Shown here: piece by piece, positions 1 to 64,000 of the stretch | How positions within the stretch are numbered: the first letter of the stretch is position 1 | Layout of the letters: each line of letters begins with the position of its first letter | Source: a virus | Taxonomy: Duplodnaviria; Caudoviricetes | IMG/VR virus record: IMGVR_UViG_3300005336_000019 | Coordinates: 12,513 to 76,512 of that record | Direction: 5' to 3' (one strand) | Length of the DNA stretch: 64,000 nt | Made by a program: the position numbers and the translations under genes | Notes under the pieces: generated by a model | What the model saw: only the letters and a program-made list of their open reading frames with translations | The model's database searches: none | What the model was told of the DNA's origin: nothing

Positions 1-1
1 C

Positions 2-55
2 GAGATCGTCGTCAAGGGTCAGGTCGTGTACCGGATCAGGGGCGTGGACGAGTGA
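2..55 (+). CDS. 3' end of hypothetical protein (truncated by window)
   Basis: Open frame EIVVKGQVVYRIRGVDE* with GTGA overlap to next gene. Confidence 0.65.
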   Translation, partial: EIVVKGQVVYRIRGVDE

Positions 56-366
56 GCGCCTTCGGCAGGAAGCCCGAGGAGGTCGGCAAGCGGCCCGAGC
101 CGGGCGCGCTCGACCTGAAGTGGACGTACCTGGGGCCCTACGGCCACAGCGAGTACACCTTCGACATGTACCAGGCGGACGGGTCCGACAACCTGTACTT
201 CGTCGACCCGCGCCAGGACCCGCAGCCGTGGGAACTGAGGGACGGCTGCGACGACCTGGCCCTGGACAAGCAGCGCATGACCGAGCTGCGGGACACACTC
301 ACGTACCTGCTGGACAACTGGGGCAGGCCGTGGGCCCGAGAGTCCCACCCGGAAGAGGAGAAGTAA
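52..366 (+). CDS. hypothetical protein
   Basis: High-GC3 frame, coupled to neighbours. Confidence 0.8.
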   Translation: MSAFGRKPEEVGKRPEPGALDLKWTYLGPYGHSEYTFDMYQADGSDNLYFVDPRQDPQPWELRDGCDDLALDKQRMTELRDTLTYLLDNWGRPWARESHPEEEK

Positions 367-702
367 GTGGCCGAGCTGATCGACATCCCCAACGTCACCT
401 GCGGGAACGGCCTGCACATGCAGGCGCCAACCCGGGAGCCGGTGTTCCACTTCACGCAGAACGACGGCTTCCACGGGATCATCTACCTGGACGCCGTGAA
501 GGCGTGGGCACGGGCCATGCGGGAGGACGGGGTCCCCCTGCGGGAGATGGCTCACGACCTCTACGTCCTGCTGCCGGGCAGCCGGGAGCTGATCCGCTGC
601 ACGCTGGTCGTGGCGGACGGGGAGGACGGCCCGGAGATGGAGGTCGAGGCCCTGCGGCCGACGGCCCTGGAGTCGAACACCCTGTACACCTGCAAGATCT
701 GA
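367..702 (+). CDS. hypothetical protein
   Basis: High-GC3 frame, RBS GAGGAG. Confidence 0.8.
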   Translation: MAELIDIPNVTCGNGLHMQAPTREPVFHFTQNDGFHGIIYLDAVKAWARAMREDGVPLREMAHDLYVLLPGSRELIRCTLVVADGEDGPEMEVEALRPTALESNTLYTCKI

Positions 703-775
703 GCCGGTCGGCTTCCGGGGAGCACGGGCTTCGGTCCGTGCCCCTCGGTGGATCATCGGAACGGAGGAGAAACAG

Positions 776-1015
776 ATGCGGTATCGCGTGTGGACCTACC
801 AGGACGGCGTCGCTCCGCCGGTCGTCCGGGATGCTTCCGGGCGACCGGCTTTCCCGGGCGGCCCCAACCCTGCGAAGGGGGCGCCGGGCCGGGCTTCCGC
901 GAGGGAGGAGGCTGAAGGACTGTCGGCAGCCGTCGACAGAATCATGCAGCTCATGGAGGGCAACGGCCTGAGCGACGAGGCCGAGAAGGTCATCGTCCGG
1001 GGCAGGGCCACCTAG
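776..1015 (+). CDS. hypothetical protein
   Basis: RBS GGAGGAG, ATG. Confidence 0.75.
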   Translation: MRYRVWTYQDGVAPPVVRDASGRPAFPGGPNPAKGAPGRASAREEAEGLSAAVDRIMQLMEGNGLSDEAEKVIVRGRAT

Positions 1016-1092
1016 GCGCTTCGGGATCACGGCGCCTACCGCACGGCACTTCCGGCACGGGGCCGCTGGGTCCTGGCCGAGGTGGTGAAGTA

Positions 1093-1365
1093 GTGGCCGG
1101 ATGGGTTATGCAGATCGGCGAAGACCCTCTCAACATGGTCGTCGCGATGGACTGCTTCACGGTCATGGTCGGTGTTCAGAGCGCCCTGATGACGGCCGGT
1201 ATGCCGCAGTCGCAGGCTCTCGACGCCGCCGAAGAGGCATGGACGACCGTCGAAGAGGGTCGCAACACCTGGACCACCCAGATGGACAACGGGGTGGCTC
1301 TGAAGGTGTATCGCATGCCGGTATACCGCACGACGGAAACCGGGAACGGAAAGGGGAAGTCATGA
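1093..1365 (+). CDS. hypothetical protein (paralog family A)
   Basis: Coding frame; weak similarity to next two genes. Confidence 0.75.
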   Translation: MAGWVMQIGEDPLNMVVAMDCFTVMVGVQSALMTAGMPQSQALDAAEEAWTTVEEGRNTWTTQMDNGVALKVYRMPVYRTTETGNGKGKS

Positions 1366-1847
1366 GGTACGGAATCACGGTGAACAACGGCCGGGTGCTG
1401 AGCGGGAACACGGAGGAGGTGAAGGGTCTCATCATCGGCGTCCTGCTGGCCGCCGGGTTCAACGAGCCGGTCTCCGTGCAGGAGAAGGCGGACGAAGTGC
1501 TGCGCCGGGCCGACGCCCTGCCCTCCGACGAGGTGCAGTCGGTGAAGCTGGCCAGCATCGGCGAGATGCTGGTCTGGCGGGAGCGCGGGCGCCAGGTCCC
1601 GAACCGGGCGTACTTCGTGAAGGCCGGGGACCTCGGTCCCGCCTTCCGGGCGACAAGCGAGGCGCCGCTGGTGGCCTACCTGATGGGCATCCTGGTCGGC
1701 AGCGAGGGCATCGGCCTGGAGCGGTCGGCCGCGCTCGCCGAGGGCGTGGCGCACTGCCTCTCGGAGGGCGGCAGCTACCCCGACCGGGTCATCACGGAAC
1801 TGAAGGACGGCAGCAGCCTGCTGGCCTGGTGGGAGGACGAGAAGTGA
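1362..1847 (+). CDS. hypothetical protein, two internal repeats (paralog family A)
   Basis: ATG at 1362 overlapping upstream stop, RBS GGAAAGGGGAAG. Confidence 0.8.
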   Translation: MRYGITVNNGRVLSGNTEEVKGLIIGVLLAAGFNEPVSVQEKADEVLRRADALPSDEVQSVKLASIGEMLVWRERGRQVPNRAYFVKAGDLGPAFRATSEAPLVAYLMGILVGSEGIGLERSAALAEGVAHCLSEGGSYPDRVITELKDGSSLLAWWEDEK

Positions 1848-2203
1848 CGCACCACTGGAGCTGGACGGTCCGGGTCAAGCAGGGCGATCCGGGATACCGG
1901 GTGCACAGCACTGAGGCCCTGATGGCGGCCGTCGCGGGCGCCCTCATGGCAGAGGGCACTGATTCCCGGATGGCCGACACGTTCGCCCGGTCGGTCCGGG
2001 AACGGGCGAACGAACAGTCCCAGCAGCGCCGCATGAACCACGCCACGCCGCCGCTGGAGTACCAGCAGATCCTCGGTGCCACGAAGGTGCTGCACATCAC
2101 CTCGGACGACCTCCCGGAGGACCCGGACCGGTACTGCGAGGGCCGCACCGAGTCCGGGAGCCGCTGCCCGAGGCACCTCAACCACCTCGGGGAGTGCAAG
2201 TGA
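1844..2203 (+). CDS. hypothetical protein (paralog family A) with C-terminal Cys/His motif
   Basis: GTGA coupling; C-x9-C-x2-H-x2-H tail. Confidence 0.8.
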   Translation: MTHHWSWTVRVKQGDPGYRVHSTEALMAAVAGALMAEGTDSRMADTFARSVRERANEQSQQRRMNHATPPLEYQQILGATKVLHITSDDLPEDPDRYCEGRTESGSRCPRHLNHLGECK

Positions 2204-2427
2204 GGTGGGGTGACGACGCCGACGAGGTCGGCGGCAAGGACCGGAGCTGGATCAACCTGGCTCCGGGGCTGGCGGTCGAGATCGAGTACAGCTCGACCAG
2301 TTACGAGATGGCGCAGAGCGAGGAAGAGATCGAGGCGAAGCTGACCGGCCAGGTCCGCATCACCCGGGAGAAGATCTTCGCCGCCGACTTCCTGATCGAC
2401 TCGCTGACCGGGGAAGAGAAGGACTGA
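2200..2427 (+). CDS. hypothetical protein
   Basis: GTGA coupling, high GC3. Confidence 0.75.
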   Translation: MRWGDDADEVGGKDRSWINLAPGLAVEIEYSSTSYEMAQSEEEIEAKLTGQVRITREKIFAADFLIDSLTGEEKD

Positions 2428-2451
2428 TCCGGCCGAGGCTGGCCGGATACC

Positions 2452-2502
2452 GAGGGGCCCGCTTGACGGCGGGCCCCTTCGCTGTACGATGGCCTAGGTC
2501 AA
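2452..2502 (+). promoter_or_regulatory. Hairpin with -35 (TTGACG) in loop, -10 TACGAT and palindromic box ATGGCCTAGGTCAA
   Basis: GAGGGGCCCGC-TTGACG-GCGGGCCCCTTC, TACGAT 2485-2490, box 2489-2502. Confidence 0.7.
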
Positions 2503-2516
2503 GGAAAGGGAGAAGC

Positions 2517-2975
2517 GTGAAGGCCATCGAATTCCCGGATGCGCTCCGGGAGTTGAAGATCGAAGGCGCCTCGGTGAAACCGGCCGAGGGCAAGCCAGGT
2601 TCCGGTGTGGAGCACGGCTTCATCGTCACGGGCCAGCATGGCGCCCGCATCGCCTGGCAGGTGGCCACGCAGGAGGACGGCCTGATGGCCGGTACCGGAA
2701 ACCCTGCCGCCTACCCATCGGCCGTGGCCGCCGCTCCCGACAGGCTCGTCTGCGCCGACGTCGAGGCGTCCATCGCCTGCTGGATCGGCCAGAACCTCGG
2801 TGAGCACATCAGCGAGATCGTCCGGTACAGCGAGACCCGGGACCGGGGCATCCGCTACGGCCTGCGGCTCGACCTGTACAGCGGGGGCCGGGTGTTCATC
2901 CAGGCCCTGTGGATTCTGGAGCCCGGAGAGGAACCGAACCGGGACAACAAGTACCGCATGCGCAACGCGGTCTGA
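2517..2975 (+). CDS. hypothetical protein
   Basis: RBS GGAAAGGGAGAAG, GTG. Confidence 0.8.
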   Translation: MKAIEFPDALRELKIEGASVKPAEGKPGSGVEHGFIVTGQHGARIAWQVATQEDGLMAGTGNPAAYPSAVAAAPDRLVCADVEASIACWIGQNLGEHISEIVRYSETRDRGIRYGLRLDLYSGGRVFIQALWILEPGEEPNRDNKYRMRNAV

Positions 2976-2990
2976 AGAAGGAGAAGACGG

Positions 2991-3356
2991 GTGGGCAGGG
3001 ACATCAGGGTGCACAAGGGGATCTACGCCAAGGGGACCCCCAGGGAGCGGCCGTCGGCATGGATCGAGGTGTCGGTTCCGCTCCAGCTTGAAGCTCACGA
3101 GCTGGTCGACGGACTCGGCGAGAACTTCCTGCGCAACGAGACCGACGTCGACTGGAACGAGCGACCGGCCAACCTCCCGGACTCCCTGACTCAGCAGGAG
3201 ATCGTCCGCATCTACAAGGACGAGCTGATGTACTGGGGCACCAACCTGGGCACCTGGTCCGAGAGTCTGAGCACCGACGAGGCGAAGACGGCCCGGGGCT
3301 GGCTCATGGACATCGTCCTGGCCGCCTTTCCGGAAATGCGGGGGTACCAGATATGA
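2991..3356 (+). CDS. hypothetical protein
   Basis: RBS AAGGAG, high GC3. Confidence 0.8.
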   Translation: MGRDIRVHKGIYAKGTPRERPSAWIEVSVPLQLEAHELVDGLGENFLRNETDVDWNERPANLPDSLTQQEIVRIYKDELMYWGTNLGTWSESLSTDEAKTARGWLMDIVLAAFPEMRGYQI

Positions 3357-3703
3357 GCGCCCCGTCCGCAGCGGCCGTCAGCCGCTTCCTGGGGGAGCGC
3401 TTCAACCGGTCCCAGCGTGTCGGTCCCGGGCCGACTGGCGTGACAGCGGGGTTCACGGTACGCCGGGCCCTGGGTGAGGGACTGCGGCCGACGGACTGGG
3501 TGGTCGTCGAGTTCGAGCCCGGCTACCACACGATGGCCCGGTTCAGGTTCGGCGGGAATGCCGAGGGCCTGCTGAAGTACACGCAGAAGGTGCTCACGGA
3601 CTACGAGCGGAACCTGAAGGCCCGGTACGACGTGAGCCGCAACGACGAGGACGGCCCGGACCAGTGGAACTGCCTGATCGTCCGGCACAAGAAGGCATCG
3701 TGA
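3353..3703 (+). CDS. hypothetical protein
   Basis: ATGA coupling. Confidence 0.8.
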   Translation: MSAPSAAAVSRFLGERFNRSQRVGPGPTGVTAGFTVRRALGEGLRPTDWVVVEFEPGYHTMARFRFGGNAEGLLKYTQKVLTDYERNLKARYDVSRNDEDGPDQWNCLIVRHKKAS

Positions 3704-3825
3704 CGGAGCAACGCCGCTGGTGGGAAGAGGGCTGCTACTGCCCGCCCGGGGCCTGCATCTGCGGCACTCCGGCCGATCCGTTCCGGATCGAGCCGGAAGA
3801 GACGACGGAAAGCGAGAAGGACTGA
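3700..3825 (+). CDS. small Cys-rich hypothetical protein (41 aa, not in ORF track)
   Basis: Fills gap with GTGA and TGATG overlaps; CYC-x4-CIC. Confidence 0.55.
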   Translation: MTEQRRWWEEGCYCPPGACICGTPADPFRIEPEETTESEKD

Positions 3826-4130
3826 TGGCACAGACCCACATCGGCCGCCTGGCCACCGAGTTGAAGCAGGCCGCCGCCGCACTGGAGCAGTTCGAGGAGT
3901 TCCGCTCCCCCGTCAACCAGGAGGTCGTCTCGGCCGTCTGGTTCGCCGCTGGGCAGCACGACCAGCACGTGAGGGTCGCGGTCCGCGAGGAGCACGGCAC
4001 CTTCTACCGGGGCCGGATCACCGAGGTCGGCACCAAGGGCGGCTGGGAGGTGCTGGCCGACGACGGCGAGCTGGTTCCCAACGTGACGGCCAGCATGTTC
4101 GTCTCGCTCATGCTGGTGCAGCGCCCGTGA
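3825..4130 (+). CDS. hypothetical protein
   Basis: MAQTHIGRL..., TGATG coupling. Confidence 0.8.
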   Translation: MAQTHIGRLATELKQAAAALEQFEEFRSPVNQEVVSAVWFAAGQHDQHVRVAVREEHGTFYRGRITEVGTKGGWEVLADDGELVPNVTASMFVSLMLVQRP

Positions 4131-4273
4131 ACGAGGAGAGGATGCCCGAGAGAGATCCCACCGACCGCAGCAAGCCGCCGAGGAGGCACGAGATGAGCAG
4201 CAGCGACGACGCCAAGCACACCCGCCCACTGGAGAAGCGCAAGGACGGCTCCAAGCCGCACCCGCAGTCGTGA
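4127..4273 (+). CDS. small hypothetical protein
   Basis: GTGA overlaps at both ends. Confidence 0.5.
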   Translation: MNEERMPERDPTDRSKPPRRHEMSSSDDAKHTRPLEKRKDGSKPHPQS

Positions 4274-4706
4274 ACTCCGCCGACAGGGCGAAGGAGTTCG
4301 ATGCGCTGTGGCGGGAATCCATCGCCCGAGCTGGGCGAAGACCGGACTGGAACGACCTGAGCCTGATCGAGCAGCAGGCGATGTCGTCGGAGTTCCGGAC
4401 CGAGATGGACCGGTACGGGGACGAGGATCCCACCGCCGAGAACCGGACGAGGACCGGGCTGTACGCCTCGCCGACGAGTTCGAGGCATCCTGGCTGACCT
4501 CCTGGCTGAACGCCGGGAGCCGCACGACCACCCTCTCGGGCCGCCTGGCGGGCCGCTGGGGTGACGACTACCGCAACGCACGGGACCGGGAACAAGGAGA
4601 AGATCACGATGGGTGCACGCATCACGACCCCACTCAAGGGAGTCCGGAAGACGTCGGCGTGGCCGTACGCGGAGATGCCGCAGAGCAAGAAGCCCCGTGC
4701 CCGTAA
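4270..4706 (+). pseudogene. hypothetical gene with apparent frameshift near 4435-4445
   Basis: High-GC3 coding signal moves from the 4270 frame to the 4308 frame (EPDEDRAVRLADEFEASWL). Confidence 0.5.
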
Positions 4707-5151
4707 GGGCGGCTGGATCCTGGCGATGTCCATCGAGCCGGAGCTGAGCGGGCTGGTCACGTTCTACCCGGAGGGGACCGACTTCCCGGTCCCGATGGAG
4801 GACCACACCAGCAAGCGCCAGATCCTGCACATCGACAACGGCTCGATCTGGGGCAAGAAGATCACGACCCGCCCCTTCTACCAGGTCGACGACAGCAACC
4901 AGTGCGAGCGGTTCGCCACCACGTTCTGCTCCCTCGGCTACACCACGAACGAGAAGCTGCTGCCGCACCAGGGCGGCGCCTTCTGGGCCTTCAACTGGTC
5001 CTCGCTCACGGTCGCCACGGTGCACATCGCCTCGCAGGTCGCCGACCACTACTTCAACGACCGGTACGACGAGGCGTGGGCCGTCGGCAAGGCGTTCGGC
5101 GACCAGATCCACGCCGCCGAGAACGCCCACTGGGAAGCCCAGGGGAAGTGA
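4609..5151 (+). CDS. hypothetical protein
   Basis: RBS AAGGAGAAG, ATG. Confidence 0.85.
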   Translation: MGARITTPLKGVRKTSAWPYAEMPQSKKPRARKGGWILAMSIEPELSGLVTFYPEGTDFPVPMEDHTSKRQILHIDNGSIWGKKITTRPFYQVDDSNQCERFATTFCSLGYTTNEKLLPHQGGAFWAFNWSSLTVATVHIASQVADHYFNDRYDEAWAVGKAFGDQIHAAENAHWEAQGK

Positions 5152-5155
5152 CCCG

Positions 5156-5533
5156 ATGGTGATGGTCAGCGATCCGGGCACGGTGCAGATCCCGCGCTCG
5201 GGGACGAACGTCGGCCGGGTCGAGGAGTGGTCCGGCCACCCCGGTACCTGGGACGGCTGGGCCGACATCCCGGGGGCTCCGACCGAGGAGCTGGTCTGCA
5301 ACGGCGGCAGCCGGGACTGGTGCCGGTACATGGTCACGAGGCGGTACCTGGACCACCTGCTCGACGAGCTGGGCGGCGCCACCCACTGGGGGCATGACCG
5401 GGACGCGGAGTTCACCGAGAAGTCCCGGATGGTCTCGCACTGCCTGGTCTTCATGAGCGAACTCCTGGCGGCGCACTACCAGGAGATCCGGCGGGACCGC
5501 ATGCGGGTTCGCCGGGAGGTACAGCAGGGCTGA
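5156..5533 (+). CDS. hypothetical protein
   Basis: High GC3. Confidence 0.8.
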   Translation: MVMVSDPGTVQIPRSGTNVGRVEEWSGHPGTWDGWADIPGAPTEELVCNGGSRDWCRYMVTRRYLDHLLDELGGATHWGHDRDAEFTEKSRMVSHCLVFMSELLAAHYQEIRRDRMRVRREVQQG

Positions 5534-5616
5534 TCCGGCTTCGGCTCGGCGGCGCACGGGCTCTGGTCCGTGCGTCTGCCGTACTGCCGCCGGGCAGGGA
5601 ATCGGAAGGGGAAGAG

Positions 5617-5952
5617 ATGCGAGCGTACTTCGAGACCAGCAACGGCGAGACGATCCCGCTGCCGGATCCAATGAGCCCCGAGCAGTCGGCCATCGTGTAC
5701 CTCACGGGTGGAACCGGCATCCGCCGGATCGACGACGAGACGATCGACGAGTTCGTACGTCGGGCCGATCTGTACGACACGTACATCGGCGGGATCAACC
5801 TGCTGGAGATCGGGACCGGCAAGCGTGTTCCGATCACTCGCCAGGTCATCACCGAGGCGATGGCCGGTCACCCGGTGCTCTGGACGAACGCTGGGCTCAT
5901 GACCCCGGAATCGTTCGACCGCATGATCCGCGTCGCCAAGTCGGCGCTGTAG
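5617..5952 (+). CDS. hypothetical protein
   Basis: RBS CGGAAGGGGAAG. Confidence 0.8.
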   Translation: MRAYFETSNGETIPLPDPMSPEQSAIVYLTGGTGIRRIDDETIDEFVRRADLYDTYIGGINLLEIGTGKRVPITRQVITEAMAGHPVLWTNAGLMTPESFDRMIRVAKSAL

Positions 5953-5972
5953 ACCAGGAGAGGGGAAGAGCG

Positions 5973-6398
5973 ATGAGTGAGCCGCTGAACACCGACGGCT
6001 GGGGAGAGGTGAAGGTCCGGACTCCGGGCTCGTTCGCCGACCCCCGGGAGGTGAACGCGGTGATCCGGGAGCTGTTCTGTCACGACAGCATCCTGGAGTA
6101 CCAGCGCAGGATCGCCGAGGCGGCCATGAGGGAAGCCGTGGCGGCCTGGCGCAGGGCGATGGCCAAGAAGGGCCTGAGCGCCGACAGTGACGCCGGTAAG
6201 GCGATCCTGGCGGCCGTGAACGGCGTCCTGGACGGCTTCGACCCGGAGAGCGACGAGTGGGACGGCTTCTTCCCGCCGGTCATGCTCTGCTCCGAGCACG
6301 ACAGCCCCGTGAAGCCGAGGTTCGGCAAGGGGATCGTCTTCTCGGCCTGCCCCGGCGTCCCGTGGTGCCGGGCTCACGAACCGGCGCGTGTCCAGTGA
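5973..6398 (+). CDS. hypothetical protein, C-terminal zinc-ribbon-like motif
   Basis: CSEH...GIVFSACPGVPWC. Confidence 0.8.
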   Translation: MSEPLNTDGWGEVKVRTPGSFADPREVNAVIRELFCHDSILEYQRRIAEAAMREAVAAWRRAMAKKGLSADSDAGKAILAAVNGVLDGFDPESDEWDGFFPPVMLCSEHDSPVKPRFGKGIVFSACPGVPWCRAHEPARVQ

Positions 6399-6721
6399 GC
6401 TACGAATGCCGGGGCTGCGGCGGCACCTGCTGCACGGGGATCGGGAGCGACCCCTGCACCTGCCCGCCGCCGCCCGAGCCGGAAGAGCAGGAGCTGTACC
6501 CCCGGCGGTCGCCGGGGGCGCACGGCAGGCACTGCACCTGGCCGGAGTGTGACGGCTCATGCCTGATCACGGTGACCGTCGAGTGGCGGGCGCTGGAGGC
6601 GTTCTACGAGGCGGCCCGGTGGGGCCGGGCGATGACGCCCAGCACGGCGGGTGAGCGCACCGGGATGGAGCTGGTGGCGCGGATCATCGAACAGGGCAAG
6701 AGGGGTGCGGAACGTGGCTGA
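6395..6721 (+). CDS. Cys-rich hypothetical protein
   Basis: GTGA coupling; CRGCGGTCC, CTC, CTWPEC. Confidence 0.75.
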   Translation: MSYECRGCGGTCCTGIGSDPCTCPPPPEPEEQELYPRRSPGAHGRHCTWPECDGSCLITVTVEWRALEAFYEAARWGRAMTPSTAGERTGMELVARIIEQGKRGAERG

Positions 6722-6818
6722 AGTGATCCGGGCGTTCGCCGGGGTCGTGGCGCTGATCGCCATGAAGAAGACCGAGATCGACCGCCGGAGGGCGGCCGGA
6801 AAGGGGAAGACGGCATGA
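6714..6818 (+). CDS. small hypothetical protein (34 aa)
   Basis: Fills gap, ATGA overlap with next gene. Confidence 0.5.
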   Translation: MAEVIRAFAGVVALIAMKKTEIDRRRAAGKGKTA

Positions 6819-7111
6819 CCACCCAGGACGAGAAGCTGGACATGCGCACGATCCACCTGCTGGCAGCGGCCAAAGAGCTGGCCGACCTGCTCTACAAGTG
6901 GAACGTGATCGACGAGTACGACCTGGTCATCCAGGACGGCCGCAATGGCGGCACCCCGTACCACCACGTGAACGAGGCGCTGGTGGCCGTGCTGAAGAAG
7001 CTCGGCACCGAGAACAAGGACGGCTTCTACGAGGGCGTCACCTCGGGCATGGACCCGCAGGAGGCACTGGACAACGCCATCGCCTACGAACGCCGCTACG
7101 ACGAGATCTGA
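6815..7111 (+). CDS. hypothetical protein
   Basis: High GC3. Confidence 0.8.
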   Translation: MTTQDEKLDMRTIHLLAAAKELADLLYKWNVIDEYDLVIQDGRNGGTPYHHVNEALVAVLKKLGTENKDGFYEGVTSGMDPQEALDNAIAYERRYDEI

Positions 7112-7143
7112 GACCGGAAGACACGGAGAGGGAGAGGAAGAAC

Positions 7144-7974
7144 ATGGGCGAGATCAGCAAGTACGAGGGCGGCGGCTCCGGAGCGGAGCTGAGCAAGCAG
7201 GACGGCCTGCCGGACCAGTCGTTCTCCGGGAAGGGTCAGCACTCCGGCCCGGTCCTGCTGGACATCTCGGGTGACTCGATCCACGGCACCGTGACGGTGG
7301 ACGCCGTCGACTTCGCCTCGGTCCGGGTCTACACCCGGTCCACGGTGCAGTCGGTGATCGACGCCGTCCGCAAGACGAAGATCTACCTGTCCGGCAGCAC
7401 GCTGACCGTGAAGGTGCCGGACTTCCAGGTCCCACCGACCGTGATCCAAGGAGGTGGCAGCCGGATGGTCTTCTCGGGCAACGTCTCCTTCGTGTCGGTC
7501 GGCCGGGGGGCCACGGTGATCGGCGGCTCCGGCTCCGGGGAGGACATGGTCCGGGTCGAGGTCACGCTGCCCCGACAGTCCGGCATCCGGGCCGACCTCG
7601 GCTCCGGCATGCTCGACGTGCACGGCGACCTCGTCGGCATCGACGGCGACCTGTCCTCGGGCTCGATCGCGGTCCACGGTTCGGTCGGCAAGGCCCGTGC
7701 CGAGCTGTCCTCCGGCTCGTTCCAGATCGGCCGGGTGACGGAGGGGATCGAAGCCACGGCGTCGTCCGGCAGCCTGAACGTGGGCGAGTACACCGGCTCC
7801 CACGCCAAGCTGCGGATCTCCTCCGGCAGCATGAACCTGAACGTCGGTCCGGCCGCCAGCGGCAGCATCGACGTCCGGGTCTCCTCCGGTTCGGCCAACA
7901 TCAGCGGAACCCGGGGGCGCACCGACCTGGACATCAGGACGAAGAAGTCCTCCGGCAGCATCAACCTCTACTGA
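7144..7974 (+). CDS. DUF4097-like beta-strand repeat protein
   Basis: Repeated SSGSx(I/L/M)xV units in C-terminal half. Confidence 0.75.
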   Translation: MGEISKYEGGGSGAELSKQDGLPDQSFSGKGQHSGPVLLDISGDSIHGTVTVDAVDFASVRVYTRSTVQSVIDAVRKTKIYLSGSTLTVKVPDFQVPPTVIQGGGSRMVFSGNVSFVSVGRGATVIGGSGSGEDMVRVEVTLPRQSGIRADLGSGMLDVHGDLVGIDGDLSSGSIAVHGSVGKARAELSSGSFQIGRVTEGIEATASSGSLNVGEYTGSHAKLRISSGSMNLNVGPAASGSIDVRVSSGSANISGTRGRTDLDIRTKKSSGSINLY

Positions 7975-7975
7975 C

Positions 7976-8458
7976 ATGCTGGACGCCGACCTCGTCCACG
8001 AGACGGGACACTTCAGCTACGCCGACGCCGAGCACCTGGCTGACCTGTGGAACCGGGCCTACCCGGCGATGCGGCAGATCATCACCCGGTACATCGAGAG
8101 CCAGCGGGAGTACATCGAGCGGAGGGGCTGGGTCATCGACCCGAATCACCCCCACGCCGAAGTGCTCCAGGAGCGCGCCACCCCGGAACGGAAGGCCCGG
8201 TACCGGCTGAAGCTGTCGGAAGAGCTGCGCCGGGACCTCGGCCAGCTCGACCGGGGCACGCACAAGCCGTGCACCCGCAGCCCGGGATGCTTCTCGGTGA
8301 CGGCCGCCTACATGGCGGTGCGGAGCCTGATCAGTCACAGCTCCCTCAACAGTGAGGGGCTGGCCAACATCTACCGCCTGGCCGCCGATCTGGCCGAGGC
8401 GGAGGAGCGGGTCAACGAGGCCCGCAAGAAGTGGCACCAGGAACAGGAGAAGAAGTGA
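7976..8458 (+). CDS. hypothetical protein
   Basis: High GC3. Confidence 0.8.
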   Translation: MLDADLVHETGHFSYADAEHLADLWNRAYPAMRQIITRYIESQREYIERRGWVIDPNHPHAEVLQERATPERKARYRLKLSEELRRDLGQLDRGTHKPCTRSPGCFSVTAAYMAVRSLISHSSLNSEGLANIYRLAADLAEAEERVNEARKKWHQEQEKK

Positions 8459-8697
8459 ACGCAGAAGTCGAGGTCCCCGTCGCCGAGAGCATCGCCGTGG
8501 GTCTGGCGATCGTCTTCTCGGATCTTCCGCAGAGCACCATCACGTGGATGTCCGAGCTGATGGTGCGCACCTGGCACGAGGGGCCGGACCGCTCCGACGA
8601 CCTGCTCTTCAACGCCCTCGACAAGGAGGTCCGGGCGGGCAACGAGGACGCCATCCGCATGGTCCTCGCCGCCGCCCGGCGCGGTCTGAAGGTCTGA
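8455..8697 (+). CDS. hypothetical protein
   Basis: GTGA coupling. Confidence 0.8.
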   Translation: MNAEVEVPVAESIAVGLAIVFSDLPQSTITWMSELMVRTWHEGPDRSDDLLFNALDKEVRAGNEDAIRMVLAAARRGLKV

Positions 8698-8767
8698 CTC
8701 CGAGGCCGAAACCCCTGGAAGGGGGTCGTGGGACGAATGGAAGTCCCGCCTGACGATGGCCGTCAGA
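8693..8767 (+). ncRNA. Hammerhead ribozyme, type II (HHR1)
   Basis: CTGAC-TCCGA-GGCC-GAAA-CCCCT-GGAA-GGGGG-TC^-GTGGGAC-GAATGGAA-GTCCCGC-CTGACGA-T-GGCC-GTCAG; complete core, predicted cleavage after 8727. Confidence 0.9.
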
Positions 8768-8795
8768 AGAATTCGGAACGGGAGGAGAACGCATC

Positions 8796-9017
8796 ATGGA
8801 ACTGCCCAACCGCGCCGAGGTGCGCAGCCAGATCAGCTCGAAGTTCCCGGGCCTGCCCAACGACACCCTGGACTGGGTGGCGGGCATGCTCTCCGACAAG
8901 ATCGAGGCCGACTGGCAGACCGCCGACGCCGAGTTCCACCGCGAGATGGAGCGCGCGATCCGGGCCGGTGAAGAGCACGCGATCCTCGTGGCCCTCGCCG
9001 CGCTCAAGGCCGTCTGA
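8796..9017 (+). CDS. hypothetical protein directly downstream of HHR1
   Basis: RBS GGAGGAG, ATG. Confidence 0.8.
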   Translation: MELPNRAEVRSQISSKFPGLPNDTLDWVAGMLSDKIEADWQTADAEFHREMERAIRAGEEHAILVALAALKAV

Positions 9018-9032
9018 CCTACGGGTCGCATT

Positions 9033-9090
9033 GAAGGGGCTCCGGTTGCGGCCGGGGCCCCTTCTGCGTATCGTCTTTGACCTAGGCCAT
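9033..9090 (+). promoter_or_regulatory. Terminator-like hairpin with -35 (TTGCGG) in loop, -10 TATCGT and box TTGACCTAGGCCAT
   Basis: GAAGGGGCTCCGG-TTGCGG-CCGGGGCCCCTTC; 17-bp spacer to TATCGT 9069-9074; box 9077-9090. Confidence 0.7.
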
Positions 9091-9105
9091 TCGGATGGGA
9101 GAGAC

Positions 9106-9390
9106 GTGAGCGAGGACGAATTCGAAGCCCTGGCCGATGAGTTACGGGCTTCATGGAGCGGCGACCGCGAACGCTGGGACGGTCTTCGCGAGGAGCTGAC
9201 GGACAAGTCCCTGTGCCTGCGCTGGGACGGCGACCACCGCCTTCTCCTGGAGCAGCACACCAGCAGGCAGACGGCGTTGATCGCCACCACGTACGGCCGC
9301 AGGCAGGACGACCGGATCCGGTACGCCGTGATCCTGGAGCGCAGCCTGAGATCGGGCCGCATGGAGACCAAGGGGATGGAGCCCTCATGA
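9106..9390 (+). CDS. hypothetical protein containing an in-frame TTA codon
   Basis: GTG at 9106 after GGGAG; TTA at 9142. Confidence 0.75.
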   Translation: MSEDEFEALADELRASWSGDRERWDGLREELTDKSLCLRWDGDHRLLLEQHTSRQTALIATTYGRRQDDRIRYAVILERSLRSGRMETKGMEPS

Positions 9391-9707
9391 ATCACCCGGA
9401 GACCGCAGAGATCGACATTCCGGCCGTGGACGGCACGCTGCTGCACATCGTGCTGAACAAGGAGGAGGGCACCGGGAGGTTCACCTACTCCAGCATGGTC
9501 GAGGTGCAGCAGCACACCCCGTACGGCCTGCGCCCGCTGGTCACGTACAGCATGGGCGCGGTGCTGCGGGCGCCCCGCAACAAGCCGTTCCGGCTGCACG
9601 ACGGGGACGCCGGACTCGTGATCGAGGGCCACTGGCTGATCACGGTCGGGGACTGGATGGAGATGCTGAGCGAGGCCAGCGTCGACACGTGGAAGGTGGA
9701 CATCTGA
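9387..9707 (+). CDS. hypothetical protein
   Basis: ATGA coupling. Confidence 0.8.
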   Translation: MNHPETAEIDIPAVDGTLLHIVLNKEEGTGRFTYSSMVEVQQHTPYGLRPLVTYSMGAVLRAPRNKPFRLHDGDAGLVIEGHWLITVGDWMEMLSEASVDTWKVDI

Positions 9708-9907
9708 TGGCAAGCCTGTCGATCGAGTTCGACAACGACGAGAGCTACCACACGGGACCGCCGCAGGTTCCCCTCGGCAGCGACTTCGGGTACGCCTCCC
9801 TGAAGGGGTACCGGATCGACGAAGGCGGCTTCGTGGTCATGGAGTTCGACAACCACGCCATCCGCAAGGTGCCGGTCCGGCGCCTGCTGCGCATCACGGA
9901 GCTGTGA
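9707..9907 (+). CDS. hypothetical protein
   Basis: TGATG coupling. Confidence 0.75.
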   Translation: MASLSIEFDNDESYHTGPPQVPLGSDFGYASLKGYRIDEGGFVVMEFDNHAIRKVPVRRLLRITEL

Positions 9908-9908
9908 C

Positions 9909-10370
9909 ATGCCGCTGATCTGGACTCAAGGGAACCTGCTGGAGTCGGCGGCGCAAGGACTGGTCAGCCCGGTCAACTGCGTCGGCGTGCCGGGTGCCGG
10001 GCTGGCCCGGCAATTCAAGGACCGCTGGCCCATGCAGGTCGAGGAGTACGTGACCTTCTGCCGGGAGGGCCGGATGAAGCCCGGCCTGGTGCACGATGCA
10101 CTTCTGCCGGACGGGCGCCGGATCCTGAGCATCGCCACCAAGCGGCACTGGCGGGACAACTCACGGATCGAGGACGTGGATCGGGGGCTGGCCGCTCTGA
10201 AGGAGTACCTGGACGAGACGGGCCTGATCTCGGTCGCTCTCCCGGCGCTCGGCTGCGGGCTGGGCGGCCTGCCGAAGGCTCTCGTAGCCCGGCGGGTGCA
10301 GTTCTGGCTGGCCGACAATTTCTCCGTGGTCTACGTCTACGGGCTCGACGAGCCGGAGGTGTCGGCGTGA
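9909..10370 (+). CDS. Macrodomain protein (DarG/TARG1-like ADP-ribosyl hydrolase)
   Basis: GNLL, VNCVGVPGAGLARQFK, TKRHWR, ALPALGCGLGGL motifs. Confidence 0.9.
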   Translation: MPLIWTQGNLLESAAQGLVSPVNCVGVPGAGLARQFKDRWPMQVEEYVTFCREGRMKPGLVHDALLPDGRRILSIATKRHWRDNSRIEDVDRGLAALKEYLDETGLISVALPALGCGLGGLPKALVARRVQFWLADNFSVVYVYGLDEPEVSA

Positions 10371-10564
10371 GCAAGGAGATCATCCGGGTGACCGTCGTCT
10401 TCGAGTACGAGGTCGACCCGGAGTTGTACCCCGGAGCGAAAACGCCCGGCGAGCGGGCGGAAGTCGACCGGGAGAACTTCGCCAAGAACCCGGACCTGGT
10501 GGTGGAAACGCTCGCCGACAAGGGAGCGAAGTCCGTCACCCTCGGGTCTTTCACGATCAACTGA
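10367..10564 (+). CDS. hypothetical protein
   Basis: GTGA coupling. Confidence 0.75.
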   Translation: MSKEIIRVTVVFEYEVDPELYPGAKTPGERAEVDRENFAKNPDLVVETLADKGAKSVTLGSFTIN

Positions 10565-10584
10565 TCACCGGAACAGGAGAAGAC

Positions 10585-11190
10585 ATGGCGATGACCCGCG
10601 AAGAGGAGACGGCGCTGGCGAAGGAGATGGCCGAGGAGATGGGCCTGAACCTGCCGTACGCCGCCCAGGTGGGCTTCGAGTACGACGTGAAGGCGGCCCG
10701 GCAGAAGGCCGAGGAACTGCGAGACCTGGCCCGCAGGCGGGAGCAGGAGTCGCGCGACTCGTTCGATCGGTGCGACACGGACGGCGCCCTCTCGCAGTGG
10801 GCGAGCGGGATCAACGCCGAGAAGTACCGGCTCCAGGCCGACATCGTCGAGAACGGCGGCATGTGGTACTTCCCGGCCCTCTTCGACCTGGAGGGCAACC
10901 TGGTTCCGGCCCGGGAGGCGTACGGCCAGTACGGATCCTTCTGGTCTCTGCTGGACGCCGACGGGAACCGCACCGGCCAGACCTTCAACGAGTCGAAGGC
11001 CCAGAACGACAAGGTGAAGATCCGCAACGATGCCCGGAAGGGCTACTACGTCGGCTCGGTTCTGGCCCCGGCCAGAGTCGTGACGCGCGGCCAGTCCGTC
11101 ACCTCGGTCGCCTGCCACATCGACCGGAACGACGGCGGCTGGGACCCGGACGTGATGGTGCTCGACAACGGGAAGGGCGAGCAGGAGTGA
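10585..11190 (+). CDS. hypothetical phage protein
   Basis: RBS CAGGAGAAG; SFDRCDTDGALSQWA motif. Confidence 0.85.
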   Translation: MAMTREEETALAKEMAEEMGLNLPYAAQVGFEYDVKAARQKAEELRDLARRREQESRDSFDRCDTDGALSQWASGINAEKYRLQADIVENGGMWYFPALFDLEGNLVPAREAYGQYGSFWSLLDADGNRTGQTFNESKAQNDKVKIRNDARKGYYVGSVLAPARVVTRGQSVTSVACHIDRNDGGWDPDVMVLDNGKGEQE

Positions 11191-11507
11191 AGCTGGTCAG
11201 CAACACGCCCCGCCTGGAACTGCTGCGGATCGAGCTGACGACCGGCCAGTGCCCGCCGCAGTCATGTCTGGAGTGGGACGAGTTCCTGCACCTGTACGCC
11301 CTGCTGCGGCGACTCCCCGGGGCCGTCCCGGCAGTGCGCTCGGAGGTGCTGACGAAGCTGCTGGGCCGGGGCTTCGAGCACCGGTACGCCACGAACCTGA
11401 TGAGCCTGGCAACGGCGGGAACGCAGCCGCTGACCATGCTGGTTCGGCAGGCTGCGTTCCACTCGGAGATCCGGCCCCTTCGCGAAGAGGAGAAGGTGGA
11501 CAAGTGA
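11187..11507 (+). CDS. hypothetical protein
   Basis: GTGA coupling. Confidence 0.75.
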   Translation: MKLVSNTPRLELLRIELTTGQCPPQSCLEWDEFLHLYALLRRLPGAVPAVRSEVLTKLLGRGFEHRYATNLMSLATAGTQPLTMLVRQAAFHSEIRPLREEEKVDK

Positions 11508-11908
11508 TGAGCGACCCTGACGACAACAACCCGGACTTCCGGCCCGGCGGGAATGTCCAGGCCGCCGTAGCGCGCATGCTGCTCTGGCTGGAGCAGTACC
11601 CGGACGACGTGAACGTGGCAGCCCAGATCGGAAGTTCGAACGGCTTCATCACGGACGGCTGGCCGTACCGCATGTACGCCGTCGACCGCCGGGACCTGGC
11701 CGCCGTGCTGCGTCTGGTGCAGAAGCTGCCGGACTTCCAGATCTACACAGAGGACGCCTCCACGGTCTGTGAAGCGTGCGACACGAACATCACCTGGGGT
11801 GACCAGGACCCCCGGCTGTACTCGCTCGTCGAGGCCGCCGGTCAGCACGTGTGTGACCCGGGGAAGAAGGCGGCGGTCGAACGGGACCGGGCCGCTCGGA
11901 AGGTGTGA
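11507..11908 (+). CDS. hypothetical protein with CxxC...HxC motif
   Basis: TGATG coupling. Confidence 0.8.
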   Translation: MSDPDDNNPDFRPGGNVQAAVARMLLWLEQYPDDVNVAAQIGSSNGFITDGWPYRMYAVDRRDLAAVLRLVQKLPDFQIYTEDASTVCEACDTNITWGDQDPRLYSLVEAAGQHVCDPGKKAAVERDRAARKV

Positions 11909-11974
11909 GGCGCTTCGGTGGGGTCCGGCTGCGGCCGGGCCTTCGCCGTGGGATCTCACGGAACTGGAGGAGAA

Positions 11975-12247
11975 ATGCACCACAGCGAGATCGATCACGA
12001 GGCCAAGGTCAAGGAGCCCGTGGCCGACCTGGACGACTGGTACGGCGAGCGGCCGTACCTGCTGGAGGGGTTCGTCCCCGTCGACAGCAGCGACGTCATC
12101 GTGCCGGTCGACAGCGACAGCCCGGAGAGCTTCATCCTGGCCCTCACCGAGGGGCAGGCGGTTCAGGCCCTGCTGTCGCTGGCCGAGCAGATCGGCGACG
12201 TCCGGGCCGTGGAGCTGATCCAGCAGCAGGCCGCAACGCCCAAGTAG
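11975..12247 (+). CDS. hypothetical protein
   Basis: RBS GGAGGAG. Confidence 0.8.
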   Translation: MHHSEIDHEAKVKEPVADLDDWYGERPYLLEGFVPVDSSDVIVPVDSDSPESFILALTEGQAVQALLSLAEQIGDVRAVELIQQQAATPK

Positions 12248-12284
12248 CCAGGGCGAGTTCGATCAGATACAGTGGCCTAGGTCA
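12245..12284 (+). promoter_or_regulatory. Promoter TAGCCA-17-TACAGT abutting box TGGCCTAGGTCA
   Basis: Same -10/box register as at 2485-2501. Confidence 0.65.
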
Positions 12285-12300
12285 GGGAAGGAGGAAAGAC

Positions 12301-12384
12301 ATGGCAGAGAAGCTGCCCCAGCGCGAGCCGGGGAAGGCCCTCAAGGAGGCGCGCGAGCGCGAAGAGGGCCAGGGTCAGCGATGA
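12301..12384 (+). CDS. 27-aa microprotein MAEKLPQREPGKALKEAREREEGQGQR
   Basis: Strong RBS AAGGAGG, own promoter, terminator immediately after. Confidence 0.65.
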   Translation: MAEKLPQREPGKALKEAREREEGQGQR

Positions 12385-12389
12385 CCTTC

Positions 12390-12414
12390 AGGGGGCGCCC
12401 GACGGGCGCCCCCT
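12390..12414 (+). terminator. intrinsic terminator-like hairpin
   Basis: AGGGGGCGCCC-GAC-GGGCGCCCCCT. Confidence 0.7.
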
Positions 12415-12450
12415 CATTGATGCAGTGATCGGAACAGGAGAGAGAGACCC

Positions 12451-12885
12451 ATGGAGTTCCACGAGCGCTTCGCCGAGAAGGCTGCCGACACCGACTACTC
12501 CCGCTACCCCCAGCTCCAGGCGCTGAGCAAGTACGACATCAACGCGACGGCCGAGGCTCTGCGCCTGACCGCGATCCAGCTCGGCACCCACGTGCGCGGG
12601 TGGGGCATGCTGGACGACCTGACGCTCGACGAGCCGACGGTCATCACGGCCCTGCTGGCGCTGAAGCGGCGCTGGGACGACGAGGGGCACCTGGTCTCGG
12701 TCGACTTCGAGGAGTACTGGGACGCCACCGACACCCACAACTTCCCCTCCTCCCTGCTGGAGGAGATGAAGCGCCACCTCGTCCGCCAGTTCCTGGAGGG
12801 CAAGAAGGCCGAGCACGTCGCGGTCAGCAACCCGTACGGGATCTGGCTGTTCGACAAGGCCGTCCTGGAGGGGATCTTCAAGTGA
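12451..12885 (+). CDS. hypothetical protein
   Basis: High GC3, RBS. Confidence 0.85.
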   Translation: MEFHERFAEKAADTDYSRYPQLQALSKYDINATAEALRLTAIQLGTHVRGWGMLDDLTLDEPTVITALLALKRRWDDEGHLVSVDFEEYWDATDTHNFPSSLLEEMKRHLVRQFLEGKKAEHVAVSNPYGIWLFDKAVLEGIFK

Positions 12886-13166
12886 TCGACTCCCTCTCGA
12901 ACCTGCCGACCGGGGTCAACGAGCTGTACCCCAACTGGCAGGCCGCCTTCGCCGAGATCACCGTCCGCCCCCGGGAGGATGCGGGTCGGAAGCCGGAGAT
13001 GCCCCTGCTCTCCCGTGGGCACTGCTTCGCGGACGACCGGGGTGACGTCTGGACGGTCCTTCGCGCTACCGTCGTGACGGAGACCGACGAGTTCAGCGGT
13101 GACGAGCTTCCATACCGCTACGCCTACGTCTACGAGGTCGTGAGCGGCAGGCGTCAGCTCGACTGA
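12882..13166 (+). CDS. hypothetical protein
   Basis: GTGA coupling. Confidence 0.75.
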   Translation: MIDSLSNLPTGVNELYPNWQAAFAEITVRPREDAGRKPEMPLLSRGHCFADDRGDVWTVLRATVVTETDEFSGDELPYRYAYVYEVVSGRRQLD

Positions 13167-13172
13167 GCCACC

Positions 13173-13212
13173 CAAGGGGCGGCCCCGGATCGGGGTCGCC
13201 CCTTGTTGTGTT
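13173..13212 (+). terminator. intrinsic terminator
   Basis: CAAGGGGCGGCCCC-GGATC-GGGGTCGCCCCTTG plus T-rich tail. Confidence 0.75.
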
Positions 13213-13219
13213 TCCAGCG

Positions 13220-13245
13220 TGACCTAGGCCGGTTGATGATAGACT
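13220..13245 (+). promoter_or_regulatory. Box TGACCTAGGCCG and extended -10 TGATAGACT
   Basis: Box 13220-13231; TAGACT 13240-13245. Confidence 0.65.
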
Positions 13246-13267
13246 CCCGTGCACGGAAGGAGAGGAA

Positions 13268-13762
13268 ATGGCAAACGACTTGGTGAGATTCCCGGAGGCC
13301 GGGGATCACTGGGAGGAGATACCGGGGCCCGGCATGTACGTGCTGGCGGTTCTCCCCAGGAAGGCTGAGCCCGACCAGTGCGCCGTGGGCGCCGCCATCC
13401 TCATGCTGCGCCCACAGGGGCGCCTGCTCACCCCGGTCGACCCGCTGTGGCCGACGGAGGAGAGCCGGAACTACGACGCCAGCCTGCTGGAGGAGGCGGC
13501 ACAGCTCTTCGAGGAGAGGGGCGAGCGGGTCAAGGCCGCGACGATACGGGCCCAGTTCCCCACCACGGACCTGTCGGTCGAGGTCGTCCAGGCCACACAC
13601 ATGGGCTCGACAGCGCGCACCCTGCGCAGCACGAAGACCGGCGAGTACTGGCAGGCCCGATGGGAAGACCTCACGCCGTCCGGAATCCTGCACCTGCACC
13701 AGATCCACACCTGCTTCGTACGGCCGCCCGTACTGATCACGTTCCTGGGGGACGAGGACTGA
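13268..13762 (+). CDS. hypothetical protein
   Basis: RBS AAGGAGAGG. Confidence 0.8.
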   Translation: MANDLVRFPEAGDHWEEIPGPGMYVLAVLPRKAEPDQCAVGAAILMLRPQGRLLTPVDPLWPTEESRNYDASLLEEAAQLFEERGERVKAATIRAQFPTTDLSVEVVQATHMGSTARTLRSTKTGEYWQARWEDLTPSGILHLHQIHTCFVRPPVLITFLGDED

Positions 13763-14142
13763 TGAAGCTGTTCGGCAAGAAGAAGCCGGAAGACGAGAAG
13801 CCGCCGACCGGCCAGAGGCCCCGCATCCGGGGGCACGTCGAAGCGTTCTACGTCCAGCGGGCGTCGGAGGCATTCATCGAGGTCATCATGAAGGCTTCCG
13901 ACGCGCAGCGCCCCGGCAGGATCGGAGCCGACCACAGTTCCGACGTGGACCGGGCACAGGTGCTGGAGGCTGCCGTCTCGGTGGCCGCTCTGCACTGCAA
14001 CGAAGATCTGCTTTCCCGGCTGTACTCCTTCCGGGACGCCGTGCTCGAACTCACCATGGGCGGCGGCTCGGAAGCCGAAGTACGCGCCACCCGAGAGCAC
14101 TTCACGAAGGGGTGCCGGGAAGCGCTCGGCACCGACCAGTAG
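13762..14142 (+). CDS. hypothetical protein
   Basis: TGATG coupling. Confidence 0.8.
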   Translation: MKLFGKKKPEDEKPPTGQRPRIRGHVEAFYVQRASEAFIEVIMKASDAQRPGRIGADHSSDVDRAQVLEAAVSVAALHCNEDLLSRLYSFRDAVLELTMGGGSEAEVRATREHFTKGCREALGTDQ

Positions 14143-14163
14143 AACCGGAGAGGGAGAAGAGCA

Positions 14164-14679
14164 GTGCGACTCATGCACCAGCACGACCTGGGCGGACCGG
14201 GCCGGGTGATCGTCATGGCAGGTGACCTCCCCGTCACCATCACGGTCGACGAACGGGCCGAGTACCGCTCGGTGGACGTCCTGGCCGATCGCGGCCTGGC
14301 CGCCTGGGCAGGACCCATCGGCCCGGGAGGCGTCTCGTTCGGGGTCGAGGTCGGCAGGCCCACCCTGATCAACACCCTGCGCGACAAGCTGGGTCTGCGT
14401 ATGGGTACCTCAGTGTCCGGCGGCGGCTCGGTCTCCTCGTCCGGGCGCGGCTCGATCGCGGCCGGGGGGAGCATCGTCAACTGTGCCACCGGCCGGGGTG
14501 CGAAGGTCACCGTGAGCGGAGCGGAGCAGAAGCAGCCGGAGGTCGGCGTACATCTGACTGTTCCCAGGCTGTGCATCTTCGAGATCCGGTCCCACGGCGG
14601 CATCCGCGTTCTGCACGACGGTATCGAGCTGTCCTTCCAGGCGGCCGAGGAGCGCGGGCTTCTGGCGGCGGCCCGATGA
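14164..14679 (+). CDS. hypothetical protein, Gly/Ser-rich (possibly truncated DUF4097-like)
   Basis: RBS GGGAGAAG; VHLTVP motif like the 7144 gene. Confidence 0.75.
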   Translation: MRLMHQHDLGGPGRVIVMAGDLPVTITVDERAEYRSVDVLADRGLAAWAGPIGPGGVSFGVEVGRPTLINTLRDKLGLRMGTSVSGGGSVSSSGRGSIAAGGSIVNCATGRGAKVTVSGAEQKQPEVGVHLTVPRLCIFEIRSHGGIRVLHDGIELSFQAAEERGLLAAAR

Positions 14680-14894
14680 TCTCGGCGGTCGGCGACTTCC
14701 TCGTGGAGCGGTTCCCCGGAGCGGGCCCGAACCGCCGGGTGGCACGCATCGTCAGCAGCCAGCCGGAGGAGGGGCGCCTTCGGGTGTCCCGGACCGTCCA
14801 GGCGGGAGGCCGTCGCTACACGGTGGCCTTCCACTTCCCTCCCGGCATCCGGCAGGGCCGGGCCATCGCCTGGCCGAGGGAGGCGGAGCGCTGA
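14676..14894 (+). CDS. hypothetical protein
   Basis: ATGA coupling. Confidence 0.7.
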   Translation: MISAVGDFLVERFPGAGPNRRVARIVSSQPEEGRLRVSRTVQAGGRRYTVAFHFPPGIRQGRAIAWPREAER

Positions 14895-15319
14895 TGAGCC
14901 TGCGCCAGGAAGCCGAAGCACTGTTCTTCGGAGTCGGAGTCCAGGAGCTGTACGGCCACTGGTCCTGGGCCGACCGGGGCTCGATGTTCATTCGGTTCGG
15001 CGAGTGGGAGCCGGGCCAGGCGCCCGACACCTGGGCCTACCGGGTTCACGCACCTCACCCGCTTGACAGTGATCGCCGGATCGACAAGGTGATCACGTAC
15101 TCGGTGCTGTACACAGCAGCCGAGCTGATCGCCTACGAGAACGCCGACACCGAGAAGCCGTTCCACCCGCCGAGCGAAGAAACCGGTCGAGCCTGTTCCA
15201 TGTGGGTCTTCAGCGACGAACTCGGCACGTTCGACCCTCACACTCTGGACCAGGTTCTCCAGGTTGCCGTGTTCGGCGGCGTGAAGTACCCCCACTTCGA
15301 GCCCCGCAACCGGGGCTGA
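14894..15319 (+). CDS. hypothetical protein
   Basis: TGATG coupling. Confidence 0.8.
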   Translation: MSLRQEAEALFFGVGVQELYGHWSWADRGSMFIRFGEWEPGQAPDTWAYRVHAPHPLDSDRRIDKVITYSVLYTAAELIAYENADTEKPFHPPSEETGRACSMWVFSDELGTFDPHTLDQVLQVAVFGGVKYPHFEPRNRG

Positions 15320-15337
15320 CGGAAAGCGAGAAGAGAC

Positions 15338-15667
15338 GTGAAGCACGAGTTCGCCATCGACTACGCCGGGCTCACTCCGCAGCAGAAGCTCGTGATTCTG
15401 GAGGAGATGGGATTCAAGGAGATTCCGCCCTCCGAGCACGGCACGAACTGTCTGTCCCGGCAGGGCAGCGGCATCATCTGCGACTGTCTCCAGGGCGTGA
15501 CGACCTGGGGCGCTCCGCAGGACGTGAAGAAGTACCTGGGCGAGACGCACGAGGAACGCGCCGAGTTTGCGGCCCGGCGCCAGCTCTACCTGAACGAGGG
15601 CGAGGGTGAGAGCCCCGGATCCTGGATCTATCACCTGGAGAAGAACGCCCCCCGCTACTGGCACTGA
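15338..15667 (+). CDS. hypothetical protein
   Basis: RBS, high GC3. Confidence 0.8.
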   Translation: MKHEFAIDYAGLTPQQKLVILEEMGFKEIPPSEHGTNCLSRQGSGIICDCLQGVTTWGAPQDVKKYLGETHEERAEFAARRQLYLNEGEGESPGSWIYHLEKNAPRYWH

Positions 15668-15682
15668 GGAACGGAGAAGAGC

Positions 15683-15985
15683 ATGGCGAAGATCGATGTG
15701 AACGAGGTCCAGGGCCTCTTCCGGGTCGGTCTGGCCACGGACCAGAAGGGCAACGAGGTCTACGTGCTGGAGATCCTGGGGATCCCGGTTCTGTACGCCG
15801 ACGCCCACGAGTTCGAGGCGGGCCACCAGGACGCCGAGGACTGGCAGGAGACCTTCGAGACGCGACTGGCCCGGATGCTGGCCAAGGTGCTGACGGAGGG
15901 CTACGACCACGACTTCGTGAAGTGGCGCACCGAATCGCCGACCGGCCGTGACGTGTACCGCCTCGGCCCCTTCGGGGAGTCGTGA
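15683..15985 (+). CDS. hypothetical protein (paralog family B)
   Basis: VLEILGIPV motif. Confidence 0.8.
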   Translation: MAKIDVNEVQGLFRVGLATDQKGNEVYVLEILGIPVLYADAHEFEAGHQDAEDWQETFETRLARMLAKVLTEGYDHDFVKWRTESPTGRDVYRLGPFGES

Positions 15986-16257
15986 TGGACGCCATCCGGA
16001 TCGGGAAGACCGAGGAGAACGGCCAGCCCCTGATCGTCGTCGAGCTGTTCGGTGTTCCGCTGGCCAGTTCGGTGCACAAGGTCGCCGAGTACGACGAGGA
16101 CCCCGAAGGGTTCACGAAGTGGTGGCGGGAGTACTTCGCCCGTCAGATCGTCAGCATGCTGGCGGAGGAACTGCACCAGGAGCGCCGGGTCACCGGCTGG
16201 CTGATGGCCACGAGGCTGTCACCGAGGCCGCCCGGCCTGCCGGTGGAGGAGGCGTGA
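15982..16257 (+). CDS. hypothetical protein (paralog family B)
   Basis: VVELFGVPL motif. Confidence 0.8.
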   Translation: MMDAIRIGKTEENGQPLIVVELFGVPLASSVHKVAEYDEDPEGFTKWWREYFARQIVSMLAEELHQERRVTGWLMATRLSPRPPGLPVEEA

Positions 16258-16538
16258 ACCCCGAACTGTTCAAGGCGGGAAGCGTCGAGCTGCCGAACGG
16301 CGGGTGCATCACCGTCGTGGAATTCATGGGGCATCCGATCGCCGAGGGCCCGGCCGAGGCCCTGGATGGCGAGGGTGCGGCCGAGAGGGTTCAGGAGGCT
16401 TTCTGTGCTGCTCTCGTCGCCGCCCTGTCCATGGTGATGGGGAGCGAGCAGTTCGGCCGGTACGCGCCCAGGGAGTGGACGTACTGGCACCCGATGGCCC
16501 CGCCCCTGGCGAGGCTTCCGAAGGGAGAAGAGGGATGA
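16254..16538 (+). CDS. hypothetical protein (paralog family B)
   Basis: VVEFMGHPI motif. Confidence 0.8.
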   Translation: MNPELFKAGSVELPNGGCITVVEFMGHPIAEGPAEALDGEGAAERVQEAFCAALVAALSMVMGSEQFGRYAPREWTYWHPMAPPLARLPKGEEG

Positions 16539-16783
16539 AGGGAATGGACGGGCAGCTCATGCGAGCCGTGGCCCGGCTCCACGACGACGAGCTGGAAACC
16601 CGGCGCCGCTGGGCCCAGCACATCCGGGAGGAGTTCGGGAAGTACCACGACCACTCCGGCGGCGGCGAGTGCGGCGCCTGCGGGGCGATCCAGGCGGCGA
16701 ACTGGATGGACCCGGACTATGTCAAGGATGGCCCGCTGGCGGAGCCGTTCGGGACCTGGCGGGACCGTCACCCCAGCATGTGA
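16535..16783 (+). CDS. hypothetical protein (HxH...CxxC)
   Basis: ATGA coupling. Confidence 0.75.
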   Translation: MKGMDGQLMRAVARLHDDELETRRRWAQHIREEFGKYHDHSGGGECGACGAIQAANWMDPDYVKDGPLAEPFGTWRDRHPSM

Positions 16784-16784
16784 T

Positions 16785-16854
16785 CTGACCAGAGGCCGAA
16801 ACCGGGCAGCCAGCCCGGTCGTGCAGTGAGACTGCACCTGACGATGGCCGTCAG
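16785..16854 (+). ncRNA. Hammerhead ribozyme, type II (HHR2)
   Basis: CTGAC-CAGA-GGCC-GAAA-CCGGGC-AGCCA-GCCCGG-TC^-GTGCAG-TGAGA-CTGCAC-CTGACGA-T-GGCC-GTCAG; predicted cleavage after 16820. Confidence 0.9.
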
Positions 16855-16870
16855 TGAGAGAGGAAGGGTG

Positions 16871-17065
16871 ATGGCGAAGCGACAGAAGACGGTGGACTCG
16901 GTCTACGACTGGGCCGCCCGTCATGATGTACCGGCACCCGACGCCTTCGCGGTGAGCCACGTCGGGCTCGACGGTCACGACAGGCTTCTCAGGCTGGCCG
17001 CTGCGCGCTGGCGCCGCCTGGTGGCGACGAAGAAGACGGGCTTCCCGCTCATCGACGGGGACTGA
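16871..17065 (+). CDS. hypothetical protein directly downstream of HHR2
   Basis: RBS GAGGAAGG. Confidence 0.7.
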   Translation: MAKRQKTVDSVYDWAARHDVPAPDAFAVSHVGLDGHDRLLRLAAARWRRLVATKKTGFPLIDGD

Positions 17066-17125
17066 AGCAGCTCGGAAGGTGTCCGGAAGCCGGGCGAACT
17101 GATTCGGAAGGGACGAGGAAGAGGC

Positions 17126-17602
17126 ATGGAACTCACGGAACCGAAGCGTGGCGACAAGGTCGTCTACCAGGGACAGCTCCGCACGATCGAGGGGTTCGAC
17201 GAGGATCACGGCACCCACCTGGGGATGGGCGCCTGGATCTCGATCAACGAGTACGAGAAGAACGGTGATGGTGTGTGGGTTCGCGCCGATTCGCCCCGTA
17301 CCTACCTGATCGGCGAGCCCTACGAGAACTACCGCTCCTCGCGCACGGGTGTCGCCGTGATCCGGCCCGCCGTCTACCAGAGGGGCAGCACGGAGAAGGT
17401 CATCACCACCTCCCCCTGCTGCACCCTGAACGTCCGGCACCTCAACTACGCGGACGTCAACTCCGACCTGGCCAAGAGGACCGGCGGCTGGAGCGAGACG
17501 TGCACGCAGTGCGGCTGGCACTACGCGGTCTCCCTCGTCTCCCAGACCAACGACCCCCGCCTCGGCCTGTACGGCGTGCGCTGGGAGTCCAAGGGGTTCT
17601 GA
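17126..17602 (+). CDS. hypothetical protein, zinc-ribbon-like
   Basis: SPCC...CTQC. Confidence 0.8.
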   Translation: MELTEPKRGDKVVYQGQLRTIEGFDEDHGTHLGMGAWISINEYEKNGDGVWVRADSPRTYLIGEPYENYRSSRTGVAVIRPAVYQRGSTEKVITTSPCCTLNVRHLNYADVNSDLAKRTGGWSETCTQCGWHYAVSLVSQTNDPRLGLYGVRWESKGF

Positions 17603-17617
17603 AAGGGTCGAATCAAC

Positions 17618-18151
17618 ATGAATCAGGCACAACAGCAGGAAGCGGAGATCTTCGACGTTGACGGCACCCTGTGCGACGTCAGCAGCGTGCGCCACTACGT
17701 CACTCCTCCGAACCGCGACTTCCACTCCTTCCACATGGCTTCCGCCTTCTGCCCGCCACACCCCGAGGTAGTCGAGCGGGTGCACGAGGCCAAGGCGAAA
17801 GGCCGGGCCGTCCTCGTAGTGACCGCCCGCATGGCCCGGTACCGGACCCTCACCCGGAAGTGGCTGGAGAGCTGCCAGATCCCGTTCGACAGCATCTGGA
17901 CGCGGGCGAACGACGACTTCCGCAAGGACGCGATCGTGAAGCGGGAGATCCTGGCGAAGATCCGGGCCAACGGGTTCGTCGTGATGAAGGCGCACGACGA
18001 CAACCCGGCCGTGGTCGAGGTCTGGGAGGACGAGGGGATCGAGACCAAGATCGTGCCCGGCTGGGACGATCAGTTCACTGGCCTCCTGCTGCCGCAGGAC
18101 GGCTTGACCGTGGTCAGGGAGTCTGACCGCATCGGAAAGGGAGAGAAGTGA
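17618..18151 (+). CDS. HAD-family phosphatase, like the polynucleotide kinase 3'-phosphatase domain
   Basis: IFDVDGTL, VVTAR, R..D...K, HDDNP motifs. Confidence 0.9.
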   Translation: MNQAQQQEAEIFDVDGTLCDVSSVRHYVTPPNRDFHSFHMASAFCPPHPEVVERVHEAKAKGRAVLVVTARMARYRTLTRKWLESCQIPFDSIWTRANDDFRKDAIVKREILAKIRANGFVVMKAHDDNPAVVEVWEDEGIETKIVPGWDDQFTGLLLPQDGLTVVRESDRIGKGEK

Positions 18152-18414
18152 CCATCAAGATCAAGCCGCTGGGCAAGCGGCCCGACTACTTCGACGGCGA
18201 GTTCGAGGCGACCGAGATCCGCCACGAGCCCTACGACTGGGACGTCTGGCCGACCGGCCCCGTCTTCCCAGAGGGGCACATCTTCCAGGACAAGGACGGC
18301 AACGCCTACGAGATCGTCGTCCCCCGTACCGTCCAGGAGTCCAGGCCCGCCCACTCCGTCCGGTACGTCCACGTCTACCTGTGCCGCCCGGCCGACCCGA
18401 AGGACGCCGTCTGA
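18148..18414 (+). CDS. hypothetical protein
   Basis: GTGA coupling. Confidence 0.75.
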   Translation: MTIKIKPLGKRPDYFDGEFEATEIRHEPYDWDVWPTGPVFPEGHIFQDKDGNAYEIVVPRTVQESRPAHSVRYVHVYLCRPADPKDAV

Positions 18415-18905
18415 TGCTCTCCGTCACCGACGTGCTGACCCTCATGGCCGAGGGCAAGCCGCTCCCGCAGCAGGAGTTCCCCGACATCACCCAGGAGCAG
18501 ATCGACGACCTCCAGGAGTTCGAACCCGCCCTGCTGAACCGGCTGATCGAGTCGGAGCAGGGCGGCGAGGAGTCCGTCGATACCGTCCTGGCCGAACTCC
18601 AGCAGAAGGTGGACCAGCACGGCTGGTACCCGGTGGTCGCCACTCTCTGCTGGCAGTTCGCGCACCGGTACCACGAGGACATGGTGCCGGTGAACCTCCA
18701 GCTCTCCGACGGCACGGTGGGACTGCTGAAGATGCTCCCCATCGCCAGCCGGGCAGAGGAGAAGGACGAGGGTGCCTGGACGATTCCGTTCGCCATGCTG
18801 GCCAGCCTGGGCGAGGAGGAGGCTCTGGCGTTCACCGTCGGCGCCGCCATGTGCGCGGCCGTCGGATTCATCCAGTCCACCCTGGAAGAGGAGGCCCGAG
18901 GGTGA
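18414..18905 (+). CDS. hypothetical protein
   Basis: TGATG coupling. Confidence 0.8.
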   Translation: MLSVTDVLTLMAEGKPLPQQEFPDITQEQIDDLQEFEPALLNRLIESEQGGEESVDTVLAELQQKVDQHGWYPVVATLCWQFAHRYHEDMVPVNLQLSDGTVGLLKMLPIASRAEEKDEGAWTIPFAMLASLGEEEALAFTVGAAMCAAVGFIQSTLEEEARG

Positions 18906-19327
18906 GCACCGACGACATCTACCTCTGCCCGACCTGCGGAAAGCCGTTCGACAAGAGCGACCGGCTCTTCGATTTCGCCATCGCGGCGCACGAGAAGGAC
19001 CACACGCCGCAGCGGAACAACCCGGCGAACATGATCCGCTGGAACGAGGACGGCCTGATGTGGTGCTGCGTCCTGTGCGGTGCACCGATGCACATCGGCG
19101 AGTACACAGCCCGCCAGATGATCATCGGTCACTGCCGGGTGGTGCACGACTCCGTGACCGCAGGCTCTTCTTCCGCCCCCGTTACGGCCGGGGGCGGCCG
19201 GAGTTCCAGCGGCTCGCGCGGGTTCGGCGAGGCGGTCGGCGACATCGTCGAGGACTGCGCCGAGGGAATCGGCAAGGTCTTCAAGGCCATCGGGGAAGCT
19301 GTCGGCGACGCCTTCTCCGGCAACTAG
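18902..19327 (+). CDS. C2H2-like zinc-finger protein
   Basis: CPTC...HEKDH and CVLC...HCRVVH. Confidence 0.75.
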   Translation: MSTDDIYLCPTCGKPFDKSDRLFDFAIAAHEKDHTPQRNNPANMIRWNEDGLMWCCVLCGAPMHIGEYTARQMIIGHCRVVHDSVTAGSSSAPVTAGGGRSSSGSRGFGEAVGDIVEDCAEGIGKVFKAIGEAVGDAFSGN

Positions 19328-19427
19328 CCGGAGAACATCCGGATGGCGGCCGTCTCGACCATCGTCTTGACGGCCGCCACCTCGATCGTGTTCTATGTAG
19401 TCACACACCCGGAAAGGTGAGAGAAAA

Positions 19428-20540
19428 GTGGCGCGAGAAGAGAACCTTTCGACCATCGAGAGGATGCTGGGATTCGAGTTCGTCTCGGACCCCCGCAAGG
19501 CGCGGTTCCCGATCCCGGAGACGCCGCAGGAGTACCTGAAGAAGAACCCCGAGCGGCCCTACCCGCACCCGTCCATGAAGATCACCCCCGAGATGGCGCG
19601 CGACGTCCTCAAGTACCGGGTGATCCGCGTCGAGCGGATGCCGCGCGAGCTGCGTCACCCCGAGGTCACGGCCAACCGCCGCTTCCTCATCACGACGCTC
19701 AACGGCACCAAGAAGAACAAGGGCCTCGTCTCCATCGTTGCCGACGGCGGCTGGGACGACCGGATCTCCACCTCCGTGGTCTTCACGGAGGACGGCTTCC
19801 TGCTCGACGGCCAGCACCGGTTCGCCGCCTGCGCCCTGTCGGGCAAGACGATCGAGGTCCCGGTCACCACGAACGGCCAGTGGGGCACCTTCTCCGTGCT
19901 CGACACGGGCCGTGGCCGCAACGCCGGTCAGCTCCTCGGTGACATCCCCTACCCGGACCAGTCGGCCGCCGCCGCCAAGCTCATCCTCCCGGTCATCCGG
20001 GGCACCGAGCGCACCGAGTGGACCGTCGCCGACGCCAGCAACCAGGAGATCTACGAGCTGGTCCACGGCTGGCCCTTCTTCCACGAGACGTGGGAGGGCT
20101 CCGGCTCCTGGATGAAGCACGTGCTCCAGGCGGCGGCCAGCCGGATCCCGCCGAGCGCCCTGGCGGCCTCCGTCATGATGGCGCTGGCGGCCGGTGCGAA
20201 CGCCTCGCACGTCCAGGAGTTCCTGAACGGCCTGAAGCCGGGCTACCGCGACGGCTTCCCCCGGATCGGGCCCAAGGGCGAGGACCCGCGTCACCTGCTG
20301 CGCCGCCAGTACATGAACAAGGGCAACCGGAAGCCCACCGACAAGGACCGCCGCGACCAGGTCAGTCACGTCCGCAAGGCGATGGACGTCTGGCTGGAGT
20401 GGAGGGCCCACGAGGAGGGTGACCCGAAGGCGAAGGTCGTCGAGCTGCTGAAGCTCCAGGCCGCCGCCGAGAACGCCGACCTGCCCGAGGTCTGGCACGC
20501 CGACGCCGTTCGTCAGTTCCACAGCGAGAGGGTTTCCTGA
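19428..20540 (+). CDS. ParB/Srx-like DGQHR-motif protein
   Basis: ITPEMA, NRR, GFLLDGQHRFAA, FSVLDTGRGR. Confidence 0.8.
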   Translation: MAREENLSTIERMLGFEFVSDPRKARFPIPETPQEYLKKNPERPYPHPSMKITPEMARDVLKYRVIRVERMPRELRHPEVTANRRFLITTLNGTKKNKGLVSIVADGGWDDRISTSVVFTEDGFLLDGQHRFAACALSGKTIEVPVTTNGQWGTFSVLDTGRGRNAGQLLGDIPYPDQSAAAAKLILPVIRGTERTEWTVADASNQEIYELVHGWPFFHETWEGSGSWMKHVLQAAASRIPPSALAASVMMALAAGANASHVQEFLNGLKPGYRDGFPRIGPKGEDPRHLLRRQYMNKGNRKPTDKDRRDQVSHVRKAMDVWLEWRAHEEGDPKAKVVELLKLQAAAENADLPEVWHADAVRQFHSERVS

Positions 20541-20542
20541 AC

Positions 20543-20953
20543 ATGGCCGAGATCTGGCTGCGTCCCGAGTTCCAGGGGCGCGAGAAGGAGCTGGAGACCC
20601 GGGTCGACTTCGAGCGGCGTACGGGCATCTCCGCCCAGTCCCTGTCCTCCAAGTTCTCCAACTACGCCGACCGGCTGCCGAAGCTGGTCAAGCGCAACGG
20701 CAAGCTGAAGTACTTCGTCGCCGTCGAACTCGACGAGTTCGTGGGCTGGATCGAGGCTCACGCGGGCACCCGCTCCGAGGCTGACGTCCGCCGTGCCGAA
20801 CTGGCCCGGGTCCAGAACGCGATCGAGGACACGATGGAGCGGGTCGCCGACCGGCAGCGCGACCTCGACAAGGCGAAGCGCGACCTGGCCAAGTACCAGC
20901 GCCAGGCGAAGACCCTGAAGTCCGACATCGAGTTCCTGGACCAGGTCGAGTAA
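20543..20953 (+). CDS. putative HTH DNA-binding protein with C-terminal coiled coil
   Basis: DFERRTGISAQSLS; heptad-rich C-terminus. Confidence 0.65.
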   Translation: MAEIWLRPEFQGREKELETRVDFERRTGISAQSLSSKFSNYADRLPKLVKRNGKLKYFVAVELDEFVGWIEAHAGTRSEADVRRAELARVQNAIEDTMERVADRQRDLDKAKRDLAKYQRQAKTLKSDIEFLDQVE

Positions 20954-20996
20954 CACCGCAGAATCCGGCCGCTTTTCGGTGGCTGGCGAGCAGCGA

Positions 20997-21022
20997 GAGA
21001 GGGCCCTCCGGGGCCCTCTTTT
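20997..21022 (+). terminator. intrinsic terminator
   Basis: GAGAGGGCCC-TCCG-GGGCCCTCTTTT. Confidence 0.75.
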
Positions 21023-21057
21023 CGTGGTACCGTATTGCTCAAGGGAAGGAGAATACC

Positions 21058-21258
21058 GTGGAGTTCACGGTCGAGGTATTCGACTACGGACGGTATGGCT
21101 GCACGGTGAAGGAGCCCCGCACGGGGCTCTCTGGTGAGGGTGACACCAAGGAAGAAGCGATGGACGATCTCCGGAGGAAACTCTGGAGCCACATCGAGTA
21201 CGACTTCGTCCCGCCCGAAGAGGGTCCGACCCGCAGCATCGAGAAGATCACCATCTGA
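21058..21258 (+). CDS. HicB-like antitoxin N-terminal domain protein (orphan)
   Basis: YGCTV...GLSGEGDTKEEAMDDLR. Confidence 0.65.
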   Translation: MEFTVEVFDYGRYGCTVKEPRTGLSGEGDTKEEAMDDLRRKLWSHIEYDFVPPEEGPTRSIEKITI

Positions 21259-21269
21259 AGGAGACCGTC

Positions 21270-21557
21270 GTGTACACCCTGGTCAGGCACAACCTCTGGA
21301 CGATCGAGTGCTTCCCCCGCTTCCGGCGGGGGCTGGAGCCGCTGCTCATCAGTCCGATGACAGCACGGCGTGTGCGCGAGGAGGGCGGGGTCCTCTTCTC
21401 CACTCCGGAGGAGGCATGGGACGCGGCTGAGGGGTTCATGTACCCGGCCGGGGACACGACGGTTCCGGCCAATCCGGTCGGATCTTTCAAGGACATCTTC
21501 TTCCTGCGCCAGCCGCTTTTCGTTCCGGAATTTTCCGGCGATCTCATCGCGGCATAG
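21270..21557 (+). CDS. hypothetical protein
   Basis: RBS AAGGAG. Confidence 0.7.
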   Translation: MYTLVRHNLWTIECFPRFRRGLEPLLISPMTARRVREEGGVLFSTPEEAWDAAEGFMYPAGDTTVPANPVGSFKDIFFLRQPLFVPEFSGDLIAA

Positions 21558-21625
21558 GCTGGGTGCAGGTGCAGGTCAACGCGGGTAACATCCTGCACTG
21601 TTTCCGGCAGTGAGGGAGTTGAGCA

Positions 21626-22096
21626 ATGGCACGCGTTCACGGTGTGTATCTGAGGAAGCCTCCGAAGGGTCCATCGTCCTACACCTCGAAGGAAGCGGCA
21701 CTGGCCGCTTCGCCCACCCTGGTCGTGCCGGATGCGGCCTTCCCGAAGAACAAGGTCGAGTCGGTCAGGAACGCGGCCTTCCGGGTGAACTCGGGAGGCC
21801 GTGGCGACTGGTCGCCGGGGCAGTTCTTCGCGATCTGGGACTACGCACAGGATGTCGTCCTGCGCGTACGCCGGGACGAGGACGGTGACGGCCCGGTCGA
21901 GGTCATCGGCTTCGTCAAGGAGGGCGAGGTCATCGGGAGCACCGGGGAATCCGTCGGCTCCCTGGAGGCGGTCCTGAAGGAAGAGGACGTCGAGACCGGC
22001 GGGTGGGTGCTGCTGATCGGCATCCACCCGAACGTGCCCGAGGGCTGGGAAGAAGTGGTGAGCGCTCCGGGCAGCCGGAAGCGCAAGAAGAGCTGA
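21626..22096 (+). CDS. hypothetical protein
   Basis: RBS GAGGGAG. Confidence 0.8.
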   Translation: MARVHGVYLRKPPKGPSSYTSKEAALAASPTLVVPDAAFPKNKVESVRNAAFRVNSGGRGDWSPGQFFAIWDYAQDVVLRVRRDEDGDGPVEVIGFVKEGEVIGSTGESVGSLEAVLKEEDVETGGWVLLIGIHPNVPEGWEEVVSAPGSRKRKKS

Positions 22097-22138
22097 AGGG
22101 CGGGGCCTCGCACGGCCCCGCCACGGAAGGGAGACAGG

Positions 22139-22303
22139 GTGGAAACGCGCGTCGTGATCAGGGACAACCTGACCGAGAAGACGATCGAGCTGATCGCGGA
22201 TCTCAGCCCCGAGGATGTCGGGCTGATCAACGGAATCGGCGAGCGGGTGGCGCAGGGAACCGGCTGGGATGTGACGGTCCTGGCGGTTGAGGCGGAGAAG
22301 TGA
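22139..22303 (+). CDS. small hypothetical protein (54 aa)
   Basis: RBS CGGAAGGGAG, GTGA overlap. Confidence 0.65.
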   Translation: METRVVIRDNLTEKTIELIADLSPEDVGLINGIGERVAQGTGWDVTVLAVEAEK

Positions 22304-22809
22304 GCCTCGATCCTCACGAGCTGGGATGGCACGAGTTCTGGCTGAGGATCGGGGTGATCTTCTTCATTCTGCTGCTCCTGCTGCTGGCCGTTCTGGTCGT
22401 GGGCCGGATCCTGCTGACCGCCTATGACCTGGCCCACTGGGTGAAGAGGAAGATCCACGGGGAGGAAGAAGAGATGTCGCCTGTGCGCATGCACCGAGCC
22501 CTGCTGAGCCTGATCCCGGTCTCGCGCCGGAACCAGGCGGAGAAGCTGCTGAGGGGGCTCCTGGCGGCCGACGAGAGCGGTCGTGAGGTGTTCGTTGCGG
22601 AGTACGACGGCCAGCCCGCCAGCGTCCACGTGAGCGCCGAGGCGGCGATGTCCGCCTGCGCCCGGCACCTGTCGGCCGAGCCCGGTCCGGATGTCCCGTG
22701 GGACTGGTTCGAGGACGAGTACGGCTGGGTGATGCGGCGGATCGATCTCGACACCGACAAGCCGCTCAGCCTGCTGGGCGGCAAGGTGACCCGGACTGAG
22801 GTCGAGTGA
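22300..22809 (+). CDS. membrane-anchored hypothetical protein
   Basis: N-terminal hydrophobic helix. Confidence 0.75.
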   Translation: MSLDPHELGWHEFWLRIGVIFFILLLLLLAVLVVGRILLTAYDLAHWVKRKIHGEEEEMSPVRMHRALLSLIPVSRRNQAEKLLRGLLAADESGREVFVAEYDGQPASVHVSAEAAMSACARHLSAEPGPDVPWDWFEDEYGWVMRRIDLDTDKPLSLLGGKVTRTEVE

Positions 22810-22891
22810 GGGAAGTTCTGAGCTAGGCATGAGGTTCAACTTCGCCTCATCGCAGTAGAGTTGAAGAACGCCAACGGGAAGAGAGAAGAAC

Positions 22892-23226
22892 GTGAACGGC
22901 ATGAAGAAGATCGCCACGGTCACCGGCTCGGCAGCCCTTGCCCTGGCCCTGCTGACGGGCTGCGGCTCCAACGACAAGCGCGACGTCGAGGGCGTGAAGT
23001 CGATGGACCCCGACTACATCGAGGTCTACAACAACACCGACGGCCGCCCGAACGTGGTCCTGCTCTGCATCCGGGGCGTCGGCTTCGCGTCGGCTTCGCC
23101 TCGACCACGCGCGACTACACGTCCCTCATGCCCATCGAGAAGTGGGACGACTTCTGCAAGACGAAGATGAAGGAGCGTTCGGTCCAGGACGACCAGCGCG
23201 GCGAGAACGGCAACGGCCCGAGCTGA
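22892..23226 (+). pseudogene. Lipoprotein gene frameshifted by an 11-bp tandem duplication
   Basis: Lipobox LLTG-C; GTCGGCTTCGC x2 at 23078-23099; removing one copy gives GVGFASTTRDYTSLM... to 23226. Confidence 0.8.
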
Positions 23227-23242
23227 CCGGCCAGCAGGCACT

Positions 23243-23276
23243 GAGAAGGGGCGTCCCGCAAGGGGCGCCCCTTCTC
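23243..23276. terminator. bidirectional terminator between convergent genes
   Basis: GAGAAGGGGCGTCCC-GCAA-GGGGCGCCCCTTCTC. Confidence 0.75.
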
Positions 23277-23292
23277 TGCGTTCCGGCTCCGC

Positions 23293-23583
23293 TCAGACGC
23301 CGTGCACCGACAGGCCGGGAACCCAGAACCGGGTGTCCCCCGTCTCGGTGTGCTGGAGCTGCACACGATCGGCCAGCATCAGCAGGTCGTCCGCGTGCCG
23401 GTACTGCACGGCCAGCGCCACCAGGAAGGCGCTGTACTCCCGGACGTCGGCCTCCAGGTAGAGGCAGTCCGCCCCGTTGTCGGGGTGCGGCCCCCGCTTC
23501 AGCCCGCGCCACGTCAGGTTGGCGAAGGTCAGGGCGCGGCCGACTGCATCCCGGCTGAGGCTTATCCGCGTATCCGAGTCCAC
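23293..23583 (-). CDS. hypothetical protein
   Basis: RBS GAGGGGG, high GC3 on minus. Confidence 0.75.
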   Translation of the reverse strand: MDSDTRISLSRDAVGRALTFANLTWRGLKRGPHPDNGADCLYLEADVREYSAFLVALAVQYRHADDLLMLADRVQLQHTETGDTRFWVPGLSVHGV

Positions 23584-23663
23584 TTTTTACCCCCTCGTTT
23601 CTCCTCTTTTCCTGCCTGTATTCTACCCCTATCCCCTGGTCAGAGCGATAGAAGAGGTTCAAG

Positions 23664-23909
23664 TTGCAACCGCTGAACGTGGTGGAGCAGGAGTTCGAAG
23701 GGGCTGCGATGATGGTGGCAGTCCCCCAGACCGGCACCTTTCTTCAGGATCCCCACGTGCCCATGCCGTCGCCCCTGCGCGCCCTCCTGTATGCCACCAT
23801 CGCCACCCTCCTCGCCGTCTCCCTGTACGTATGCGTCGAGGCGGCCGTCATGATCTACGACTTCTACCAGATCATCCAGTGGTTGGGGGCGCTTGCGGAG
23901 CATCCCTGA
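23664..23909 (+). CDS. small membrane protein
   Basis: Hydrophobic segment; start uncertain. Confidence 0.6.
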   Translation: MQPLNVVEQEFEGAAMMVAVPQTGTFLQDPHVPMPSPLRALLYATIATLLAVSLYVCVEAAVMIYDFYQIIQWLGALAEHP

Positions 23910-23943
23910 GACACTGCCCGTACGAATCGAAGGGGAGGTCGAG

Positions 23944-24120
23944 ATGACCACGCAAGCCAGCTCCAGCGGGTGCAGCAGCACCACGACCGGGATCCGTGGA
24001 TCCCTCACCGGCCGCGTCGCCCGCGAACCGGTGCGGAACTACTGGCCGGATCACGACATGACCCCGAGGACCGACTTCATCAGCGAGCGGAACCGCACCG
24101 CTTTGATGTGGCGACTCTGA
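23944..24120 (+). CDS. small hypothetical protein
   Basis: RBS GGAGG. Confidence 0.55.
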   Translation: MTTQASSSGCSSTTTGIRGSLTGRVAREPVRNYWPDHDMTPRTDFISERNRTALMWRL

Positions 24121-24174
24121 CACCCTTTTCCCGGTAGGATTTCCCCAGGAAAACGGAGAAGAGGGGACCGGGAA

Positions 24175-24693
24175 ATGTCGAAGTGGCCTCAGCCTCACGA
24201 GGGCGTCACCGGAATCAAGCGGACCCGGGACGATCTGCTCGCCCTCGACGAGGCCGCCATGCAGCGGCGGGTGGTGATCCTTCAGATCGCCACCGAGCTG
24301 TGGAGAGCGGCGCTGAACGGCGCCCACACCGAGAGCGGCCGGGAGCTGTACGAGCGGATGGCAAATCCCCGGATGGGTGATCTCGTGGTCGAGACCGTCG
24401 GCATGCGAACGCCGCTCGGCCGGGACTCCGACGGCGATGCACGGGCAGTCACCTGCTTCGGCATTCTGCTGGGCCAGCGCACCGAGTGGTCATGCACCGA
24501 TGAAAAGTGGCGCGAGTACCAGGCGGAGGCGGAGGCGGAGGGCTACACCCTGGCCGACGCCGACCGGATCACTGACGAGGGCGCCTACGTGCAGTACGGC
24601 CCGGAACCGCAGGACATCTGCCGCTGGGCGAACTGCTCCCTCATCGCGCTACCGACCGGCATGCTCTACCACACGGCCGACCAGAACCCCTGA
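24175..24693 (+). CDS. hypothetical protein
   Basis: High GC3. Confidence 0.8.
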   Translation: MSKWPQPHEGVTGIKRTRDDLLALDEAAMQRRVVILQIATELWRAALNGAHTESGRELYERMANPRMGDLVVETVGMRTPLGRDSDGDARAVTCFGILLGQRTEWSCTDEKWREYQAEAEAEGYTLADADRITDEGAYVQYGPEPQDICRWANCSLIALPTGMLYHTADQNP

Positions 24694-24801
24694 GTTCTTC
24701 CCGGCTGTTCGGACTCTTCCGGATCTCTTGCCCGGCGGACCGGGCGGGCGCAATGATGGATCTGCTCACGAGGCGCCTGCGGTGACCCGGACGGCCCTCC
24801 A

Positions 24802-24851
24802 GAACCCCGCTGCCCGGCCTTGCCCGGCCGACTTCACCGGCAGCGGGGTTC
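24802..24851. terminator. long hairpin between convergent genes
   Basis: GAACCCCGCTGCC...GGCAGCGGGGTTC. Confidence 0.6.
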
Positions 24852-24858
24852 GCCCATC

Positions 24859-25623
24859 TCAGCTCACGTCCATGTTCGGGTACTTCTTCTTCACGGCCGC
24901 CTTCACTTTGGCCTCTTCGCCTTCCTTGCCGAACTGCTTCACGCGGGCGAGCGCGGCACGGGCCCGAGCGGGCGTGTCGATGGGGTACCGGCGGCCCGGC
25001 AGGGCGAAGTCGGAGGAGTCCAGGGCGTTGCGCTTCTTGGCGTCGAGAGGGGCTTCCTGAAGGTCGCTCTCCCCCATGTAGCTGTACTCGTCCTCGTCGG
25101 GGTCGCCGTATTCGTAGTCGTCGACCGGCTGCACCTCCATCGGGTCGCCGTACTGGTCCTCGATCGCCTGCTGAAGATCGTCGAGGGTGTCGCCGTCCAC
25201 GAACTGGCTCAGCACGGCGAGCGCCATGCGCGCGTCCTCCTCGCAGGGGAAGGCGCTCATGTTCTCGCGCACGAACTCGGCGGCTGCCTCCTTCTGCTCC
25301 TCCTCGTCGCCCTCGCCCTTCTTCTGGAGCCACGGGGGCAGCGCTTCGAGCAGGCCGGACTTCTCCAGGGTGGCGCGCGGCCGGATCTGCGGGCTCGTCG
25401 CCTCCTGTGCCGTCTCCCAGGGCCGCTGCGACTCGTCCATGCCGCGCTTGCGGTTGGCCGTGCCGCCGGGGTAGTCGGCCTCCTGCTGGGTCCGGAAGCC
25501 GATGCCGTTCCGGGTGAACCTCTTGTCCTTCACCGCCGTGCGCAGACCCATCGGCATGTCCGAACTGGCCGCCTCGCTCAGGCCGGTCGTCTTCAGGCTG
25601 TGACTGTCGTATCCGTTGGCCAC
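24859..25623 (-). CDS. Acidic protein with C-terminal DUF6582-like domain
   Basis: LDAKKRNALDSSDFALPGRRYPIDTPARARAALAR. Confidence 0.75.
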   Translation of the reverse strand: MANGYDSHSLKTTGLSEAASSDMPMGLRTAVKDKRFTRNGIGFRTQQEADYPGGTANRKRGMDESQRPWETAQEATSPQIRPRATLEKSGLLEALPPWLQKKGEGDEEEQKEAAAEFVRENMSAFPCEEDARMALAVLSQFVDGDTLDDLQQAIEDQYGDPMEVQPVDDYEYGDPDEDEYSYMGESDLQEAPLDAKKRNALDSSDFALPGRRYPIDTPARARAALARVKQFGKEGEEAKVKAAVKKKYPNMDVS

Positions 25624-25738
25624 TGCTCCACCTCATTTCCGGGCGTGCCCGTATCAGCAAGAGCGTATCCGTGGGAACGGCGAACGGCCCGCCTCCAGGG
25701 TCTGGGGAGACGGGCCGTTCTGTCCTGCGCGGTGTAGG

Positions 25739-26455
25739 TCAGGCGTTCTGCGCGGCGTTCCCGGCAGCGACGGCGGCGTTGATGAACGCCTCCACGTTGC
25801 CGTGCTCGACGTTCACGCGGGCCTTGCGCTTGCGCAGCTCCCACGTGGTGGTCGGGCGGCCGGAGCCGTCGAGGACCCGGTCGAGGACGCAGACGATCAC
25901 GCAGTTCTCGCGGCCGACCAGCGAGGGACGGATGCAGAACTGCTTGTTGTTGGCCGTGGGCTCGCCGTCGTAGACGGTGAACAGGACGTTGCTCGCGCCC
26001 TGGAAGCCCTGGTCCTTCATCGCCTTGTTCTTCTTCTTGAACGCGGCGACCTGGACCACGATGCGGTGGAACTCGGCGGGGATCTGGTCGAGGTGCAGGA
26101 TCACGGCCTCGTCGTCGCCGTCCTGGGCCTCGGCCCCGGTGATGGCGTCACCCGTGTGCCGCACCGAGCCGTCGCCGGGCTGGCCGTGCAGGGGGTTCTT
26201 GTAGTTCTCGTCCCAGCCGACGCAGAGGGTGACCGGGTCGTTGTCCTGGAAGAGGACGGCGGCGGCGTCGAGGTCCGCGCCCGCCTTCTTCGAGGCTCGG
26301 CCGAAGATGCCTCCACGGCCCTTGGTGCTGGCGTCCCACGCGGCGCCGACCGAGATGGTTCCGGTGACCTGGGCGACGTCGTCCATGCCCAGTACGGGCA
26401 GTCCCGCCGGGGCGAGCTGCGCGTCCGACAGGGTTTCCTTGGTCATGTCCGCCAT
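25739..26455 (-). CDS. TerD/TerZ-family protein
   Basis: VGAAWD, ADLDAAAV, HTGDAITG, DDEAVILHLDQIP. Confidence 0.9.
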   Translation of the reverse strand: MADMTKETLSDAQLAPAGLPVLGMDDVAQVTGTISVGAAWDASTKGRGGIFGRASKKAGADLDAAAVLFQDNDPVTLCVGWDENYKNPLHGQPGDGSVRHTGDAITGAEAQDGDDEAVILHLDQIPAEFHRIVVQVAAFKKKNKAMKDQGFQGASNVLFTVYDGEPTANNKQFCIRPSLVGRENCVIVCVLDRVLDGSGRPTTTWELRKRKARVNVEHGNVEAFINAAVAAGNAAQNA

Positions 26456-26610
26456 TACTTGGTCCTCCCGACCCGGAAACCGTTCAGGGTGCCGTCGTTG
26501 TCGGGCCCCTTGCCCCGGTCACCCGCCGGGATACCGCTGCTGCCGTTGCCGGACCCGCTGGATCCGGAACCGCCGGAGCTGCCACTTCCGTTCTGGAATT
26601 CGAGCGTCAC
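26455..26610 (-). CDS. 51-aa Gly/Ser-rich peptide (not in ORF track)
   Basis: RBS GAGGAAAGGGAAG, GTG; TAATG overlap with terD. Confidence 0.7.
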   Translation of the reverse strand: MTLEFQNGSGSSGGSGSSGSGNGSSGIPAGDRGKGPDNDGTLNGFRVGRTK

Positions 26611-26651
26611 GCTCTTCCCTTTCCTCGGCTTATTCTGCCGTTTTTCCGTTG

Positions 26652-26692
26652 CTGCCTAGGCCAGTCTATCCACATCAACATGTTTGCCGCAA
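26652..26692 (-). promoter_or_regulatory. Promoter TTGCGG-18-TAGACT abutting box TGGCCTAGGCAG
   Basis: Same -10/box register as 2485 and 12268, on minus strand. Confidence 0.7.
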
Positions 26693-26837
26693 GCTCGTCT
26701 TGGCGATCTGCATCACAGAGAGTTCTATGGTTTCACGTCATTCGGTGAACGATGAACCGAGAGTGACACGTGCAGGTCAACGGCGATATGATGCCTATCA
26801 TGATCCCCGTGCTCCGGGGACAAGGAAGGGAGAGAAC

Positions 26838-27596
26838 GTGAACGAGAAGCAGCCCTGGACGGGTATCGCCCCGTCGCCGACGGTTCTCGGTCAGCTCGAC
26901 TACGAAGAGATGGCGGTCCTGGCCCTGCTCTCCTGGTCGACCGCCGCCAACAGGCCCGTGACGTCGCTCGACGTAGCCAACCTCGAAGACCGCGACGGCA
27001 AGAAGCTGGGCCAGGCCGAGGCGAGGGACATCGTGCGCCAGCTCGGTGACCTGAAGATCGTGTCGGTGTACGGCATGGGCAACGAGCGCCCCATGTCGGT
27101 GCGGCTCGGCGGCTTCGTGCCCCGGGTGCCCCGCAAGTTCGACGACCGGCGTCCGGCACCTCAGCGCTCCATCCCGGCGCCGCGCAGTGCGCCCGCCGCA
27201 TCCCGGCGTCCCGAGACCCGCAGCAAGCCACCGCAGGGCAAGCGGGGCGGCACTCCTCCGTGGGTACTGAAGGAACGCCGGGTGGAGACCGGCCTGGCCG
27301 TCAGCCCCCGCACTCCGGACTACGTCCTGCCGGAGGCGACGCGGCTGCGTGAGGAGCAGATCCGGATCGAGAGCGGCGACTTCTCCGGCACGCTCGTCGA
27401 GCAGGCTCAGGCCCGGCTCGCCGTGCTGGAGGGCAGGATCCGCCTGTACGAGAAGTGGCTGCGTGACGAGCCCCGCCACCCGGGGCTGCCCGAGGCGCTG
27501 GCCAAGAAGCGCAAGGCGGTGCCGGAGATGAAGTTCCAGATCGAGCGGGCCGCCGTGAAGCAGGCCGAGCTGGCGGCGGAGGCGAGTGGTGACTGA
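26838..27596 (+). CDS. hypothetical protein, possible N-terminal winged-helix
   Basis: RBS AAGGGAG, GTG; ARDIVRQLGDLKIV. Confidence 0.75.
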   Translation: MNEKQPWTGIAPSPTVLGQLDYEEMAVLALLSWSTAANRPVTSLDVANLEDRDGKKLGQAEARDIVRQLGDLKIVSVYGMGNERPMSVRLGGFVPRVPRKFDDRRPAPQRSIPAPRSAPAASRRPETRSKPPQGKRGGTPPWVLKERRVETGLAVSPRTPDYVLPEATRLREEQIRIESGDFSGTLVEQAQARLAVLEGRIRLYEKWLRDEPRHPGLPEALAKKRKAVPEMKFQIERAAVKQAELAAEASGD

Positions 27597-28038
27597 CTAT
27601 CAGGAGCAGGCCCGGCGTGAGCGGGAGGCGAGCCGGGCCCGGCGACGGCACTTCCAGCAGATGGACGAGCGGATGCGTCTCGACGGTGAGCGCGCCACCC
27701 GCCTGCTGCTGGACGAGTTCTTCCCGGCGGGGGCGCCCGAGGGCCTGCTGGAACGCATCTGCACCAGCCGGAACCGCCTGGTCAAGGAGATCGTCTCGCT
27801 GGAGAAGGTCGTCAGGGAGATGCACGACGGCATCAACCGGATCAAGAACGAGGCTGATCAGCGCTGGGTGGACGGGTTCAACGAGTGCGCCCAGCAGGTG
27901 CGTGCACATGCCGAGGAGCTGGGCGTGAGCGAGCCCGTCGTCAACAGCCTGCTCCGCAACCAGGTCAGGATGCAGGAAGCCGAGCAGGCCGAGAAGAACC
28001 AGGCCGCCACCCAGCAGGTGGAGTGGTCGCGGACCTGA
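27586..28038 (+). CDS. coiled-coil hypothetical protein
   Basis: High GC3. Confidence 0.8.
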   Translation: MVTDYQEQARREREASRARRRHFQQMDERMRLDGERATRLLLDEFFPAGAPEGLLERICTSRNRLVKEIVSLEKVVREMHDGINRIKNEADQRWVDGFNECAQQVRAHAEELGVSEPVVNSLLRNQVRMQEAEQAEKNQAATQQVEWSRT

Positions 28039-28196
28039 CACCCTTGCCGGGTGGCGAAGTTCCGGCCCCCGTCCTGGGCCGAGCCCGAACCGGGTGAGGA
28101 CACGATCGAGATCGAGTACACCGATGGCTCAACGACGAAGGAGCTGCACCTTCCGCTTGCGTGGCGGATCAGGTGCAGCTCCTTCCGGCGTCTGCG

Positions 28197-28463
28197 TCAG
28201 GCCGTGGCCTCGGCGGTGTCCTCCTGCTTCTTGCCGACGAAGAAGTAGCCGTTCTTGCGCGGCGTCCCCTTGCCGGTGTTGCGGTCCTTGTGCAGGTACT
28301 TCACGCCGACGTTGCGGTGGTTCTTCCCGCTCGGGTGGCTGACGATGTTGGCCTTCAGGTAGCCCGGCACGTACGAGGTGACCAGGATCTGACGCCCGCC
28401 GTCACGCGGATCGGCCGACTCGTAGATGTTGCCCTTCTCGACCCGGTAATTCTCGTCGCTCAC
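28197..28463 (-). CDS. hypothetical protein
   Basis: GTGA coupling; VSDENYRVEKG... Confidence 0.75.
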   Translation of the reverse strand: MSDENYRVEKGNIYESADPRDGGRQILVTSYVPGYLKANIVSHPSGKNHRNVGVKYLHKDRNTGKGTPRKNGYFFVGKKQEDTAEATA

Positions 28464-29248
28464 GAACTCTCCCCTTCCGAAGGGATGGCGGAGACCGCTC
28501 TGATCTCCAGCCGCTGACCGCAGAGGGCCAGGATCTTCTCCGCCCACCCGATGGTGAGCGTCGCCTGCCCCGTGAGCATCTGGCTCACGTGCTTGGTGCT
28601 CAGTCCGAGGTGCCGGGCCACGTCGGCGTCGTTCAGGTGGGACGCCTCGACGGCCGCCTTCACCTGGGCCCGCATGCTGTCCCGGGCGCCGGGCTGACCG
28701 CGCCCGGCGAGGACGTCCGACAGTTCCGCCCGGCGCTCTTCCCACCACCACGACTGCGGCGGCCCGAAGGGTGCCGTGAGGGTGTTCCAGTACTCCAGCA
28801 GGGCGTAGATCTGCTCGATGAACTCTTCGGCCCTCTGGGCGTTCTCGAAGCGCTGCATGTACCGGACGTGGGGAAGGATCTCGACCCCGGCCAGGGCGCC
28901 GATCTCCTTCAGACTCTCGTAGGGCACATACGTGCCCTTCTCGCTGATCCGCCAGTCGCGGATCGCCCGAGCGTACCGTTCGGCCACGGACTCCGCCGCC
29001 TGGGCTCGCCGGTTCAGCTTCTGGATCGTCTGCCGGGCCTCGGCCAGCTCTGCCGCCGCCCGCACCGGGTCCCCGGTGTGCAGCAGGGCGCCGATCTTCT
29101 CGTACAGCGCGCTGCGCACCGAGCTGTCCGTGGTGGCCTCGTGCACCAGCCGGTTGACCTCGCTCATGAGGGCGGCGAGTGCCGGGTCGCAGCGGTGGCA
29201 CCAGCCGTGGTCCGCGCAGTGCCGGGTCGTCTGGCAGGGGTCAGTCAT
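28460..29248 (-). CDS. XRE/HigA-like HTH protein (C-terminal HTH)
   Basis: LNDADVARHLGLSTKHVSQMLTG. Confidence 0.8.
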   Translation of the reverse strand: MTDPCQTTRHCADHGWCHRCDPALAALMSEVNRLVHEATTDSSVRSALYEKIGALLHTGDPVRAAAELAEARQTIQKLNRRAQAAESVAERYARAIRDWRISEKGTYVPYESLKEIGALAGVEILPHVRYMQRFENAQRAEEFIEQIYALLEYWNTLTAPFGPPQSWWWEERRAELSDVLAGRGQPGARDSMRAQVKAAVEASHLNDADVARHLGLSTKHVSQMLTGQATLTIGWAEKILALCGQRLEIRAVSAIPSEGESS

Positions 29249-29561
29249 CGCCCTCCCCTTCCGCGACCATCTCGTACAGGTGCCAGACCAGACCGGCCGG
29301 GTCCCGGTCTGTGGTACCGCGCCACTTCGCCTTCTCCGGGAGCGGCTGACCGGTCCCGAACACTTGGAAGGTGCGCTGAAGCAGCGTGCCGTTCGGCGCT
29401 GGGGTGATGTCCTCGGCCCAGAACTCCACGACCGGCATCTTGCCGGGCACCCACTCCTGGGTGGCCACCTTCTTCACGACGCCGTGGACCACGTGCCGGT
29501 GCTCCTGGTCGTCGACCGGAACCTCGTACCGGAACATCCGCCGCACGCTCTTCTCCTTCAT
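29241..29561 (-). CDS. DUF7352-like phage protein
   Basis: RMFRYEVP...FWAE...FQVFGTGQP...LVWHLYE. Confidence 0.65.
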   Translation of the reverse strand: MKEKSVRRMFRYEVPVDDQEHRHVVHGVVKKVATQEWVPGKMPVVEFWAEDITPAPNGTLLQRTFQVFGTGQPLPEKAKWRGTTDRDPAGLVWHLYEMVAEGEGDD

Positions 29562-30382
29562 CGCTTGATCCCCATCTCTTTGCGCAGCCTGTCGGCCGTC
29601 TCCTGCGCCGTCCTGGCGGCCCGGTCCAACTCCCTGACGGCAGACTCTGCCCGATCCTTCGCCCTGTCCAGGCGGAGGCGCCCCTGGACGAGGGCCTGAA
29701 GGGCTTCAGCAGCCCCCTCCGGCTCCAGCTTGTCCTCCCAGGAGTACTCGGCCAGGCCGACCCCCAGAGCGGCCTCCAGGCGGTCCATGAGTTCGAGGCG
29801 CCGCCGGTCCTTCTCGTTGAAGGTGCCCCGCTGGCGCTGCGCCTGCCGCTCCTGGTCGTGGAACTTCTGCCGCAGCTCCCGCTCCTGCCTCTGGAGCGCG
29901 TTCGTCCGGGTGGTCTCGGTGTTCTTCAGCAGGGTGATGAGCAGGCCCGGCGTGATCTGCGCCTCCCGCTCCTCCGGCTTCACGAGCACTTTGAACCGGC
30001 GCCCCCGCGTGCCGGGCATCATCAGGCCCCAGCCCTTGGGCAGCTCGTCGTCCTGCACGATCCCCTCGTGCGGCACGACCAGCCAGAAGATGTTGCAGTA
30101 TGGCCACCACGCCTCGGCCTTCTTCGGCTCTTTCAGCTCCCGGAGCCAGTCGGCGCGGCTCACCTTCAGCTCGCAGACCTCGACGATCCCGGCGCCGCGC
30201 GAAGCCCACAGTCCGATGTGCACGGCGTCGGCCCGGCGCCCGGAGTGGCCGGGCGCGGTGACCTCGGTCAGGTACACGGCTCCGGCCCCGGCAAGGTCGA
30301 GCTGATCTTTGTCGCTGATGAAGTGCTGGCGGAGCTTGTCGTCCAGCTCGGCCGTGGTCATGCCGTTCGGCGTGGCCATCAC
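29558..30382 (-). CDS. MmcB-like PD-(D/E)xK nuclease
   Basis: RRADAV...ELKVSRADWLRELK.P.K...ELPKGWGL. Confidence 0.8.
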   Translation of the reverse strand: MMATPNGMTTAELDDKLRQHFISDKDQLDLAGAGAVYLTEVTAPGHSGRRADAVHIGLWASRGAGIVEVCELKVSRADWLRELKEPKKAEAWWPYCNIFWLVVPHEGIVQDDELPKGWGLMMPGTRGRRFKVLVKPEEREAQITPGLLITLLKNTETTRTNALQRQERELRQKFHDQERQAQRQRGTFNEKDRRRLELMDRLEAALGVGLAEYSWEDKLEPEGAAEALQALVQGRLRLDRAKDRAESAVRELDRAARTAQETADRLRKEMGIKR

Positions 30383-30400
30383 GCTTCCCCTCTCCCGGCG

Positions 30401-31117
30401 CTAGGCGCCTATCTCGTCCCTGTCCTTGGGCAGCATGCCCTTCGGCTTCGCCTTCGGGTCGCCGATCGTGTCGTCGTCCCAGGCGGCCGGGGGCGGCCAC
30501 TCCTGCTCGATCGCCCAGTTCCTGGCCTGCGTCACCCCACCTGGCGTCACCCCGAGGCTCAGCGGATCCACGTTCCACAGCCGGTTGTAAGCGGCGTGGA
30601 TCGCCTGATCCATGGAGGCGCGGATGCGCACCCTGTTGCCGTTGCGGATGCTGTCGATGGTGAAGACGCTGGCGTTCATCTCGCGCGCCATGACCTTCAG
30701 CGAGAAGCCTCGCCTGCTCAGAGCCCTGATTCTGCGCTGCGCCGTCAGGGCCGGAACGATGCCGTCACACCCGACGAACTCCTTGCGGGGAACGGGCACT
30801 CCGAGGATGGCGGCGGCCGTGTCGCGGTGAATCCGGGCCACCCGGCCGGAGATCACCTGACCGACGATCGAGCGGGAGACTCCGGCCAGCCGGGCGATGT
30901 CCGTCACGAACATGCCCGCTTCGGTCAGCAGCTTCCCGTGGGCTCGCGCCTCGTCGGCCGGAACCCGTGCACTCTCGCCTCGCTCCTGCCCGATCCGGCT
31001 GAGCTTCTGGGACCGGTAGTACGCCTCCTTGCACTCGGTCCTCTCGCAGCCGTACCGGCCGCAGGAAGCCATGCCGTGTCTGACGTTCGACTTCTTGGGC
31101 CGTTCCACGTCCTTCAC
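30401..31117 (-). CDS. HTH DNA-binding protein with N-terminal Cys motif
   Basis: HG..C.RYGC...C; DIARLAGVSRSIV; second HTH-like segment. Confidence 0.8.
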   Translation of the reverse strand: MKDVERPKKSNVRHGMASCGRYGCERTECKEAYYRSQKLSRIGQERGESARVPADEARAHGKLLTEAGMFVTDIARLAGVSRSIVGQVISGRVARIHRDTAAAILGVPVPRKEFVGCDGIVPALTAQRRIRALSRRGFSLKVMAREMNASVFTIDSIRNGNRVRIRASMDQAIHAAYNRLWNVDPLSLGVTPGGVTQARNWAIEQEWPPPAAWDDDTIGDPKAKPKGMLPKDRDEIGA

Positions 31118-31127
31118 CCTTTCCGGT

Positions 31128-31652
31128 TCAGCGGTAGTACGACTGCCGCAACTCCTCGTAGTGCGCCTCCTCCGCCTCCTGCTGCTCGCGGTCGAAGTCG
31201 GCCTCCGTGCAGCCCTCTTCCCCGCAGGGCCACGGATGGATCTTCTGCCCGTCGGGATAGCACCCCCGGCACCACGGCTGGTGATCGATGCAGAGATGCC
31301 CGAGGTCACCGCTGCGCTCGCAGAATTCCTTCGGCAGGTGACAGGTGTGCTCGGCGTTCTCCGACTCGATCAGCTTCGTTCCGTGAGGGCAGTAGACGCC
31401 CCACTCGACCTTCCGCACCGTGACCATGGGGGCAGGATGAATCTTGCCGTCGGGCGTCTTCACCTGAACGCGGTCGTCGCCCTTGTTCAGCAGCGAGCCG
31501 GTCACCTGACGCCCCTTGGAGGTCACGGTGACCATGCCTCCGATCCTCGGCCACGCGCACCCCGGATCGCCGCACTTCTCGACGGGCCCCTCGTGCCGGT
31601 CGAGCTGATCGCCGGACCCGCGCACGTAGTGCGCGGTGCCCATGCCGTCCAT
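31128..31652 (-). CDS. Cys-rich hypothetical protein
   Basis: TGATG coupling. Confidence 0.75.
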   Translation of the reverse strand: MDGMGTAHYVRGSGDQLDRHEGPVEKCGDPGCAWPRIGGMVTVTSKGRQVTGSLLNKGDDRVQVKTPDGKIHPAPMVTVRKVEWGVYCPHGTKLIESENAEHTCHLPKEFCERSGDLGHLCIDHQPWCRGCYPDGQKIHPWPCGEEGCTEADFDREQQEAEEAHYEELRQSYYR

Positions 31653-32065
31653 CAGACGAGTCCCTTCCTGCGCCGGATGTCGTAGATCCACGCCGCCACG
31701 ACGGCGGCCGTCTGGATCAGCTCGGTCTCCAGCTTCTCCAGGTCTCCGGCAGCGGCTTCGGCCAGCGCCTCGTAGACCTCCTCCAGGAGTATGAAGTCCC
31801 AGGCCACGTGCTTGTGATCACCCTCGGGCGGGCACTTGCTGCACCGGCCTACGGTCCGGCTGGGGGTCTCACGTTCGTCGTTGACCCCCTTCATGATCTG
31901 GGCCTTGTACTCGTAGTGGTGGTGCGTCACGAACGCGATGTCGCGAGGGTCGATGTCCGGGTGGATCTGGTCGCCCCACTTCTTGAGCTGGCGGGCGCGC
32001 TCGTCGTCCACCTTCTCGGCGAAGTCCTTCATGCCGGGCACCGAGAACAGCGTCGGGTAGCTCAT
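31652..32065 (-). CDS. MazG-like NTP pyrophosphohydrolase-fold protein
   Basis: ERARQ..KWG.Q; ILLEEVYEAL; ELIQTAAV. Confidence 0.75.
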   Translation of the reverse strand: MSYPTLFSVPGMKDFAEKVDDERARQLKKWGDQIHPDIDPRDIAFVTHHHYEYKAQIMKGVNDERETPSRTVGRCSKCPPEGDHKHVAWDFILLEEVYEALAEAAAGDLEKLETELIQTAAVVAAWIYDIRRRKGLV

Positions 32066-32532
32066 GTCCGATCCTCCTCACTCACGGAGCCGCCGGGCAG
32101 CAGCTCCCCCAGTCGGTCGGCGGGGCCCGGCTTGCCCTTGCCCCACTCGGCCATCCCCTTCATCGACATGGCCAGGAAGTCGGCGTCGTTGGCCGACAGG
32201 CGGATCTCCACCTTCCGGCCGACCGCATCCTTCGTTCCGTCCGTGATGCGCACCTCGAAGCAGAGCGCCGTGTCGGGTTCCCGCTCCCGGTACCAGGCGA
32301 GTTCGCGAGGGAAGACGGCGCTGATCACCTGACCCAGCCACGTGGCCGACCGGCGCTCGCGGCGCATGGACTCCATGCGGAGCTTCGCGTACGCGAGGTG
32401 CACGATGTGATCGATCTCCTGAGCCGGGTTCGTGTGGCTCCAGTCCGTCCCGGTCCACTCGTCGAGCACCTTGCGCACGTCAGCCAGTGCACCCAGCGCC
32501 AGGTCAGCGCGTGTCGGTTCACCCTTCCTCAT
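32062..32532 (-). CDS. hypothetical protein
   Basis: High GC3. Confidence 0.75.
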   Translation of the reverse strand: MRKGEPTRADLALGALADVRKVLDEWTGTDWSHTNPAQEIDHIVHLAYAKLRMESMRRERRSATWLGQVISAVFPRELAWYREREPDTALCFEVRITDGTKDAVGRKVEIRLSANDADFLAMSMKGMAEWGKGKPGPADRLGELLPGGSVSEEDRT

Positions 32533-32689
32533 CGCCGGGCTCCTTCGACAGGCTCGTCTTCACCGGCCCCTGCTCCGGCTTCATGCCGAGCTGGGTCAGT
32601 CTTCTGTACAGCTCGGCCGAGCCGACGAGCAGGCCCGACAGGATCGCCGCGCCCGCCATACCGACACCGAGGATCCGCCCCGCGTCCAT
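32519..32689 (-). CDS. small membrane protein (56 aa, not in ORF track)
   Basis: MDAGRILGVGMAGAAILSGLLVG..., TGATG coupling. Confidence 0.6.
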   Translation of the reverse strand: MDAGRILGVGMAGAAILSGLLVGSAELYRRLTQLGMKPEQGPVKTSLSKEPGDEEG

Positions 32690-32979
32690 CACTCCTCCCG
32701 CCGGGTGACGACCATGACGCCCCGGGCATCGAAACGCACGACGTTCCGGCCGCCCGCCCGCATGGCCTCCATCAGGTCGTCCCGCTGCCTCTTCTCGTCG
32801 AGGCGCGAGCGCAGCGCGTGCATGGCGTCGTCGGCCACGGCGAACTCCATGACCGCCCCGGTCTCCAGCCGGACCCCGGGCAGCGTGCGCCCGAGGAAGC
32901 AGCTCTTGTTCTGGCAGCGGGCGATCGTCGGGTACATCAGCCCGTGCAGCAGGCGGACCATGCTGACACGTTCGCTCAC
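32689..32979 (-). CDS. hypothetical protein
   Basis: GTGA coupling. Confidence 0.75.
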   Translation of the reverse strand: MSERVSMVRLLHGLMYPTIARCQNKSCFLGRTLPGVRLETGAVMEFAVADDAMHALRSRLDEKRQRDDLMEAMRAGGRNVVRFDARGVMVVTRREE

Positions 32980-33176
32980 GGTGTCACCTCGATCTCGTTC
33001 AGCAGCCGGTGGTCGTGGATCTGGTCGTACAGCTCACGCAGGCGCTCGGCCGCCAGGTCGTCGGTCTTCTTCAGGGCGTTCTTCACCCAGACCCGGAGCT
33101 GGTCCCAGCAGGAGGTGCACAGGTACTGCCTGCGCCTGCGTTCCGCCCCGCAGCAGGGGCACGGCGTGGGGTTCAC
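32976..33176 (-). CDS. small zinc-finger-like protein
   Basis: CPCC...YLCTSCW. Confidence 0.7.
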   Translation of the reverse strand: MNPTPCPCCGAERRRRQYLCTSCWDQLRVWVKNALKKTDDLAAERLRELYDQIHDHRLLNEIEVTP

Positions 33177-33700
33177 TGCTTCTCCCCCATGGCCACGGCC
33201 CTGTAGGCGCGCTCGGCCAGGATCTGGAGGTGGTCCAGGATGTCCTGCGGGGCACCTTCCTCCTCGGCCTGGCGGATCACATACGCCACGGCGGCCGGGT
33301 CCTCCCGGTTCTCCCGCACCCGGCGCACGAAGCGGTGCTGCCAGTAGGCGCTCTCCTGCTTCATGCGCCACTCGCGCAGCGCGCGGAGCTGAATGCGAGC
33401 CCGCGTCCGGCAGTTCATGTCCGGGCAGCCGCCGTCGTGCGCGAAGTTGTGCAGGATGTCGATCCCGCTGATGATCTGCGGGGCCTTCTGGCCGTCGGGT
33501 GCCGGGAGGATGTTCACCTCGGTCGACTCGCCGATGCGCCAGCCCTGGCCCCAGTCGAGCAGCACGGTGCGCACCGGGTACGGGATGTAGTCGATCTCGT
33601 CGTGGATCTTCACGAGGAAACCGGCCGCGCTCTCACCATCCGGGTCGATCAGCTCCACGTACTTGCCGAGGTACTGGTCGAGATCGTTGATGTCGGTCAC
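33173..33700 (-). CDS. hypothetical protein
   Basis: GTGA coupling. Confidence 0.8.
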   Translation of the reverse strand: MTDINDLDQYLGKYVELIDPDGESAAGFLVKIHDEIDYIPYPVRTVLLDWGQGWRIGESTEVNILPAPDGQKAPQIISGIDILHNFAHDGGCPDMNCRTRARIQLRALREWRMKQESAYWQHRFVRRVRENREDPAAVAYVIRQAEEEGAPQDILDHLQILAERAYRAVAMGEKQ

Positions 33701-33960
33701 GTGTCCCTCCGGTTCATGATCGCGAGACGCGCCTGGGAGGCCCAGTTCCTGCGGCCCGGCACGATCTCCCGGTGCATCCGATCGGAGAAGGCTTCGCCGA
33801 GACTCGCGCCTTCCGGCCGGTTGTCCAGCAGCTCGATCGCCACGGTGACCAGCTCCAGCGCTTCCTCGTCGCTGAGCCCGGGGTAGATCTTCCGGACCTC
33901 GTCCGTGATCGTCCCGAGCAGCTTAATCACGGGCCACCCGTCGTCGGGTCCGGTGTTCAC
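33697..33960 (-). CDS. hypothetical protein
   Basis: GTGA coupling. Confidence 0.75.
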   Translation of the reverse strand: MNTGPDDGWPVIKLLGTITDEVRKIYPGLSDEEALELVTVAIELLDNRPEGASLGEAFSDRMHREIVPGRRNWASQARLAIMNRRDT

Positions 33961-34400
33961 AGCCGGTCCGCCGTCAGGCCGACGACCGTCTCACCGGCCG
34001 CCACGACGTCCAGCTTCTGGATCACCGTCAGGTGGCCGTTGCGGATCTCCTGGCGGGTACCGGGCGAGCACGGGTGGACGAGGGCGGCACCGGTCGTGCC
34101 GACGTAGACGATCCGGTCGGCGGCGTACGCGAGATCGGTGAGGCGGCCGTCGAAGGCGCTGCGGTCCAGCCGCCCCTCGACCTCGGCCATGGAGGCGAAG
34201 ACGACGATGGGGCGCCCTTCGCGGGCGACCTCCGCCTTCAGTGCGTCCACATCCACGTCGCCGCTGAAGTGCCGCATGTCGAAGGCGATGCCCGCCTTCG
34301 AGACGATCTCGCGGATCCGGCTGTAGTCCGGCCCGGCCATCAGGACCAGAGCCGGTTGGCTGGCATCGCCGAGCAGGTGGTACGGGGCAACCTGTCCCAT
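33957..34400 (-). CDS. hypothetical protein
   Basis: RBS GGAGAGGGAAG. Confidence 0.8.
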   Translation of the reverse strand: MGQVAPYHLLGDASQPALVLMAGPDYSRIREIVSKAGIAFDMRHFSGDVDVDALKAEVAREGRPIVVFASMAEVEGRLDRSAFDGRLTDLAYAADRIVYVGTTGAALVHPCSPGTRQEIRNGHLTVIQKLDVVAAGETVVGLTADRL

Positions 34401-34449
34401 GTTCTTCCCTCTCCGAAGTTCCTTGCCAGTAAGGCAAGTTGGTCCTTCG

Positions 34450-34471
34450 ATTCTAACATGGCCCAGGCCAT
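34450..34471 (-). promoter_or_regulatory. Box ATGGCCTGGGCCAT directly upstream of extended -10 TGTTAGAAT
   Basis: Plus-strand ATTCTAACATGGCCCAGGCCAT. Confidence 0.65.
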
Positions 34472-34515
34472 TGAGGATACGAGAACGGGCCCCTCCGTCA
34501 GGAGAGGCCCGTCAC

Positions 34516-35028
34516 TCAGCCGATCCGGCCGCCCGGCCAGACGAACGTTTTGATCTCGGTGTTCTTCAAGATCTTCAAGCACCCTGCGCAGGGCTGCTCG
34601 GTGATGTACATCGTGGCACCGACCAGGCGGCTGCGATCCGAGACATCCAGCAGGGCGTTCATCTCGGCGTGCACCGCGATGCACGTGCCGGGCCCGGTGT
34701 CGTACGAACTCCCGGGGGCCACCGACCAGGTGCAGGGCCACATCTCGCCGCAGGCGCACTGGCCGGTGAAAACCCGGCACTTGCAGTCCGGCGGGTGTGG
34801 CGGCCCAGGGCACCGCGAGATCTCGTAGTGCCTGCCGCGCGGGCACTCACCGGCCAGGCAGCTCTCGCCACCGCGCGGGCCGCCGTTGTAGCCGCAGCCG
34901 ATGACCCGATGAGCCTCATCCAGCAGAACGGCCCCGACCTGTCGCCTGGTGCAGTCACCCCGGAGGGAGACGGCCTCGGCGATGCCGAGGGCCCAGGCGT
35001 CCCAGTCGGGGCGCTCCGCCGTTCTCAC
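34516..35028 (-). CDS. dCMP deaminase with Cys-rich insertion
   Basis: [25 protein letters not shown]. Confidence 0.92.
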
Positions 35029-35231
35029 GAAGTGACCGTGACGCCCTGCGCCTCGATCCCCTTCTTGCCCTGCTGGGTCTCGAAGACCACCCGCTGACCC
35101 TCCTCCAGGCTGCGGTAGCCCTGGGCGTTGATCTGCGAGTAGTGCACGAAGACGTCGGGGCCACCGCCGTCCTGGGCGATGAAGCCGAAGCCCTTTTCGG
35201 CGTTGAACCACTTCACGGTGCCAGCAGGCAT
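35025..35231 (-). CDS. cspA: Cold-shock protein
   Basis: [29 protein letters not shown]. Confidence 0.97.
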
Positions 35232-35299
35232 GTTTCTCTCCGGTCTCTCTGCTGTCTTGCCGGAGGAAATCTACCCTGTTTTCTCGGCCCGTGGTGGGG

Positions 35300-35542
35300 T
35301 CACTTCTCGTCGGGAAGCTGGTCCACGTAGGCGGCCTTCGAGCGCCAGCGCGTCGGGCATGCCGTGCACCGGATCTCGGAGTAGTCGCTGGGGGTGCGGT
35401 GGTAGCCGTTGAAGGCGGAGTAGTTCGCCTTCCTGACCGTCACCACCCAGTGGCCGAAGTGCTGCTTTCGGTTCCGGCATGCCGTTCCGGACCGGCCACG
35501 GTCGCTGACATGGCCGTGGCTGTCCCAGCCGGATCCGGTCAC
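35300..35542 (-). CDS. hypothetical protein
   Basis: NYSAFNG...SDYS..RC..C..RWR. Confidence 0.8.
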   Translation of the reverse strand: MTGSGWDSHGHVSDRGRSGTACRNRKQHFGHWVVTVRKANYSAFNGYHRTPSDYSEIRCTACPTRWRSKAAYVDQLPDEK

Positions 35543-35970
35543 TTCATCTCCCCCGTCTCGTCGGTGGGCTTCATCTCCTGGGCGGCGCGCAGCGCACGGG
35601 CGGCGTCCTTCAGGAACTGCTCGACGTCACCGTTGCCCTCCAGGAACTCGATGTCGCCGAGGTCGCACAGCTCCTGGATGTTGCGCTGGGCCGACTTGAT
35701 CCGGCGCAGCGCCTCGTCCAGGTTGCCGTGCAGGCTGCGCGCGGCCTGACGCATGAGCCGGTTCGTCCCGGCGATCTCGGTGGCCTCGTTGAAGATGTAC
35801 TCGGCCTCGCTGTCGCCGCCTTCGGGCGCCTCGCCGAAGTCCAGGTCGGGCCCGAACGCGTAGCCGGTACCGCCCTTGCGGATGGCTTCACGCACCTCGC
35901 CCCAACGGGCGGTGTCGAGCGATCCGAGGATGGTGGCGACGTCGTACTCGCTCTCGATCTTCGTCGTCAC
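35539..35970 (-). CDS. hypothetical protein
   Basis: GTGA coupling. Confidence 0.8.
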   Translation of the reverse strand: MTTKIESEYDVATILGSLDTARWGEVREAIRKGGTGYAFGPDLDFGEAPEGGDSEAEYIFNEATEIAGTNRLMRQAARSLHGNLDEALRRIKSAQRNIQELCDLGDIEFLEGNGDVEQFLKDAARALRAAQEMKPTDETGEMK

Positions 35971-36179
35971 TGGCCACCGCCGTGGCCGAAGTTGCGCAGG
36001 GTGTGGCCGTTGCCGCCGTTCGCGTACGGGTCCGGGGTGACAGCCCGCTTCATGGTGCCGGTGGTCTCGTCGCGCACCATCGGCGCCGGGGCCGGGTGCG
36101 TCTCGCCGCCCTTGCCGCTGGTCGGCTGCTTCCAGGTCGAGCTGTCCACGGGCGCCTGCCCGCCGTCGTACGTGCCCAT
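35967..36179 (-). CDS. hypothetical low-complexity protein
   Basis: RBS GAGGAG, ATG. Confidence 0.7.
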   Translation of the reverse strand: MGTYDGGQAPVDSSTWKQPTSGKGGETHPAPAPMVRDETTGTMKRAVTPDPYANGGNGHTLRNFGHGGGQ

Positions 36180-36279
36180 CGCTTCTCTCCTCGTCCGATG
36201 ACGGAACCCCCGATCGCCAGACCGGGGGTTCCGTGGGTTGCGATTCTTCAACTGTACCGAACTGTAGCTGAGTTGACTA

Positions 36280-36504
36280 CTACCCGAAGTGCATGACCGC
36301 GCGAATCGCCTTCACGTCGAACTCGGGGCCGCGATCCAGTTCCTTCACGAAGATCCGCACTTCTTCGGCCGTCGCCTTCGGGTACCGGCCGATCGCCTCT
36401 CGGATCAGTGCGGCCGTCGCCTCGTCCGGCATGTCCTCGGGACCCGGCGGCTGCCGCTTGATCGGCCGGTGCTTGCGCCTTCCGTCGTAGTACTCGCCGT
36501 ACAT
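36280..36504 (-). CDS. hypothetical protein
   Basis: RBS GGAGG. Confidence 0.75.
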   Translation of the reverse strand: MYGEYYDGRRKHRPIKRQPPGPEDMPDEATAALIREAIGRYPKATAEEVRIFVKELDRGPEFDVKAIRAVMHFG

Positions 36505-36513
36505 GACCCCTCC

Positions 36514-36804
36514 CTACCGGGTGAAGACCTCAAGGAGGAAGCTGCGGTCCTTGTCGTCGATCATGGCCTGAGCGAAGTCCTCCATGTAGATCGGCGGATG
36601 GTTGGACAGGAAAAGCTCGCTGAAGGTGATCTTCTGGAACGGGTCGGTATGGCGGGGGATGATCCGGTAGACCTGATCGGTGCCGACCCGGCGCACGTAG
36701 ATGCGGCCGTTGCCGTACCCCTCCCGGTCCAACGTCATGACGATGTCGCGGAACTCGGTCGCGCCCTCGACCCGCGTCAGGTTCTTCTCCTGCCAGGTCA
36801 TCAC
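36514..36804 (-). CDS. hypothetical protein
   Basis: Coupled, high GC3. Confidence 0.8.
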   Translation of the reverse strand: MMTWQEKNLTRVEGATEFRDIVMTLDREGYGNGRIYVRRVGTDQVYRIIPRHTDPFQKITFSELFLSNHPPIYMEDFAQAMIDDKDRSFLLEVFTR

Positions 36805-37328
36805 TTCTCACCCTTCTCCAGCTCGGCCTGAACCTGGTCGGCGAGACCCTTGGTGCCCTTGTAGACATGCAGGCGGTTGACGTAGTTCCGCATGTACTCG
36901 CCCGCGTCGTACGCCTCCTTGACCGCTCGGGCCAGCTCCTGCTCCTCGCTGGGCGTCAGGCGGCGCAGCACCTCGTCGCTGCTGTAGCCCGTGGTGCTGA
37001 CGGTGAGCTGACCGTTGCCGCCACCCGACACGCTGTCCCAGGCGATCATCAGGTTTCCGGTCCCGCTGTGGATGCCGGTGACGACGCCGTGCTTCACCTT
37101 GAGGTAGCCGTTGTTCTTGCTCTCGACCACCGTGATGGGGATGTTGACGGCCTTCTTCTTCACGCGCATCACGCGGTCGATATCGGCGACCAGCTTGGCC
37201 CTGGTGGGCTGCTTCAGGTCGCGGCCGTCCACCTCGGTCAGCCAGTCACCGTCGTCGTTCACGCGCAGCTTGAACCAGGCCCCAGCGTGCTTGATGACCC
37301 CTGCCTTGTACTCCGCCACGCCGCTCAC
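36801..37328 (-). CDS. hypothetical protein
   Basis: GTGA coupling. Confidence 0.8.
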   Translation of the reverse strand: MSGVAEYKAGVIKHAGAWFKLRVNDDGDWLTEVDGRDLKQPTRAKLVADIDRVMRVKKKAVNIPITVVESKNNGYLKVKHGVVTGIHSGTGNLMIAWDSVSGGGNGQLTVSTTGYSSDEVLRRLTPSEEQELARAVKEAYDAGEYMRNYVNRLHVYKGTKGLADQVQAELEKGEK

Positions 37329-37642
37329 CGACCGAACTGCGAGTCGAAAGGCGTGTCGTCCCACGGCTCCGGGTCGTCCGACGTGTCGCGCGTAGCCGTG
37401 TAGACCCACGTCCAGTAGACGTACCCCTTCTGCACGGGCACCTGCTTGGCGCTCTCGACCCAGTACGTCTGCCCCTCCAGCGTGGTGAATCCGTCACCCT
37501 TGTGCAGGAAGGGGAGGCTGGGCACCGTCTGGCCGGGCGCCGAAGGGGTGATCATGATCCGGTATTGCTGGGGCCAGCCGGATGACATGCCGGTCCGCTT
37601 CGGCAGCTCAATCACTGTGATCTCGTCGATCTCGTGGTCCAC
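37325..37642 (-). CDS. hypothetical protein
   Basis: RBS GAGGAAAAGGA. Confidence 0.8.
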   Translation of the reverse strand: MDHEIDEITVIELPKRTGMSSGWPQQYRIMITPSAPGQTVPSLPFLHKGDGFTTLEGQTYWVESAKQVPVQKGYVYWTWVYTATRDTSDDPEPWDDTPFDSQFGR

Positions 37643-37786
37643 TTTTCCTTTTCCTCTCCGATACGAGAATGCGGGGGTCGCCTACTACGACCGCAGGGGA
37701 TCTTTCACCAGGAGAGCTGCCACGCAGATCACTGGAGTTGGCCTCACCCTGCCCAAGCGGAGTAAGGATTTCCGCAGGCACCGCCG

Positions 37787-37859
37787 TGCTCCTGGCAGGA
37801 ATTGAACCTGCGACATCCGGATCCGGAATCCGGCGCTCTATCCCCTGAGCTACAGGAGC
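37787..37859 (-). tRNA. tRNA-Arg(CCG)
   Basis: Cloverleaf; CCGGA-TTCCGGA-TCCGG; GGTTCAA T-loop; no encoded CCA. Confidence 0.95.
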
Positions 37860-37868
37860 TTTCCTCTC

Positions 37869-38264
37869 TCACCAGATGTCGTACAGCATCCGGCGAGGAA
37901 CCTTCTCGGCCTTCTCGTACAGCCGACGTTCGAGTTCGCCCTTCGTGCGGCGCCCGGCTTCCAGCTTGCTCTTCACGTAGCGCCGGTTGGCGCGCTCGTG
38001 CTTACCAGCCCAGTAGGTCCGGCTGGAACTGGGGGTCCAGGCCCCGGTGTAGGTCCACCAGCGAGCGGTACGCCTCACCTTCCGGGGCTGCGGCCTGCGG
38101 CCCTGCCTCTCGGCGTCACGGAGTTCCGCAGCGCTGTAGCGCAGGTCGTAGACCTCGTGCTCGCGCACCGGAGTGATCGGCCGCTTGCGCCAGTACATCC
38201 TGTAGCCGTCAGGCCAGTCGCGCTGGTCGAACTTTCCGGGCGTGTGATGCGTCGTCTTGCCCAT
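37869..38264 (-). CDS. very basic (Arg/Trp-rich) hypothetical protein inside tRNA array
   Basis: RBS AGGAGG, ATG; MGKTTHH...HERANRR...LYDIW. Confidence 0.8.
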   Translation of the reverse strand: MGKTTHHTPGKFDQRDWPDGYRMYWRKRPITPVREHEVYDLRYSAAELRDAERQGRRPQPRKVRRTARWWTYTGAWTPSSSRTYWAGKHERANRRYVKSKLEAGRRTKGELERRLYEKAEKVPRRMLYDIW

Positions 38265-38365
38265 CGGAATTCATCCTCCTAGGGCCGCGAATTTCGCGGA
38301 CCTAGGTGAATCCGGTGACGATGTCCATCACCCCTCCAAGCTGTTCAGGCACGGTTGTTCCCAAG

Positions 38366-38463
38366 TGCGCGAGGCAGGGATCGAACCTGCACTGGACGTC
38401 TCCACAGGGCCTTTCCGAGTGCCCTGTTCGCCGGGCTCTGACTCGGAGTTCCCTTACACGCGC
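38366..38463 (-). ncRNA. tRNA-like RNA with non-canonical D region and 10-nt anticodon-position loop (possible pseudoknot)
   Basis: Acceptor GCGCGTG/CTCGCGC-A, T arm GCAGG-TTCGATC-CCTGC, variable arm, ACAGGGC-ACTCGGAAAG-GCCCTGT; TCCGAGT in D region complementary to ACTCGGA. Confidence 0.75.
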
Positions 38464-38554
38464 GACCGCACTGCGCAATGCGGTCCTTTACCACCGACTG
38501 TAATTCCGACCGGGTTTTTCAGACCACGGAAGGATATGGTGTCGTCGGCACACG

Positions 38555-38627
38555 CTCTCCTGACTGGACTTGAACCAGTAACATCCGGATTAACAATCCG
38601 GCGCTCTGCCGGTTGAGCTACAGGAGA
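38555..38627 (-). tRNA. tRNA-Asn(GTT)
   Basis: CCGGA-TTGTTAA-TCCGG; cloverleaf. Confidence 0.95.
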
Positions 38628-38762
38628 TCGAATCTGAAATTGTAGTGGGCCTCATCCCTAGCACCACGCGGCGCACCGACCTTGTTCTGCTGCGCTTCTC
38701 AACTGTTCCGGTTGTCGGGCGGATGGCAACCGGACCGCACTCCTATCTCCGCCACGTGCACG

Positions 38763-38834
38763 CTCCCCCGTCTGGACTTGAACCAAAACTTCCGATTCCA
38801 GAGACCGGCGGTCTGCCAATTAACCTACGGGGGA
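38763..38834 (-). tRNA. tRNA-Gln(CTG)
   Basis: CCGGT-CTCTGGA-ATCGG; U1-A72. Confidence 0.92.
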
Positions 38835-38853
38835 TCGCTCTTGAATTGTTGGC

Positions 38854-38945
38854 AACCGGACGGCAATGCTTCCACGCATGGACTATCTTCGCATGTATGT
38901 CCCACCCGCCACAGTGGGGCTGCGTTGATAGCTTACCGTCCGGCC
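38854..38945 (-). ncRNA. putative structured RNA (multi-branch) between tRNA-Phe and tRNA-Gln
   Basis: 13-bp closing stem GGCCGGACGGTAA/TTGCCGTCCGGTT plus four internal helices. Confidence 0.55.
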
Positions 38946-38947
38946 AG

Positions 38948-39023
38948 TGGCCCCGGCCCGATTTGAACGGGCGACCTCTCGCTTTTCAGGCGAGCGCTCT
39001 TTCGCGAACTGAGCTACAGGGCC
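38948..39023 (-). tRNA. tRNA-Phe(GAA)
   Basis: CTCGC-CTGAAAA-GCGAG. Confidence 0.93.
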
Positions 39024-39174
39024 TTGCACCCCTTGATGTATAGCTGGGCAGGGGCCGCCCTCCACTCGCCTCCCGGAGAAGGTTGGCTCATGGACTCGCT
39101 TTGCCTCACTCTCTGCCCGGTGGATAGTGGCCTTGTGAGCCACGAACTCCACCGGAATCTGCCTCCGAAGCCAG

Positions 39175-39248
39175 CGGTCCCGACGGGATTTGAACCCGCG
39201 ACCTCTCGGATGACAACCGAGTGCTCTGCCGAACTGAGCCACGAGACC
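39175..39248 (-). tRNA. tRNA-Asp(GTC)
   Basis: CTCGG-TTGTCAT-CCGAG; G73. Confidence 0.95.
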
Positions 39249-39273
39249 ATTGCTTCTTACCGCTGTTGAGTTG

Positions 39274-39320
39274 AAAAGGGAGCCCCGCTTTCCCGGCCTC
39301 CGCCTTACGGCGGGGCTCCC
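39274..39320 (-). terminator. intrinsic terminator within tRNA array
   Basis: GGGAGCCCCGC...GCGGGGCTCCC-TTTT on minus. Confidence 0.65.
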
Positions 39321-39343
39321 GATAGACCCGTCAGGGGGTCTCG

Positions 39344-39417
39344 TGGAGATGGAGGGATTCGAACCCCCGTCCTTCCGATCCGTAGTCGGCTGCCCCATCC
39401 AACTGGGCCACACCTCC
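39344..39417 (-). tRNA. tRNA-Arg(ACG)
   Basis: GCCGA-CTACGGA-TCGGA; GGTTCGAATCC. Confidence 0.93.
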
Positions 39418-39507
39418 ATCAGCCTTTCACCCTTCGCGCCAAGCGTGACCAAGGCAGGATCCAGGCCGACCGCATCCAAGCCCCAGGAAGCCGTGAGGAT
39501 GCGGCAG

Positions 39508-39580
39508 TACGCCCTACTGGACTTGAACCAGTGACACGAGGATTAAGAATCCCCTGCTCTGCCAACTGAGCTAAGGGCGC
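39508..39580 (-). tRNA. tRNA-Lys(CTT)
   Basis: GGGGA-TTCTTAA-TCCTC. Confidence 0.95.
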
Positions 39581-39587
39581 GCGTTCT

Positions 39588-39710
39588 TCAGTTCTGTCTG
39601 TCGTCCTTGGGGCCCCAGTAGTGGCCCGTGTAGACGTGGACGGGGTATCCGTCCTTCTGCACCTTCTTCAGGTGCCCTTCGTACGTCCGAGCCTTGCACT
39701 TACAGCTCAC
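39588..39710 (-). CDS. 40-aa basic peptide within tRNA array
   Basis: RBS AGAAGG, GTG; MSCKCKARTYEGHLKKVQKDGYP... Confidence 0.55.
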   Translation of the reverse strand: MSCKCKARTYEGHLKKVQKDGYPVHVYTGHYWGPKDDRQN

Positions 39711-39829
39711 GATCGCACCTTCTTTCTTGTCCCGATTCCAACAGGAACCCCTGGTTTCCCGGGACAGCGTTCCACCAGGGGTCTGCCTAGCGTCCGGCCG
39801 GTTCTGTCCTCCCGATCCTTCTGCTGGCA

Positions 39830-39860
39830 TACGGCTTACGGATTATGAGTCCGCGCCGCA
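39830..39860 (-). ncRNA. free-standing CAU anticodon stem-loop
   Basis: TGCGGC-GCGGA-CTCATAA-TCCGT-AA-GCCGTA; no D or T arm. Confidence 0.55.
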
Positions 39861-39866
39861 CCTTCG

Positions 39867-39940
39867 TATCCCTGACTGGACTTGAACCAGTGGCCTTTCC
39901 CTTATGAGGGGAGTGCTCTGACCGACTGAGCTACAGGGAT
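39867..39940 (-). tRNA. tRNA with CAT anticodon (Met or Ile2)
   Basis: CTCCC-CTCATAA-GGGAA; A1-U72 paired, so not a typical initiator. Confidence 0.9.
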
Positions 39941-39945
39941 CTGCG

Positions 39946-40018
39946 AGCCCCCGACCGGAATTGAACCGATGGCATCCGACTTACGAAGACGGCGCTCTAC
40001 CGACTGAGCTACGGAGGC
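39946..40018 (-). tRNA. tRNA-Thr(CGT)
   Basis: CCGTC-TTCGTAA-GTCGG (one U-U mismatch). Confidence 0.92.
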
Positions 40019-40020
40019 AT

Positions 40021-40095
40021 GAACTCCGGGTCCTAGGAGGGACGCAGACTTGCATGGGATAGCGAGCTGAGAAACAACGCTAGGCCCCGGAGTTC
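40021..40095 (-). ncRNA. long-stem RNA A
   Basis: GAACTCCGGG-G-CCTAG...CTAGG-A-CCCGGAGTTC. Confidence 0.55.
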
Positions 40096-40218
40096 TGTCG
40101 GGAGAATCCTGCCCGATCTTTAATCGACCACCCGCTGGATCGATGGACAGGTTCCTCCCTTTGCGAGACACCAACCTCGCGATTCCCAGGCTGTAGACCT
40201 GGCGGCAGCGGGAACTGC

Positions 40219-40284
40219 GGACTCCGGGCGGAGTGGACGACGTCGTAAGGGAAAGAGGTACTTCCGATACGCCGCCCGGAGTCC
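40219..40284 (-). ncRNA. long-stem RNA B (related to A)
   Basis: GGACTCCGGGCGG...CCGCCCGGAGTCC. Confidence 0.55.
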
Positions 40285-40286
40285 AG

Positions 40287-40361
40287 TCGGAATGGCGGGA
40301 TTTGAACCCGCGACCTCTCGCTCCCGAAGCGAGTGCTCTACGCAAGCTGAGCCACATTCCG
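40287..40361 (-). tRNA. tRNA-Pro(CGG)
   Basis: CTCGC-TTCGGGA-GCGAG; C1-G72. Confidence 0.95.
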
Positions 40362-40410
40362 ATTGAAGGTTCCCCAGGGTGACGGGGGGGTTGTAACCCC
40401 GGGGAACCAG

Positions 40411-40485
40411 CAGGGATAGCAGGATTTGAACCTACGACACGCCGCTTTGGAGACGGCTGCTCTGGCCGAACTGAGCTATATCCCT
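40411..40485 (-). tRNA. tRNA-Trp(CCA)
   Basis: GCCGT-CTCCAAA-GCGGC; G73. Confidence 0.95.
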
Positions 40486-40525
40486 TTGCCCGCCGGGAAG
40501 GTTTCCCCTCCCGGCTACAAGTACT

Positions 40526-40531
40526 ACTCTA
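40526..40531 (-). promoter_or_regulatory. -10 element TAGAGT heading the tRNA/ncRNA array
   Basis: Same TAGA(G/C)T hexamer precedes several other operons. Confidence 0.5.
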
Positions 40532-40574
40532 CCGCAGAACTTCGCTATCTCATAGCGGTTTTCGGTGACGAGCC

Positions 40575-41201
40575 TCACGCACGACGGAGGAAAGAGAAGC
40601 CCGTTCCACTGCTCGTGCACGTCTGAAGCGCCACCGAAGCGCCGAGACCGGCCGACGGGAAGGTGCCACCCTGGCTGCCCCGCTTCGCCCAGCCGTGGCC
40701 GTACACCCGGTACGTGCCCGCCAGGGCGCCCGAGCCGATGACCACCTTCCGGCCCACGGGCAGGTCATCCATCCAGGACCAGCCCATGTAGTTGTGCCCC
40801 GCCAGCGTCCTCACCCCTGCCGGGTAGTACAGCGTCAGCTTGCCCTGGTCGATGCAGCGCTGGGCCGACGCAACGGCCGACCCGCAGAAGACGTACCCGC
40901 CGATCCGGGTGACCGGCTCGGCGGGCTTCCTCTTCACCGTCTTGGTCGGCTTCGACTTGGGCTTCACCACGGGCTTCGGCTTGACCGTGGGAGCCTTCGT
41001 GCGGACCGGCGGAGTGAGGGTCGGCCGGGGCTCGGGTTTCGGTCCCTCGATCCGGCCGAGCGGTGGCAGCTCGATGCGCACGGAGGCGACCGCTCGCGCC
41101 GTGGCCGGTCGCTCCTCCGTTCCGGCCGCCGTGGCGGCCGTGCAGGTCGAGGCCACCAGGACCCCGGCAGCACTGAGCGCCAGCAGTCGTCTCCGTCTCA
41201 C
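40575..41201 (-). CDS. Secreted Pro/Lys-linker protein with C-terminal sortase-like domain
   Basis: Signal peptide; LAGHN and VALQTC motifs. Confidence 0.65.
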   Translation of the reverse strand: MRRRRLLALSAAGVLVASTCTAATAAGTEERPATARAVASVRIELPPLGRIEGPKPEPRPTLTPPVRTKAPTVKPKPVVKPKSKPTKTVKRKPAEPVTRIGGYVFCGSAVASAQRCIDQGKLTLYYPAGVRTLAGHNYMGWSWMDDLPVGRKVVIGSGALAGTYRVYGHGWAKRGSQGGTFPSAGLGASVALQTCTSSGTGFSFLRRA

Positions 41202-41220
41202 GTCGTTCCGCCTTTCCGGA

Positions 41221-41685
41221 TCACCGCACGTCGGTGATCTCGATGTCGTAGGGCAGCGCCTTCACTGCCTCTTCGATGTCCCATTCGACCGGATTCGCGT
41301 CAGCGTCGTGACCGATCTTGACCTTGAGCACCACCAGCAGCTCCCGGTGCCGGGGCTTCGGCTTCGGTTCGGGGTTGCCCCAGCCGCGCTCCTGGAGGGC
41401 CACCAGCAAGGGCAGCTCCTTGATCCAGCCGATGGGGTTGCTGCGCGCCGCCTCCAGCCGGGCCAGCTCGCCCTCGTAGGCGTCGGTCGCGGCGTCCCCG
41501 CTCGGGCCCGGCCCCAGCAGGTACGAGGAGATCAGAAGGTCGAGGTGGGCCAGCGCCCGGTCGGCCATGGTCAGGTACCGGTAGGTGTTCTGGGCGTGCT
41601 TGATGTCCATGTCGGCAACCCGGTGGATCCGGCCCGGACCGTCCACCCAGTACTCGTCCTGGAACAGCAGCTCTCTGCGGTCCAT
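41221..41685 (-). CDS. hypothetical phage protein
   Basis: W...G......M...HA.N motif. Confidence 0.8.
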   Translation of the reverse strand: MDRRELLFQDEYWVDGPGRIHRVADMDIKHAQNTYRYLTMADRALAHLDLLISSYLLGPGPSGDAATDAYEGELARLEAARSNPIGWIKELPLLVALQERGWGNPEPKPKPRHRELLVVLKVKIGHDADANPVEWDIEEAVKALPYDIEITDVR

Positions 41686-42104
41686 CAGTCTCCCCTCCTT
41701 CCCAGCAGTTTGCCCAGCAGGTTCCAGCTCCGGCCGCCGGACTCCATCTCGCCCGGCTGCGGGCCGCTTCCTGGGGTGTCGTCACTGATCTGCCAGCCCG
41801 GCATCCCGCTGAAGCGGGGGCCCATGGCCTCGTCGTGCATCCGGGGCGGGCTCGTCACGAGAACCGTGTACAGCCGCCTCGGGGCCAGCTTGCCCAGGTG
41901 CAGCCAGTAGACGGGGAACCCCTTGACGTGCTCGATCCGCAGCAGGCGGTCGTCGGCGAGCGGCTGCATGCCGACACCTGTGAGGTACAGGCCCATCTCG
42001 ATGGTCTGGCCGGTGTGCACCAGCTTGATCGACGAGCCGCCGGTCGTGATGATGCAGGGCTCGCCGACGTTGAGGCTCTTCAGGTCGAGGCGACCGGTGT
42101 TCAC
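41685..42104 (-). CDS. hypothetical protein
   Basis: GTGA coupling. Confidence 0.75.
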   Translation of the reverse strand: MNTGRLDLKSLNVGEPCIITTGGSSIKLVHTGQTIEMGLYLTGVGMQPLADDRLLRIEHVKGFPVYWLHLGKLAPRRLYTVLVTSPPRMHDEAMGPRFSGMPGWQISDDTPGSGPQPGEMESGGRSWNLLGKLLGRRGD

Positions 42105-42493
42105 CCGCACTGGATCCACCTCCAGGAATCAGAGGGAAGCGGCCAGTACCAGCGGAAGCTGTTGCCGTCCGAGTCGGCTCGTTCCACCCTGACACCGCCG
42201 AGCGGATCCAGCTCCAGCCAGTACTCCCGCCAGGGCGTCAGGGCGGCGACGTCCAGCCAGCCGTCCCGGTCGATGGGCGACATGTGCTCGTCGTACCCGC
42301 GCGTGATGCAGTGGATGGTCACCCACGGACCGGGCGTACCGATGCCGATCCCCGCCTGGTCCGGGTGGCCGAGTTCGCTGACGATGACCATGTCGCCGCC
42401 GACTCCAAGGTGCCGACGGCCGCCGATCAGCGGCTTGCGGTTGATCCGGTCGGCCATGGTGCGCAGGTCCAGGCGGGTGCCGTCGATCCTCAT
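42101..42493 (-). CDS. hypothetical protein
   Basis: ATGA coupling. Confidence 0.75.
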   Translation of the reverse strand: MRIDGTRLDLRTMADRINRKPLIGGRRHLGVGGDMVIVSELGHPDQAGIGIGTPGPWVTIHCITRGYDEHMSPIDRDGWLDVAALTPWREYWLELDPLGGVRVERADSDGNSFRWYWPLPSDSWRWIQCG

Positions 42494-42711
42494 ACGCCCA
42501 CCGGCCGGATGTCCTCGATCGCGTCGTCGATGGCCTCGATGACGCTCTTCAGCGCATCGGCCGCGCTGGCGTAGGCGCCGTCGCGCAGCTCGACGGGCAG
42601 GCGCTTGACGTCCGCCAGCAGCCTGCTGCGCAGAACCTCGAACCGCTCCTTCGGGGACTCTGCCTCCTCCAGCAGATCCTCGTAGTACTTCTCGCGTCCC
42701 TTGCGTGCCAC
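42490..42711 (-). CDS. hypothetical protein
   Basis: RBS CGGAAGGAG. Confidence 0.8.
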   Translation of the reverse strand: MARKGREKYYEDLLEEAESPKERFEVLRSRLLADVKRLPVELRDGAYASAADALKSVIEAIDDAIEDIRPVGV

Positions 42712-42766
42712 GTCGTCTCCTTCCGAAAGCCCCGGTTCTCAACCGGGGCTCCGTTTCCTTCTGTTG

Positions 42767-42790
42767 AGATTACCAGATGGCCTGGGCCAT
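42767..42790 (-). promoter_or_regulatory. Box ATGGCCCAGGCCAT upstream of extended -10 TGGTAATCT
   Basis: Plus-strand AGATTACCAGATGGCCTGGGCCAT. Confidence 0.65.
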
Positions 42791-42791
42791 G

Positions 42792-44318
42792 TCAGCTTCC
42801 CTGGACCGCCCTGGGCCGGTACGTCACACCCTGCTTCTTCGGGTGCATCGGGGTGACGTTCGTCTTCTCCTGCTCGATCTCTTCCATCATGACGATCTCT
42901 TCGAGGACGTCCCCGGTGAACACGTCGCCGACCGGTTCGCAGTACTCGCGCTCCAGCGAGACGTACTCCTCGTTCATCCGTTCCGCCGTCCGGCCGACCT
43001 CGGCAAGGATTTGATCCAGCGGCCTCTTCTCATCCTGGGCCGCCGACTCGGTGGCCCGGCTGACAAGCGCCAGCATCCGACGCATGGTGCGCTCCCGCAG
43101 GATGCGCGCTGCGACGAGCGGCTTGGTCGTGTCGTCGAAGGCGACCGCTTCCAGTTCGAGGGCGTAGGGCAGCACCTTCTCGAAGGTGCTTACCCCCATC
43201 TCCTCAACCTCGGCCGCCACCATGTCCGGCGTGATCACGTTCTCCTGCCGGGCCAGCCGGGCAGCCGCCTTGATGATCACGTTCATGCGGCTGTCGGTCT
43301 GGATGTCGACCTCGGCGATCCCGTAGGAGTGGCCGTACCGCAGAATCGATCCGACCAGGCTGCGCTCGACGGACTCCTGACTGAAGCCGCTGAACACCAC
43401 TGGCTTCTCGCGGTGCTCCTCCTCGACCAGGATCACCATCTCGGGCCGCTTCTTGATCGGCGTGAAGGGCACGATCTCGAACTCGTCGAGACCGAATCCG
43501 TGATCACGGTGATCGGAGAAGTCGGCGCCGTCGGCCATGAGCGGCGAGCACACCACCTTGACCTTGGTCACCACATTGCTCAGGTGCTTGTGCACCTCCT
43601 CGGCGAACTCCAGGCCGGTGCGGTCGCAGTCGGCCACGATGATCACCTCGGAGGCGCCCTTGAAGTAGCGGCCGTACTCCAGCCGCCACTTCGACTTGCC
43701 CGCACCCGAGACGATGGTCGTCACCGCTTCATCGGGGAAGTCCCGCCTCATCCGGTCGGCGTCCTTCTCGCCCTCCATGAGCCAGATCCGGCGCCCGGCC
43801 TTCGCCGCCTCGATCACCTTCGCCAGGTTGTAGAGCACCCGGCGCACCGAGGAGGGCAGACCCCACTTCTTACCGAACTTCTTGCTGGCGTCCGGCACCC
43901 ACTGGGCGAACGGCTGCGGGCAGCCGTCACCCTTGCGCGAGCACCGCGCGACCGCGTAGAGGAAGTTCCCGTTCTCGTCCGAATACCGGTACTCGGCCGA
44001 CTTGTGGCCGCCGCAGCCGTTCTTCTGGCAGGGCATCCACAGGTCGGCCGCGAGCTGACGGTCCTCGTCCCCCATCTGGCCGCCGTTGTCGAACAGGTCG
44101 GGCCAGTTGAGGTCGAGCGCGATGCGGATGTCGTCGGTGGCGCACCGGGCGTGACAGTTGAGCACCGCGCCCTTCTCGCCCTGGGTGATGCTGAGGGAAG
44201 CGTTCCGGTCCTCGTGTGCCGGGCACTGGGCGGTGTAGTACCCACCGTGCTGCTTGACCCGACTTCCGCTCCTGTCCAGCGCCGCGAGTACGTTCCTGAG
44301 TCCTGACCCTCGTGCCAT
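42792..44318 (-). CDS. DNA primase (CHC2 zinc finger + TOPRIM) fused to DnaB-N-terminal-like domain
   Basis: CPAHED...CHARC; MEGEKDA; VADCDRTG; C-terminal SVERSLVGSIL...RRML. Confidence 0.88.
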   Translation of the reverse strand: MARGSGLRNVLAALDRSGSRVKQHGGYYTAQCPAHEDRNASLSITQGEKGAVLNCHARCATDDIRIALDLNWPDLFDNGGQMGDEDRQLAADLWMPCQKNGCGGHKSAEYRYSDENGNFLYAVARCSRKGDGCPQPFAQWVPDASKKFGKKWGLPSSVRRVLYNLAKVIEAAKAGRRIWLMEGEKDADRMRRDFPDEAVTTIVSGAGKSKWRLEYGRYFKGASEVIIVADCDRTGLEFAEEVHKHLSNVVTKVKVVCSPLMADGADFSDHRDHGFGLDEFEIVPFTPIKKRPEMVILVEEEHREKPVVFSGFSQESVERSLVGSILRYGHSYGIAEVDIQTDSRMNVIIKAAARLARQENVITPDMVAAEVEEMGVSTFEKVLPYALELEAVAFDDTTKPLVAARILRERTMRRMLALVSRATESAAQDEKRPLDQILAEVGRTAERMNEEYVSLEREYCEPVGDVFTGDVLEEIVMMEEIEQEKTNVTPMHPKKQGVTYRPRAVQGS

Positions 44319-44381
44319 TCGCACAACCTCTCTCACCGGGCGCCGCGTACGCCCCACCGGTAGCGGGGCGTGCGACGACCA

Positions 44382-44918
44382 TCATGCCGGGCGATAGACC
44401 GGACCGCTCGGGTCGAACACGACAGGAACCTCGAAGCCCTCGGCGTCGTAGACGATCGTGTCGCCGCCGACGCGGATCACTTCGCTGGACAGCCGCTTCG
44501 CCGTCTCGCTTTCGAGGTCGGCGAGGGTCAGGATCGGGGCCGTCGTCTCATCGCTGAGGCGGCCGAGTTCGGAGGGGCTGAGTCCAGGAGCGTACACCAG
44601 CTCAGCCTTGTTAACGTGCTCCCGGCCGGTGCCGGAGGCGTACATGACGAGTCGCAGATGGCGCATCTCCTTGGCCGCCATGCGCCCGTCCCCGCCGCCC
44701 AGGATCTGGCCGACCGATGACCACACCTCGTCGTCGGACCGAAGCCCCGGCAGCAGCACGAGCACCTTCATTCCGCAGATCGCCGCGTTCAGCAGCATCT
44801 GCGCGCAGAGGACGTCCGGCCTGCCTCCCGAGTCGTTCGACACAAGCGACGTGACCGCGCCCTCCTTCAGTCCCCATCCGGGCCGCGCCAGAGCGATGGG
44901 CCCCACAGACACAACCAT
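44382..44918 (-). CDS. degenerate RecA/DnaB-C-like fold protein
   Basis: GLKEGAVTSLV...CAQMLLNAAICGMKVLVL, no GKT. Confidence 0.55.
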   Translation of the reverse strand: MVVSVGPIALARPGWGLKEGAVTSLVSNDSGGRPDVLCAQMLLNAAICGMKVLVLLPGLRSDDEVWSSVGQILGGGDGRMAAKEMRHLRLVMYASGTGREHVNKAELVYAPGLSPSELGRLSDETTAPILTLADLESETAKRLSSEVIRVGGDTIVYDAEGFEVPVVFDPSGPVYRPA

Positions 44919-44967
44919 CTCTTCACCCTTTCCGAGGGGTGAACCAACATCAACTTGGTTCACCCAC

Positions 44968-44991
44968 AGCCTACTACATGGCCTGGGCCAC
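44968..44991 (-). promoter_or_regulatory. Box GTGGCCCAGGCCAT upstream of -10 TAGGCT
   Basis: Plus-strand AGCCTACTACATGGCCTGGGCCAC. Confidence 0.6.
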
Positions 44992-44997
44992 TTCTAC

Positions 44998-45025
44998 TGG
45001 CAAGCCCCTCGAAAGGGGCTTGCCA
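44998..45025 (-). terminator. hairpin
   Basis: TGGCAAGCCCCT-CGAA-AGGGGCTTGCCA (UUCG loop on minus). Confidence 0.65.
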
Positions 45026-45125
45026 CCCGTCACCCATGGCTGCCATACTCTACATGCCGCCCCACGAGGGGCAGGAAGTGGGGCCAGGCCATCCGGTGGA
45101 CACCGGACGCCTGGCCTTCGCGCTT

Positions 45126-45572
45126 CTACCGGAGCTTCGCCCGGAACCGGGCGCCCCCGATGATCTCCTCGTCGGTCGCCTCGACAACCTTCTTCGTCAG
45201 CTCGCGGATCGGGCCGAAGCCGTTGTACGAGAAGTTCTTCGGCACGTTCATCGCCTGTTGCTTGCCCATCTCCAGCAGGCCGACGACGCTCAGCAGCCAG
45301 CCGTCGCAGACGGCGTACTTCGCAGCCTCGATGGTCCAGATGTCGAACCATTCCCGGATCGCGTCACGCCGTCCCCGCAGGTGGGCCGTCTTCAGCCACT
45401 TCCGGTACTTCTCGGCCTTCCCGTCGGCCTCCAGGTACTTTTCGTTGATCCACTTGCGTTCGGAGATCACGAGGCTGACGTCCCGGGGCTCCATCACGAA
45501 GAGGTCGCCGGGCGGAGCCAGCCGTCCGAGCGGACCGAGATCGTCGCAGACCAGGAACTCTCCCGTGATCAC
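45126..45572 (-). CDS. hypothetical protein coupled to dnaB
   Basis: GTGA overlap. Confidence 0.8.
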   Translation of the reverse strand: MITGEFLVCDDLGPLGRLAPPGDLFVMEPRDVSLVISERKWINEKYLEADGKAEKYRKWLKTAHLRGRRDAIREWFDIWTIEAAKYAVCDGWLLSVVGLLEMGKQQAMNVPKNFSYNGFGPIRELTKKVVEATDEEIIGGARFRAKLR

Positions 45573-46930
45573 GACGAGATCCCGGCGAGCATGTCGGACG
45601 GGTTGAGGAACCGGCTGTGGGCGCCGTCGAACAGCATCACCCGCTCGGCCGTCTTGCCCCCTCGGTTCTTCGCGAGGATCAGGTCGGCCTCCTTGCCGCG
45701 CGCCGTGTCGGGATCGATCTTGAACGGCAGGTGGACCAGGATGACCACGTTCGCGTCCTGCTCGATCTGGCCGGACTGGCGCAGGTCGGTCAGCTTCGGC
45801 TTGCCGTCGTCGCGACCGGCCGACTCACGGTTGAGCTGAGCCAGCGCGATGATGATGACCCGGAGCGTACGGGCCAGCCTGCGCAGCCCTTCCGAGACGA
45901 TCGCCACGTCCACCGTCGGGTTGCCGGTCGGCTTGTCCGGCTTCACGAGCTGGAGGTAGTCGATCACGAAGACCTTCGCACCCTTCTCCCGGGCCGACTT
46001 GCGGACCTTCAGCGCGATCTCTCCGAGCGTCTGGCCCGGGTCGTCGTCGACCGTCATCGGGTAGTCGGCCTGGCTGGCGTCGTACTCGATCAGTCGCTCG
46101 ATCGCCTCGGCGTCCACCCGGCCGTCACGGATGTCCTCGAAGGGGATGCCGGTCTCGGCCGACGCGTTGCGCTGGCCCAGCTCCTCCTTCGGCATCTCCA
46201 ACGAGAAGATCTCCGTGGCCATCCCCTGGTGCGCCACGTTCCGCGCGACCTGGGCGCCGACGGTGGTCTTGCCGTGGCCGGGCCGCCCGGCGATCACGAT
46301 GAACTGGCCCAGCCGCATGCCGCCGGTCAGTTCGTCGATGTCGTGCAGCCCCATCGGGATGCCCTTCTCCATGGTCCGCCCGTGGAGGATGTGCCCCAGG
46401 GCAGCCTCGGAGACCTGCGATGCGGAGAAGGTGGTCTCCACCTTCGTGGAGGTGTCGATGACCTCCGACACCACCACCGAGACCTCCCCGGCGATCTCGC
46501 CGTAGGACCCGCCGCCCGCCTGGACCCGGCCGGAGGACTCCACCAGCACCTTGTGCAGCATGCGCCGCCGGTACAGGTCGAGCAGGCTCCGCGCCCCGCC
46601 GTGCGAGGCCGCGAGGTTCCCGGCCTTCGACGGCAGGCTGTGCACGTGGTCGAACAGCTCGGCGGTCAGCTCCCCCTCCTGCCGCAGGGCGCCGACGACC
46701 GCCACCGGGTCGGTGTGGCCGCCGTCGATGAAGCAGGACAGGAACGCCTCGTACACCTTGCGGTTCAGCGGGTCGTGGAACACTTCCGGCCCGGCGTCCC
46801 GCAGGATGTCGGTGACTTCGTCACGACAGTCGAGCGGGTGGCCGTCGGAGACGAGCAGTTCCCCCAGAACGGCCGTCTCCGCGTGCGGGTCGACCATGGT
46901 TCCGCCCGCAATGGCGCGTACTTCACCCAC
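45569..46930 (-). CDS. dnaB: Replicative DNA helicase
   Basis: AGRPGHGKTT, FSLEM, VIDYLQL, AQLNR, DLRQSGQIEQDA, KNRGG. Confidence 0.97.
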   Translation of the reverse strand: MGEVRAIAGGTMVDPHAETAVLGELLVSDGHPLDCRDEVTDILRDAGPEVFHDPLNRKVYEAFLSCFIDGGHTDPVAVVGALRQEGELTAELFDHVHSLPSKAGNLAASHGGARSLLDLYRRRMLHKVLVESSGRVQAGGGSYGEIAGEVSVVVSEVIDTSTKVETTFSASQVSEAALGHILHGRTMEKGIPMGLHDIDELTGGMRLGQFIVIAGRPGHGKTTVGAQVARNVAHQGMATEIFSLEMPKEELGQRNASAETGIPFEDIRDGRVDAEAIERLIEYDASQADYPMTVDDDPGQTLGEIALKVRKSAREKGAKVFVIDYLQLVKPDKPTGNPTVDVAIVSEGLRRLARTLRVIIIALAQLNRESAGRDDGKPKLTDLRQSGQIEQDANVVILVHLPFKIDPDTARGKEADLILAKNRGGKTAERVMLFDGAHSRFLNPSDMLAGISS

Positions 46931-46953
46931 GTTTGTTCTCCTTATCCGTTTCT

Positions 46954-47898
46954 TCAGCTCTTCAGCAGGTTGGCCCGGTCACGCTGGGCCTGGTACTCAC
47001 GCAGCCTCGCGTCGATCTTCTCCTGCTCCTCGGGGCTGATGTCCAGGCCGGGCCGCTGGTGGAACTGCTTCGGCGGCACGTACCGGTTGAGCTGGTCGTC
47101 TTCCTTCGGTGCCTCGGGCATCACGGTGCGCGTCTTCGGCGGCTTGCCAAGGTCCCCCGCCTTGCTGATCAGCAGTCGCTCCGGGGCATTGACCCGGGGG
47201 TTCAGCTCGGCCGCCATCCGCAGCGCCAGTTCGCGCGGGTTCCATCCGGCCTCCAACGCCGGGCGCACCGCAGCGGCAACACGCTCGCAGGCGGCCGACA
47301 TCAGGCGCAGCCGGGGCTCGGTGTTCCGTGCGGTGATCTCTTCCAGCTCGACGACGAACTCCGCCTCGGCGCCGGTCGGCCCGGAATCCTCCAGGGCCGA
47401 CATGTCGAACTCGGGCTCCGGCTCCTCGGCCTCTTCGTCCATGAGGACGATCGCCTGCGCCTGCGCTTCCTGCTGGCGGGCGCCCTTACGGGGCCTGCGG
47501 TTCAGCGGCACCGTCACGAAGACCACGCTGCGGCTCTTCTTTTTGCTGATCGCGGCGGCCTCGGCCATCACGCTCTTGGGTCCGGCGTACTCCTCCGGCG
47601 GCACCACGACGAACTCGAAGTCGGCACCCTCGCCGGACTGCGGGTTGTTGAGCCTGCGCAGGATTCCCTTCTTAGCCAGGGCCTGCATCGCCTTGTGCGC
47701 AGTGCTCACCGACACGAGGCCGTTGGAGATCTCGTTGACCCAGGCGGCGGTCGCGCGGAAGCCGGTCTCGGGCACACCTCCGTGGGTGTGCTTCAGGTTG
47801 CCCTTGATGATCGAGTAGATCCGGTACTCGGTGGACGTCACGTCCGGGTGCAGCAGCACCCAGTCGTCGACCACGGTGAAGTGCCTTGAATCCGACAT
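46954..47898 (-). CDS. Putative replication initiator (N-terminal HTH)
   Basis: FTVVDDWVL...TEYRIY...STAHKAMQALAKKGIL; upstream of dnaB. Confidence 0.7.
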   Translation of the reverse strand: MSDSRHFTVVDDWVLLHPDVTSTEYRIYSIIKGNLKHTHGGVPETGFRATAAWVNEISNGLVSVSTAHKAMQALAKKGILRRLNNPQSGEGADFEFVVVPPEEYAGPKSVMAEAAAISKKKSRSVVFVTVPLNRRPRKGARQQEAQAQAIVLMDEEAEEPEPEFDMSALEDSGPTGAEAEFVVELEEITARNTEPRLRLMSAACERVAAAVRPALEAGWNPRELALRMAAELNPRVNAPERLLISKAGDLGKPPKTRTVMPEAPKEDDQLNRYVPPKQFHQRPGLDISPEEQEKIDARLREYQAQRDRANLLKS

Positions 47899-47969
47899 GG
47901 CTTCCGCTGTAACCTTTCAGTCAGTTTGCTTGATCGAGGCCCCAGTTCACGCTGGGGCCTTCTCCTTTC

Positions 47970-48365
47970 TCAGGAGAAGGCTGCCACCAGCTTGCCGTTC
48001 GGGCGCCGGTAAGCGTCCAGCTCGTCGCGGATGTCGGGCGGGTACGCCTCCATCTGAAGCCGGACCTTGCCGCTGCGGTACACGGCGACCTTCGTGATCG
48101 CCTCGATGTCCAGCAGGAACTGCATTGGCTTCTTCCACTCGCCGTCCTCGCCGAACAGGGCGTCGGCCCAGTCCTTCGAGATGGTGACGCGCATCCTGTC
48201 GGAGTCCTCCATCGTCGCGGCGGAGGCGATCCGCGCGTACAGGCCCAGGGCCTCGAACTCCTCGCTGAGCTTCGCCACCACCCAGATGGGGAACGGCGCC
48301 GTCTGGGCGTACTGCCCGAACTCGTTCATCAGGGTCGCGTCGATGACGCTGGCCTCGTGTCCCAT
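47970..48365 (-). CDS. hypothetical protein, possible winged-helix
   Basis: RBS AAGGAG; PIWV...ALGLYARI. Confidence 0.75.
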   Translation of the reverse strand: MGHEASVIDATLMNEFGQYAQTAPFPIWVVAKLSEEFEALGLYARIASAATMEDSDRMRVTISKDWADALFGEDGEWKKPMQFLLDIEAITKVAVYRSGKVRLQMEAYPPDIRDELDAYRRPNGKLVAAFS

Positions 48366-48391
48366 GCCGGTCACTCCTTTCCGTAGTTGCG

Positions 48392-49060
48392 ACTCTAGCA
48401 GAATGATCTCGGCAGTGCAGCTAGAAGTCGCCCCCTTGTCCACCAGAAGGTACTCCCTCTATCCGCGTATGAGAAGGGTGCGACAGGGAGAGCGGGGTCA
48501 CATTGATGACATGTTCACGCTAGTAGAGATGTCCAAATTTGCCATGAAATACCCTTGACCTCTCGTTGCCAAAGTAGGCCATATGGTTGACCATATGAGG
48601 TCAACGTCCCTGGCAGAAAATGACAGAGTCGGTAGCCCACCTGACCTGGGGAAACGTCGATTTTCCACCCCCTATAGAAGTATCTAGAAGTCCTCCTCTT
48701 CAGGCTTGGCTCCAGCCATGCCAGGCACATGCCGGAGTGGGTTCCCCACCCACCGGCCCGCACCTGACCTGTCTTCCGCCAAGCCTTCATCGTCGTCCTC
48801 AGCGCGTCGGCGCTCCGCGCCGCCGGAGGAGGGATGGACTCGCTGCGCTCGAAAGACCTCTGGGCTTCTGTTGTCTGCCGGGTGCGGGGTGCTGGCGGGG
48901 CTCGCGCTGCGGGTGAGGCAGGAAGGTGGCTGGGCGCCCGGCTGCGGGCCGGTGGCGGGTGCGGCGCCCCTCGGGTGGTCGGCGAGCGCAGTCGGCCGCC
49001 TGCGAGCCGCAGGGGCCTGAAGGCGTACGTGAGAAGTAGGGTGGCCGGGTTTCCCCGACT
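48392..49060. promoter_or_regulatory. Divergent non-coding region, candidate replication origin and promoters
   Basis: Relatively AT-rich 48.5-48.7 kb, nested inverted repeats, CCTGACCTG x2, -10 TAGAGT on minus at 48392-48397. Confidence 0.5.
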
Positions 49061-49065
49061 GGAGG

Positions 49066-49347
49066 TTGATCATGGCAATACCGACCGGCGCCTACGCCGT
49101 CACGTACCGGCTGTGGCTGTTCAACGACACGGACCCCGAGAACCCGGTGGACACCGGCATCGAGCAGACCTTCCCGCTCACGAACGGCTTCGGCTCGACG
49201 GTGACGGAGAACGAGGACGCGGCAGCCGAGGCGGCGATGGGCGCCTGGAAGGCGTCGATGGAGGCGGCATATCCCGGTGTGACGGTGAACGCGAACCGGC
49301 AGTACCTGGTGCGCACCGAGACTGACGCGTGGCCCTGGTCCTCCTGA
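49066..49347 (+). CDS. hypothetical protein
   Basis: RBS GGAGG. Confidence 0.8.
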   Translation: MIMAIPTGAYAVTYRLWLFNDTDPENPVDTGIEQTFPLTNGFGSTVTENEDAAAEAAMGAWKASMEAAYPGVTVNANRQYLVRTETDAWPWSS

Positions 49348-49393
49348 TTCGGCCCAGGCCATCAAGATCCGCTGATATCCTCTCCGTTGGGGA

Positions 49394-49795
49394 ATGGGCC
49401 CCGACGGAGAGGATGAGATCATGGGAGCGATGGACGCGGCGGACCGCAAGGTGAACGCGGTGAAGGATCTGCTGTACACGGAGGGGGTCCGCAGCAATGA
49501 GCATGTCCACCTGGACGTATACCCGTCGGCCGACCGCCTGACGGTGACGACCTCGGTTCACCGGCACCACTACGACTGCGAGGGATGCCGCAGCAGGACG
49601 CTCGGCGCGAAGATCATGGAGGGTCTGAAGCGCGGCCTCCCCCCGACGTGCCCGCAGTGCCGGATCCACAACGAGTCGATGGAGTTCGAGCAGCGGGCGC
49701 TCCTCAAGCGGATCGCAGCCGTGCTCAGCCGGGAGTTCACGGTCACCGACGAGTACGCGGGCTCGGTGGTCGCGTCGGTGGGCATCGCCGTCTGA
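49394..49795 (+). CDS. hypothetical zinc-ribbon protein
   Basis: CEGC...CPQC. Confidence 0.75.
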   Translation: MGPDGEDEIMGAMDAADRKVNAVKDLLYTEGVRSNEHVHLDVYPSADRLTVTTSVHRHHYDCEGCRSRTLGAKIMEGLKRGLPPTCPQCRIHNESMEFEQRALLKRIAAVLSREFTVTDEYAGSVVASVGIAV

Positions 49796-49874
49796 ACTTC
49801 TTGAAATGGCAGCCAAGTTCAGAATAGGCTCCTCATAGGAGGTGGGCGCGGCCCACCAGTGGGAGGGAGAGACC

Positions 49875-50195
49875 ATGGTCATCCTGGTGTCGCCGGACTC
49901 GCGCGGCCGGATCAACCTGAACCGGGTGGTTCAGGACCGGCAGTACGCGGTGACGGTCGACGGGGACGGCGTGATCACGCTGACGCCCTCGGTCGTGATC
50001 AGTGAGCGCGAACTGCTGGACCTGACCGCTGTTCGGCCGGTGCTGTCTCCGGAGGAGGCGTTCGGCCAGCGCGGCGCGGTCGAGGCGGCGCAGGCCGTGC
50101 AGGACAACCGCGCGTCCCGCAGTGCGGGGGACTGGGGGCGCCGGATTTCCACCCCGGCTGACCTGAGTGCGCTGATCTGGGGGGACGCGGCATGA
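49875..50195 (+). CDS. AbrB/MazE-like antitoxin
   Basis: PDSRGRINL...DGVITLTP; overlaps toxin. Confidence 0.7.
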   Translation: MVILVSPDSRGRINLNRVVQDRQYAVTVDGDGVITLTPSVVISERELLDLTAVRPVLSPEEAFGQRGAVEAAQAVQDNRASRSAGDWGRRISTPADLSALIWGDAA

Positions 50196-50497
50196 GGTTC
50201 ACGCTGGAGATCACCCCGGCCGCCGAGAAGGGGATCAAGAAGATCCGCAAGTCCGGCGACCGGGGCAAGTTGAAACAGGTCCAGTCCGCGCTGGAGAAGC
50301 TGGCCGACAATCCGGCCCATCCCGGTCTGAACACGCACCGGATGAAGCCCGAGCCCCGCTTCGGAAACCGCGACGACCTGTGGATCTCGTACATCCGCAT
50401 CGGCCCCGGCGGCGAGCGCATCCTGTGGGCGTACGGCGAACAGGGTGAAGAGGTCAAGGTCATCGAGGTCGAGTACATCGGCCGCCACATCGACTGA
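50192..50497 (+). CDS. RelE/ParE-like toxin
   Basis: FTLEITPAA...LADNPAHPGLNTH...RILW...IGRH. Confidence 0.75.
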   Translation: MRFTLEITPAAEKGIKKIRKSGDRGKLKQVQSALEKLADNPAHPGLNTHRMKPEPRFGNRDDLWISYIRIGPGGERILWAYGEQGEEVKVIEVEYIGRHID

Positions 50498-50509
50498 CTG
50501 CCCAGATCC

Positions 50510-50530
50510 TCAACTCCCTTGTGGTAGAGT
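50510..50530 (+). promoter_or_regulatory. Promoter TCAAC-N5-TGTGG-TAGAGT
   Basis: Repeated at 52518 and 53526. Confidence 0.6.
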
Positions 50531-50639
50531 AGTTTTCAGGAGAAAGGGAGGAGCCCCGGGGGCGCCCGCGCTCCGGCCAAGAACAACGGCACCCCGGGGC
50601 TTTCGGCCCATCTCACATCGGAATCGGACGGAGAAGAGC

Positions 50640-51395
50640 TTGACCACGCTCAGCATCGACAACATGCCCGAGGTCGTCCACGAGCCGTACGCCTTCCTGC
50701 TCGACAAGACGGGCGTCGAGCCCATCGTCGAGCGCAACGGCTACGGCAAGATCCTGCTCACCCACCTGGGCGAGCGGACGAAGATGACCATCAAGTTCCG
50801 CCTCGACGGCCGGAAGTGGCGCTGGGAGAAGTCCCACCTCTTCATCGACGGCAAGGCCAAGCCCCTGGCCAGCGGATGGGACATGTACGTCTCCATCTAC
50901 AAGGACCCGGACAACGGCCGCAAGGACTTCGTCCCGGCGGGCGCCAAGAAGGCCAAGCTGCCCGAGATGCGCACCGTGGAGAACGAGGAGCACCTGCCCT
51001 CGACGGTGGCCGAGTGCCTGCGCAGCATGCGCGGCGCCAGCACCAAGACGACCACGGTCGTCACGGCCTCGATCTCGCTCGACGGCAAGCAGTACATCCT
51101 GAGCGTCACCGACACCGACGAGGACGGCGACGAGAGCACGGTCGCCCTCACCTTCGGGTTCGTCGGCGGCGGCTCCGGGTCGATGGACTGGACGATCACG
51201 GGTGGGCTGGCGGTCAACCGCCGGGGCTACGACGTGACCAACCACCTTCACTGCGACCTGAACACGTTCCTCATGGACCTGCTCGGCGCCCAGTCGCGGG
51301 CCGCTCAGGTGCCGTTCGTCCCGGGCGGATCCGCCCAGCAGGCGGCGACCACGAACTCGGTCAACGTCCGCAAGTCCACCGTCTTCCGGATCTGA
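50640..51395 (+). CDS. hypothetical protein
   Basis: RBS GGAGAAG, TTG start. Confidence 0.85.
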   Translation: MTTLSIDNMPEVVHEPYAFLLDKTGVEPIVERNGYGKILLTHLGERTKMTIKFRLDGRKWRWEKSHLFIDGKAKPLASGWDMYVSIYKDPDNGRKDFVPAGAKKAKLPEMRTVENEEHLPSTVAECLRSMRGASTKTTTVVTASISLDGKQYILSVTDTDEDGDESTVALTFGFVGGGSGSMDWTITGGLAVNRRGYDVTNHLHCDLNTFLMDLLGAQSRAAQVPFVPGGSAQQAATTNSVNVRKSTVFRI

Positions 51396-51403
51396 GGAGA
51401 GCC

Positions 51404-51613
51404 GTGCGACGCATCGACGAGCCGGACCGTGGCGACCTGGCCCGCGCCTACCTGGGCAGGGCCAGGGAGCACGCCGACTTCCTGAACGAGCTGGCCGAGA
51501 AGAACCCGGACAAGCTCGACAACAAGGACCGCCAGATGCTGGCGGTCATGAACGCCCTGGTTGCCACCGCGATGGTCCAGGTGCCCGACGAGCCCGGCAT
51601 GCGGCTCGCCTGA
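51404..51613 (+). CDS. hypothetical protein
   Basis: RBS GAGGAG. Confidence 0.75.
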   Translation: MRRIDEPDRGDLARAYLGRAREHADFLNELAEKNPDKLDNKDRQMLAVMNALVATAMVQVPDEPGMRLA

Positions 51614-51627
51614 CGGAGGAGAAGAAC

Positions 51628-52080
51628 GTGAAGCGAGACGAGAGCGCTCCGCGCCCGAAGGTGGGCATCAGCCTGCTGGTGGTACGGCAGTTCGAGGGCA
51701 GGCTGCACATCCTGCTCGGTCAGCGCCGTGGCTCCCACGGTGAGGGCCAGTGGGGCACGCCGGGCGGTCACCAGGAGTTCGGTGAGACCTACGAGGAGAC
51801 CGGCCTGAGCGAGCTGGAGGAGGAGTGCGGCGACGAGATCAACGTCACCCGCCCCCGGTTCCTCTGCGTCACGAACCTGCGCGAGTACACGGACCAGGGC
51901 AAGCACTACGCCGACATCGGCATGGTGTCGCACTGGGTCTCCGGCGACCCGAAGCTGATGGAGCCGGAGAAGTGCCTCGGCTGGACCTGGCACCCGATCG
52001 ACAACCTGCCGACGCCGCTCTTCGCGCCGGTCGAGAACCTGGTCATCGCGTACCACACCGGCCAGCCGTACTTCGGCTGA
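51628..52080 (+). CDS. Nudix hydrolase (MTH2/NUDT15-like)
   Basis: PGGHQEFGETYEETGLSELEEECG; EPEKC..W.W. Confidence 0.92.
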   Translation: MKRDESAPRPKVGISLLVVRQFEGRLHILLGQRRGSHGEGQWGTPGGHQEFGETYEETGLSELEEECGDEINVTRPRFLCVTNLREYTDQGKHYADIGMVSHWVSGDPKLMEPEKCLGWTWHPIDNLPTPLFAPVENLVIAYHTGQPYFG

Positions 52081-52409
52081 TGGGGGACATTCTCGCCCGG
52101 GTCCGTGCCGCACGGACCCGGGCCTGGGCCGAGGGTATCGAGCTGGACCGGGTCTGGCGGATTGCCCAGGTCGTTCCGAGCGAGGCCGGGAAGCTGAAGG
52201 ACCAGGAAGCCGTCATGGAGTACGCGATGGACGAGCTTCGTGACGCGCTCACCCTGGACGGGGTGGCGCCGCGCCCCAGTCGCAGGGAGGCCAGCATCGA
52301 CCTCATGAAGTGGGGGGTCGACGAGGGCCTGATCTCCACCGTCCAGTACGACGCGTGGATGGCTGACCCGGATGCTCCGCAGGGTGGAGACTCTTACCCG
52401 TCCGAGTGA
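52080..52409 (+). CDS. hypothetical protein (paralog family C, distant)
   Basis: LMKWGVDEGLI...YDAWMAD. Confidence 0.75.
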   Translation: MGDILARVRAARTRAWAEGIELDRVWRIAQVVPSEAGKLKDQEAVMEYAMDELRDALTLDGVAPRPSRREASIDLMKWGVDEGLISTVQYDAWMADPDAPQGGDSYPSE

Positions 52410-52413
52410 ACCG

Positions 52414-52454
52414 AGCACGACGCCCCGTCTGAACCGGCGGGGCGTCGTGCTTTT
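52414..52454 (+). terminator. intrinsic terminator
   Basis: AGCACGACGCCCCG...CGGGGCGTCGTGCT-TTT. Confidence 0.8.
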
Positions 52455-52505
52455 CCCGGTCAGGTATACAGATTCGCCGGATTGTCTGCAAGACGCAGAG
52501 GTTTT

Positions 52506-52538
52506 TGGCCCAGGCCGTCAACTCCCCTGTGATAACTT
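52506..52538 (+). promoter_or_regulatory. Box TGGCCCAGGCCG followed by TCAAC-N5-TGTGA-TAACTT promoter
   Basis: Direct reading. Confidence 0.6.
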
Positions 52539-52578
52539 GCATTTGAGATGCAAGAGATACCCTCGGAAAGGGGAAATC

Positions 52579-52617
52579 ATGCACAGTGATGTGCAGAAGG
52601 TGAGGGCCAAGGTCTGA
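52579..52617 (+). CDS. 12-aa leader ORF coupled to next gene
   Basis: RBS CGGAAAGGGGAA, ATG, TGATG overlap. Confidence 0.45.
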   Translation: MHSDVQKVRAKV

Positions 52618-52988
52618 TGGCAACGTTCGAGCAGGGTCTGGACAAGGCGTTCGAGATCGCATGGCGGCACAGTCAGAGGTCCGAGGCGATCCGCGAAGAG
52701 GTGGGCAGCGACCCGGAGAGCGTCATCGACCAGCTCCGCGTGGCCTCCTCCCACGAGGCGTTCATCGGAGCCCTCGACGTTCTGGGTTCCCTCCTGCTGC
52801 TGGCCGGGAAGATCCCGGTCTTCGCGCCCTCGACCGAGGACGAGGGTCAGACCCAGGGCTGGATCGACGGATCCGCCGCGACCGCGAACAGCCTCATGGG
52901 CTGGGCCCGGCGCAACGGCAAGGTCACCGAAGCCGAGTACGCCGGATGGTGCGCCATCAGTGGTGTCCCGGCCTCGGCTTTCCTGTAG
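52617..52988 (+). CDS. hypothetical protein (paralog family C)
   Basis: TFEQGLDKAFEIAW; VLGSLL..AGK. Confidence 0.8.
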   Translation: MATFEQGLDKAFEIAWRHSQRSEAIREEVGSDPESVIDQLRVASSHEAFIGALDVLGSLLLLAGKIPVFAPSTEDEGQTQGWIDGSAATANSLMGWARRNGKVTEAEYAGWCAISGVPASAFL

Positions 52989-53013
52989 GAATCGAGAGAG
53001 GGGAGAAGGAGAC

Positions 53014-53412
53014 ATGCAGGTGAACACGTTCATCGAGGCCGTCGACCTGGCGTTCGAGGAGGTCTGGGTACTCCAGCAGGAGAGGGATGCCTTCGAGAAC
53101 AGCGTCGGCAAGGGTGAGCTGGACGGCGAGTCGCCCGAGATGGTCAACATCTTCCGCCGGGGCGTCATCGAGCGGTACAGCGGAGCGAGCACGGTCCTCG
53201 GCTCGCTGCTGCACGCCAGCGGGAAGGTGGGGCGACGCAGCTTTCCCGCCGCGTTCCGCCCGCTCCAGCCGGACCCCTTGCAGGTCCAGATCCGCCTCGT
53301 TCAGTGGGCCCTGGACAACGGCAAGATCCAGCAGGGCGAGCACGACCAGTTCATGGCGGACGAGGGTGTCACGCAGGCGCTGAAGACCATCGGCCAGGAC
53401 TTCCTGGACTGA
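53014..53412 (+). CDS. hypothetical protein (paralog family C)
   Basis: TFIEAVDLAFEEVW; VLGSLL..SGK. Confidence 0.8.
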   Translation: MQVNTFIEAVDLAFEEVWVLQQERDAFENSVGKGELDGESPEMVNIFRRGVIERYSGASTVLGSLLHASGKVGRRSFPAAFRPLQPDPLQVQIRLVQWALDNGKIQQGEHDQFMADEGVTQALKTIGQDFLD

Positions 53413-53525
53413 GCGCGGTCATACTCGGCACCCAAGGCGACCCCCGGCAGATGCGATGCAGCCGGGGGTCGCCCATGCCCGTACCTGATCGGCATATGCC
53501 AGAGTGAAGCTCAGGCCATAGGCCG

Positions 53526-53546
53526 TCAACATCGTTGTGGTAGACT
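53526..53546 (+). promoter_or_regulatory. Promoter TCAAC-N5-TGTGG-TAGACT
   Basis: Matches 50510 and 52518. Confidence 0.6.
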
Positions 53547-53569
53547 CGTGTTCACGGAAGGGAGAAAAA

Positions 53570-53794
53570 GTGGACAAGCTGAGTGACGGGCAGCAGGTGA
53601 AGGCTGCGGCCCTTGAGGCGGCCTCACGCGTGGTGGCCGAGAACCTGAAGTTCTTCGCCCGGGTGAACAGCTACGCGACCAGCGACAACGAGGCCGAGTG
53701 GAACTCGACCCTGGCGGCGCGGGCGACCGTCAACATGGCCCGGCAGTTCGAGGCGTACCTGAACGAGCCGCAGGACTCGGCGGTGACGCGATGA
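53570..53794 (+). CDS. hypothetical protein
   Basis: RBS CGGAAGGGAG. Confidence 0.8.
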
Positions 53795-54147
53795 AGTTCG
53801 TGCACGCCCGCAGCGAGTCGATCGTGCGCCGGTACGTGAACCTCATCGACGGCCCGGAGATTCCGCACCCCGACAGTTCGGTGCGCGGCAAGAAGATCCT
53901 GCTCACGAAGGCGGAGATCCACTACGTTCTGGTCTCCGGCACCTGGCAGGTCGCCGGGCGTACCTCGCCCTCCGTCTACGCCGAGGGGTGGATCCTGAAG
54001 GCGGACGGAACGCGGTCCCAGCGTCAGTGGAAGGGGCAGATCATGACGGCCCCGGCCCGCACCGAGAACGGCTGGCTGAAGAAGCTCATCGACGGCGCCC
54101 GGCCGACCGGTTCGCCCGAGCTGCCGTTCGACGTGGCGGAGGTGTAG
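53791..54147 (+). CDS. hypothetical protein
   Basis: ATGA coupling. Confidence 0.8.
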
Positions 54148-54150
54148 ACC

Positions 54151-54522
54151 GTGGCCTTCCAGTTCAGCATGGCGCAGCGCGCCAAGGGGATCCTGGTGAG
54201 CGCCGGGCACAACACCGACGACAGCGTGACCAGGGAGATCGCGTTCGGCACCACCGAGCGCGACATCGCCTGGCGCACCCGCCAGGAGACCGGCCGCAGG
54301 GCCGGAAGTCTGGTGGTCTCCAACTCGTTCCGTGAGGACATCTTCTCCACGGAGGCCGTGACCCACGACGAGGCCCTGGTCCGGTATCAGGGCTCGCCCA
54401 AGCGCGAGGCCGACAAGCTCCGGCTGTACTGCCTCGCCCTGGAGAACTGCTCCTTCCGGGTCACCGAGGAGGACGACCCGGAGCGCGAGGGGCGCCGGAT
54501 TCTGAGGGTGGTGCGAGGCTGA
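54151..54522 (+). CDS. hypothetical protein
   Basis: High GC3. Confidence 0.8.
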   Translation: MAFQFSMAQRAKGILVSAGHNTDDSVTREIAFGTTERDIAWRTRQETGRRAGSLVVSNSFREDIFSTEAVTHDEALVRYQGSPKREADKLRLYCLALENCSFRVTEEDDPEREGRRILRVVRG

Positions 54523-54707
54523 TGGACATCCTGACCTGGATCAACACCATCATCCTTGGCGCCATCCTCGTGCTCGGCTGGTTCAAGCTGGCCAACGGCG
54601 ACGAGTCGGAGGGCTGCTGCGCGGTGATCCTGCTGTGCCTGTTCCTCGGCTTCAGCGCCCTCGGCGGCATGGTCTGGTTTGTGGGCTCCCTGATCGGATG
54701 GTGGTGA
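54522..54707 (+). CDS. small two-TM membrane protein
   Basis: Two hydrophobic helices. Confidence 0.75.
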   Translation: MDILTWINTIILGAILVLGWFKLANGDESEGCCAVILLCLFLGFSALGGMVWFVGSLIGWW

Positions 54708-55225
54708 CGGTGTACGAGAAGCCCGAACCGGTGGCGTACATCGTCCTCGGCTCCTACGTTCACCCGGAATGCGCTCGCGGCGTGACCCTGCGGCAGCAGC
54801 CGGTTTACGCGGACGAGCTTCCGGCGATCGTGTTCTGCCGTGGCTGCGAGGACCAGATCCTTCCGGCGCCCTGCGTGTTCTGCGAGATCATTGCGAAGCG
54901 CGAGCCGGTCGAGTGGATCCTGGAGCCCGACACCTGGCACGATGCAGTCGCCTTCGTCCCGCTCAACCCGGTGACGGAAGGGCACTGCCTCATTGTCCCG
55001 AAGCGGCACGTCAAGGACTTCGCGGCCGACCCCGAGACGTTCGCCGACACGGCCCGCCGCGCGGCCGAACTGATGCGGTGGACCGACCGGCCGATGAATG
55101 TGATCACCTCGAAGGGCAAGGAAGCCACGCAGAGCGTCTTCCATCTGCACCTTCACCTGGTTCCGCGACAGGAGAACGACGGCCTGGCGCTTCCGTGGTA
55201 CAGCGGAAAGAAGGCGAAGCGGTGA
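54704..55225 (+). CDS. HIT-family hydrolase with N-terminal Cys/His extension
   Basis: CVFCEI, GHCLIVPKRH, QSVFHLHLHLVPR. Confidence 0.92.
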   Translation: MTVYEKPEPVAYIVLGSYVHPECARGVTLRQQPVYADELPAIVFCRGCEDQILPAPCVFCEIIAKREPVEWILEPDTWHDAVAFVPLNPVTEGHCLIVPKRHVKDFAADPETFADTARRAAELMRWTDRPMNVITSKGKEATQSVFHLHLHLVPRQENDGLALPWYSGKKAKR

Positions 55226-55545
55226 AGCACAGGCAGGACGAGGTCGCCTACCGGATCCGCGCCGAGCTGGTCTGCTGCCACGTGTACGACGAGATCCAGA
55301 AGGAGGCGGCACGCCTGGACGCACAAGGCGTGCCCGGCCCCCATCAGGCCGCCATCGGCCGCGCCGTGATCCGGGGCGACTGGCACGACCTGTGCTACTG
55401 GGCCGAGGCCGCCGCGCAGATCGCCGAAGGCCGGTGCCCCGGCTACGAGACCGACCCGAACATCTGCCGCTGCGGCTGTGAGGGATGCAAGCACAACTGC
55501 TCGGCCCACACAGGCTGGGTCCCACCGGAGGAGTCCGATGAGTGA
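55222..55545 (+). CDS. Cys-rich hypothetical protein
   Basis: RAELVCC, HDLCYW, CRCGCEGCKHNCSAH. Confidence 0.8.
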   Translation: MKHRQDEVAYRIRAELVCCHVYDEIQKEAARLDAQGVPGPHQAAIGRAVIRGDWHDLCYWAEAAAQIAEGRCPGYETDPNICRCGCEGCKHNCSAHTGWVPPEESDE

Positions 55546-55915
55546 AGCCGCTGGTACCGGCCGGTTCCCGATGCCGAACGTCGGCTGGATCACGGCGCAG
55601 CTCCCCGAGGAGCTGTACCCGCTGTTCGGGTTCCGTGGCGAGTCCGTCCCCGAGACGGCCCGCGACGTCGTCGAGTACCTGTACTCGATCAAGTACCCGG
55701 ACGACACCGAGTACCGGATGCCGATCCTCGCGCACTACGTGCCCGACGAGGACCCGGCGGTCGCGTTCGTCATCGACGACGAGATCGAACTGGACGGCAT
55801 CCAGCTCACCGTGAAGGAGCACGTGGCCCGCGAAGTGAAGCCCGGTGGCGAAGACCCCGGATACTCGTTCCACCAGGTCACGGTGGTACTTCCCGAGGGG
55901 AGCAAGGATGGCTGA
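55538..55915 (+). CDS. hypothetical protein
   Basis: High GC3. Confidence 0.8.
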   Translation: MSEAAGTGRFPMPNVGWITAQLPEELYPLFGFRGESVPETARDVVEYLYSIKYPDDTEYRMPILAHYVPDEDPAVAFVIDDEIELDGIQLTVKEHVAREVKPGGEDPGYSFHQVTVVLPEGSKDG

Positions 55916-56444
55916 CCTCAGCCGTTACGAGGTGATCGCGGGCAGTGTCATCGTCTGCAACGACTGCCGCAACGGCGAACACCGCGAGGTGGTGCACGCC
56001 TTCAAGGGAGGCTCGTTCTCGGTCGAGGAGATGCACACCGAGATCACGATGCACGAGTGGGACCGGCATGAGCCGGAGTTCGCGGACAACGCGGGCGGCA
56101 ACGGTCTCGCGGCGAAGCGCGCCTCCGAGGCCCTGGCCGAGCACGTGGACAAGGTCGAGGACGATCTCCGCACGGACCGCTACTACGCCTGCTACCCGCC
56201 TGCGACGGCCTACCGCGACGGCATGGTCAACGGAATGGGCGGGGCGACCGGCGACATGGCCTCCCTGCTGGGGCCCGATGCGGTGCGTGCCATCGTCGGC
56301 GCTCTTGCCGAGGTCGCGGCGATGGACAAGAACTACGCCGAGCTGATCTCGGACCACAATCGCAAGACGTGCGAGGACCACACGTGCTCGATCTTCGGGC
56401 ACCTGGTGGATCTCGCCCGAGCTGTCGACGCGCAGCTCACCTGA
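55908..56444 (+). CDS. hypothetical protein
   Basis: High GC3. Confidence 0.8.
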   Translation: MADLSRYEVIAGSVIVCNDCRNGEHREVVHAFKGGSFSVEEMHTEITMHEWDRHEPEFADNAGGNGLAAKRASEALAEHVDKVEDDLRTDRYYACYPPATAYRDGMVNGMGGATGDMASLLGPDAVRAIVGALAEVAAMDKNYAELISDHNRKTCEDHTCSIFGHLVDLARAVDAQLT

Positions 56445-56489
56445 AGGACCGGGCCGCTCCCCCACAGTGCGGCCGGAAAGGAGAGGGTC

Positions 56490-57104
56490 ATGAGGTTCGC
56501 CAGAGATCTGGAGGACATCGCAAAGGAGGGACCCCAGTGGCAGGACCGGCCCGAGCGTGAGCGCATCGGCCCGGAGCGCTGGGGCAAGAGCCACTGGTCG
56601 CTGCTCGGGTACGTGGACGAGCGCGTGGTCAACTGGCACGGGCTTCTGGACTGGGACAAGGTCCAGGTCTCCCGGAAGCACTGGCCGATGCTGTACGCGG
56701 CCCGCAAGACGGCCCAGATCGGCTTCGGGCCGTTCAAGGACGGCGCCGAGTACGGGCTACGGCTGAAGCCTCCGGCTCACGGCGACCACGGAGTGATCCT
56801 CGCTGACCACTGTGAGGTCGACGCCCTAATGGACCTGGTCGACGCGGGCCTGGTGACGGTGGACATGCCGAAGGTCAGCCAGACCGGTCAGTCCTACCTG
56901 CGTCCCGACGGCCACGCGCTCAGCGACCCGAGTCCGCGTGACCTGCTCACCGGTCATGTCGAGTGGCTGCTGATGCCGTGGGCGAAGTTCGGCCTGACCG
57001 AGCGGGGCTGGCAGGTGGCTGCCGCTCTGCGGCGCCACAAGGGGGCGGGCGGCGTGTTCGCCCGGTTCGAGATGCCAAAGCTGACGGAAGGTGCAGACGC
57101 GTGA
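56490..57104 (+). CDS. hypothetical phage protein
   Basis: WGKSHWSLLGYV; LTERGW...ALRRHK. Confidence 0.85.
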   Translation: MRFARDLEDIAKEGPQWQDRPERERIGPERWGKSHWSLLGYVDERVVNWHGLLDWDKVQVSRKHWPMLYAARKTAQIGFGPFKDGAEYGLRLKPPAHGDHGVILADHCEVDALMDLVDAGLVTVDMPKVSQTGQSYLRPDGHALSDPSPRDLLTGHVEWLLMPWAKFGLTERGWQVAAALRRHKGAGGVFARFEMPKLTEGADA

Positions 57105-57337
57105 AGATCCCACCGCTCGTAGAGCTGGTGCATCAGGCGATCCTGGGGTTCGTCTCGGCCGCCGTGGTGAGCGGAGTCTGGTGGCTGGTCACCGGATCCT
57201 TCCCGGACGGCATAGAGCTGTGGGCCGGTTCGTTCACCGTGATGTGGGCCGGTTCGGTCTTCCTGCGAATGCAGAAGGCGCGCGAGGTGCGCGCTCTGCG
57301 TGAGATGTACGACCGCCCGGCCAGCGACGAGAAGTGA
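57101..57337 (+). CDS. small two-TM membrane protein
   Basis: GTGA coupling; hydrophobic. Confidence 0.75.
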   Translation: MKIPPLVELVHQAILGFVSAAVVSGVWWLVTGSFPDGIELWAGSFTVMWAGSVFLRMQKAREVRALREMYDRPASDEK

Positions 57338-57386
57338 CCAGGGGCCGCCCGCCGGGCGGCCCCTTCCGGAAAGAGAGAAGTCCAAC

Positions 57387-57842
57387 GTGAGGATGAACGT
57401 GCAGAGCACGAATAACACGCACGCGATGAATGCGCTGCGGGTGTACGACGACGGCCGCAGCGCGGCGATCGTCCTGATGGCCTCCGACGACACAGACATC
57501 GAGGACGCCCTGGGGCGGGTCTTCGAGATCCACGAGGCGCCCCGGGCGGACCTGGAGAAGGGTGCTCCGTGGGGCGCCGACGACGTCGGCGACTGCGAGG
57601 TCCGCTCCGGCGGCGTGATGCTGACCGTGGAGGGAACCGGCGGCAGCTTCATGGGCATGCGCTTCGAGGCCGCGTGGAGCACGACGTCACCGGGATGGCG
57701 CCGGGCAGCCCGTGACAACGGCTGCGTCTGGCTGGCCCTGCCGGGCCGCCCTGTGTACGACCAGATCGCCAGGGCCGTGGCATCGGGGTCCATGGTCCAG
57801 CTCCCGGCCATGCAGGTGCTGAAGCTGGAGGTGGTCCGGTGA
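57387..57842 (+). CDS. hypothetical protein
   Basis: RBS CGGAAAGAGAGAAG. Confidence 0.8.
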   Translation: MRMNVQSTNNTHAMNALRVYDDGRSAAIVLMASDDTDIEDALGRVFEIHEAPRADLEKGAPWGADDVGDCEVRSGGVMLTVEGTGGSFMGMRFEAAWSTTSPGWRRAARDNGCVWLALPGRPVYDQIARAVASGSMVQLPAMQVLKLEVVR

Positions 57843-58033
57843 GCCGCATCGACGAGCCGGTGGTGACCACCCTGGTCTGCGACTGCCGCATCAAGCTGCG
57901 AGTGAAGCCCATGCGGCCCACCTCCAAGTACGGCTGCCGGTCGAACCAGGGCCACTCCTACAACCAGCCCTGGGCCAGCTACGAGGACAACGGACGGTTC
58001 TTCGAGAACCCGCTCATTCCCGCTTCGGTGTGA
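57839..58033 (+). CDS. small hypothetical protein
   Basis: GTGA coupling; CDC...C...H. Confidence 0.7.
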   Translation: MSRIDEPVVTTLVCDCRIKLRVKPMRPTSKYGCRSNQGHSYNQPWASYEDNGRFFENPLIPASV

Positions 58034-58041
58034 CGCTCGTT

Positions 58042-58125
58042 ACGGCCGCAGTGACCAATCCTGGACACTGCGGCCGTCGGGTTTCTGCGAGGATTTCACC
58101 AGTGGCCGACAATGGAGAGCGGCCA
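58042..58125 (+). ncRNA. putative H-type pseudoknot plus hairpin in intergenic leader
   Basis: 12-bp stem, loop AATCCT complementary to AGGATT 58090-58095. Confidence 0.45.
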
Positions 58126-58145
58126 TCCGGAAGGAGAAGAAAGAC

Positions 58146-58415
58146 ATGAGCGTTCCCGTGACGGCGATCGTCAAAGCCGAGTTCAGTGACCCGGAGGAAG
58201 GCACCACGGCCACGGTCGACCGGCTGGTGATGGCCGCCTCGTACTGGAAGATCAGCGACCTCGCCCTGCGTTCGCTGATCCACCTCACGGCTCTCGCCTG
58301 CGCTTCACAGAAGGTCGTCGCCATGACGATCCCGACGGCCGCCCTCGACGAGCTGGTCCGGCGCGGCCTGGTCCGCTGCCACGCCGACCGCCCCGACACG
58401 GTGGTGCTGGTCTGA
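58146..58415 (+). CDS. hypothetical protein
   Basis: RBS CGGAAGGAGAAG. Confidence 0.75.
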   Translation: MSVPVTAIVKAEFSDPEEGTTATVDRLVMAASYWKISDLALRSLIHLTALACASQKVVAMTIPTAALDELVRRGLVRCHADRPDTVVLV

Positions 58416-58672
58416 TGGCCCTGGAGCGCATCAGCAAGATCGTCAGGACTCTGGAGAACGAGGTGGTCTACGCGGTCGGCGACCCGGAGGCAGGCACCGG
58501 TTTCCGGATGATCTGCTCGGGATGCCCCGGCAAGGACGTCGAGTACAACAGCGCCGCCGCCGCCATCCTCGGCGTCTCGTACCATGCCGAACTGGACCCG
58601 GACGAGCGCTTCGTGCCCACTACCGGGAACCCGCGCCCGGCGCCCCGTGGATCGCAGGAGGACAAGCTGTGA
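58415..58672 (+). CDS. hypothetical protein
   Basis: TGATG coupling. Confidence 0.75.
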   Translation: MALERISKIVRTLENEVVYAVGDPEAGTGFRMICSGCPGKDVEYNSAAAAILGVSYHAELDPDERFVPTTGNPRPAPRGSQEDKL

Positions 58673-59418
58673 CGGACGACACCGACTTCACCGGATGTCA
58701 CCGGGAGTGCCGCATCAAGGGCAGGCACTCCCGGGTGTGGGGTGGCTGCGAGTTCGGCATCAAGCCGGAGCCCACCGTGAGCATGTCGAAGGTGTTCACC
58801 GACACCGACGGCTACCCCTCGATCGGGTACGACTCGTACACCGTCGACCAGCTCACCGACCTGATCGAGCCCGCCCTGAAGGACATCACCGTCCACCTCG
58901 GACCGAACTCGTCGGCCGCCGTCCGGCGCGGTGAGCCGTTCCGTCTCTCCGGTGGCGAGATGTGGGCCATCGCCCGCCAGGCGGCGCACGCGATCGTGCA
59001 CCGCAACAACCCGGACCGGCCGCCTCTTCAGACTCCGTTCGCCACGCGCGTCATGGAGATCTTCTCCCTGTCGCACGCCGACAGCTACGGCGACCTGTTC
59101 TGGCGGGTCGACGACGGCGAGCTGACGCTGTACGCCAACGTCTCGGACGTCTTCGTATGGGGCGGCAGCGACGTCGAAGAGATCACCCGCGATACGCTGC
59201 CCGAGCTGGAACAGGCGTACGCCGACCTGAAGGCCGTCGGCGGGGAGTCCTTCACCGCCGAGCTGTACGCGGCCCGGCGCCGGAAGATGCGCCCGCAGGG
59301 TGCCGCCTATCCCGGCGAGGCCGACGAGGCTGGCCCGGCCGTGGCAGCCCTGTACAACGCCTGTGGGCCCGAGCGGGCCATCGACATGGGCAACCCGCAG
59401 GAACCACCGGTCTACTGA
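58669..59418 (+). CDS. hypothetical phage protein
   Basis: NVSDVFVWGGSD.E.I; R.MRPQGA.Y. Confidence 0.85.
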   Translation: MTDDTDFTGCHRECRIKGRHSRVWGGCEFGIKPEPTVSMSKVFTDTDGYPSIGYDSYTVDQLTDLIEPALKDITVHLGPNSSAAVRRGEPFRLSGGEMWAIARQAAHAIVHRNNPDRPPLQTPFATRVMEIFSLSHADSYGDLFWRVDDGELTLYANVSDVFVWGGSDVEEITRDTLPELEQAYADLKAVGGESFTAELYAARRRKMRPQGAAYPGEADEAGPAVAALYNACGPERAIDMGNPQEPPVY

Positions 59419-59472
59419 CCGGCACGGCCGCCCGGCTCAGGCCGGGCGGCTCGACCTCGCGAAGGAGAAGAG

Positions 59473-60210
59473 ATGGGCATCCGCCTGCACAAGAAACTCG
59501 GCTGGGCGCTGACCGGCCTGGAGCGTGACGAGCGCGGACGGCTGACCGATCCGCGCGTCAGCCTCGACGGCGCCAGCCGTTACGTGGAGGACTTCGCCCC
59601 GCTGTACCTGGAGTACCTGGAGGCGCTGCGCGACGCGGAGAGGCGCGGCGGCGACGACATGGAGCAGTCCGACGCCTGGTTCGACGTGATGATGTCGATC
59701 GAGATGGTGAAGGCGGCCCGCGAGAAGGACGGTGTGCTCGACTGGCCTGTGACCTGCCGCTCGGATGCTGGGCTCCGCGATCTACTGCTCATCCAGCCGG
59801 TCGGCTACAGCGGCTGGAGCCGGTACGGCGACCACATCGATCAACAGGAAGAGGCGATGCTGCACCCGGGCATCGAGCCGCGCGTGGTGCCCATGCCGTA
59901 CGGCATCTACCCCTTCGAGGGCCTGTACATGGATAGCCGCGACGGCCGGAAGCTGGACTCCACGGCCAAACGGCTCGTCGACCGGTTACTGAAGGCGGCC
60001 GAGAAGGACGACGACAAGCGTGAGGACCGCCTGAAGGCGGCCGACCACCTGGCCAAGTCGATGGGGTTCGACAACGCCGGGCACGCCCAGGAGCACGTCG
60101 CCCCCGTCGTGCCGCCCGACGTCAGGTACGTCATCTCCTGGCTGAACCTGTTCAACGGGCCCGACGTATGGCTCCAGCTCCGTCCCGTGCTCTACGTGTA
60201 CTGGAGCTGA
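59473..60210 (+). CDS. hypothetical phage protein with in-frame TTA codon
   Basis: MGIRLHKKLGW...LRPVLYVYWS; TTA at 59986. Confidence 0.85.
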   Translation: MGIRLHKKLGWALTGLERDERGRLTDPRVSLDGASRYVEDFAPLYLEYLEALRDAERRGGDDMEQSDAWFDVMMSIEMVKAAREKDGVLDWPVTCRSDAGLRDLLLIQPVGYSGWSRYGDHIDQQEEAMLHPGIEPRVVPMPYGIYPFEGLYMDSRDGRKLDSTAKRLVDRLLKAAEKDDDKREDRLKAADHLAKSMGFDNAGHAQEHVAPVVPPDVRYVISWLNLFNGPDVWLQLRPVLYVYWS

Positions 60211-61059
60211 TCAGAATGCGGTGACCCGCTTCACCGGCCCCGGGTTCCGGTCCAGGTCGACCGGCCGGAACCGGGCGCCGGGCAGAGTGCAACGCGCCTT
60301 GAGTTCTTCGCCGGACATTTCAAGGATGGCGTCGGCCTGCTCCTCGGCCGGGCCGGTGAGTGCCATGTCGCCGTAGCTCAGGCCCTCGAAGCCCGCGTGG
60401 TACGCCCGGGGCGTGAACGGGAAGGCGACGTGCAGACCCTGCTGGGCCATGTCGTTGGCCATCACGCCGTCGTACAGCGGGCCCGTGCGCAGCATGTTCT
60501 CCTCGCCGAACTCGGCCGTCACGGCGGCGCCCATCTCGGGGAAGTAGTTCGGCCGGAGCCTCTTGAGGATCTTCCCGATCCTCTCCGGCCGGTAGCTGGA
60601 TCCCCACACCTGGAAGGCGCCCGAGAGGTAGACGGCATCCGGCCGGTTCGGCACCCGCACGTCGTCGGCGAGGAAGATGTTCTCGCAGGCGCTCACCGAG
60701 TAGGCGCCCGGCGCCAGCTTGTGGGTGTCCCGGTGGAAGCCGAAGTACCCCGTGCCGATCAGGATGTCCTCTTCCAGGACGTGCACCAGGTCGTCGGGGC
60801 CCACCCAGTCCAGCGCCTCGCCCATCGCGGTGAAGACGTTGTAGCTGCCGCTCGGGTAGTCGATCTCGCGCACCTTCAGGGCCGCCCGGCCCGGGTGCGC
60901 GTACTCGAACTCCTTGGCCACGGCCAAGGTCTCCTCGTCGTGGCCGCAGTCCACGGAGAGCATGACGCGCACCCCTCCGTCCATGGCGCGGGCCAGCCGC
61001 CGCAGACATGCCGCAGCGAATCCGGCCCGGCGCCACAGGGGAACGATCACATAGTCCAC
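60211..61059 (-). CDS. Putative GT-A fold glycosyltransferase
   Basis: VIVPLWRR, LSVD, HVLEEDI (xED motif), YHAG. Confidence 0.7.
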   Translation of the reverse strand: MDYVIVPLWRRAGFAAACLRRLARAMDGGVRVMLSVDCGHDEETLAVAKEFEYAHPGRAALKVREIDYPSGSYNVFTAMGEALDWVGPDDLVHVLEEDILIGTGYFGFHRDTHKLAPGAYSVSACENIFLADDVRVPNRPDAVYLSGAFQVWGSSYRPERIGKILKRLRPNYFPEMGAAVTAEFGEENMLRTGPLYDGVMANDMAQQGLHVAFPFTPRAYHAGFEGLSYGDMALTGPAEEQADAILEMSGEELKARCTLPGARFRPVDLDRNPGPVKRVTAF

Positions 61060-62009
61060 TACTGGGTCGCCTTCCAGAAGGGCAGCCAGTTCTCGGCGTA
61101 CCACTCGACGGTGCGCCGGATGCCCTCCTTCAGGGAGACGAAGTCCCGGGCGTCGATCCCCAGGGGCTCCAGCGTGCTTGTGTCGGATCGTACGACAGCA
61201 CCCGGAACCTCGCCCGGCCTCATCGGCAGATGCGTGATCTCGACCGGCTCCCGTCCGCTCGATTCGGCTGCGAACCGGGCCACCAGGCGGGCCACGTCGT
61301 TGACGGTGCAGGACTCCACCGGCCCGACCTCGGCGGGCTTGTCCAGCGGGCCGTGGGCCATCGTGTGCTCCATGGCCGTGACGAAGGCGGAGGCCACGTC
61401 ACCCACGTAGACACAGTCGGAGACCTGTTCTCCGTCGCCGTAGACCTCGATCGCCGTGCCGGTCAGGGCCCGGCAGGTGAAGGCGGGCAGGATCTTGCGG
61501 ACCTTCGAGGGCCCGTACGGCGCCGCGACGGACTGCCCCGGGCCGTACGCGTTGACCGGCCGGACCACCGAGACGAGGCCGTCCCGGTAGGCGTTGTACA
61601 TGCGGCCGTAGTCCTCGACGCAGGTCTTCGAGATCGTATAGCTGCCGGTCGCGTGATCCCGCATCCAGGCGTTGCCGACGCCCGCGTACACCACCGGAAG
61701 GTGGTACTGCACAGCCGCCTCGAAGACGTTGAGACCGCCCAGGATGTTCGTCGCGGCCGACGGGCGGGGATTCTGGATCGTCTCCTGGGTTCCGAGCACG
61801 GCTGCCAGGTGAATGATCCCGTCCACGTGAGCGGCCAGTTCCGTGACCGCCGTGGGGCTCTCGATGTCGCCGAGGAAGAAGGACTCCCCGTCGGCCATCG
61901 GAGTGCGCGGGTAACGGTCGAACACGGCCACCTCGTGGCCGCGCCGCAGCAGTTCCCGGCGCACCCACCCCCCGATGAAGCCCTGCCCGCCAGTCAGTCC
62001 GATCTTCAT
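61059..62009 (-). CDS. NAD-dependent nucleotide-sugar epimerase/dehydratase
   Basis: TGGQGFIG, HLAA, YTISK, RPVNAYGPG, GDGEQ..D.VYV.D. Confidence 0.95.
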   Translation of the reverse strand: MKIGLTGGQGFIGGWVRRELLRRGHEVAVFDRYPRTPMADGESFFLGDIESPTAVTELAAHVDGIIHLAAVLGTQETIQNPRPSAATNILGGLNVFEAAVQYHLPVVYAGVGNAWMRDHATGSYTISKTCVEDYGRMYNAYRDGLVSVVRPVNAYGPGQSVAAPYGPSKVRKILPAFTCRALTGTAIEVYGDGEQVSDCVYVGDVASAFVTAMEHTMAHGPLDKPAEVGPVESCTVNDVARLVARFAAESSGREPVEITHLPMRPGEVPGAVVRSDTSTLEPLGIDARDFVSLKEGIRRTVEWYAENWLPFWKATQ

Positions 62010-62176
62010 GCACGCCTCCCTGGCCACCGTTGATCGGCAGTCTGCCACAAGGCCACACGCCTGGAGCGCAAAAGCGCAGGTCAGATCGCATTGTCAGTGG
62101 CAGCTAGTAGAGTGGGAACCACGCAAGAACAAGCCACGAGAACGAGAACAAAACGCACAGGATCAAGGAGAAGAAC

Positions 62177-63283
62177 GTGACCACCGACGTCCTCAAGAAG
62201 CACAAGGTCAACCACGTCGCCCTGGTGATCGACAAGTCCGGCTCGATGCAGAAGCACGAGTCGACCGTCATCCGGGTCGTGGACGAGTTCGTGAAGGGCC
62301 TCAAGGAGGAGTCCGACGCGCTCGGCCACGAGACCCGCATCTCGCTCTACGCCTTCGACCACGAGGTGAAGTGCCTCGTCTGGGACATGGACGTGAAGGC
62401 GCTGCCGTCCATGAAGGGCGTCTACCACGTCGACCGGGGGGCCACCTCGCTGATCGAGGCGTCCGTGCTCTCTCTCGAAGACCTCAAGACGGAGGTCTCC
62501 GAGAAGTACGGCGAGCACTCCTTCCTCCAGGTCGTGTGGACCGACGGCGAGGAGAACGCCTCCGGCTGCTCCGAGAGCGGCCACATGCACACCTCCCCGT
62601 ACGGCGGCGTGCAGGACCGCCAGCAGCTCGACCGCTGGCTGCGCCGGATCCAGACCGTCATGGGCGGCCTCGCCGACCACTGGACGTCCGCGATCCTCGT
62701 GCCCAGCTCGCTGGCCAAGCGCACCGCCCAGTCCTACGGCTTCCCGGCGGGCAACATCGCCACCTGGGACGCCGACTCCACGAAGGGCGTCGAGGAGGCC
62801 ATCGGCACCGTCAAGGCGGCGGCCACGAGCTTCCTGCGGGGGCGCGAGGCGGGCGTTCGCGGCACGAAGAGCCTCTTCGCGGTCGGCCAGGACATCGACA
62901 TCAACACGGTGAAGGCCGTGCTGAAGCCGCTCAGCCGGGGCTCCTACGAGATCTACGACGTGGAGACGGCCGAGGACGGCATGGAGATCCGCGACTTCGT
63001 CGAGAAGCACACGGAGAAGCCCTACCGCCCGCGCTCCGCGTACTACGAGCTGGGGGTTCGCGTCTCGGTCCAGTCCAACAAGGACGTCCTGGTCTACGAC
63101 AAGAAGACCCGGAAGGTCTACGGCGGCGAGGACGCCCGCGAGCTGCTGTTCGGCCCCGACGGACGCACGAACGGCACCCTCTCGGTGAAGGCCGGGTTCA
63201 ACCCGGACCTGAAGGTCTTCGTGATGTCGGGCAGCTACAACCGCAAGCTCAAGAAGAACACGAAGCTCCTCGTCAAGCTGTGA
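62177..63283 (+). CDS. vWA domain protein
   Basis: MIDAS: VIDKSGSM, GATSL, WTDGEEN. Confidence 0.9.
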   Translation: MTTDVLKKHKVNHVALVIDKSGSMQKHESTVIRVVDEFVKGLKEESDALGHETRISLYAFDHEVKCLVWDMDVKALPSMKGVYHVDRGATSLIEASVLSLEDLKTEVSEKYGEHSFLQVVWTDGEENASGCSESGHMHTSPYGGVQDRQQLDRWLRRIQTVMGGLADHWTSAILVPSSLAKRTAQSYGFPAGNIATWDADSTKGVEEAIGTVKAAATSFLRGREAGVRGTKSLFAVGQDIDINTVKAVLKPLSRGSYEIYDVETAEDGMEIRDFVEKHTEKPYRPRSAYYELGVRVSVQSNKDVLVYDKKTRKVYGGEDARELLFGPDGRTNGTLSVKAGFNPDLKVFVMSGSYNRKLKKNTKLLVKL

Positions 63284-63367
63284 GCCCGGCCGGTACAGTT
63301 CCGGCATGACTCCTGACGCGCCTTTCCCACTTCAGCCCCACGGCGGGGCTGGTGGGGAAGGAACGCG

Positions 63368-63526
63368 ATGGCGCACAGTCCGCATCGCCAGTGGAAGGGG
63401 TGCCGTCTCTGTGCACCTCACAAGGACAAGCGCAACGGACGCCCGGTCCGCGACCCGTGGCGCGAGGTCCGCAAGACGGGCCTGAAGCGCCGCTACGGCC
63501 GCCGCTGGACGCCCGAAGAGGGCTGA
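63368..63526 (+). CDS. 52-aa basic protein with CxxCxPHK motif (not in ORF track)
   Basis: MAHSPHRQWKGCRLCAPHKDKRNG...; RBS inside strong hairpin. Confidence 0.65.
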   Translation: MAHSPHRQWKGCRLCAPHKDKRNGRPVRDPWREVRKTGLKRRYGRRWTPEEG

Positions 63527-63529
63527 CCG

Positions 63530-63562
63530 ACACCCCGCTCATCCGGAAGATGGGCGGGGTGT
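63530..63562 (+). terminator. terminator-like hairpin
   Basis: ACACCCCGCTCATC-CGGAA-GATGGGCGGGGTGT. Confidence 0.7.
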
Positions 63563-63630
63563 TCTGCATTCCGTGATCCCATCCGGCCTGACCTCCGTCT
63601 ACGCTGCTCTCAGCATCCGAGGAGGCCCGA

Positions 63631-64000
63631 ATGGCTCTGCCCACCCAGCGCACGGTCACCGGAACGTACGTGAACCCCGTGACGGGCAAGCCGTACGACG
63701 GCACAAACGGGCGCAACCAGTACGTGGTCTTCGAGCCGTATCCGTCCGTGTGGACCGACCAGGATGGAAATCAGATTCTCCTGGGGACCGGCCGGGTGAA
63801 TCTTTCCGAGAATGGCAGCTTCCAGAAAGACCTCGTGTGCACCGACGATCCCGGTGTTCTCCCGAGTGGCCGTCTGTGGAAAATCCACCAGCATGTCGGA
63901 GATTTCAGCACCACCGGATACATCGCCGTCCCCGAGGGAGACGGCCCTCTGGATATCAGCGACCTCCTCTCGATCGAGGAGGGCGGAGTCGTCTTCGTCC
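63631..64000 (+). CDS. Probable minor tail / tail-fibre N-terminal domain (runs off window)
   Basis: RBS GAGGAGG; RTVTGTYVNP...VVFEP...L.CTDDP...W...LDISDL pattern typical of actinophage tail adaptors. Confidence 0.6.
   Translation, partial: MALPTQRTVTGTYVNPVTGKPYDGTNGRNQYVVFEPYPSVWTDQDGNQILLGTGRVNLSENGSFQKDLVCTDDPGVLPSGRLWKIHQHVGDFSTTGYIAVPEGDGPLDISDLLSIEEGGVVFV

Follow-up and report, generated by a model that had tools for sequence, protein, structure and literature searches.

A large uncultured Streptomyces phage probably carries, in the spacer between two of its small genes, a functional type II hammerhead ribozyme that would cut its own transcript and whose 3′ tail could pair with either of two partners. 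The element, named HHR1 here, lies in the window, by which we mean the whole 64-kb stretch of DNA that was analysed; the source is a 76.5-kb IMG/VR virus record with an estimated completeness of 40. Its nearest cultured relatives are Streptomyces phages of about 185 kb, of which Kela and JustBecause match half of a 1.9-kb query at about 79% identity; for Quantum, Kradal, EhyElimayoE and Satis the identity to this query is about 75%. The parts of HHR1 and its neighbourhood are as follows (window positions):

8431..8697, + strand: upstream 88-aa ORF, with its UGA stop at 8695-8697; homologue of Kela gp269
8693-8767, + strand: HHR1, type II hammerhead, intergenic, between two small phage genes of the same strand
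8693-8698 with 8762-8767, + strand: outer stem II, UCUGAC with GUCAGA; its 5′ strand is referred to as the clamp strand
8699-8703, + strand: bulge UCCGA, in which 8699-8702 is the candidate pseudoknot partner of loop I positions 8738-8741
8704-8707 with 8758-8761, + strand: inner stem II, GGCC with GGCC
8708-8710, + strand: core residues G12, A13 and A14, followed by A15.1 at 8711
A8711-U8716 with G8721-U8726, + strand: stem III, 6 bp, with a GGAA loop at 8717-8720
8727, + strand: C17, with the predicted cut at 8727/8728
8728-8734 with 8743-8749, + strand: stem I, 7 bp, with the 8-nt loop GAAUGGAA at 8735-8742
8750-8756, + strand: core residues C3, U4, G5, A6, C7, G8 and A9 (CUGACGA)
8757, + strand: extra U between A9 and G10.1; the Rfam alignment puts an insertion at the same spot
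8762-8767, + strand: tail GUCAGA, the 3′ strand of outer stem II
8750-8755 with 8761-8766, + strand: masking hairpin (alternative pairing), 6 bp, tail onto core
8796..9017, + strand: downstream 73-aa ORF, with a purine-rich ribosome-binding region at about 8780-8790; homologue of Quantum gp267
9033-9064, + strand: stable conserved hairpin 3′ of the 73-aa ORF

The topology is that of type II, with loops closing stems I and III and the 5′ and 3′ ends leaving through stem II, which totals 4 + 6 bp with a 5-nt bulge. As in the class criteria, stem III is closed by an A-U pair (A8711-U8726) and residue 17 is not a G but a C. An earlier, sequence-only reading of this DNA had described a full core, stems I-III and a GUC-type site, all of which are present according to both the sequence and the descriptor coordinates given below. 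It had also placed one extra U between A9 and G10.1 and the upstream stop codon inside stem II, and these correspond to U8757 and to UGA 8695-8697 in the 5′ strand. The minimum free energy (MFE) structure of the 75-nt HHR1 RNA is the hammerhead secondary structure (-34.6 kcal/mol, z -2.55), a value equalled by 5 of 200 shuffles.

The Rfam model RF02276 (Hammerhead_II) aligned with HHR1 over its whole length and scored 24.6 bits (E 0.0058 in a 301-nt search). The Rfam comparison suggested in the earlier reading was thus borne out in its full-length alignment and fell short in its score, which is below the gathering score of 37 bits, a threshold that belongs to the seed-based model and is not a property of the ribozyme class. 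An Rfam scan of the 64-kb window at gathering cut-offs returned 11 matches, all of them tRNAs, and no ribozyme, and a whole-window scan by E-value reported a second hammerhead (HHR2, see below) with the HHR1 site absent. Since the subclass to which these elements belong scores below the Rfam cut-off, it is missed by routine annotation. The window contains exactly two matches, HHR1 and 16784-16855, to a type II descriptor that demands GAAA, a stem III of 4 bp or more closed by A-U, a residue H17 other than G, a stem I of 5 bp or more, CUGANGA and a stem II of 3 bp or more. Dinucleotide shuffling of the window (200 replicates) gave 0.005 matches on average, with any match in 1 of the 200. The low Rfam score would be in keeping with an inactive relic or chance look-alike that no longer cuts and is at most a structured spacer or a stabilising cluster of hairpins, but the descriptor expectation of 0.005 per shuffled window speaks against a chance origin.

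Two other RNA features were recorded in the window. Eleven tRNA genes (Arg x2, Asn, Gln, Phe, Asp, Lys, Met, Thr, Pro, Trp) are clustered at 37786-40485 on the - strand, opposite in orientation to the genes that carry the ribozymes. The other feature, at 34743-34817 (+ strand), weakly resembles twister-sister (RF02681, 23.8 bits; cut-off 34) and lacks one helix of the model.

Kela and JustBecause carry an HHR1 orthologue at the same junction, 3′ of their homologue of the 88-aa gene, and the gene that follows the ribozyme is a different one from that in the window. Compared with the window, the inner stem II pair G8705-C8760 is replaced by A-U, stem I shows one A-U pair changed to G-C and one G-C pair changed to G-U, and in the pairing between bulge and loop I an A-U pair is replaced by G-C. 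That the bulge can pair with loop I had been proposed from the letters of HHR1; UGGA 8738-8741 and UCCG 8699-8702 are indeed able to do so, and the possibility is kept in relatives through changes, as UGGG:CCCG in Kela, JustBecause and locus L226 and as CGGA:UCCG in locus L175. Over these five sequences the pairing shows one double-sided and one single-sided change. Most members of the subclass have a 3-nt loop I with no evident partner, and we therefore regard this candidate contact as confined to the HHR1 lineage rather than general to the subclass.

In four further relatives, namely Quantum, Satis, Kradal and EhyElimayoE, both flanking genes are present and are separated by just 28 nt, without the ribozyme. 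The phages can therefore dispense with the element here, and it represents an insert or a deletion at a mosaic junction. The spacer of Quantum (L003 1633-1662 versus window 8693-8795) retains CTCTGACCCGA 3′ of the upstream gene's stop codon, a piece that resembles the clamp strand and bulge, and it looks as if the remainder of a ribozyme had been deleted from it. The empty junction in four related phages would again suit a relic. Conservation in a different phage group argues the other way: Spernnie, a 50.8-kb phage of another subfamily, matches the ribozyme alone, in a gap without any annotated feature.

Two further copies were found in the same phage fragment:

16784-16855, + strand: HHR2, with stem II, core and tail like those of HHR1 and with unrelated stems I and III
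G000:C1:9659-9736 (L029 1501-1578), + strand: third hammerhead, about 2.8 kb upstream of the window start

HHR2 sits between an ORF at 16304..16783 and a gene starting at about 16871. Its MFE structure is the hammerhead fold, and RF02276 aligns with 16794-16856 at 31.7 bits, under the cut-off of 37. A first covariance model, built from three orthologues, found HHR2 in the window with 47.8 bits (E 1.1e-11), the next match scoring 18.3 bits and lacking the core. The third hammerhead has a longer stem III and the cleavage triplet GUA, which is GUU or GUC in the orthologues of Kela, JustBecause and Quantum. According to a search of the whole record with the model, the fragment contains three strong copies; the first model further detected three hammerheads each in Kela, JustBecause and Quantum and six in Spernnie, weaker matches being left uncounted. 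All copies in Kela (three) and Spernnie (six) are located in gaps between genes and on the gene strand, those of Spernnie in the gaps 076/075, 073/072, 070/069, 069/068, 067/066 and 064/063. In that phage (L031, 40484-45706) the six hammerheads punctuate a leftward operon of small genes of about 5 kb, and none of them is annotated in the record. Weak covariance-model matches at window positions 35387-35451, 14958-15034 and 30008-30077 (the last on the - strand), and at 1769-1832 of L009/L010, were without a core and were discarded.

For the analysis of covariation, 16 hammerheads from five phages were aligned by fitting them to the structure of the model. Standard pairs filled 95.1% of the 345 cells, and 14 of the 23 pairs showed changes on both sides. 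The covariation score was 0.502, compared with 0.133 in shuffles, and was reached by none of 500 shuffles; sliding the partners by 1-3 columns as a control left only 30.7-47.4% of cells paired. Helix 3 was paired in 100% of cases, all seven pairs of stem I had double-sided changes somewhere in the family, and the A15.1-U16.1 pair was invariant (16 of 16 members). An independent analysis of seven sequences with MAFFT and RNAalifold, in which stems I and III of the paralogues were misaligned, confirmed only stem II and, in part, the other two helices. A degenerate core pattern was present in at least 129 stretches of IMG/VR, and a second covariance model, applied to 80 of these at least 129 loci, gave 102 hammerheads at E <=0.01, often several per locus, which indicates that this kind of ribozyme is abundant in viral contigs.

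The earlier identification of HHR1 as a type II hammerhead is thus strongly supported by orthologues, paralogues and covariation. All catalytic residues are intact in HHR1 and in the 16 aligned members, in which the helices vary by compensatory substitutions, and this is hard to reconcile with an inactive remnant or a coincidental resemblance, an explanation that we hold to be very improbable. HHR1 is very probably a genuine self-cutting hammerhead.

The 3′ tail sets these elements apart. Its GUCAG is complementary to the 5′ clamp strand and, alternatively, to CUGAC of the core, a second pairing that is absent from the earlier reading. With G8 and the last C of GGCC, the GUCAG:CUGAC pairing is extended to a masking hairpin of 6 bp. 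IMG/VR was scanned for CUGA-N7-GAUGGCC-N′-UCAG in all 16 combinations of N7 and N′, and a match was assigned to hammerhead context when GGCCGAAA occurred within 110 nt upstream of it; in these patterns the inner stem and the extra U are kept constant, and several rows are close relatives. In hammerhead context N7 and N′ formed a Watson-Crick pair in 76 of 76 matches, with none in the other 12 combinations. The matches comprised C-G 53 times (49 distinct sequences), U-A 18 times (15), A-U twice and G-C three times, the last two classes being represented by one distinct sequence each. The 102 matches outside hammerhead context were distributed across the combinations, 40 of them as Watson-Crick partners and 62 as other pairs of bases. 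Applied to the 66 loci of the C-G scan, the second model confirmed 55 hammerheads. N7 is not constrained by catalysis and yet follows the tail base, which argues for a real pair between N7 and the tail.

In 36 of 67 distinct subclass members there is no 5′ CUGAN strand within 16 nt, so that the core is the sole partner of the tail in these members. In one member (L094/L253) the 5′ strand is CUGAC, the core CUGAU and the tail AUCAG; tail and core match perfectly here and the 5′ strand is mismatched. L073, which has a different inner stem, shows a U-G wobble at the N7-tail pair. The tail thus follows the core rather than the 5′ strand. With regard to distribution, 53 of 68 matches to the exact tail motif in IMG/VR were in hammerhead context. 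A 17-base tail motif occurred in at least 121 stretches of bacterial and archaeal genomes, with 4 in hammerhead context among the 121 listed; most of these genome matches are chance occurrences, at about the number that by our own estimate a 17-mer would have in this amount of DNA. The subclass, as delimited by these motifs, is mainly viral.

The same letters can also be read as DNA. CTGACG-N5-CGTCAG is an inverted repeat that might be a protein-binding or recombination site, in which case the covariation of N7 and tail would have nothing to do with RNA folding. The 3′ half of the element is near-invariant among ribozymes with completely different stems I and III, the junction is mosaic (Kela has another downstream gene than the window, and Quantum lacks the ribozyme), and not a single G-U combination occurs among the 76 cases, all of which a DNA site would accommodate. 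In every case, however, one arm of the repeat coincides with the hammerhead core, which lies on the transcribed strand within a full ribozyme context, the pattern shows no comparably strict preference outside that context, and the U-G wobble of L073 fits pairing in RNA rather than in DNA. We therefore consider a DNA-level function to be highly unlikely and favour an RNA whose tail has two partners.

The predicted energies of the two folds of HHR1 are -34.3 kcal/mol for the active hammerhead and -31.2 kcal/mol for the masked form, which consists of stems I and III and the masking hairpin. In the ensemble, the pairs of stem II have a probability of about 0.98 and the masking pairs of about 0.02. 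The two states are therefore close in energy, in nearest-neighbour models that omit tertiary contacts. When the first 18 nt, i.e., the stop codon and a ribosome footprint, were held single-stranded, the MFE structure switched to the masked fold; RNAs without the clamp strand were likewise predicted to include the masking hairpin, and the 3′ cleavage product alone was predicted to form stem I and the masking hairpin, followed by the ribosome-binding site. In a context of 178 nt the predicted MFE structure of HHR1 has the masking hairpin and not stem II, and among the 67 subclass members the MFE structure contains the masked fold in 44 cases and stem II in 21, with neither of them in the remaining 2. 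Thermodynamics alone are therefore no guarantee of activity, and the masked fold in longer context is a further point that an inactive relic would explain. By analogy with a pseudoknot-type hammerhead in which one additional stem II pair lowered activity (Perreault et al., PMC3088659), a stem II of ten pairs might cut slowly.

The ribozymes of this family lie close behind stop codons. Among 111 distinct hammerheads (from the 16 aligned and the 80 fetched IMG/VR loci) 94 were evaluable, and in 89 of these 94 an upstream reading frame of 40 or more open codons ends 1-26 nt ahead of G12, stops further upstream being invisible to the scan. In Kela, the UGA inside the 5′ strand NCUGAC is the stop of all three annotated upstream genes (3/3). 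The embedded UGA is the stop of the upstream ORF in 21 of the 31 subclass members with a 5′ CUGAN strand; the other ten have a stop elsewhere within 24 nt (8) or no long ORF (2). Among the members without such a strand, the ORF stops at most 21 nt upstream of GGCC in 35 of 36. The stop of HHR1 is the embedded UGA, and that of HHR2 is 5 nt before the embedded UGA, just outside the clamp strand.

These positions, together with the switch to the masked fold when nucleotides 1-18 are single-stranded, are what one would expect of a ribozyme gated by translation. A ribosome terminating at UGA 8695-8697 would cover the clamp strand and inner stem II, so that the core is masked and no cut is made; with the upstream gene untranslated, the RNA would adopt the active fold and cut, and cleavage would report the translation state of the upstream gene. 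The stop codon within the clamp strand of HHR1, the embedded stops in 21 of 31 members and the stops near GGCC in 35 of 36 are all consistent with such gating; the stop of HHR2, which precedes its clamp strand, is not. The position of a stop codon is in any case weak evidence for gating, because compact phage genomes put any intergenic RNA beside a stop, and the tail would be unnecessary for it, because a ribosome on the stop blocks stem II even without a masking tail. We thus regard translational gating as unlikely for HHR1. Similarly doubtful to us is the wider proposition that the subclass is a natural two-state ribozyme with three competing strands, the fold of which is chosen by the terminating ribosome. 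If it were true, the cutting of phage messages would be coupled to translation of the upstream gene, and the subclass would constitute a ribosome-operated ribozyme switch that works without a ligand.

Most likely, the tail would act after cleavage or after the opening of stem II, gating by a terminating ribosome being the bolder alternative. In the mechanism that we favour, a multi-gene transcript containing HHR1 would cut itself between C8727 and G8728, as the chemistry of the class implies. The upstream message would then end in the stem III hairpin with a 2′,3′-cyclic phosphate, and the message of the 73-aa gene would start with a 5′-OH directly on the stem I hairpin. Pairing of the tail with the UCUGAC strand, which contains the upstream stop codon, would clamp stem II and hold the active fold, and pairing with CUGACG of the core would hide the catalytic residues. 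We posit that the tail, once cleavage has occurred or stem II has opened, snaps onto the core, whereby the upstream fragment would be released and re-ligation blocked. The downstream message would then begin with two hairpins, followed by an exposed ribosome-binding site. Given at least three ribozymes in this phage fragment, its transcript is probably cut into gene-sized pieces, with stability and translation uncoupled.

A PHROGs search of seven neighbourhood ORFs assigned no family to the five nearest, which include both genes flanking HHR1, and gave matches only further downstream, at 9909-10370 and 10585-11190. Pfam assigned no family to the four nearest ORFs, and the Kela homologues of the ORFs next to HHR1 are annotated as hypothetical.

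The hairpin behind the 73-aa ORF (9033-9064), which had also been noticed in the letters, proved to be real: it has 14 bp and is part of a structure of -43.3 kcal/mol (z -3.58), which none of 200 shuffles matched. In phage Quantum, a conserved counterpart follows the homologue of the 73-aa gene. A terminator scan did not call it, and it has no U tract; it may define where the message ends or add to its stability. The hairpin is conserved together with about 40 nt after it (TGCGTATC...GACCTAGGCCATT; window 9033-9100 versus Quantum L003 1905-1980), and this block may combine a terminator with a promoter. A 5′-OH message of about 337 nt, running from 8728 to the hairpin, would be a reasonable consequence of the predicted cleavage.

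Four RNA or possibly-RNA runs yielded short contigs only, none of which covers 8702-8809, and these are uninformative on expression and cleavage. In one RNA-library contig (run X19), 9027 is joined to 8007 via 12 other letters, at about 90% identity (8883-9027 and 8007-8087). This contig most likely comes from a relative with a different gene order, and its joint is not located at the HHR1 cut site.

Our literature search found no paper on a core-masking tail or on hammerheads of Streptomyces phages, and the relevant passages of PMC3088659 mention no masking tail, although its supplementary alignments may include members of the subclass. The ribozyme class, its type II form, its clusters between phage genes and the hypothesis that it processes transcripts have all been published. 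HHR1 belongs to a variant subclass of this known kind, which escapes standard annotation and has an alternative fold that covaries. The conserved pairing that hides the core and the strand that bears the stop codon offer a mutable handle on whether cleavage is timed, limited or irreversible in vivo, and the element is also present in the cultured relatives JustBecause and Kela, both of them Streptomyces phages. A review of 2019 concluded that the purpose of self-cleaving ribozymes in bacteria and phages needs more work (PMC6765202).

HHR1 has the core, the three-helix junction and the open stem II in common with known type II hammerheads (RF02276, PMC3088659). Clusters of such hammerheads were described in 2011 as flanking prophage genes, and the processing of long phage transcripts was proposed as their role (PMC3088659; review PMC6765202). 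Like these, the present elements lie between phage genes, on the gene strand and in several copies per operon, and a role in cutting the transcript is proposed for them as well. They differ in stem II, which has 2-3 bp in the RF02276 consensus and 4 + 6 bp with a 5-nt bulge in HHR1. The 3′ tail of the consensus, AGCCA, forms a pseudoknot with loop I (PMC3088659), whereas the tail GUCAGA of HHR1 has no complement in its loop GAAUGGAA. The candidate pseudoknot of HHR1 instead uses the bulge on the 5′ side, and its tail is complementary to the 5′ strand and the core.

Three type II hammerheads of Desulfovibrio vulgaris self-cleave in vivo according to cyPhyRNA-seq (PMC8782182). HHR1 shares their type II architecture, and genes of phage origin are among the neighbours at one of the D. 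vulgaris loci. Ends with 2′,3′-cyclic phosphate and 5′-OH were seen directly for the D. vulgaris ribozymes (PMC8782182), whereas those of HHR1 are predicted. A further likeness exists to RiboJ, which combines a hammerhead ribozyme with a downstream hairpin (PMC8942793). In RiboJ the ribozyme removes the upstream RNA and a hairpin on the 3′ product stands just ahead of the ribosome-binding site, and the same is predicted for HHR1. RiboJ, however, was engineered with a separate hairpin, whereas in HHR1 the hairpin would be made from the ribozyme's own core and would compete with the active fold.

Follow-up and report, generated by a model that had tools for sequence, protein, structure and literature searches.

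Hammerhead ribozymes flanking prophage genes were described in 2011 and proposed to divide long phage transcripts into gene-length mRNAs (Perreault et al., PMC3088659). The intergenic arrangement and this role also appear in a review, which treats the function of hammerheads in bacteria and phages as still open (PMC6765202). Ribozymes between phage genes are a known arrangement. The ribozymes described here match that account and Rfam family RF02276 (Hammerhead_II) in their core and in their permuted topology, with stem II open and stems I and III capped. Like those in the corresponding passages of PMC3088659, they lie beside single genes or short gene blocks, and we propose the same cutting role. 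They depart from RF02276 in that all three copies of this phage fall below the Rfam cut-off. Unlike usual type II hammerheads, they show no evident pseudoknot of at least four pairs between loop I and the 3' tail, and they carry a GUCAG tail complementary to both a 5' CUGAC arm and the core. The terms stop codon and Shine-Dalgarno are absent from the main text of PMC3088659, and none of 12 passages there on tails or on alternative or inactive forms describes a core-masking tail.

Anatomy and placement of two phage hammerheads

The ribozymes belong to a roughly 190-kb Streptomyces-type phage, and the window analysed here, a 64,000-nucleotide stretch of its DNA, holds two of its three copies, HHR1 and HHR2. 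Both lie within a long same-strand array of small genes that lack assigned function, each between a stop codon and a ribosome-binding site (RBS) (Table 1). A preliminary description had reported two sense-strand hammerheads that share core and stem II and have divergent yet paired stems I and III, and both were found where it placed them. The cut sites it implied (8728 and 16820) agree with our predictions, and the ORF ends and starts bear out the placement between stop and RBS.

Table 1. Coordinates of the ribozymes, their parts and neighbouring features within the window
Feature	Position	Strand	Details
ORF upstream of HHR1, 88 aa	8431..8697	+	GC3 0.85; TGA stop 8695-8697 inside 5' CUGAC arm; no Pfam or PHROG match
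HHR1, type II hammerhead ribozyme	8694..8766	+	predicted cut between 8727 and 8728
HHR1 CUGAC clamp	8694-8698		holds upstream stop TGA 8695-8697
HHR1 GGCC; GAAA	8704-8707; 8708-8711
HHR1 stem III; C17	8711-8726; 8727
HHR1 stem I	8728-8734		paired with 8743-8749
HHR1 CUGACGA	8750-8756		then U, GGCC 8758-8761, GUCAG 8762-8766
Gene downstream of HHR1, 73 aa	8796..9017	+	GC3 0.96; RBS GGGAGGAG at 8780-8787; no family match (Pfam, PHROG)
Terminator-like hairpin, 14 bp, U-rich tail	9033..9064	+	directly 3' of the HHR1-downstream gene
GC-rich intergenic hairpin, no U tract	about 12388..12413	+	fold z -2.5
Intrinsic-terminator-like hairpin, 15 bp then TTGTGTTT	13173..13205	+	-36.3 kcal/mol, z -5.5
ORF upstream of HHR2, 159 aa	16304..16783	+	stop 16781-16783, 2 nt before CUGAC arm; no family match (Pfam, PHROG)
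HHR2, type II hammerhead ribozyme	16785..16854	+	predicted cut between 16820 and 16821
Small gene downstream of HHR2, 64 aa	16871..17065	+	alternative GTG start at 16868
ORF, 158 aa, no assigned function	17126..17602	+	between HHR2 and phosphatase gene
Stand-alone T4-Pnkp-type HAD (DxDxT) phosphatase, 177 aa	17618..18151	+	PF25109

Judged by sequence and predicted fold, HHR1 and HHR2 are genuine type II hammerhead ribozymes on the sense strand. The two have the same core, the same stem II and the same 18-nt 3' block (CCTGACGATGGCCGTCAG), while stems I and III are unlike in sequence and intact in pairing, and HHR2, read directly, has the same layout as HHR1. All three copies of the phage contain CUGACGA and GAAA, with the core C3-U4-G5-A6-N7-G8-A9 / G12-A13-A14 present and cleavage triplets GUC, GUC and GUA. 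In fold prediction, the minimum free energy (MFE) structure of HHR1 contains the clamp and stems II, III and I; that of HHR2 is the active three-way junction (z -4.0), and the third copy's MFE is also the active fold. An extra U lies between A9 and G10.1, as it does in 53 of the 134 copies of an independent sample. Loop I (UGA or UGG) could form about three pairs at most with the UCA of the tail. In the two lineages read, the window and phage Kela, GGA or GGG in loop I matches a UCC or CCC bulge in stem II of HHR1-type copies. In one RNA run, a contig begins at 16825, 4 nt past the predicted HHR2 cut; because the contig has 12 unmatched letters, this start proves nothing.

Across phages, hammerheads are placed systematically between cistrons: in an independent sample, the stop of a long ORF ends at most 14 nt from stem II in 119 of 132 usable copies, and a downstream ORF starts 5–70 nt after the hammerhead in 114 of 134.

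Structure model and covariation

We built a covariance model, R1, from five HHR2-type copies, with HHR2 in the seed and HHR1 and the third copy outside it. R1 scored HHR2 at 94.2 bits (as a seed member), HHR1 at 60.4 bits (E-value 1.3e-14/2.5e-14) and the third copy at 32.7 bits. The third copy lies upstream of the window. By R1, the contig has exactly three strong copies, as has each of three cultured relatives, the Streptomyces phages Kela, JustBecause and Satis; three further near-complete relatives have two to three copies. Against RF02276, no copy in this phage reaches the gathering score of 37 bits (HHR2 31.7, third copy 16.6, HHR1 unreported), and when 20 hammerhead-bearing loci with 26 model matches were put to Rfam, only 2 matches reached the cut-off.

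Core strings by themselves are weak evidence: the window has three matches to the pattern CGAAAN{20,50}CTGANGA where 0.55 would be expected, and one of them, the third, lacks stems. It is the structure model that makes the case strong, with covariation adding to it. In 45 aligned copies, with 44 rows distinct, pairing reaches 94.8% of cells versus 67.2% in shuffles, and for 19 of 22 pairs both sides change in a compensatory way; none of 500 shuffles reached the real values. Slid registers of this alignment gave 33–45% pairing. These pair counts come from an alignment fitted to the model, at loci chosen by their core strings, with the stems outside the pattern. The A15.1-U16.1 pair occurs in 45 of 45 copies, and position 17 is C in 41, A in 2, U in 2 and G in none. 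The core is likewise invariant in all 45, a conservation partly built in because the loci were picked by core strings. Syntenic copies also carry a compensatory change in stem II, GGCC/GGCC in the window and GACC/GGUC in Kela. Covariation thus backs three helices, with stems I and III capped by hairpins and stem II open.

Probable message cutting and the GUCAG tail

The hammerheads probably cut phage messages between genes. The best explanation, which we consider likely, is that type II hammerheads divide the sense RNA into separate messages and that the nearby phosphatase is independent of them. Each ribozyme would be transcribed within the sense RNA, starting at or 2 nt after the upstream stop codon, with its 3' end 14–30 nt before the next start codon. 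It would fold into a three-way junction with hairpins for stems I and III and an open stem II that the CUGAC/GUCAG clamp extends, and would cut itself after C17. Cleavage would leave the upstream RNA with the stem III hairpin and a 2',3'-cyclic phosphate at its end, and the downstream RNA with a 5'-OH immediately followed by the stem I hairpin. On the latter RNA, the GUCAG tail could pair anew with the core CUGAC and so place another hairpin shortly upstream of the RBS; the HHR1 3' product is predicted to fold as the stem I hairpin followed by a CUGACG/CGUCAG hairpin. Each message would then stand by itself, with structured ends, and its stability and translation may no longer be tied to the neighbouring gene.

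The RiboJ-type insulators of synthetic biology, a hammerhead plus hairpin set before an RBS, work as these ribozymes would: self-cleavage frees the transcript of the RNA 5' to the cut, and the RBS is then preceded by a 5'-OH leader structured as a hairpin. Those are engineered, satellite-derived type III ribozymes at promoter junctions, whereas the phage copies are natural, type II and between cistrons. The preliminary description had proposed that the phage cuts its polycistronic RNA by self-cleavage. The conserved hammerheads and their cistron-separating placement uphold the arrangement this requires; from them we infer cleavage in vivo and an effect on expression.

The tail could do more than clamp stem II. 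Where N7 is C, the tail is GUCAG in 32 of 134 copies and AUCAG in none; where N7 is U, it is AUCAG in 7 of 130 and GUCAG in 2 (Fisher p 1.6e-6 for covariation of the first tail letter with N7, uncorrected for kinship). Since the tail covaries with this core position, it can mask the catalytic core, and an entire subclass of type II hammerheads may have such a mask built in. At least four AUCAG copies (in loci L356 and L411, and two in L418) have no CUGAU arm in the 26 nt upstream of stem II. Such a mask bears on the design of switchable ribozymes and also on ribozyme annotation, because these copies miss Rfam's cut-off.

These data raise the idea of a gated switch, in which GUCAG pairs by turns with the 5' CUGAC arm, leaving the ribozyme on, and with the core CUGAC, turning it off. 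We think this alternation unlikely. It seems similarly doubtful that the tail is a selected off-switch masking C3-N7, with self-cleavage reading out upstream translation, and we give as little credence to the idea that a ribosome terminating on the upstream stop decides which pairing forms. A ribosome at the stop would arm or disarm the ribozyme because the 5' CUGAC arm, which in this Streptomyces-phage lineage would compete with the core for the tail, contains the upstream stop codon; in each of the phage's three copies a stop lies inside or beside that arm. The clamp also covaries in three copies with a non-GUCAG tail. Against these points, the predicted MFE of full-length copies is the active fold, and the mask may therefore matter only after cleavage. 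Moreover, of 32 copies that have the tail only 7 also have the 5' arm, compared with 7 of 102 copies without the tail (p 0.04, with several relatives in the count).

The phosphatase gene and the phage relatives

The preliminary description had also pointed to a PNKP-like HAD 3'-phosphatase gene about 0.8 kb after HHR2. The distance is 764 nt, and by family the product is a genuine Pnkp-type HAD enzyme. It scores 66.2 bits against PF25109 (cut-off 27.6; E 4.4e-18) and 4.7e-39 against phrog_415, and is homologous over residues 9–144 to the T4 Pnkp phosphatase domain (5uj0, 1.7e-9; 1ltq, 1.5e-8). It shares with that C-terminal domain the DVDGT nucleophile motif, RKD and DD, aligned as D13-V-D15-G-T17, R102-K103-D104 and D127-D128. 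Unlike T4 Pnkp, the phage protein stands alone, with no 5'-kinase domain and no adjacent ligase.

The gene probably shares a transcript with the 3' product of HHR2; no terminator-like site was detected between them on the + strand. The preliminary description had suggested that the phage may heal or ligate the ribozyme ends, in a system where hammerheads and phosphatase would cooperate in removing the 2',3'-cyclic phosphate and healing or re-joining the RNA. We find this very unlikely. Ribozymes and phosphatase are both kept in every lineage relative examined, but this co-retention is plain synteny because it is confined to one lineage at 83% nucleotide identity. Of 27 viral contigs with hammerheads, 2 have a PF25109 match above its cut-off, both from relatives of this phage. 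None of the 25 outside the lineage (eleven of them at least 90% complete) does, and one of these gave a sub-threshold 18-bit match.

The search for RtcB, Rnl and kinase genes that the same description had called for points the same way. In five records of the phage group, two of them from relatives 99–100% complete, RtcB and the AAA_33 kinase (the sole kinase family searched) were each found in none. A PF09414 RNA ligase occurs in one of five, Kela, about 60 kb from the ribozymes, and Pfam scans of the window gave no ligase; across the records the ligase search covered PF09414 and RtcB. A classical ATP-dependent ligase requires a 5' kinase, and the missing AAA_33 in these records sets the phage apart from T4 Pnkp plus Rnl heal-and-seal repair. 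Nor did a literature search return a paper linking hammerheads with this phosphatase. The phosphatase is best read as an independent accessory gene with no ribozyme partner, and a Pnkp-like phosphatase beside a ribozyme is not to be taken as a processing-and-healing system.

Absence of the ribozymes at syntenic sites in relatives had been named in advance as evidence against the proposed processing system, and here the two sites differ. At the HHR2 site, every one of the 8 relatives examined has a copy. HHR1 is dispensable: Satis and the related contig G030 have no ribozyme at its site, and in G028 half of it is deleted. These losses could mark the motifs as decaying repeats or recombination scars without present function, and the copies do sit at mosaic joints, since the Kela gene downstream of its HHR1-type copy is unrelated to the window's gene. 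Decay is nonetheless highly improbable: the HHR2 site is occupied throughout the relatives examined, and among copies and relatives the cores stay intact while the stems change in compensatory fashion.

Message cutting remains our preferred reading, and the phage group is a convenient test bed for it, with cultured relatives on Streptomyces hosts and natural HHR1 'knock-outs' in Satis and G030, plus the half-deletion in G028. Homologues of the gene downstream of HHR1 occur in Satis, G029, G030 and G002.

5'-OH and cyclic-phosphate ends are the types joined by RtcB-type ligases, and in Satis and contig G002 two hammerheads lie 312–314 nt apart around one small gene (in Satis, the homologue of the gene after HHR2), but that such a stretch is freed and closed into a circle by a host ligase has almost no probability for this phage, whose group lacks RtcB in the five records, whose window copies are 8.1 kb apart and which has no second ribozyme after HHR2's gene. 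The preliminary description had rightly thought a circle of the whole 8728-16820 piece improbable, because three terminator-like hairpins intervene. The middle one drew a chance match to mir-612 in the Rfam search. The first (-34 kcal/mol, z -5.5, equalled by 0 of 200 shuffles) recurs in Satis after the homologous gene.

Hammerhead ribozymes between phage genes

The two ribozymes, HHR1 and HHR2, lie at exactly the sites given in the preliminary description, as inspection of the sequence confirmed. From 5' to 3', both comprise CUGAC, a 4–5-nt bulge, GGCC, GAAA, a stem III hairpin, U, C17, a stem I hairpin, CUGACGA, U, GGCC and GUCAG, and this topology is that of a type II hammerhead with stem II open. 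As first described, core and stem II are common to both, while stems I and III differ in sequence and still pair; an 18-nt block at the 3' side is also shared. The reported placement between a stop codon and an RBS likewise holds: the TGA stop of ORF 8431-8697 lies inside the 5' CUGAC of HHR1, HHR2 begins 2 nt past the stop of ORF 16304-16783, and start codons behind purine-rich RBSs follow 30 nt after the 3' end of HHR1 and 14–17 nt after that of HHR2.

Scanning for more ribozymes, as had been proposed, uncovered a third copy upstream of the window, scoring 32.7 bits under our own covariance model, R1. It carries a GUA cleavage triplet and a GGAC/GUCC stem II, and its 5' CUGAC holds the stop codon of ORF 9355-9663, with the next ORF starting at 9756 (contig coordinates).

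Features of the source contig (window coordinates unless marked; strand where recorded)
Feature	Position	Remarks
Third copy, type II hammerhead	contig 9660-9735 (L307)	~2.8 kb upstream of window start; layout as HHR1/HHR2
HHR1, type II hammerhead	8694-8766 (+)	predicted cut 8727/8728
Macro-domain protein	9909-10370 (+)	PF01661, 4.3e-12
HHR2, type II hammerhead	16785-16854 (+)	predicted cut 16820/16821
Phosphatase	17618-18151 (+)	177 aa; Pfam HAD_PNKP 66.2 bits; phrog_415 4.7e-39
TerD-domain protein	25739-26455	
Cold-shock-domain protein	35025-35231	
tRNA array, 11 genes	37786-40485 (-)	Arg x2, Asn, Gln, Phe, Asp, Lys, Met, Thr, Pro, Trp
DnaB-type helicase	45569-46930	
NUDIX protein	51628-52080	
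HIT-domain protein	54635-55225	

We built R1 because core strings are insufficient and Rfam does not call the copies. The core-string pattern matches the window three times against 0.55 expected, one of the three matches being stemless, and core strings alone are no more than chance. At its gathering threshold, Rfam reports only 11 tRNAs in the window. In a permissive Rfam scan of 8000-19000, HHR2 reaches 31.7 bits where the cut-off is 37, and HHR1 is not reported. The third copy stays under the cut-off at 16.6 bits, and contig bases 1-12600 return nothing at E ≤0.1. Permissive matches to mir-1231, mir-612 and psbNH in 8000-19000 are chance, the latter two falling on terminator-type hairpins.

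The R1 seed consists of five HHR2-type copies only (window, Kela, JustBecause and two from Satis); aligning the nine copies found first with MAFFT misaligned the stems, and the result was set aside. R1 scores HHR1 at 60.4 bits. In each of the cultured Streptomyces phages Kela, JustBecause and Satis it finds exactly three strong copies, every one on the same strand as the genes, and in three more near-complete relatives it finds two or three. Weak R1 matches (E 0.016-0.74, e.g. Kela 88531-88586) lack stems or fall within coding sequence and were treated as noise, together with the core-string match at 45389-45444 (-).

Syntenic sites and the wider family

The window (bases 12513-76512) comes from a 76.5-kb viral contig that is ~40% complete. 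Its region 8300-18500 matches six ~185-kb Streptomyces phages (Kela, JustBecause, Satis, Kradal, EhyElimayoE and Quantum); nucleotide identity is 83-84%, and the matches cover 18-38% of the query. In Kela the homologous region lies within ~100 small, mostly hypothetical genes on a single strand, running inward from the right genome end; judged by this layout, the ribozyme-bearing gene array may be early. The tRNA array is syntenic with that of Kela. Kela, Satis and JustBecause encode homologues of the macro-domain protein that bear the annotation 'ADP-ribosyltransferase', a label that the PF01661 match does not back.

The preliminary description held that empty syntenic sites in relatives would speak against its reading, and the sites differ in this respect. 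The HHR2 site is filled in 8/8 relatives examined, and the third-copy site in 6/6 whole records searched. The HHR1 site is kept in Kela, JustBecause and the related record G002. It is missing in Satis, where BLAST shows the flanking genes to be separated by 25 nt, and in G030, where a plain spacer stands in its place. In G028 it was halved by a deletion that also took most of the downstream gene: at L306:315-391 (-), the ribozyme 5' half is fused to the last ~38 nt of that gene and the catalytic CUGANGA strand is gone. The gene following the HHR1-type copy in Kela is unrelated to its counterpart in the window; therefore the ribozymes sit at mosaic joints.

Where copies persist, their pairing persists too. 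HHR2-type syntenic copies have stems I and III rewritten with compensatory changes, and stem II of the Kela HHR1-type copy is GACC/GGUC rather than GGCC/GGCC, a compensatory change at a syntenic site. In Satis and G002 the HHR2 site is doubled around one small gene. The paired hammerheads at L006:9589-9970 (Satis) and at L295:7889-8272 lie ~312 nt apart around one 72-codon gene, a homologue of window 16871-17065, and their geometry could release unit-length RNA.

The ribozymes belong to a wider family. A pattern scan of viral contigs returned at least 125 stretches; among the 80 loci taken, R1 matched 35 copies at E ≤0.01. In an alignment of 45 copies (44 distinct) fitted to R1, with loci picked by core strings and the stems outside the search pattern, 94.8% of cells pair versus 67.2% in shuffles, and 33-45% pair in slid registers. 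Both sides change in 19 of 22 pairs, a degree of compensation matched by 0/500 shuffles, and position 17 is never G among the aligned copies. Rfam run on 20 of the family loci gave only two matches at its cut-off, which therefore puts this subclass at the edge of RF02276 (Hammerhead_II).

A second scan without a fixed tail gave 134 distinct hammerhead copies. In 119 of the 132 usable copies, a long upstream ORF has its stop no more than 14 nt from stem II, mostly 1–3 nt before it, and a downstream ORF starts 5–70 nt after the hammerhead in 114/134. Phage type II hammerheads are, as a rule, placed between a stop and an RBS. Dense arrays are common, with at least 10 copies within ~8 kb of one 112-kb viral contig (L182-L187) and five within 2.4 kb at L067.

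Natural type II hammerheads were described by Perreault et al. in 2011, with a proposed role in dividing long phage transcripts into mRNAs of gene length (PMC3088659), and a 2019 review repeats this proposal and calls the purpose still undefined (PMC6765202). The ribozyme part is therefore of an already known kind, ordinary with a modestly interesting structural twist. A literature search returned nothing on ribozymes in Streptomyces phages, the matches listed all being unrelated.

A possible core mask and probable message processing

The twist concerns the 3' tail. The letter that opens it covaries with N7 of the core (Fisher p 1.6e-6, with no correction for relatedness). CUGACGA cores carry GUCAG in 32/134 copies and AUCAG in 0, so that about a quarter of such copies bear the xUCAG tail (loci L163-L291, L308 onward); CUGAUGA cores carry AUCAG in 7/130 and GUCAG in 2, and those two belong to a different tail class. 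At least four AUCAG copies have no CUGAU arm within 26 nt upstream of stem II, and the pairing partner of the tail is therefore the core itself. Sequence comparison indicates that the tail may act as a conserved hairpin strand masking core C3-N7. The 5' CUGAC arm of the Streptomyces-type phage accompanies the tail in only 7/32 copies, and a 5' arm covaries with the tail in three copies with other tails. A term search of the main text of Perreault et al. (PMC3088659) found no mention of a core mask or of stop codons.

Predicted folds fit both an active ribozyme and a masked product. The minimum free energy structure of full-length HHR2 and of the third copy is the active junction with its clamp, and HHR1 comes close to it. 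In the HHR1 3' product, a stem I hairpin is predicted first, followed by a CUGACG/CGUCAG hairpin. Self-cleavage would uncouple neighbouring cistrons, and the ends it leaves on the two products would be structured and of unusual chemistry. Directly 3' of the gene downstream of HHR1 lies a terminator-like hairpin of 14 bp (9033-9064), so the released RNA would be a ~340-nt single-gene message. This hairpin is kept in Satis, where BLAST shows it to follow the homologue of that gene and not the ribozyme slot. Two further strong hairpins (~12388-12413 and 13173-13205) lie ahead of HHR2.

We dropped the idea that cleavage frees the RBS. In full-length HHR2 context a 9-bp helix (16766-16774 with 16866-16874, z -3.4) is predicted to join the upstream coding sequence to the downstream start-codon region; the complementary upstream sequence is missing in Kela and the helix is not conserved there. 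The RNA run X20 (assembled contigs from one study) covers parts of the region, and one contig spans 16825-17085 without differences, starting 4 nt downstream of where HHR2 is predicted to cut, with 12 unmatched letters at that end. This 12-mer matches nothing in the phage contig or the compared loci, and we did not count such a loose end, from contigs of one study, as a cleaved 5' end. Self-cleaving punctuation of the phage messages is likely. This half of the original interpretation stands; the accompanying end-healing system is unsupported.

The phosphatase and the proposed RNA repair

The PNKP-like HAD phosphatase gene itself is real. Besides its Pfam and phrog matches, its product matches the T4 Pnkp phosphatase domain (5uj0, 1.7e-9; 1ltq, 1.5e-8) and has the motifs DVDGT, RKD and DD, without a kinase domain.

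Whether it heals ribozyme-cut ends is another matter, and the evidence says that it is not tied to the ribozymes. PF25109 (HAD_PNKP) exceeds its cut-off in 2 of 27 hammerhead-bearing viral contigs, both relatives of the source phage, and in none of the other 25 (11 of them at least 90% complete), which yield one 18-bit match. The five phosphatase loci recovered all come from one phage lineage and so offer no independent test of co-occurrence; the G028 protein is 97% identical to that of the window. Among the matches listed in a literature search, no paper links hammerheads with Pnkp.

Partner enzymes, whose search had also been proposed, are equally sparse. Pfam scans show no ligase, kinase or RtcB among the window's ORFs. 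Five phage-group records, including G028 (100% complete) and G030 (99% complete), contain no RtcB and no AAA_33 kinase, and a PF09414 RNA ligase appears in Kela alone. That ligase adjoins a Ro/TROVE gene ~60 kb from the ribozymes. Kela has an RlaP-type nucleotidyltransferase (PF10127) as well; this set of genes (L157:34649-37085, L156:19344-20036) resembles a kit for RNA repair and lies well away from the ribozymes.

Follow-up and report, generated by a model that had tools for sequence, protein, structure and literature searches.

Conserved structured RNAs between the tRNA genes of an uncultured phage related to Streptomyces phages Kela and Satis

An uncultured phage related to Kela and Satis, two Streptomyces phages of cluster BM, has a tRNA array that carries, between its tRNA genes, structured RNA modules whose folds are maintained by selection: in eight of the ten spacers helices are preserved by compensatory changes, as seen in comparisons with up to 12 related arrays. 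The array comprises 11 tRNA genes and spans positions 37786-40485, on the minus strand, of the 64-kb stretch of DNA that was analysed (the window). A previous sequence-only reading had described nearly every spacer as folded, and the covarying sense-strand structure in these eight bears it out: they are no junk linkers.

ARAGORN and Rfam, the latter above gathering score, identified the same tRNA genes: tRNA-Trp(CCA) (40410-40485), tRNA-Pro(CGG) (40286-40361), tRNA-Thr(CGU) (39945-40018), tRNA-Met(CAU) (39866-39940, 4 nt past tRNA-Thr), tRNA-Lys(CUU) (39507-39580), tRNA-Arg(ACG) (39343-39417), tRNA-Asp(GUC) (39174-39248), tRNA-Phe(GAA) (38947-39023), tRNA-Gln(CUG) (38762-38834), tRNA-Asn(GUU) (38554-38627) and tRNA-Arg(CCG) (37786-37859), all on the minus strand, as are the features described below; beyond tRNA, no Rfam family scored above the gathering score in the 64-kb window. 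Encoded CCA is absent after all 11 genes, as had been stated; the base after the discriminator is C in 11/11 and CC in 0/11, and across the related arrays the discriminator is followed by C, and never by CC, in 99/99 distinct tRNAs, with 32 of the 99 trailers starting with TGG, which forms the helix base. The spacers measure, in array order, 48, 267, 4, 285, 89, 94, 150, 112, 134 and 694 nt; seven of the ten thus fall between 89 and 285 nt, in agreement with the separation of about 90-270 nt reported for most of the tRNAs, and in the window helices do start, as had been noticed, a few nucleotides (1-5) past the tRNA 3′ ends. This helix onset and the fixed C fit 3′-end processing equally well. 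Upstream of tRNA-Trp, the leader (40486-40574; fold z -3.4) contains a conserved block, kept in 10/11 arrays, with a tRNA-abutting GC hairpin and a TAGAGT hexamer that is a possible promoter; a consensus promoter scan did not call a sigma-70-type promoter.

Folding z-scores were computed against dinucleotide shuffles and compared with 40 random same-strand segments of 150 nt (mean -0.49, sd 1.04, minimum -2.86). The scores were -4.0 for the Trp>Pro spacer, -5.2 for the whole Pro>Thr spacer, -3.25 for Met>Lys, -3.3 for Arg>Asp, -2.8 for the Asn>ORF stretch, -2.3 for Phe>Gln, -1.3 for both Lys>Arg and Asp>Phe and +1.8 for Gln>Asn. Energy taken alone makes only four spacers stand out, and the modules E6, E4 and E8 are not distinguished from shuffles by it. 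Covariation is stronger evidence than folding energy: percent paired, compensatory cells and covariation score were reached by 0/500 shuffles in all six core modules (E1, E2, E3, E6, E7 and E9b), and the compensatory-pair count was reached by 0/500 for E2, E7, E3 and E9b, by 1/500 for E1 and by 14/500 for E6. The count of further pair types was unremarkable in five of the six (21, 461, 276, 226 and 445 of 500 shuffles), and slid-partner controls gave 0-8 compensatory pairs. Cells are kept paired in 95-99% of cases across lineages whose spacers are just 54-65% identical, the sample consisting of about 10 independent lineages, all from a single phage clade. The six modelled structures contain 267 G.U cells and 13 A.C cells, an excess that assigns them to the strand of the tRNAs; the count is itself biased towards G.U, since this was the strand used for structure prediction.

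E1 (40368-40408), which begins 2 nt past tRNA-Trp, is a 14-pair hairpin with a conserved C-rich loop, containing a run of 6-8 C in 10/11 sequences; compensatory changes affect 6/14 pairs and 98% of the cells are paired (11 sequences). E2 (core, 40101-40285) is about 185 nt long, contains a pseudoknot and is built from the helices P1 (40219-40284), P2 (40186-40202), P3 (40163-40180) and P4 (40101-40159). The pseudoknot that had been claimed was found in this one module; it is formed by the apical loop of P4 (40130-40137) and a conserved joiner (40204-40218), and 11/11 sequences are consistent with it, three of them with a double change. Compensatory pairs are 25/43, with 94.9% of cells paired (11 sequences). 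The modules fill their spacers nearly completely: E2 makes up the entire 168-182-nt spacer in Satis and in the arrays L003 and L008, while in L007 and L019 it follows whichever tRNA-type gene precedes. It is accompanied by an extra long hairpin, E2b (40019-40100), an accessory module common only to the window and L019, with compensatory changes in the alignment.

Past tRNA-Met, E3 (39731-39861; 8/39 compensatory pairs in an alignment of nine sequences) consists of four hairpins, of which H1 (39829-39861; 5-bp stem and 7-nt loop) resembles the anticodon arm of the Met tRNA and H3 (39746-39783) is nearly invariant. Many unpaired positions are invariant as well, including nine in the inner loop of E2 P1, nine in the joiner and those of E3 H3, which suggests sequence-specific contacts. 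E4 (39420-39505) is an accessory module of two hairpins, with 4/25 compensatory pairs, found in 6/10 arrays; its spacer shrinks to 0 nt in Satis and to 9 nt in L006. The accessory E5 (39278-39341), a short hairpin followed by a GC-rich 11-pair stem and a T run (present in 3/4 sequences, with two compensatory pairs in the four), looks like a terminator, although a terminator scan did not call it. E6 (39040-39173) is a multi-helix RNA, whose closing stem (39067-39173) surrounds an arm of two tiers (39117-39156) and is followed by a 3′ hairpin (39040-39065); it shows 11/35 compensatory pairs and 95% paired cells (eight sequences), in a spacer of constant length among arrays (145-150 nt). E7 (38854-38945) is a three-way junction closed by a stem of 13 pairs, with 14/30 compensatory pairs, 99% paired cells (10 sequences) and three invariant and one near-invariant G.U pairs. 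The accessory E8 (38645-38755) contains a hairpin (38707-38734) within a weaker outer fold, with 8/25 compensatory pairs in four sequences; Kela, Satis and L008 have a different spacer at this place.

The Asn>Arg spacer hosts three elements. E9a (38464-38550) comprises two hairpins (38489-38550 and 38464-38485), the first with 5/9 compensatory pairs and the second adjoining the tRNA-like element E9b (38366-38463). The latter is a cloverleaf: its acceptor stem has 7 bp and its T arm a 7-nt loop, the D-like stem carries an insert of about 40 nt, and the place of the anticodon arm is taken by a 4-bp stem capped by a 4-nt loop; at its 3′ side stand A and then C, as past true tRNAs, and 16/32 pairs are compensatory (12 sequences). 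E9b did not match the Rfam tRNA model at E<=10, nor was it called by ARAGORN, with introns allowed or not. It is a tRNA mimic that lacks the anticodon loop, and the tRNA mimics that had been proposed are represented by this single module. E9c (38278-38306) is a palindromic hairpin directly ahead of the ribosome-binding site of a 131-aa ORF; being identical in eight sequences, it gives no covariation evidence.

Two spacers depart from the non-coding character ascribed to them, most of their length being protein-coding. The 131-aa ORF (37869-38264; Kela gp203) lies in the Asn>Arg spacer and is 81-97% identical in seven relatives, and the Met>Lys spacer contains a 40-aa ORF (39588-39710; Kela gp196) with a GTG start, a purine-rich ribosome-binding site and 6/6/14 variable sites by codon position (seven sequences). 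Neither matched a family in Pfam or PHROGs; both are conserved and protein-coding.

The core modules are present in 9-10/10 arrays. Where roughly 8-10 small RNAs had been envisaged, the core numbers only six modules; the four accessory ones, E2b, E4, E5 and E8, are missing in several relatives. Each module occurs once, with no copy elsewhere in the window or in 61 kb of Kela, and E2 is single-copy across the whole Kela and Satis genomes. RNA-library contigs from three studies fall on the spacers (X19, 40046-40252; X15, 39752-39901; X20, 39029-39175) and speak weakly for release of the modules; they may stem from RNA or from carried-over DNA. No module matched any Rfam family, in line with the sequence-only reading.

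T4 RNAC and RNAD, which are cut from the same precursors as the tRNAs by tRNA-processing enzymes, are the closest precedent, since they too are small non-coding RNAs that a phage encodes among its tRNA genes and on the same strand as these. They are presented as the species 1 and 2 RNAs of the T4 tRNA region, with unknown roles (PMC3014915; PMC9697503). Compared by description only, T4 has two such RNAs and the window six core and four accessory modules; unlike T4, the window belongs to a phage of a high-GC actinobacterial host, and it includes one anticodon-less cloverleaf and one pseudoknotted module. We read the modules as new RNA families within a known type of arrangement; the latter, proposed earlier as part of an undescribed system, is not entirely new (PMC3014915). 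Bacterial Y RNAs (RF02553), the Ro60 partners, are also non-coding RNAs with a tRNA-like domain, and M. smegmatis YrlA is described as cleaved by RNase P and receiving CCA (PMC4201824). A Ro-like (TROVE) protein is encoded in Kela and Satis. However, the two ends of YrlA pair where a tRNA has its anticodon, giving the stem that binds Ro, and a loop closes its acceptor-like stem, whereas in E9b the acceptor stem is open and the anticodon site is occupied by a closed mini-hairpin; moreover, the Rfam search for YrlA gave no match in any spacer, and the Ro-like gene lies about 36 kb away, with its own adjoining sub-threshold YrlA candidate. In the leuZ tRNA operon of E. coli, the 3′ external transcribed spacer is an sRNA sponge, a processing by-product acting in trans, as is proposed here; such RNAs are short, largely unstructured pairing sites from a cellular operon, whereas the window modules are long, highly structured and of phage origin. 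Theta (HDV-like) ribozymes are likewise structured RNAs that immediately follow phage tRNAs lacking CCA; of the tRNAs associated with them, only 4.5% encode CCA (PMC10879173). The window modules differ in lacking HDV-like topology or an Rfam match, and the hosts and phage groups are different. Finally, E1 recalls, with its stable hairpin and C-run loop, the 6C RNA of Actinobacteria; the latter is a cellular gene with two C-rich-loop hairpins, E1 a single phage hairpin, and the Rfam search for 6C RNA gave no match at E<=10.

The best explanation, to which we assign an even chance, is a mixed operon, in which 11 tRNAs are combined with two genes for small proteins and with structured RNAs working on their own. 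The cluster would be transcribed as one or few precursors; RNase P would cut the 5′ end of every tRNA and of the tRNA-like element, and a 3′ endonuclease for CCA-less tRNAs would cut past each discriminator. Cleavage would free each module as a discrete RNA, with its 5′ end buried in a helix, and the freed RNAs would act independently during infection, like T4 RNAC and RNAD, beyond mere tRNA spacing.

A less probable, still serious possibility is that the modules are cis-acting processing or folding aids without independent life after cleavage, which guide or protect the CCA-less tRNA 3′ ends, prevent co-misfolding of neighbouring tRNAs and excise the two small mRNAs. The close helix onset, the invariable C and the TGG trailers agree with it, as does the bracketing of the 131-aa ORF by E9b and the next tRNA and of the 40-aa ORF by E3 and tRNA-Lys, which follows a tRNA-punctuation logic; besides, theta ribozymes beside CCA-less phage tRNAs are proposed as 3′-trailer processors (PMC10879173). 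Yet trailers are unstructured at Thr-Met (4 nt), in Satis at Lys-Arg (0 nt) and Gln-Asn (17 nt) and in L008 at Arg-Asp (22 nt), and in Streptomyces phage Gilson tRNAs abut at 0-1 nt; since neighbours are so close at Thr-Met, at Satis Lys-Arg and in Gilson, their processing needs no structure, and a pseudoknot, three-way junctions and long invariant unpaired stretches would be superfluous for a plain insulator. That any of the modules represent novel ribozymes, cleaving themselves at their own 5′ end and trimming the tRNA 3′ trailer as has been proposed for theta ribozymes, seems very unlikely. Their position directly 3′ of CCA-less tRNAs, the E2 pseudoknot and the RNA ligase encoded by Kela speak for it; an RNA ligase family is enriched in theta-ribozyme phages (PMC10879173). 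On the other hand, no ribozyme family matched in Rfam at E<=10, E1 is merely a simple hairpin, E2 begins with an unbroken 14-pair hairpin rather than an HDV-like nested double pseudoknot, catalysis would be required of each of four unrelated folds, and no CCA-adding enzyme was found in the fragment or in Kela and Satis.

We judge equally improbable that the modules are functionless relics (tRNA genes in decay, remains of introns or what mobile insertions left behind at a hotspot), despite the gain and loss of accessory modules and the sister-array spacers with tRNA-like genes split by 59-373 nt inserts and an HNH-like-looking ORF; the persistence of pairing at such low spacer identity already disfavours it, as do the near-universal core modules and the lack of residual tRNA signal in Rfam at E<=10. 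Hardly credible is a last view, by which the features are not sense-strand RNA but small proteins, antisense transcripts or DNA palindromes such as operators and origins. Long ORFs can be drawn across the region, the inverted repeats of E3 H3 and E9c are invariant and almost perfect, and an 80-aa frame, open in 6/9 arrays, covers E3 H2-H4. However, the long ORFs cross tRNA genes; the 80-aa frame is broken by a frameshift in L006 and by a stop in Satis, yet both keep E3, Satis with no ORF behind it; the spacer lengths for E2 (168, 182, 184, 186 or 200 nt) and E7 (99 or 111-113 nt) do not differ by multiples of three; and the excess of G.U over A.C cells also argues for RNA.

If the modules are, as we favour, RNAs working on their own, one may speculate that they serve as ligands or decoys for host or phage proteins that bind tRNA or survey RNA. 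Conserved folded RNAs amid phage tRNA genes point to new phage small RNAs.

The source of the window is a 76.5-kb viral contig, whose completeness is rated at about 40%. When the region 37600-40620 was compared by megablast with 50,697 phage records, 20 matched, Streptomyces phages without exception, and 6 of these align beyond a single tRNA: Kela and JustBecause, with 84% identity over 81% of the query, and Satis, Quantum, Kradal and EhyElimayoE, with 82% identity over 44%. Cluster BM was founded with Satis and JustBecause, whose heads are prolate and whose genomes measure about 185 kb; they are reported to have 13 and 14 tRNAs, respectively (PMC6687918). The Kela array is located inside a long same-strand block, after the genes for a DnaB-like helicase, a primase and a cysteine protease. 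Related arrays were fetched through a 131-aa protein encoded within the array (7 IMG/VR loci and 9 metagenome loci), and one more through a DNA pattern; with Kela and Satis added, the distinct full arrays are about ten. DNA nearly identical to that of the window also occurs in additional soil and plant metagenome runs, from seven studies.

The array comprises eleven minus-strand tRNA genes, on which ARAGORN and Rfam are concordant, in the order Trp, Pro, Thr, Met, Lys, Arg(ACG), Asp, Phe, Gln, Asn and Arg(CCG), with spacers of 48, 267, 4, 285, 89, 94, 150, 112, 134 and 694 nt in that order. The sequence-only reading had described eleven tRNAs lacking an encoded CCA, and this is confirmed, as 0 of the 11 genes encode this end. 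In all of them (37786-40485) the base after the discriminator is C, followed by T or G; the same C, followed by T, G or rarely A and with no CC, is found in 99 of 99 distinct tRNA-plus-flank combinations from related arrays. The tRNA 3′ ends thus carry a partial CCA, which ends after its first C. The tRNA order is kept across related arrays, and some spacer lengths are tightly held (Trp-Pro 43-48, Asp-Phe 145-150, Phe-Gln 99-113 nt), while others vary widely (Lys-Arg 0-90, Arg-Asp 22-463 nt).

The same reading had taken the spacers to be non-coding, which applies to most of them; two do not comply, each holding an ORF. The first, of 40 aa (39588-39710, minus strand), has a GTG start with a purine-rich ribosome-binding site 5′ of it, and its variable sites by codon position are 6/6/14 among seven sequences; the second, of 131 aa (37869-38264, minus strand), shows 81-97% identity in seven relatives. 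Both are hypothetical proteins in the Kela annotation, and neither has a family in Pfam or PHROGs. Immediately 5′ of the ribosome-binding site of the 131-aa ORF there is a perfect, invariant palindromic hairpin (38278-38306, minus strand), which might act as an operator, of translation or at the DNA level, or mark a processing site.

Folding energy was evaluated for each spacer against 200 dinucleotide shuffles, and 40 random 150-nt same-strand pieces from outside the array served as controls (mean z -0.49, sd 1.04, minimum -2.86). Given this control range, the spacers Trp-Pro (-4.0), Pro-Thr (-5.2), Met-Lys (-3.25) and Arg-Asp (-3.3) are the only four that stand out by energy; the values of the others are -2.8 (Asn-ORF), -2.3 (Phe-Gln), -1.3 (Lys-Arg), -1.3 (Asp-Phe) and +1.8 (Gln-Asn).

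Stronger discrimination was obtained from the relatives, by counting in RNAalifold structures the compensatory pairs, i.e., base pairs kept by changes on both sides, and the paired cells (a cell being one pair in one sequence), with shuffled or slid 3′ partners as controls. E1, the hairpin of the Trp-Pro spacer, has 6 compensatory pairs out of 14 in 11 sequences, with 98% of the cells paired; 1 of 500 shuffles reached this count, and slid partners gave 0-2. For E2, in the Pro-Thr spacer, 25 of 43 pairs are compensatory in 11 sequences (94.9% of cells paired; 0/500 shuffles; slid 3-8), and for E3, in the 5′ part of Met-Lys, 8 of 39 in 9 sequences (95.1%; 0/500; slid 3-4). The Asp-Phe module E6 has 11 compensatory pairs among 35 in 8 sequences (95%; 14/500; slid 1-4), the Phe-Gln module E7 has 14 among 30 in 10 sequences (99%; 0/500; slid 0-3), and E9b, together with its 5′ hairpin in the Asn-ORF spacer, has 16 among 32 in 12 sequences (95.6%; 0/500; slid 1-5). 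In each of the six modules no shuffle out of 500 was as high in percent paired, compensatory cells or covariation score; the count of further pair types was unremarkable in five of them (reached by 21, 461, 276, 226 and 445 of 500 shuffles). Support is weaker for the accessory module E4 (4 compensatory pairs out of 25), and thin for E5 (2 compensatory pairs, 4 sequences), E8 (8 of 25 pairs, 4 sequences) and E2b, an additional hairpin common to the window and one relative (L019) only.

Within the six modelled structures 267 cells are G.U and 13 are A.C, a count biased toward G.U by prediction of the structures on the tRNA strand, and several G.U pairs are invariant; this excess, together with the invariant pairs, indicates that the folds are those of tRNA-sense RNA rather than of the opposite strand or of duplex DNA. 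The modules are not protein-coding, since spacer length differences are not multiples of three and long ORFs cross the tRNA genes. The RNA folds that lie between the tRNAs on the sense strand are kept by selection.

In E2 (40101-40285) the first hairpin, of 14 pairs, has nine invariant positions in the inner loop and is followed by a joiner, also with nine invariant positions, by two short hairpins and by a long two-tier hairpin. Five bases of the joiner are complementary to the apical loop of this last hairpin; at the variable position of the pairing, C is found with G in 8 sequences and T with A in 3. As both sides of this position change together and all 11 sequences are consistent with the pairing, E2 contains a pseudoknot, whose T:A form appears to occur in two different E2 subtypes. 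For the invariant loop, pairwise covariation was too noisy to point to tertiary partners. E7 is a three-way junction with a closing stem of 13 pairs, E6 is formed by a two-tier arm enclosed by a closing stem and then by a 3′ hairpin, and E1 is a hairpin with a run of C in its loop in 10 of 11 sequences. E3 consists of four hairpins: the tip of the first, a 5-bp stem with a 7-nt loop, resembles a Met anticodon loop, with one base different in a single relative (L008), and about 37 nt of the third are identical in nine sequences despite diverging flanks. As a caveat, an 80-aa frame with a conserved ATG (39588-39830, minus strand) crosses hairpins 2-4 of E3 and continues as far as the 40-aa ORF. 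Six of nine arrays have this frame open; it is frameshifted in one related array (L006) and immediately stopped in Satis, and the E3 RNA element is kept in both arrays in which the frame is broken.

E9b (38366-38463) is a cloverleaf, whose D-like stem encloses a hairpin of about 40 nt. As in a tRNA (RF00005), its 5′ and 3′ ends form a 7-bp acceptor stem, in which 3 of the 7 pairs are compensatory, an A at the discriminator position is followed by C, as in the true tRNAs of the window, and the T arm has 5 bp, of which 3 are compensatory with 100% of the cells paired, and a 7-nt loop. Unlike in a tRNA, the place of the anticodon arm is taken in 12 of 12 sequences by a stem of 4 bp and a loop of 4 nt. 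Neither Rfam (no tRNA match in 38366-38463 at E≤10) nor ARAGORN, with introns allowed or not, calls it a tRNA.

As scored by nhmmer and alignment, E1, E2, E6 and E7 are present in 10 of 10 full arrays, and E3 and E9 in 9 of 10; in L007, the array that diverges most, E3 is absent and E9 is reduced to its 3′ part. Among the accessory modules, E4 is carried by 6 arrays, E5 and E8 by 4 each, and E2b by 2. Every module is single-copy within the window and within 61 kb of Kela, and E2 is so in the complete Kela and Satis genomes. Outside the BM-like clade nothing resembling the modules was found by blastn, by patterns followed by nhmmer or by covariance models, each a search of limited reach. In the “distant” blastn search Kela and JustBecause were the sole matches of E2 and E7, beneath no annotated feature. 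An exact 23-nt E3 pattern had no match in genome contigs and, among viral contigs, matched BM-like ones only. A gapped E2 pattern gave at least 120 genome matches and 29 viral ones; nhmmer recognized E2 in none of the 120 genome loci, so that the pattern is too loose, and accepted only BM-like contigs among the viral matches. The covariance model of E2 recovered Kela and Satis and gave no match in 3 + 101 Streptomyces genomes, a weak negative, as 26-150 of about 5,000-11,000 first-look candidates were scored per genome. The corresponding model of E9b matched 37 of 101 Streptomyces genomes at 23-35 bits, true homologs scoring 130-161 bits; these matches were discarded as E9b homologs, the best four being ordinary tRNA-Leu(UAG) at a quarter of the true score.

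No known Rfam family was detected in the spacers at the gathering score over the whole window, at E≤10 in the region or at E≤0.1 in seven relatives. GOLLD and ROOL RNAs, of which more than 500 nt are expected, had no Rfam match in the window, where the largest module is about 185 nt. Nor was a small self-cleaving ribozyme matched by the ribozyme models present in Rfam (E≤10 in 37500-40700; E≤0.1 in the seven relatives). E1 and the first E2 helix are uninterrupted hairpins, unlike the nested double pseudoknot of HDV-like and theta ribozymes, in which P1 is interrupted by P2 and P3, and by inspection E6 and E7 also lack this topology. With theta ribozymes, as presented in PMC10879173, the modules have in common the position 3′ of CCA-less phage tRNAs, but not the fold. 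No match to YrlA or Y RNA (RF02553) falls in a spacer, the sole one in the region (23.7 bits, E 0.06) overlapping tRNA-Met/tRNA-Thr. Y RNA genes are expected no more than about 4 kb from a gene for Ro60 (TROVE) and on its strand (PMC4201824). The array differs from such loci, as the 76.5-kb fragment gave no TROVE match and the TROVE gene of Kela and Satis is about 36 kb away. Compared with YrlA as outlined in the same source (PMC4201824), E9b shares tRNA-likeness only, topology and gene neighborhood being different.

The E2 joiner, which we take to resemble type I-E CRISPR repeats, was also considered as a CRISPR-repeat mimic (Racr) and rejected, as CRISPR-DR families gave no match at E≤10; tRNA is not mentioned in the Racr paper. 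The modules do resemble RNAC and RNAD of T4, being non-coding and encoded among phage tRNA genes, on the strand of these genes; the arrangement itself is therefore of a known kind, while the RNA folds are new. Functional analogies are provided by the spacer-derived sponges of E. coli tRNA operons and by 6C RNA. In the literature searched, supplementary tables (including the phage Y RNAs of the YrlA paper) aside, no description of these spacers was found; they are also unannotated in Kela, and these two facts are no proof that they are undescribed.

Kela and Satis also encode RNA-related proteins. The TROVE protein of Kela, gp136, is annotated as a “Ro-like RNA binding protein” and adjoins an RNA ligase, gp137 (record 84649-87085; 4650-7086 of the Kela locus L169). 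A gap adjoining the two genes contains a sub-threshold YrlA match (36.3 bits versus a gathering score of 69, E 5e-5), and an unannotated tRNA with a 17-nt insert in its anticodon loop was seen in the same region (L169 7214-7284, 8424-8508). From synteny with Kela, the TROVE region of the source phage probably lies beyond the end of its contig. A CCA-adding enzyme was not found in Kela, Satis or the fragment. Gene content shows that the BM clade invests in RNA surveillance or repair; it establishes no tie between the Ro-like protein and RNA ligase and the modules.

Sister arrays display further peculiarities. No decayed or intron-bearing tRNA was found in the window spacers by ARAGORN with introns up to 400 nt. 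In relatives, tRNA-like genes interrupted between their two halves by 59, 83, 141 and about 373 nt of inserted sequence were observed in Kela (L001 2686-2855), Satis (L002 2466-2699) and the loci L019 (~2955-3126 and ~1795-1929), L007 (2369-2503) and L003 (4248-4711); since they are seen by ARAGORN in intron mode only, their anticodon calls are unreliable, and they match neither group I introns nor other Rfam families (E≤0.1). The 463-nt Arg-Asp spacer of L005 (3547-4009), found also in L024, contains an ORF that resembles an HNH homing endonuclease in its paired Cys and His motifs, in which case the array would be an insertion hotspot. One metagenome relative (L022, ~310-401) has an additional tRNA between Asn and the E9 region, read by ARAGORN as SeC(tca), a possible TGA suppressor.

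The array would be transcribed as one or a few precursors. A block located about 40 nt 5′ of tRNA-Trp (40515-40574, minus strand), which contains a TAGAGT hexamer and a short hairpin, is kept in 10 of 11 arrays. This block is a possible array promoter, from which the precursors may start; a consensus promoter scan called no site, there or elsewhere. A terminator scan returned 3 terminator-like sites versus 2.8 expected, with no module among them. E5, whose 11 GC-rich pairs are followed by 4-5 T in three of four sequences (L004 lacks the T run), looks like an intrinsic terminator and was not called, presumably owing to a loop over the limit of the scan. RNase P cleaves the 5′ ends of tRNAs and of tRNA-like acceptor/T-arm structures, and CCA-less tRNA precursors are cleaved after the discriminator, CCA addition following; the tRNA enzymes would then free the modules, the 5′ end of each being enclosed in a helix. 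Contigs from the RNA libraries of three studies, which carry neither ends nor strand, cover 40046-40252 (207 nt, 3 differences), 39752-39901 (none) and 39029-39175 (5 differences), and a further one, from a library whose type is guessed as RNA, covers 38771-38921 and 38968-39117 without differences. These contigs are weak evidence of expression and may derive from DNA carry-over; in four RNA-library runs several array bins were uncovered, which is uninformative either way.

That a set of new conserved RNA structures exists in this phage tRNA operon is well supported. To the reading of the modules as stand-alone small RNAs we assign an even chance. They might instead act in cis, as aids to the processing of the neighboring tRNAs: the helices start nearly at the tRNA end and the C after the discriminator is fixed in every tRNA, as would suit such a role. 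However, tRNAs mature without modules where these are absent, as between Thr and Met (4 nt) and, in Satis, between Lys and Arg (0 nt) and between Gln and Asn (17 nt), and in Gilson tRNAs abut or have small ORFs between them. Moreover, unpaired sequence is invariant over long stretches, the folds attain the complexity of a pseudoknot and of junctions, and E2 stays behind whichever tRNA-type gene precedes it, all of which speaks for modules with a role of their own; we regard the processing explanation as less likely, though not remote. As an observation on Gilson itself (L170, 68553-80611), a Streptomyces phage of a different cluster, its tRNAs abut at 0-1 nt or have small ORFs between them, and the array adjoins a tmRNA and a 539-aa “RNA-binding protein”.

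A more specific form of the small-RNA reading, which we consider quite improbable, is that the array is a multi-RNA cassette for host takeover or counter-defence, from which the enzymes of tRNA processing would set free E9b, the first hairpin of E3, E1, E2, E6 and E7 as decoys or ligands. Their partners would be host tRNA-binding or tRNA-cutting proteins, or the Ro-like protein and RNA ligase of the phage itself. If this were true, a phage tRNA operon would also serve to deliver half a dozen new classes of functional RNA.

Phage tRNA clusters are generally interpreted just as sets of tRNAs for codon supply or anti-defence, and their spacers stay unannotated. This one holds at least five RNA folds with covariation matching that of accepted RNA families and without an Rfam counterpart; one of them contains a pseudoknot and another is a tRNA lacking an anticodon. 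Should the modules be processing aids only, they would still define the maturation of CCA-less tRNAs in an actinobacterial host. Should they be released and active, they would offer a second and richer example for the 50-year-old puzzle of T4 RNAC and RNAD, and a genetically tractable one, as Satis and JustBecause grow on S. lividans; the catalogue would gain new RNA classes, and tRNA punctuation would be a general phage route to small RNAs.
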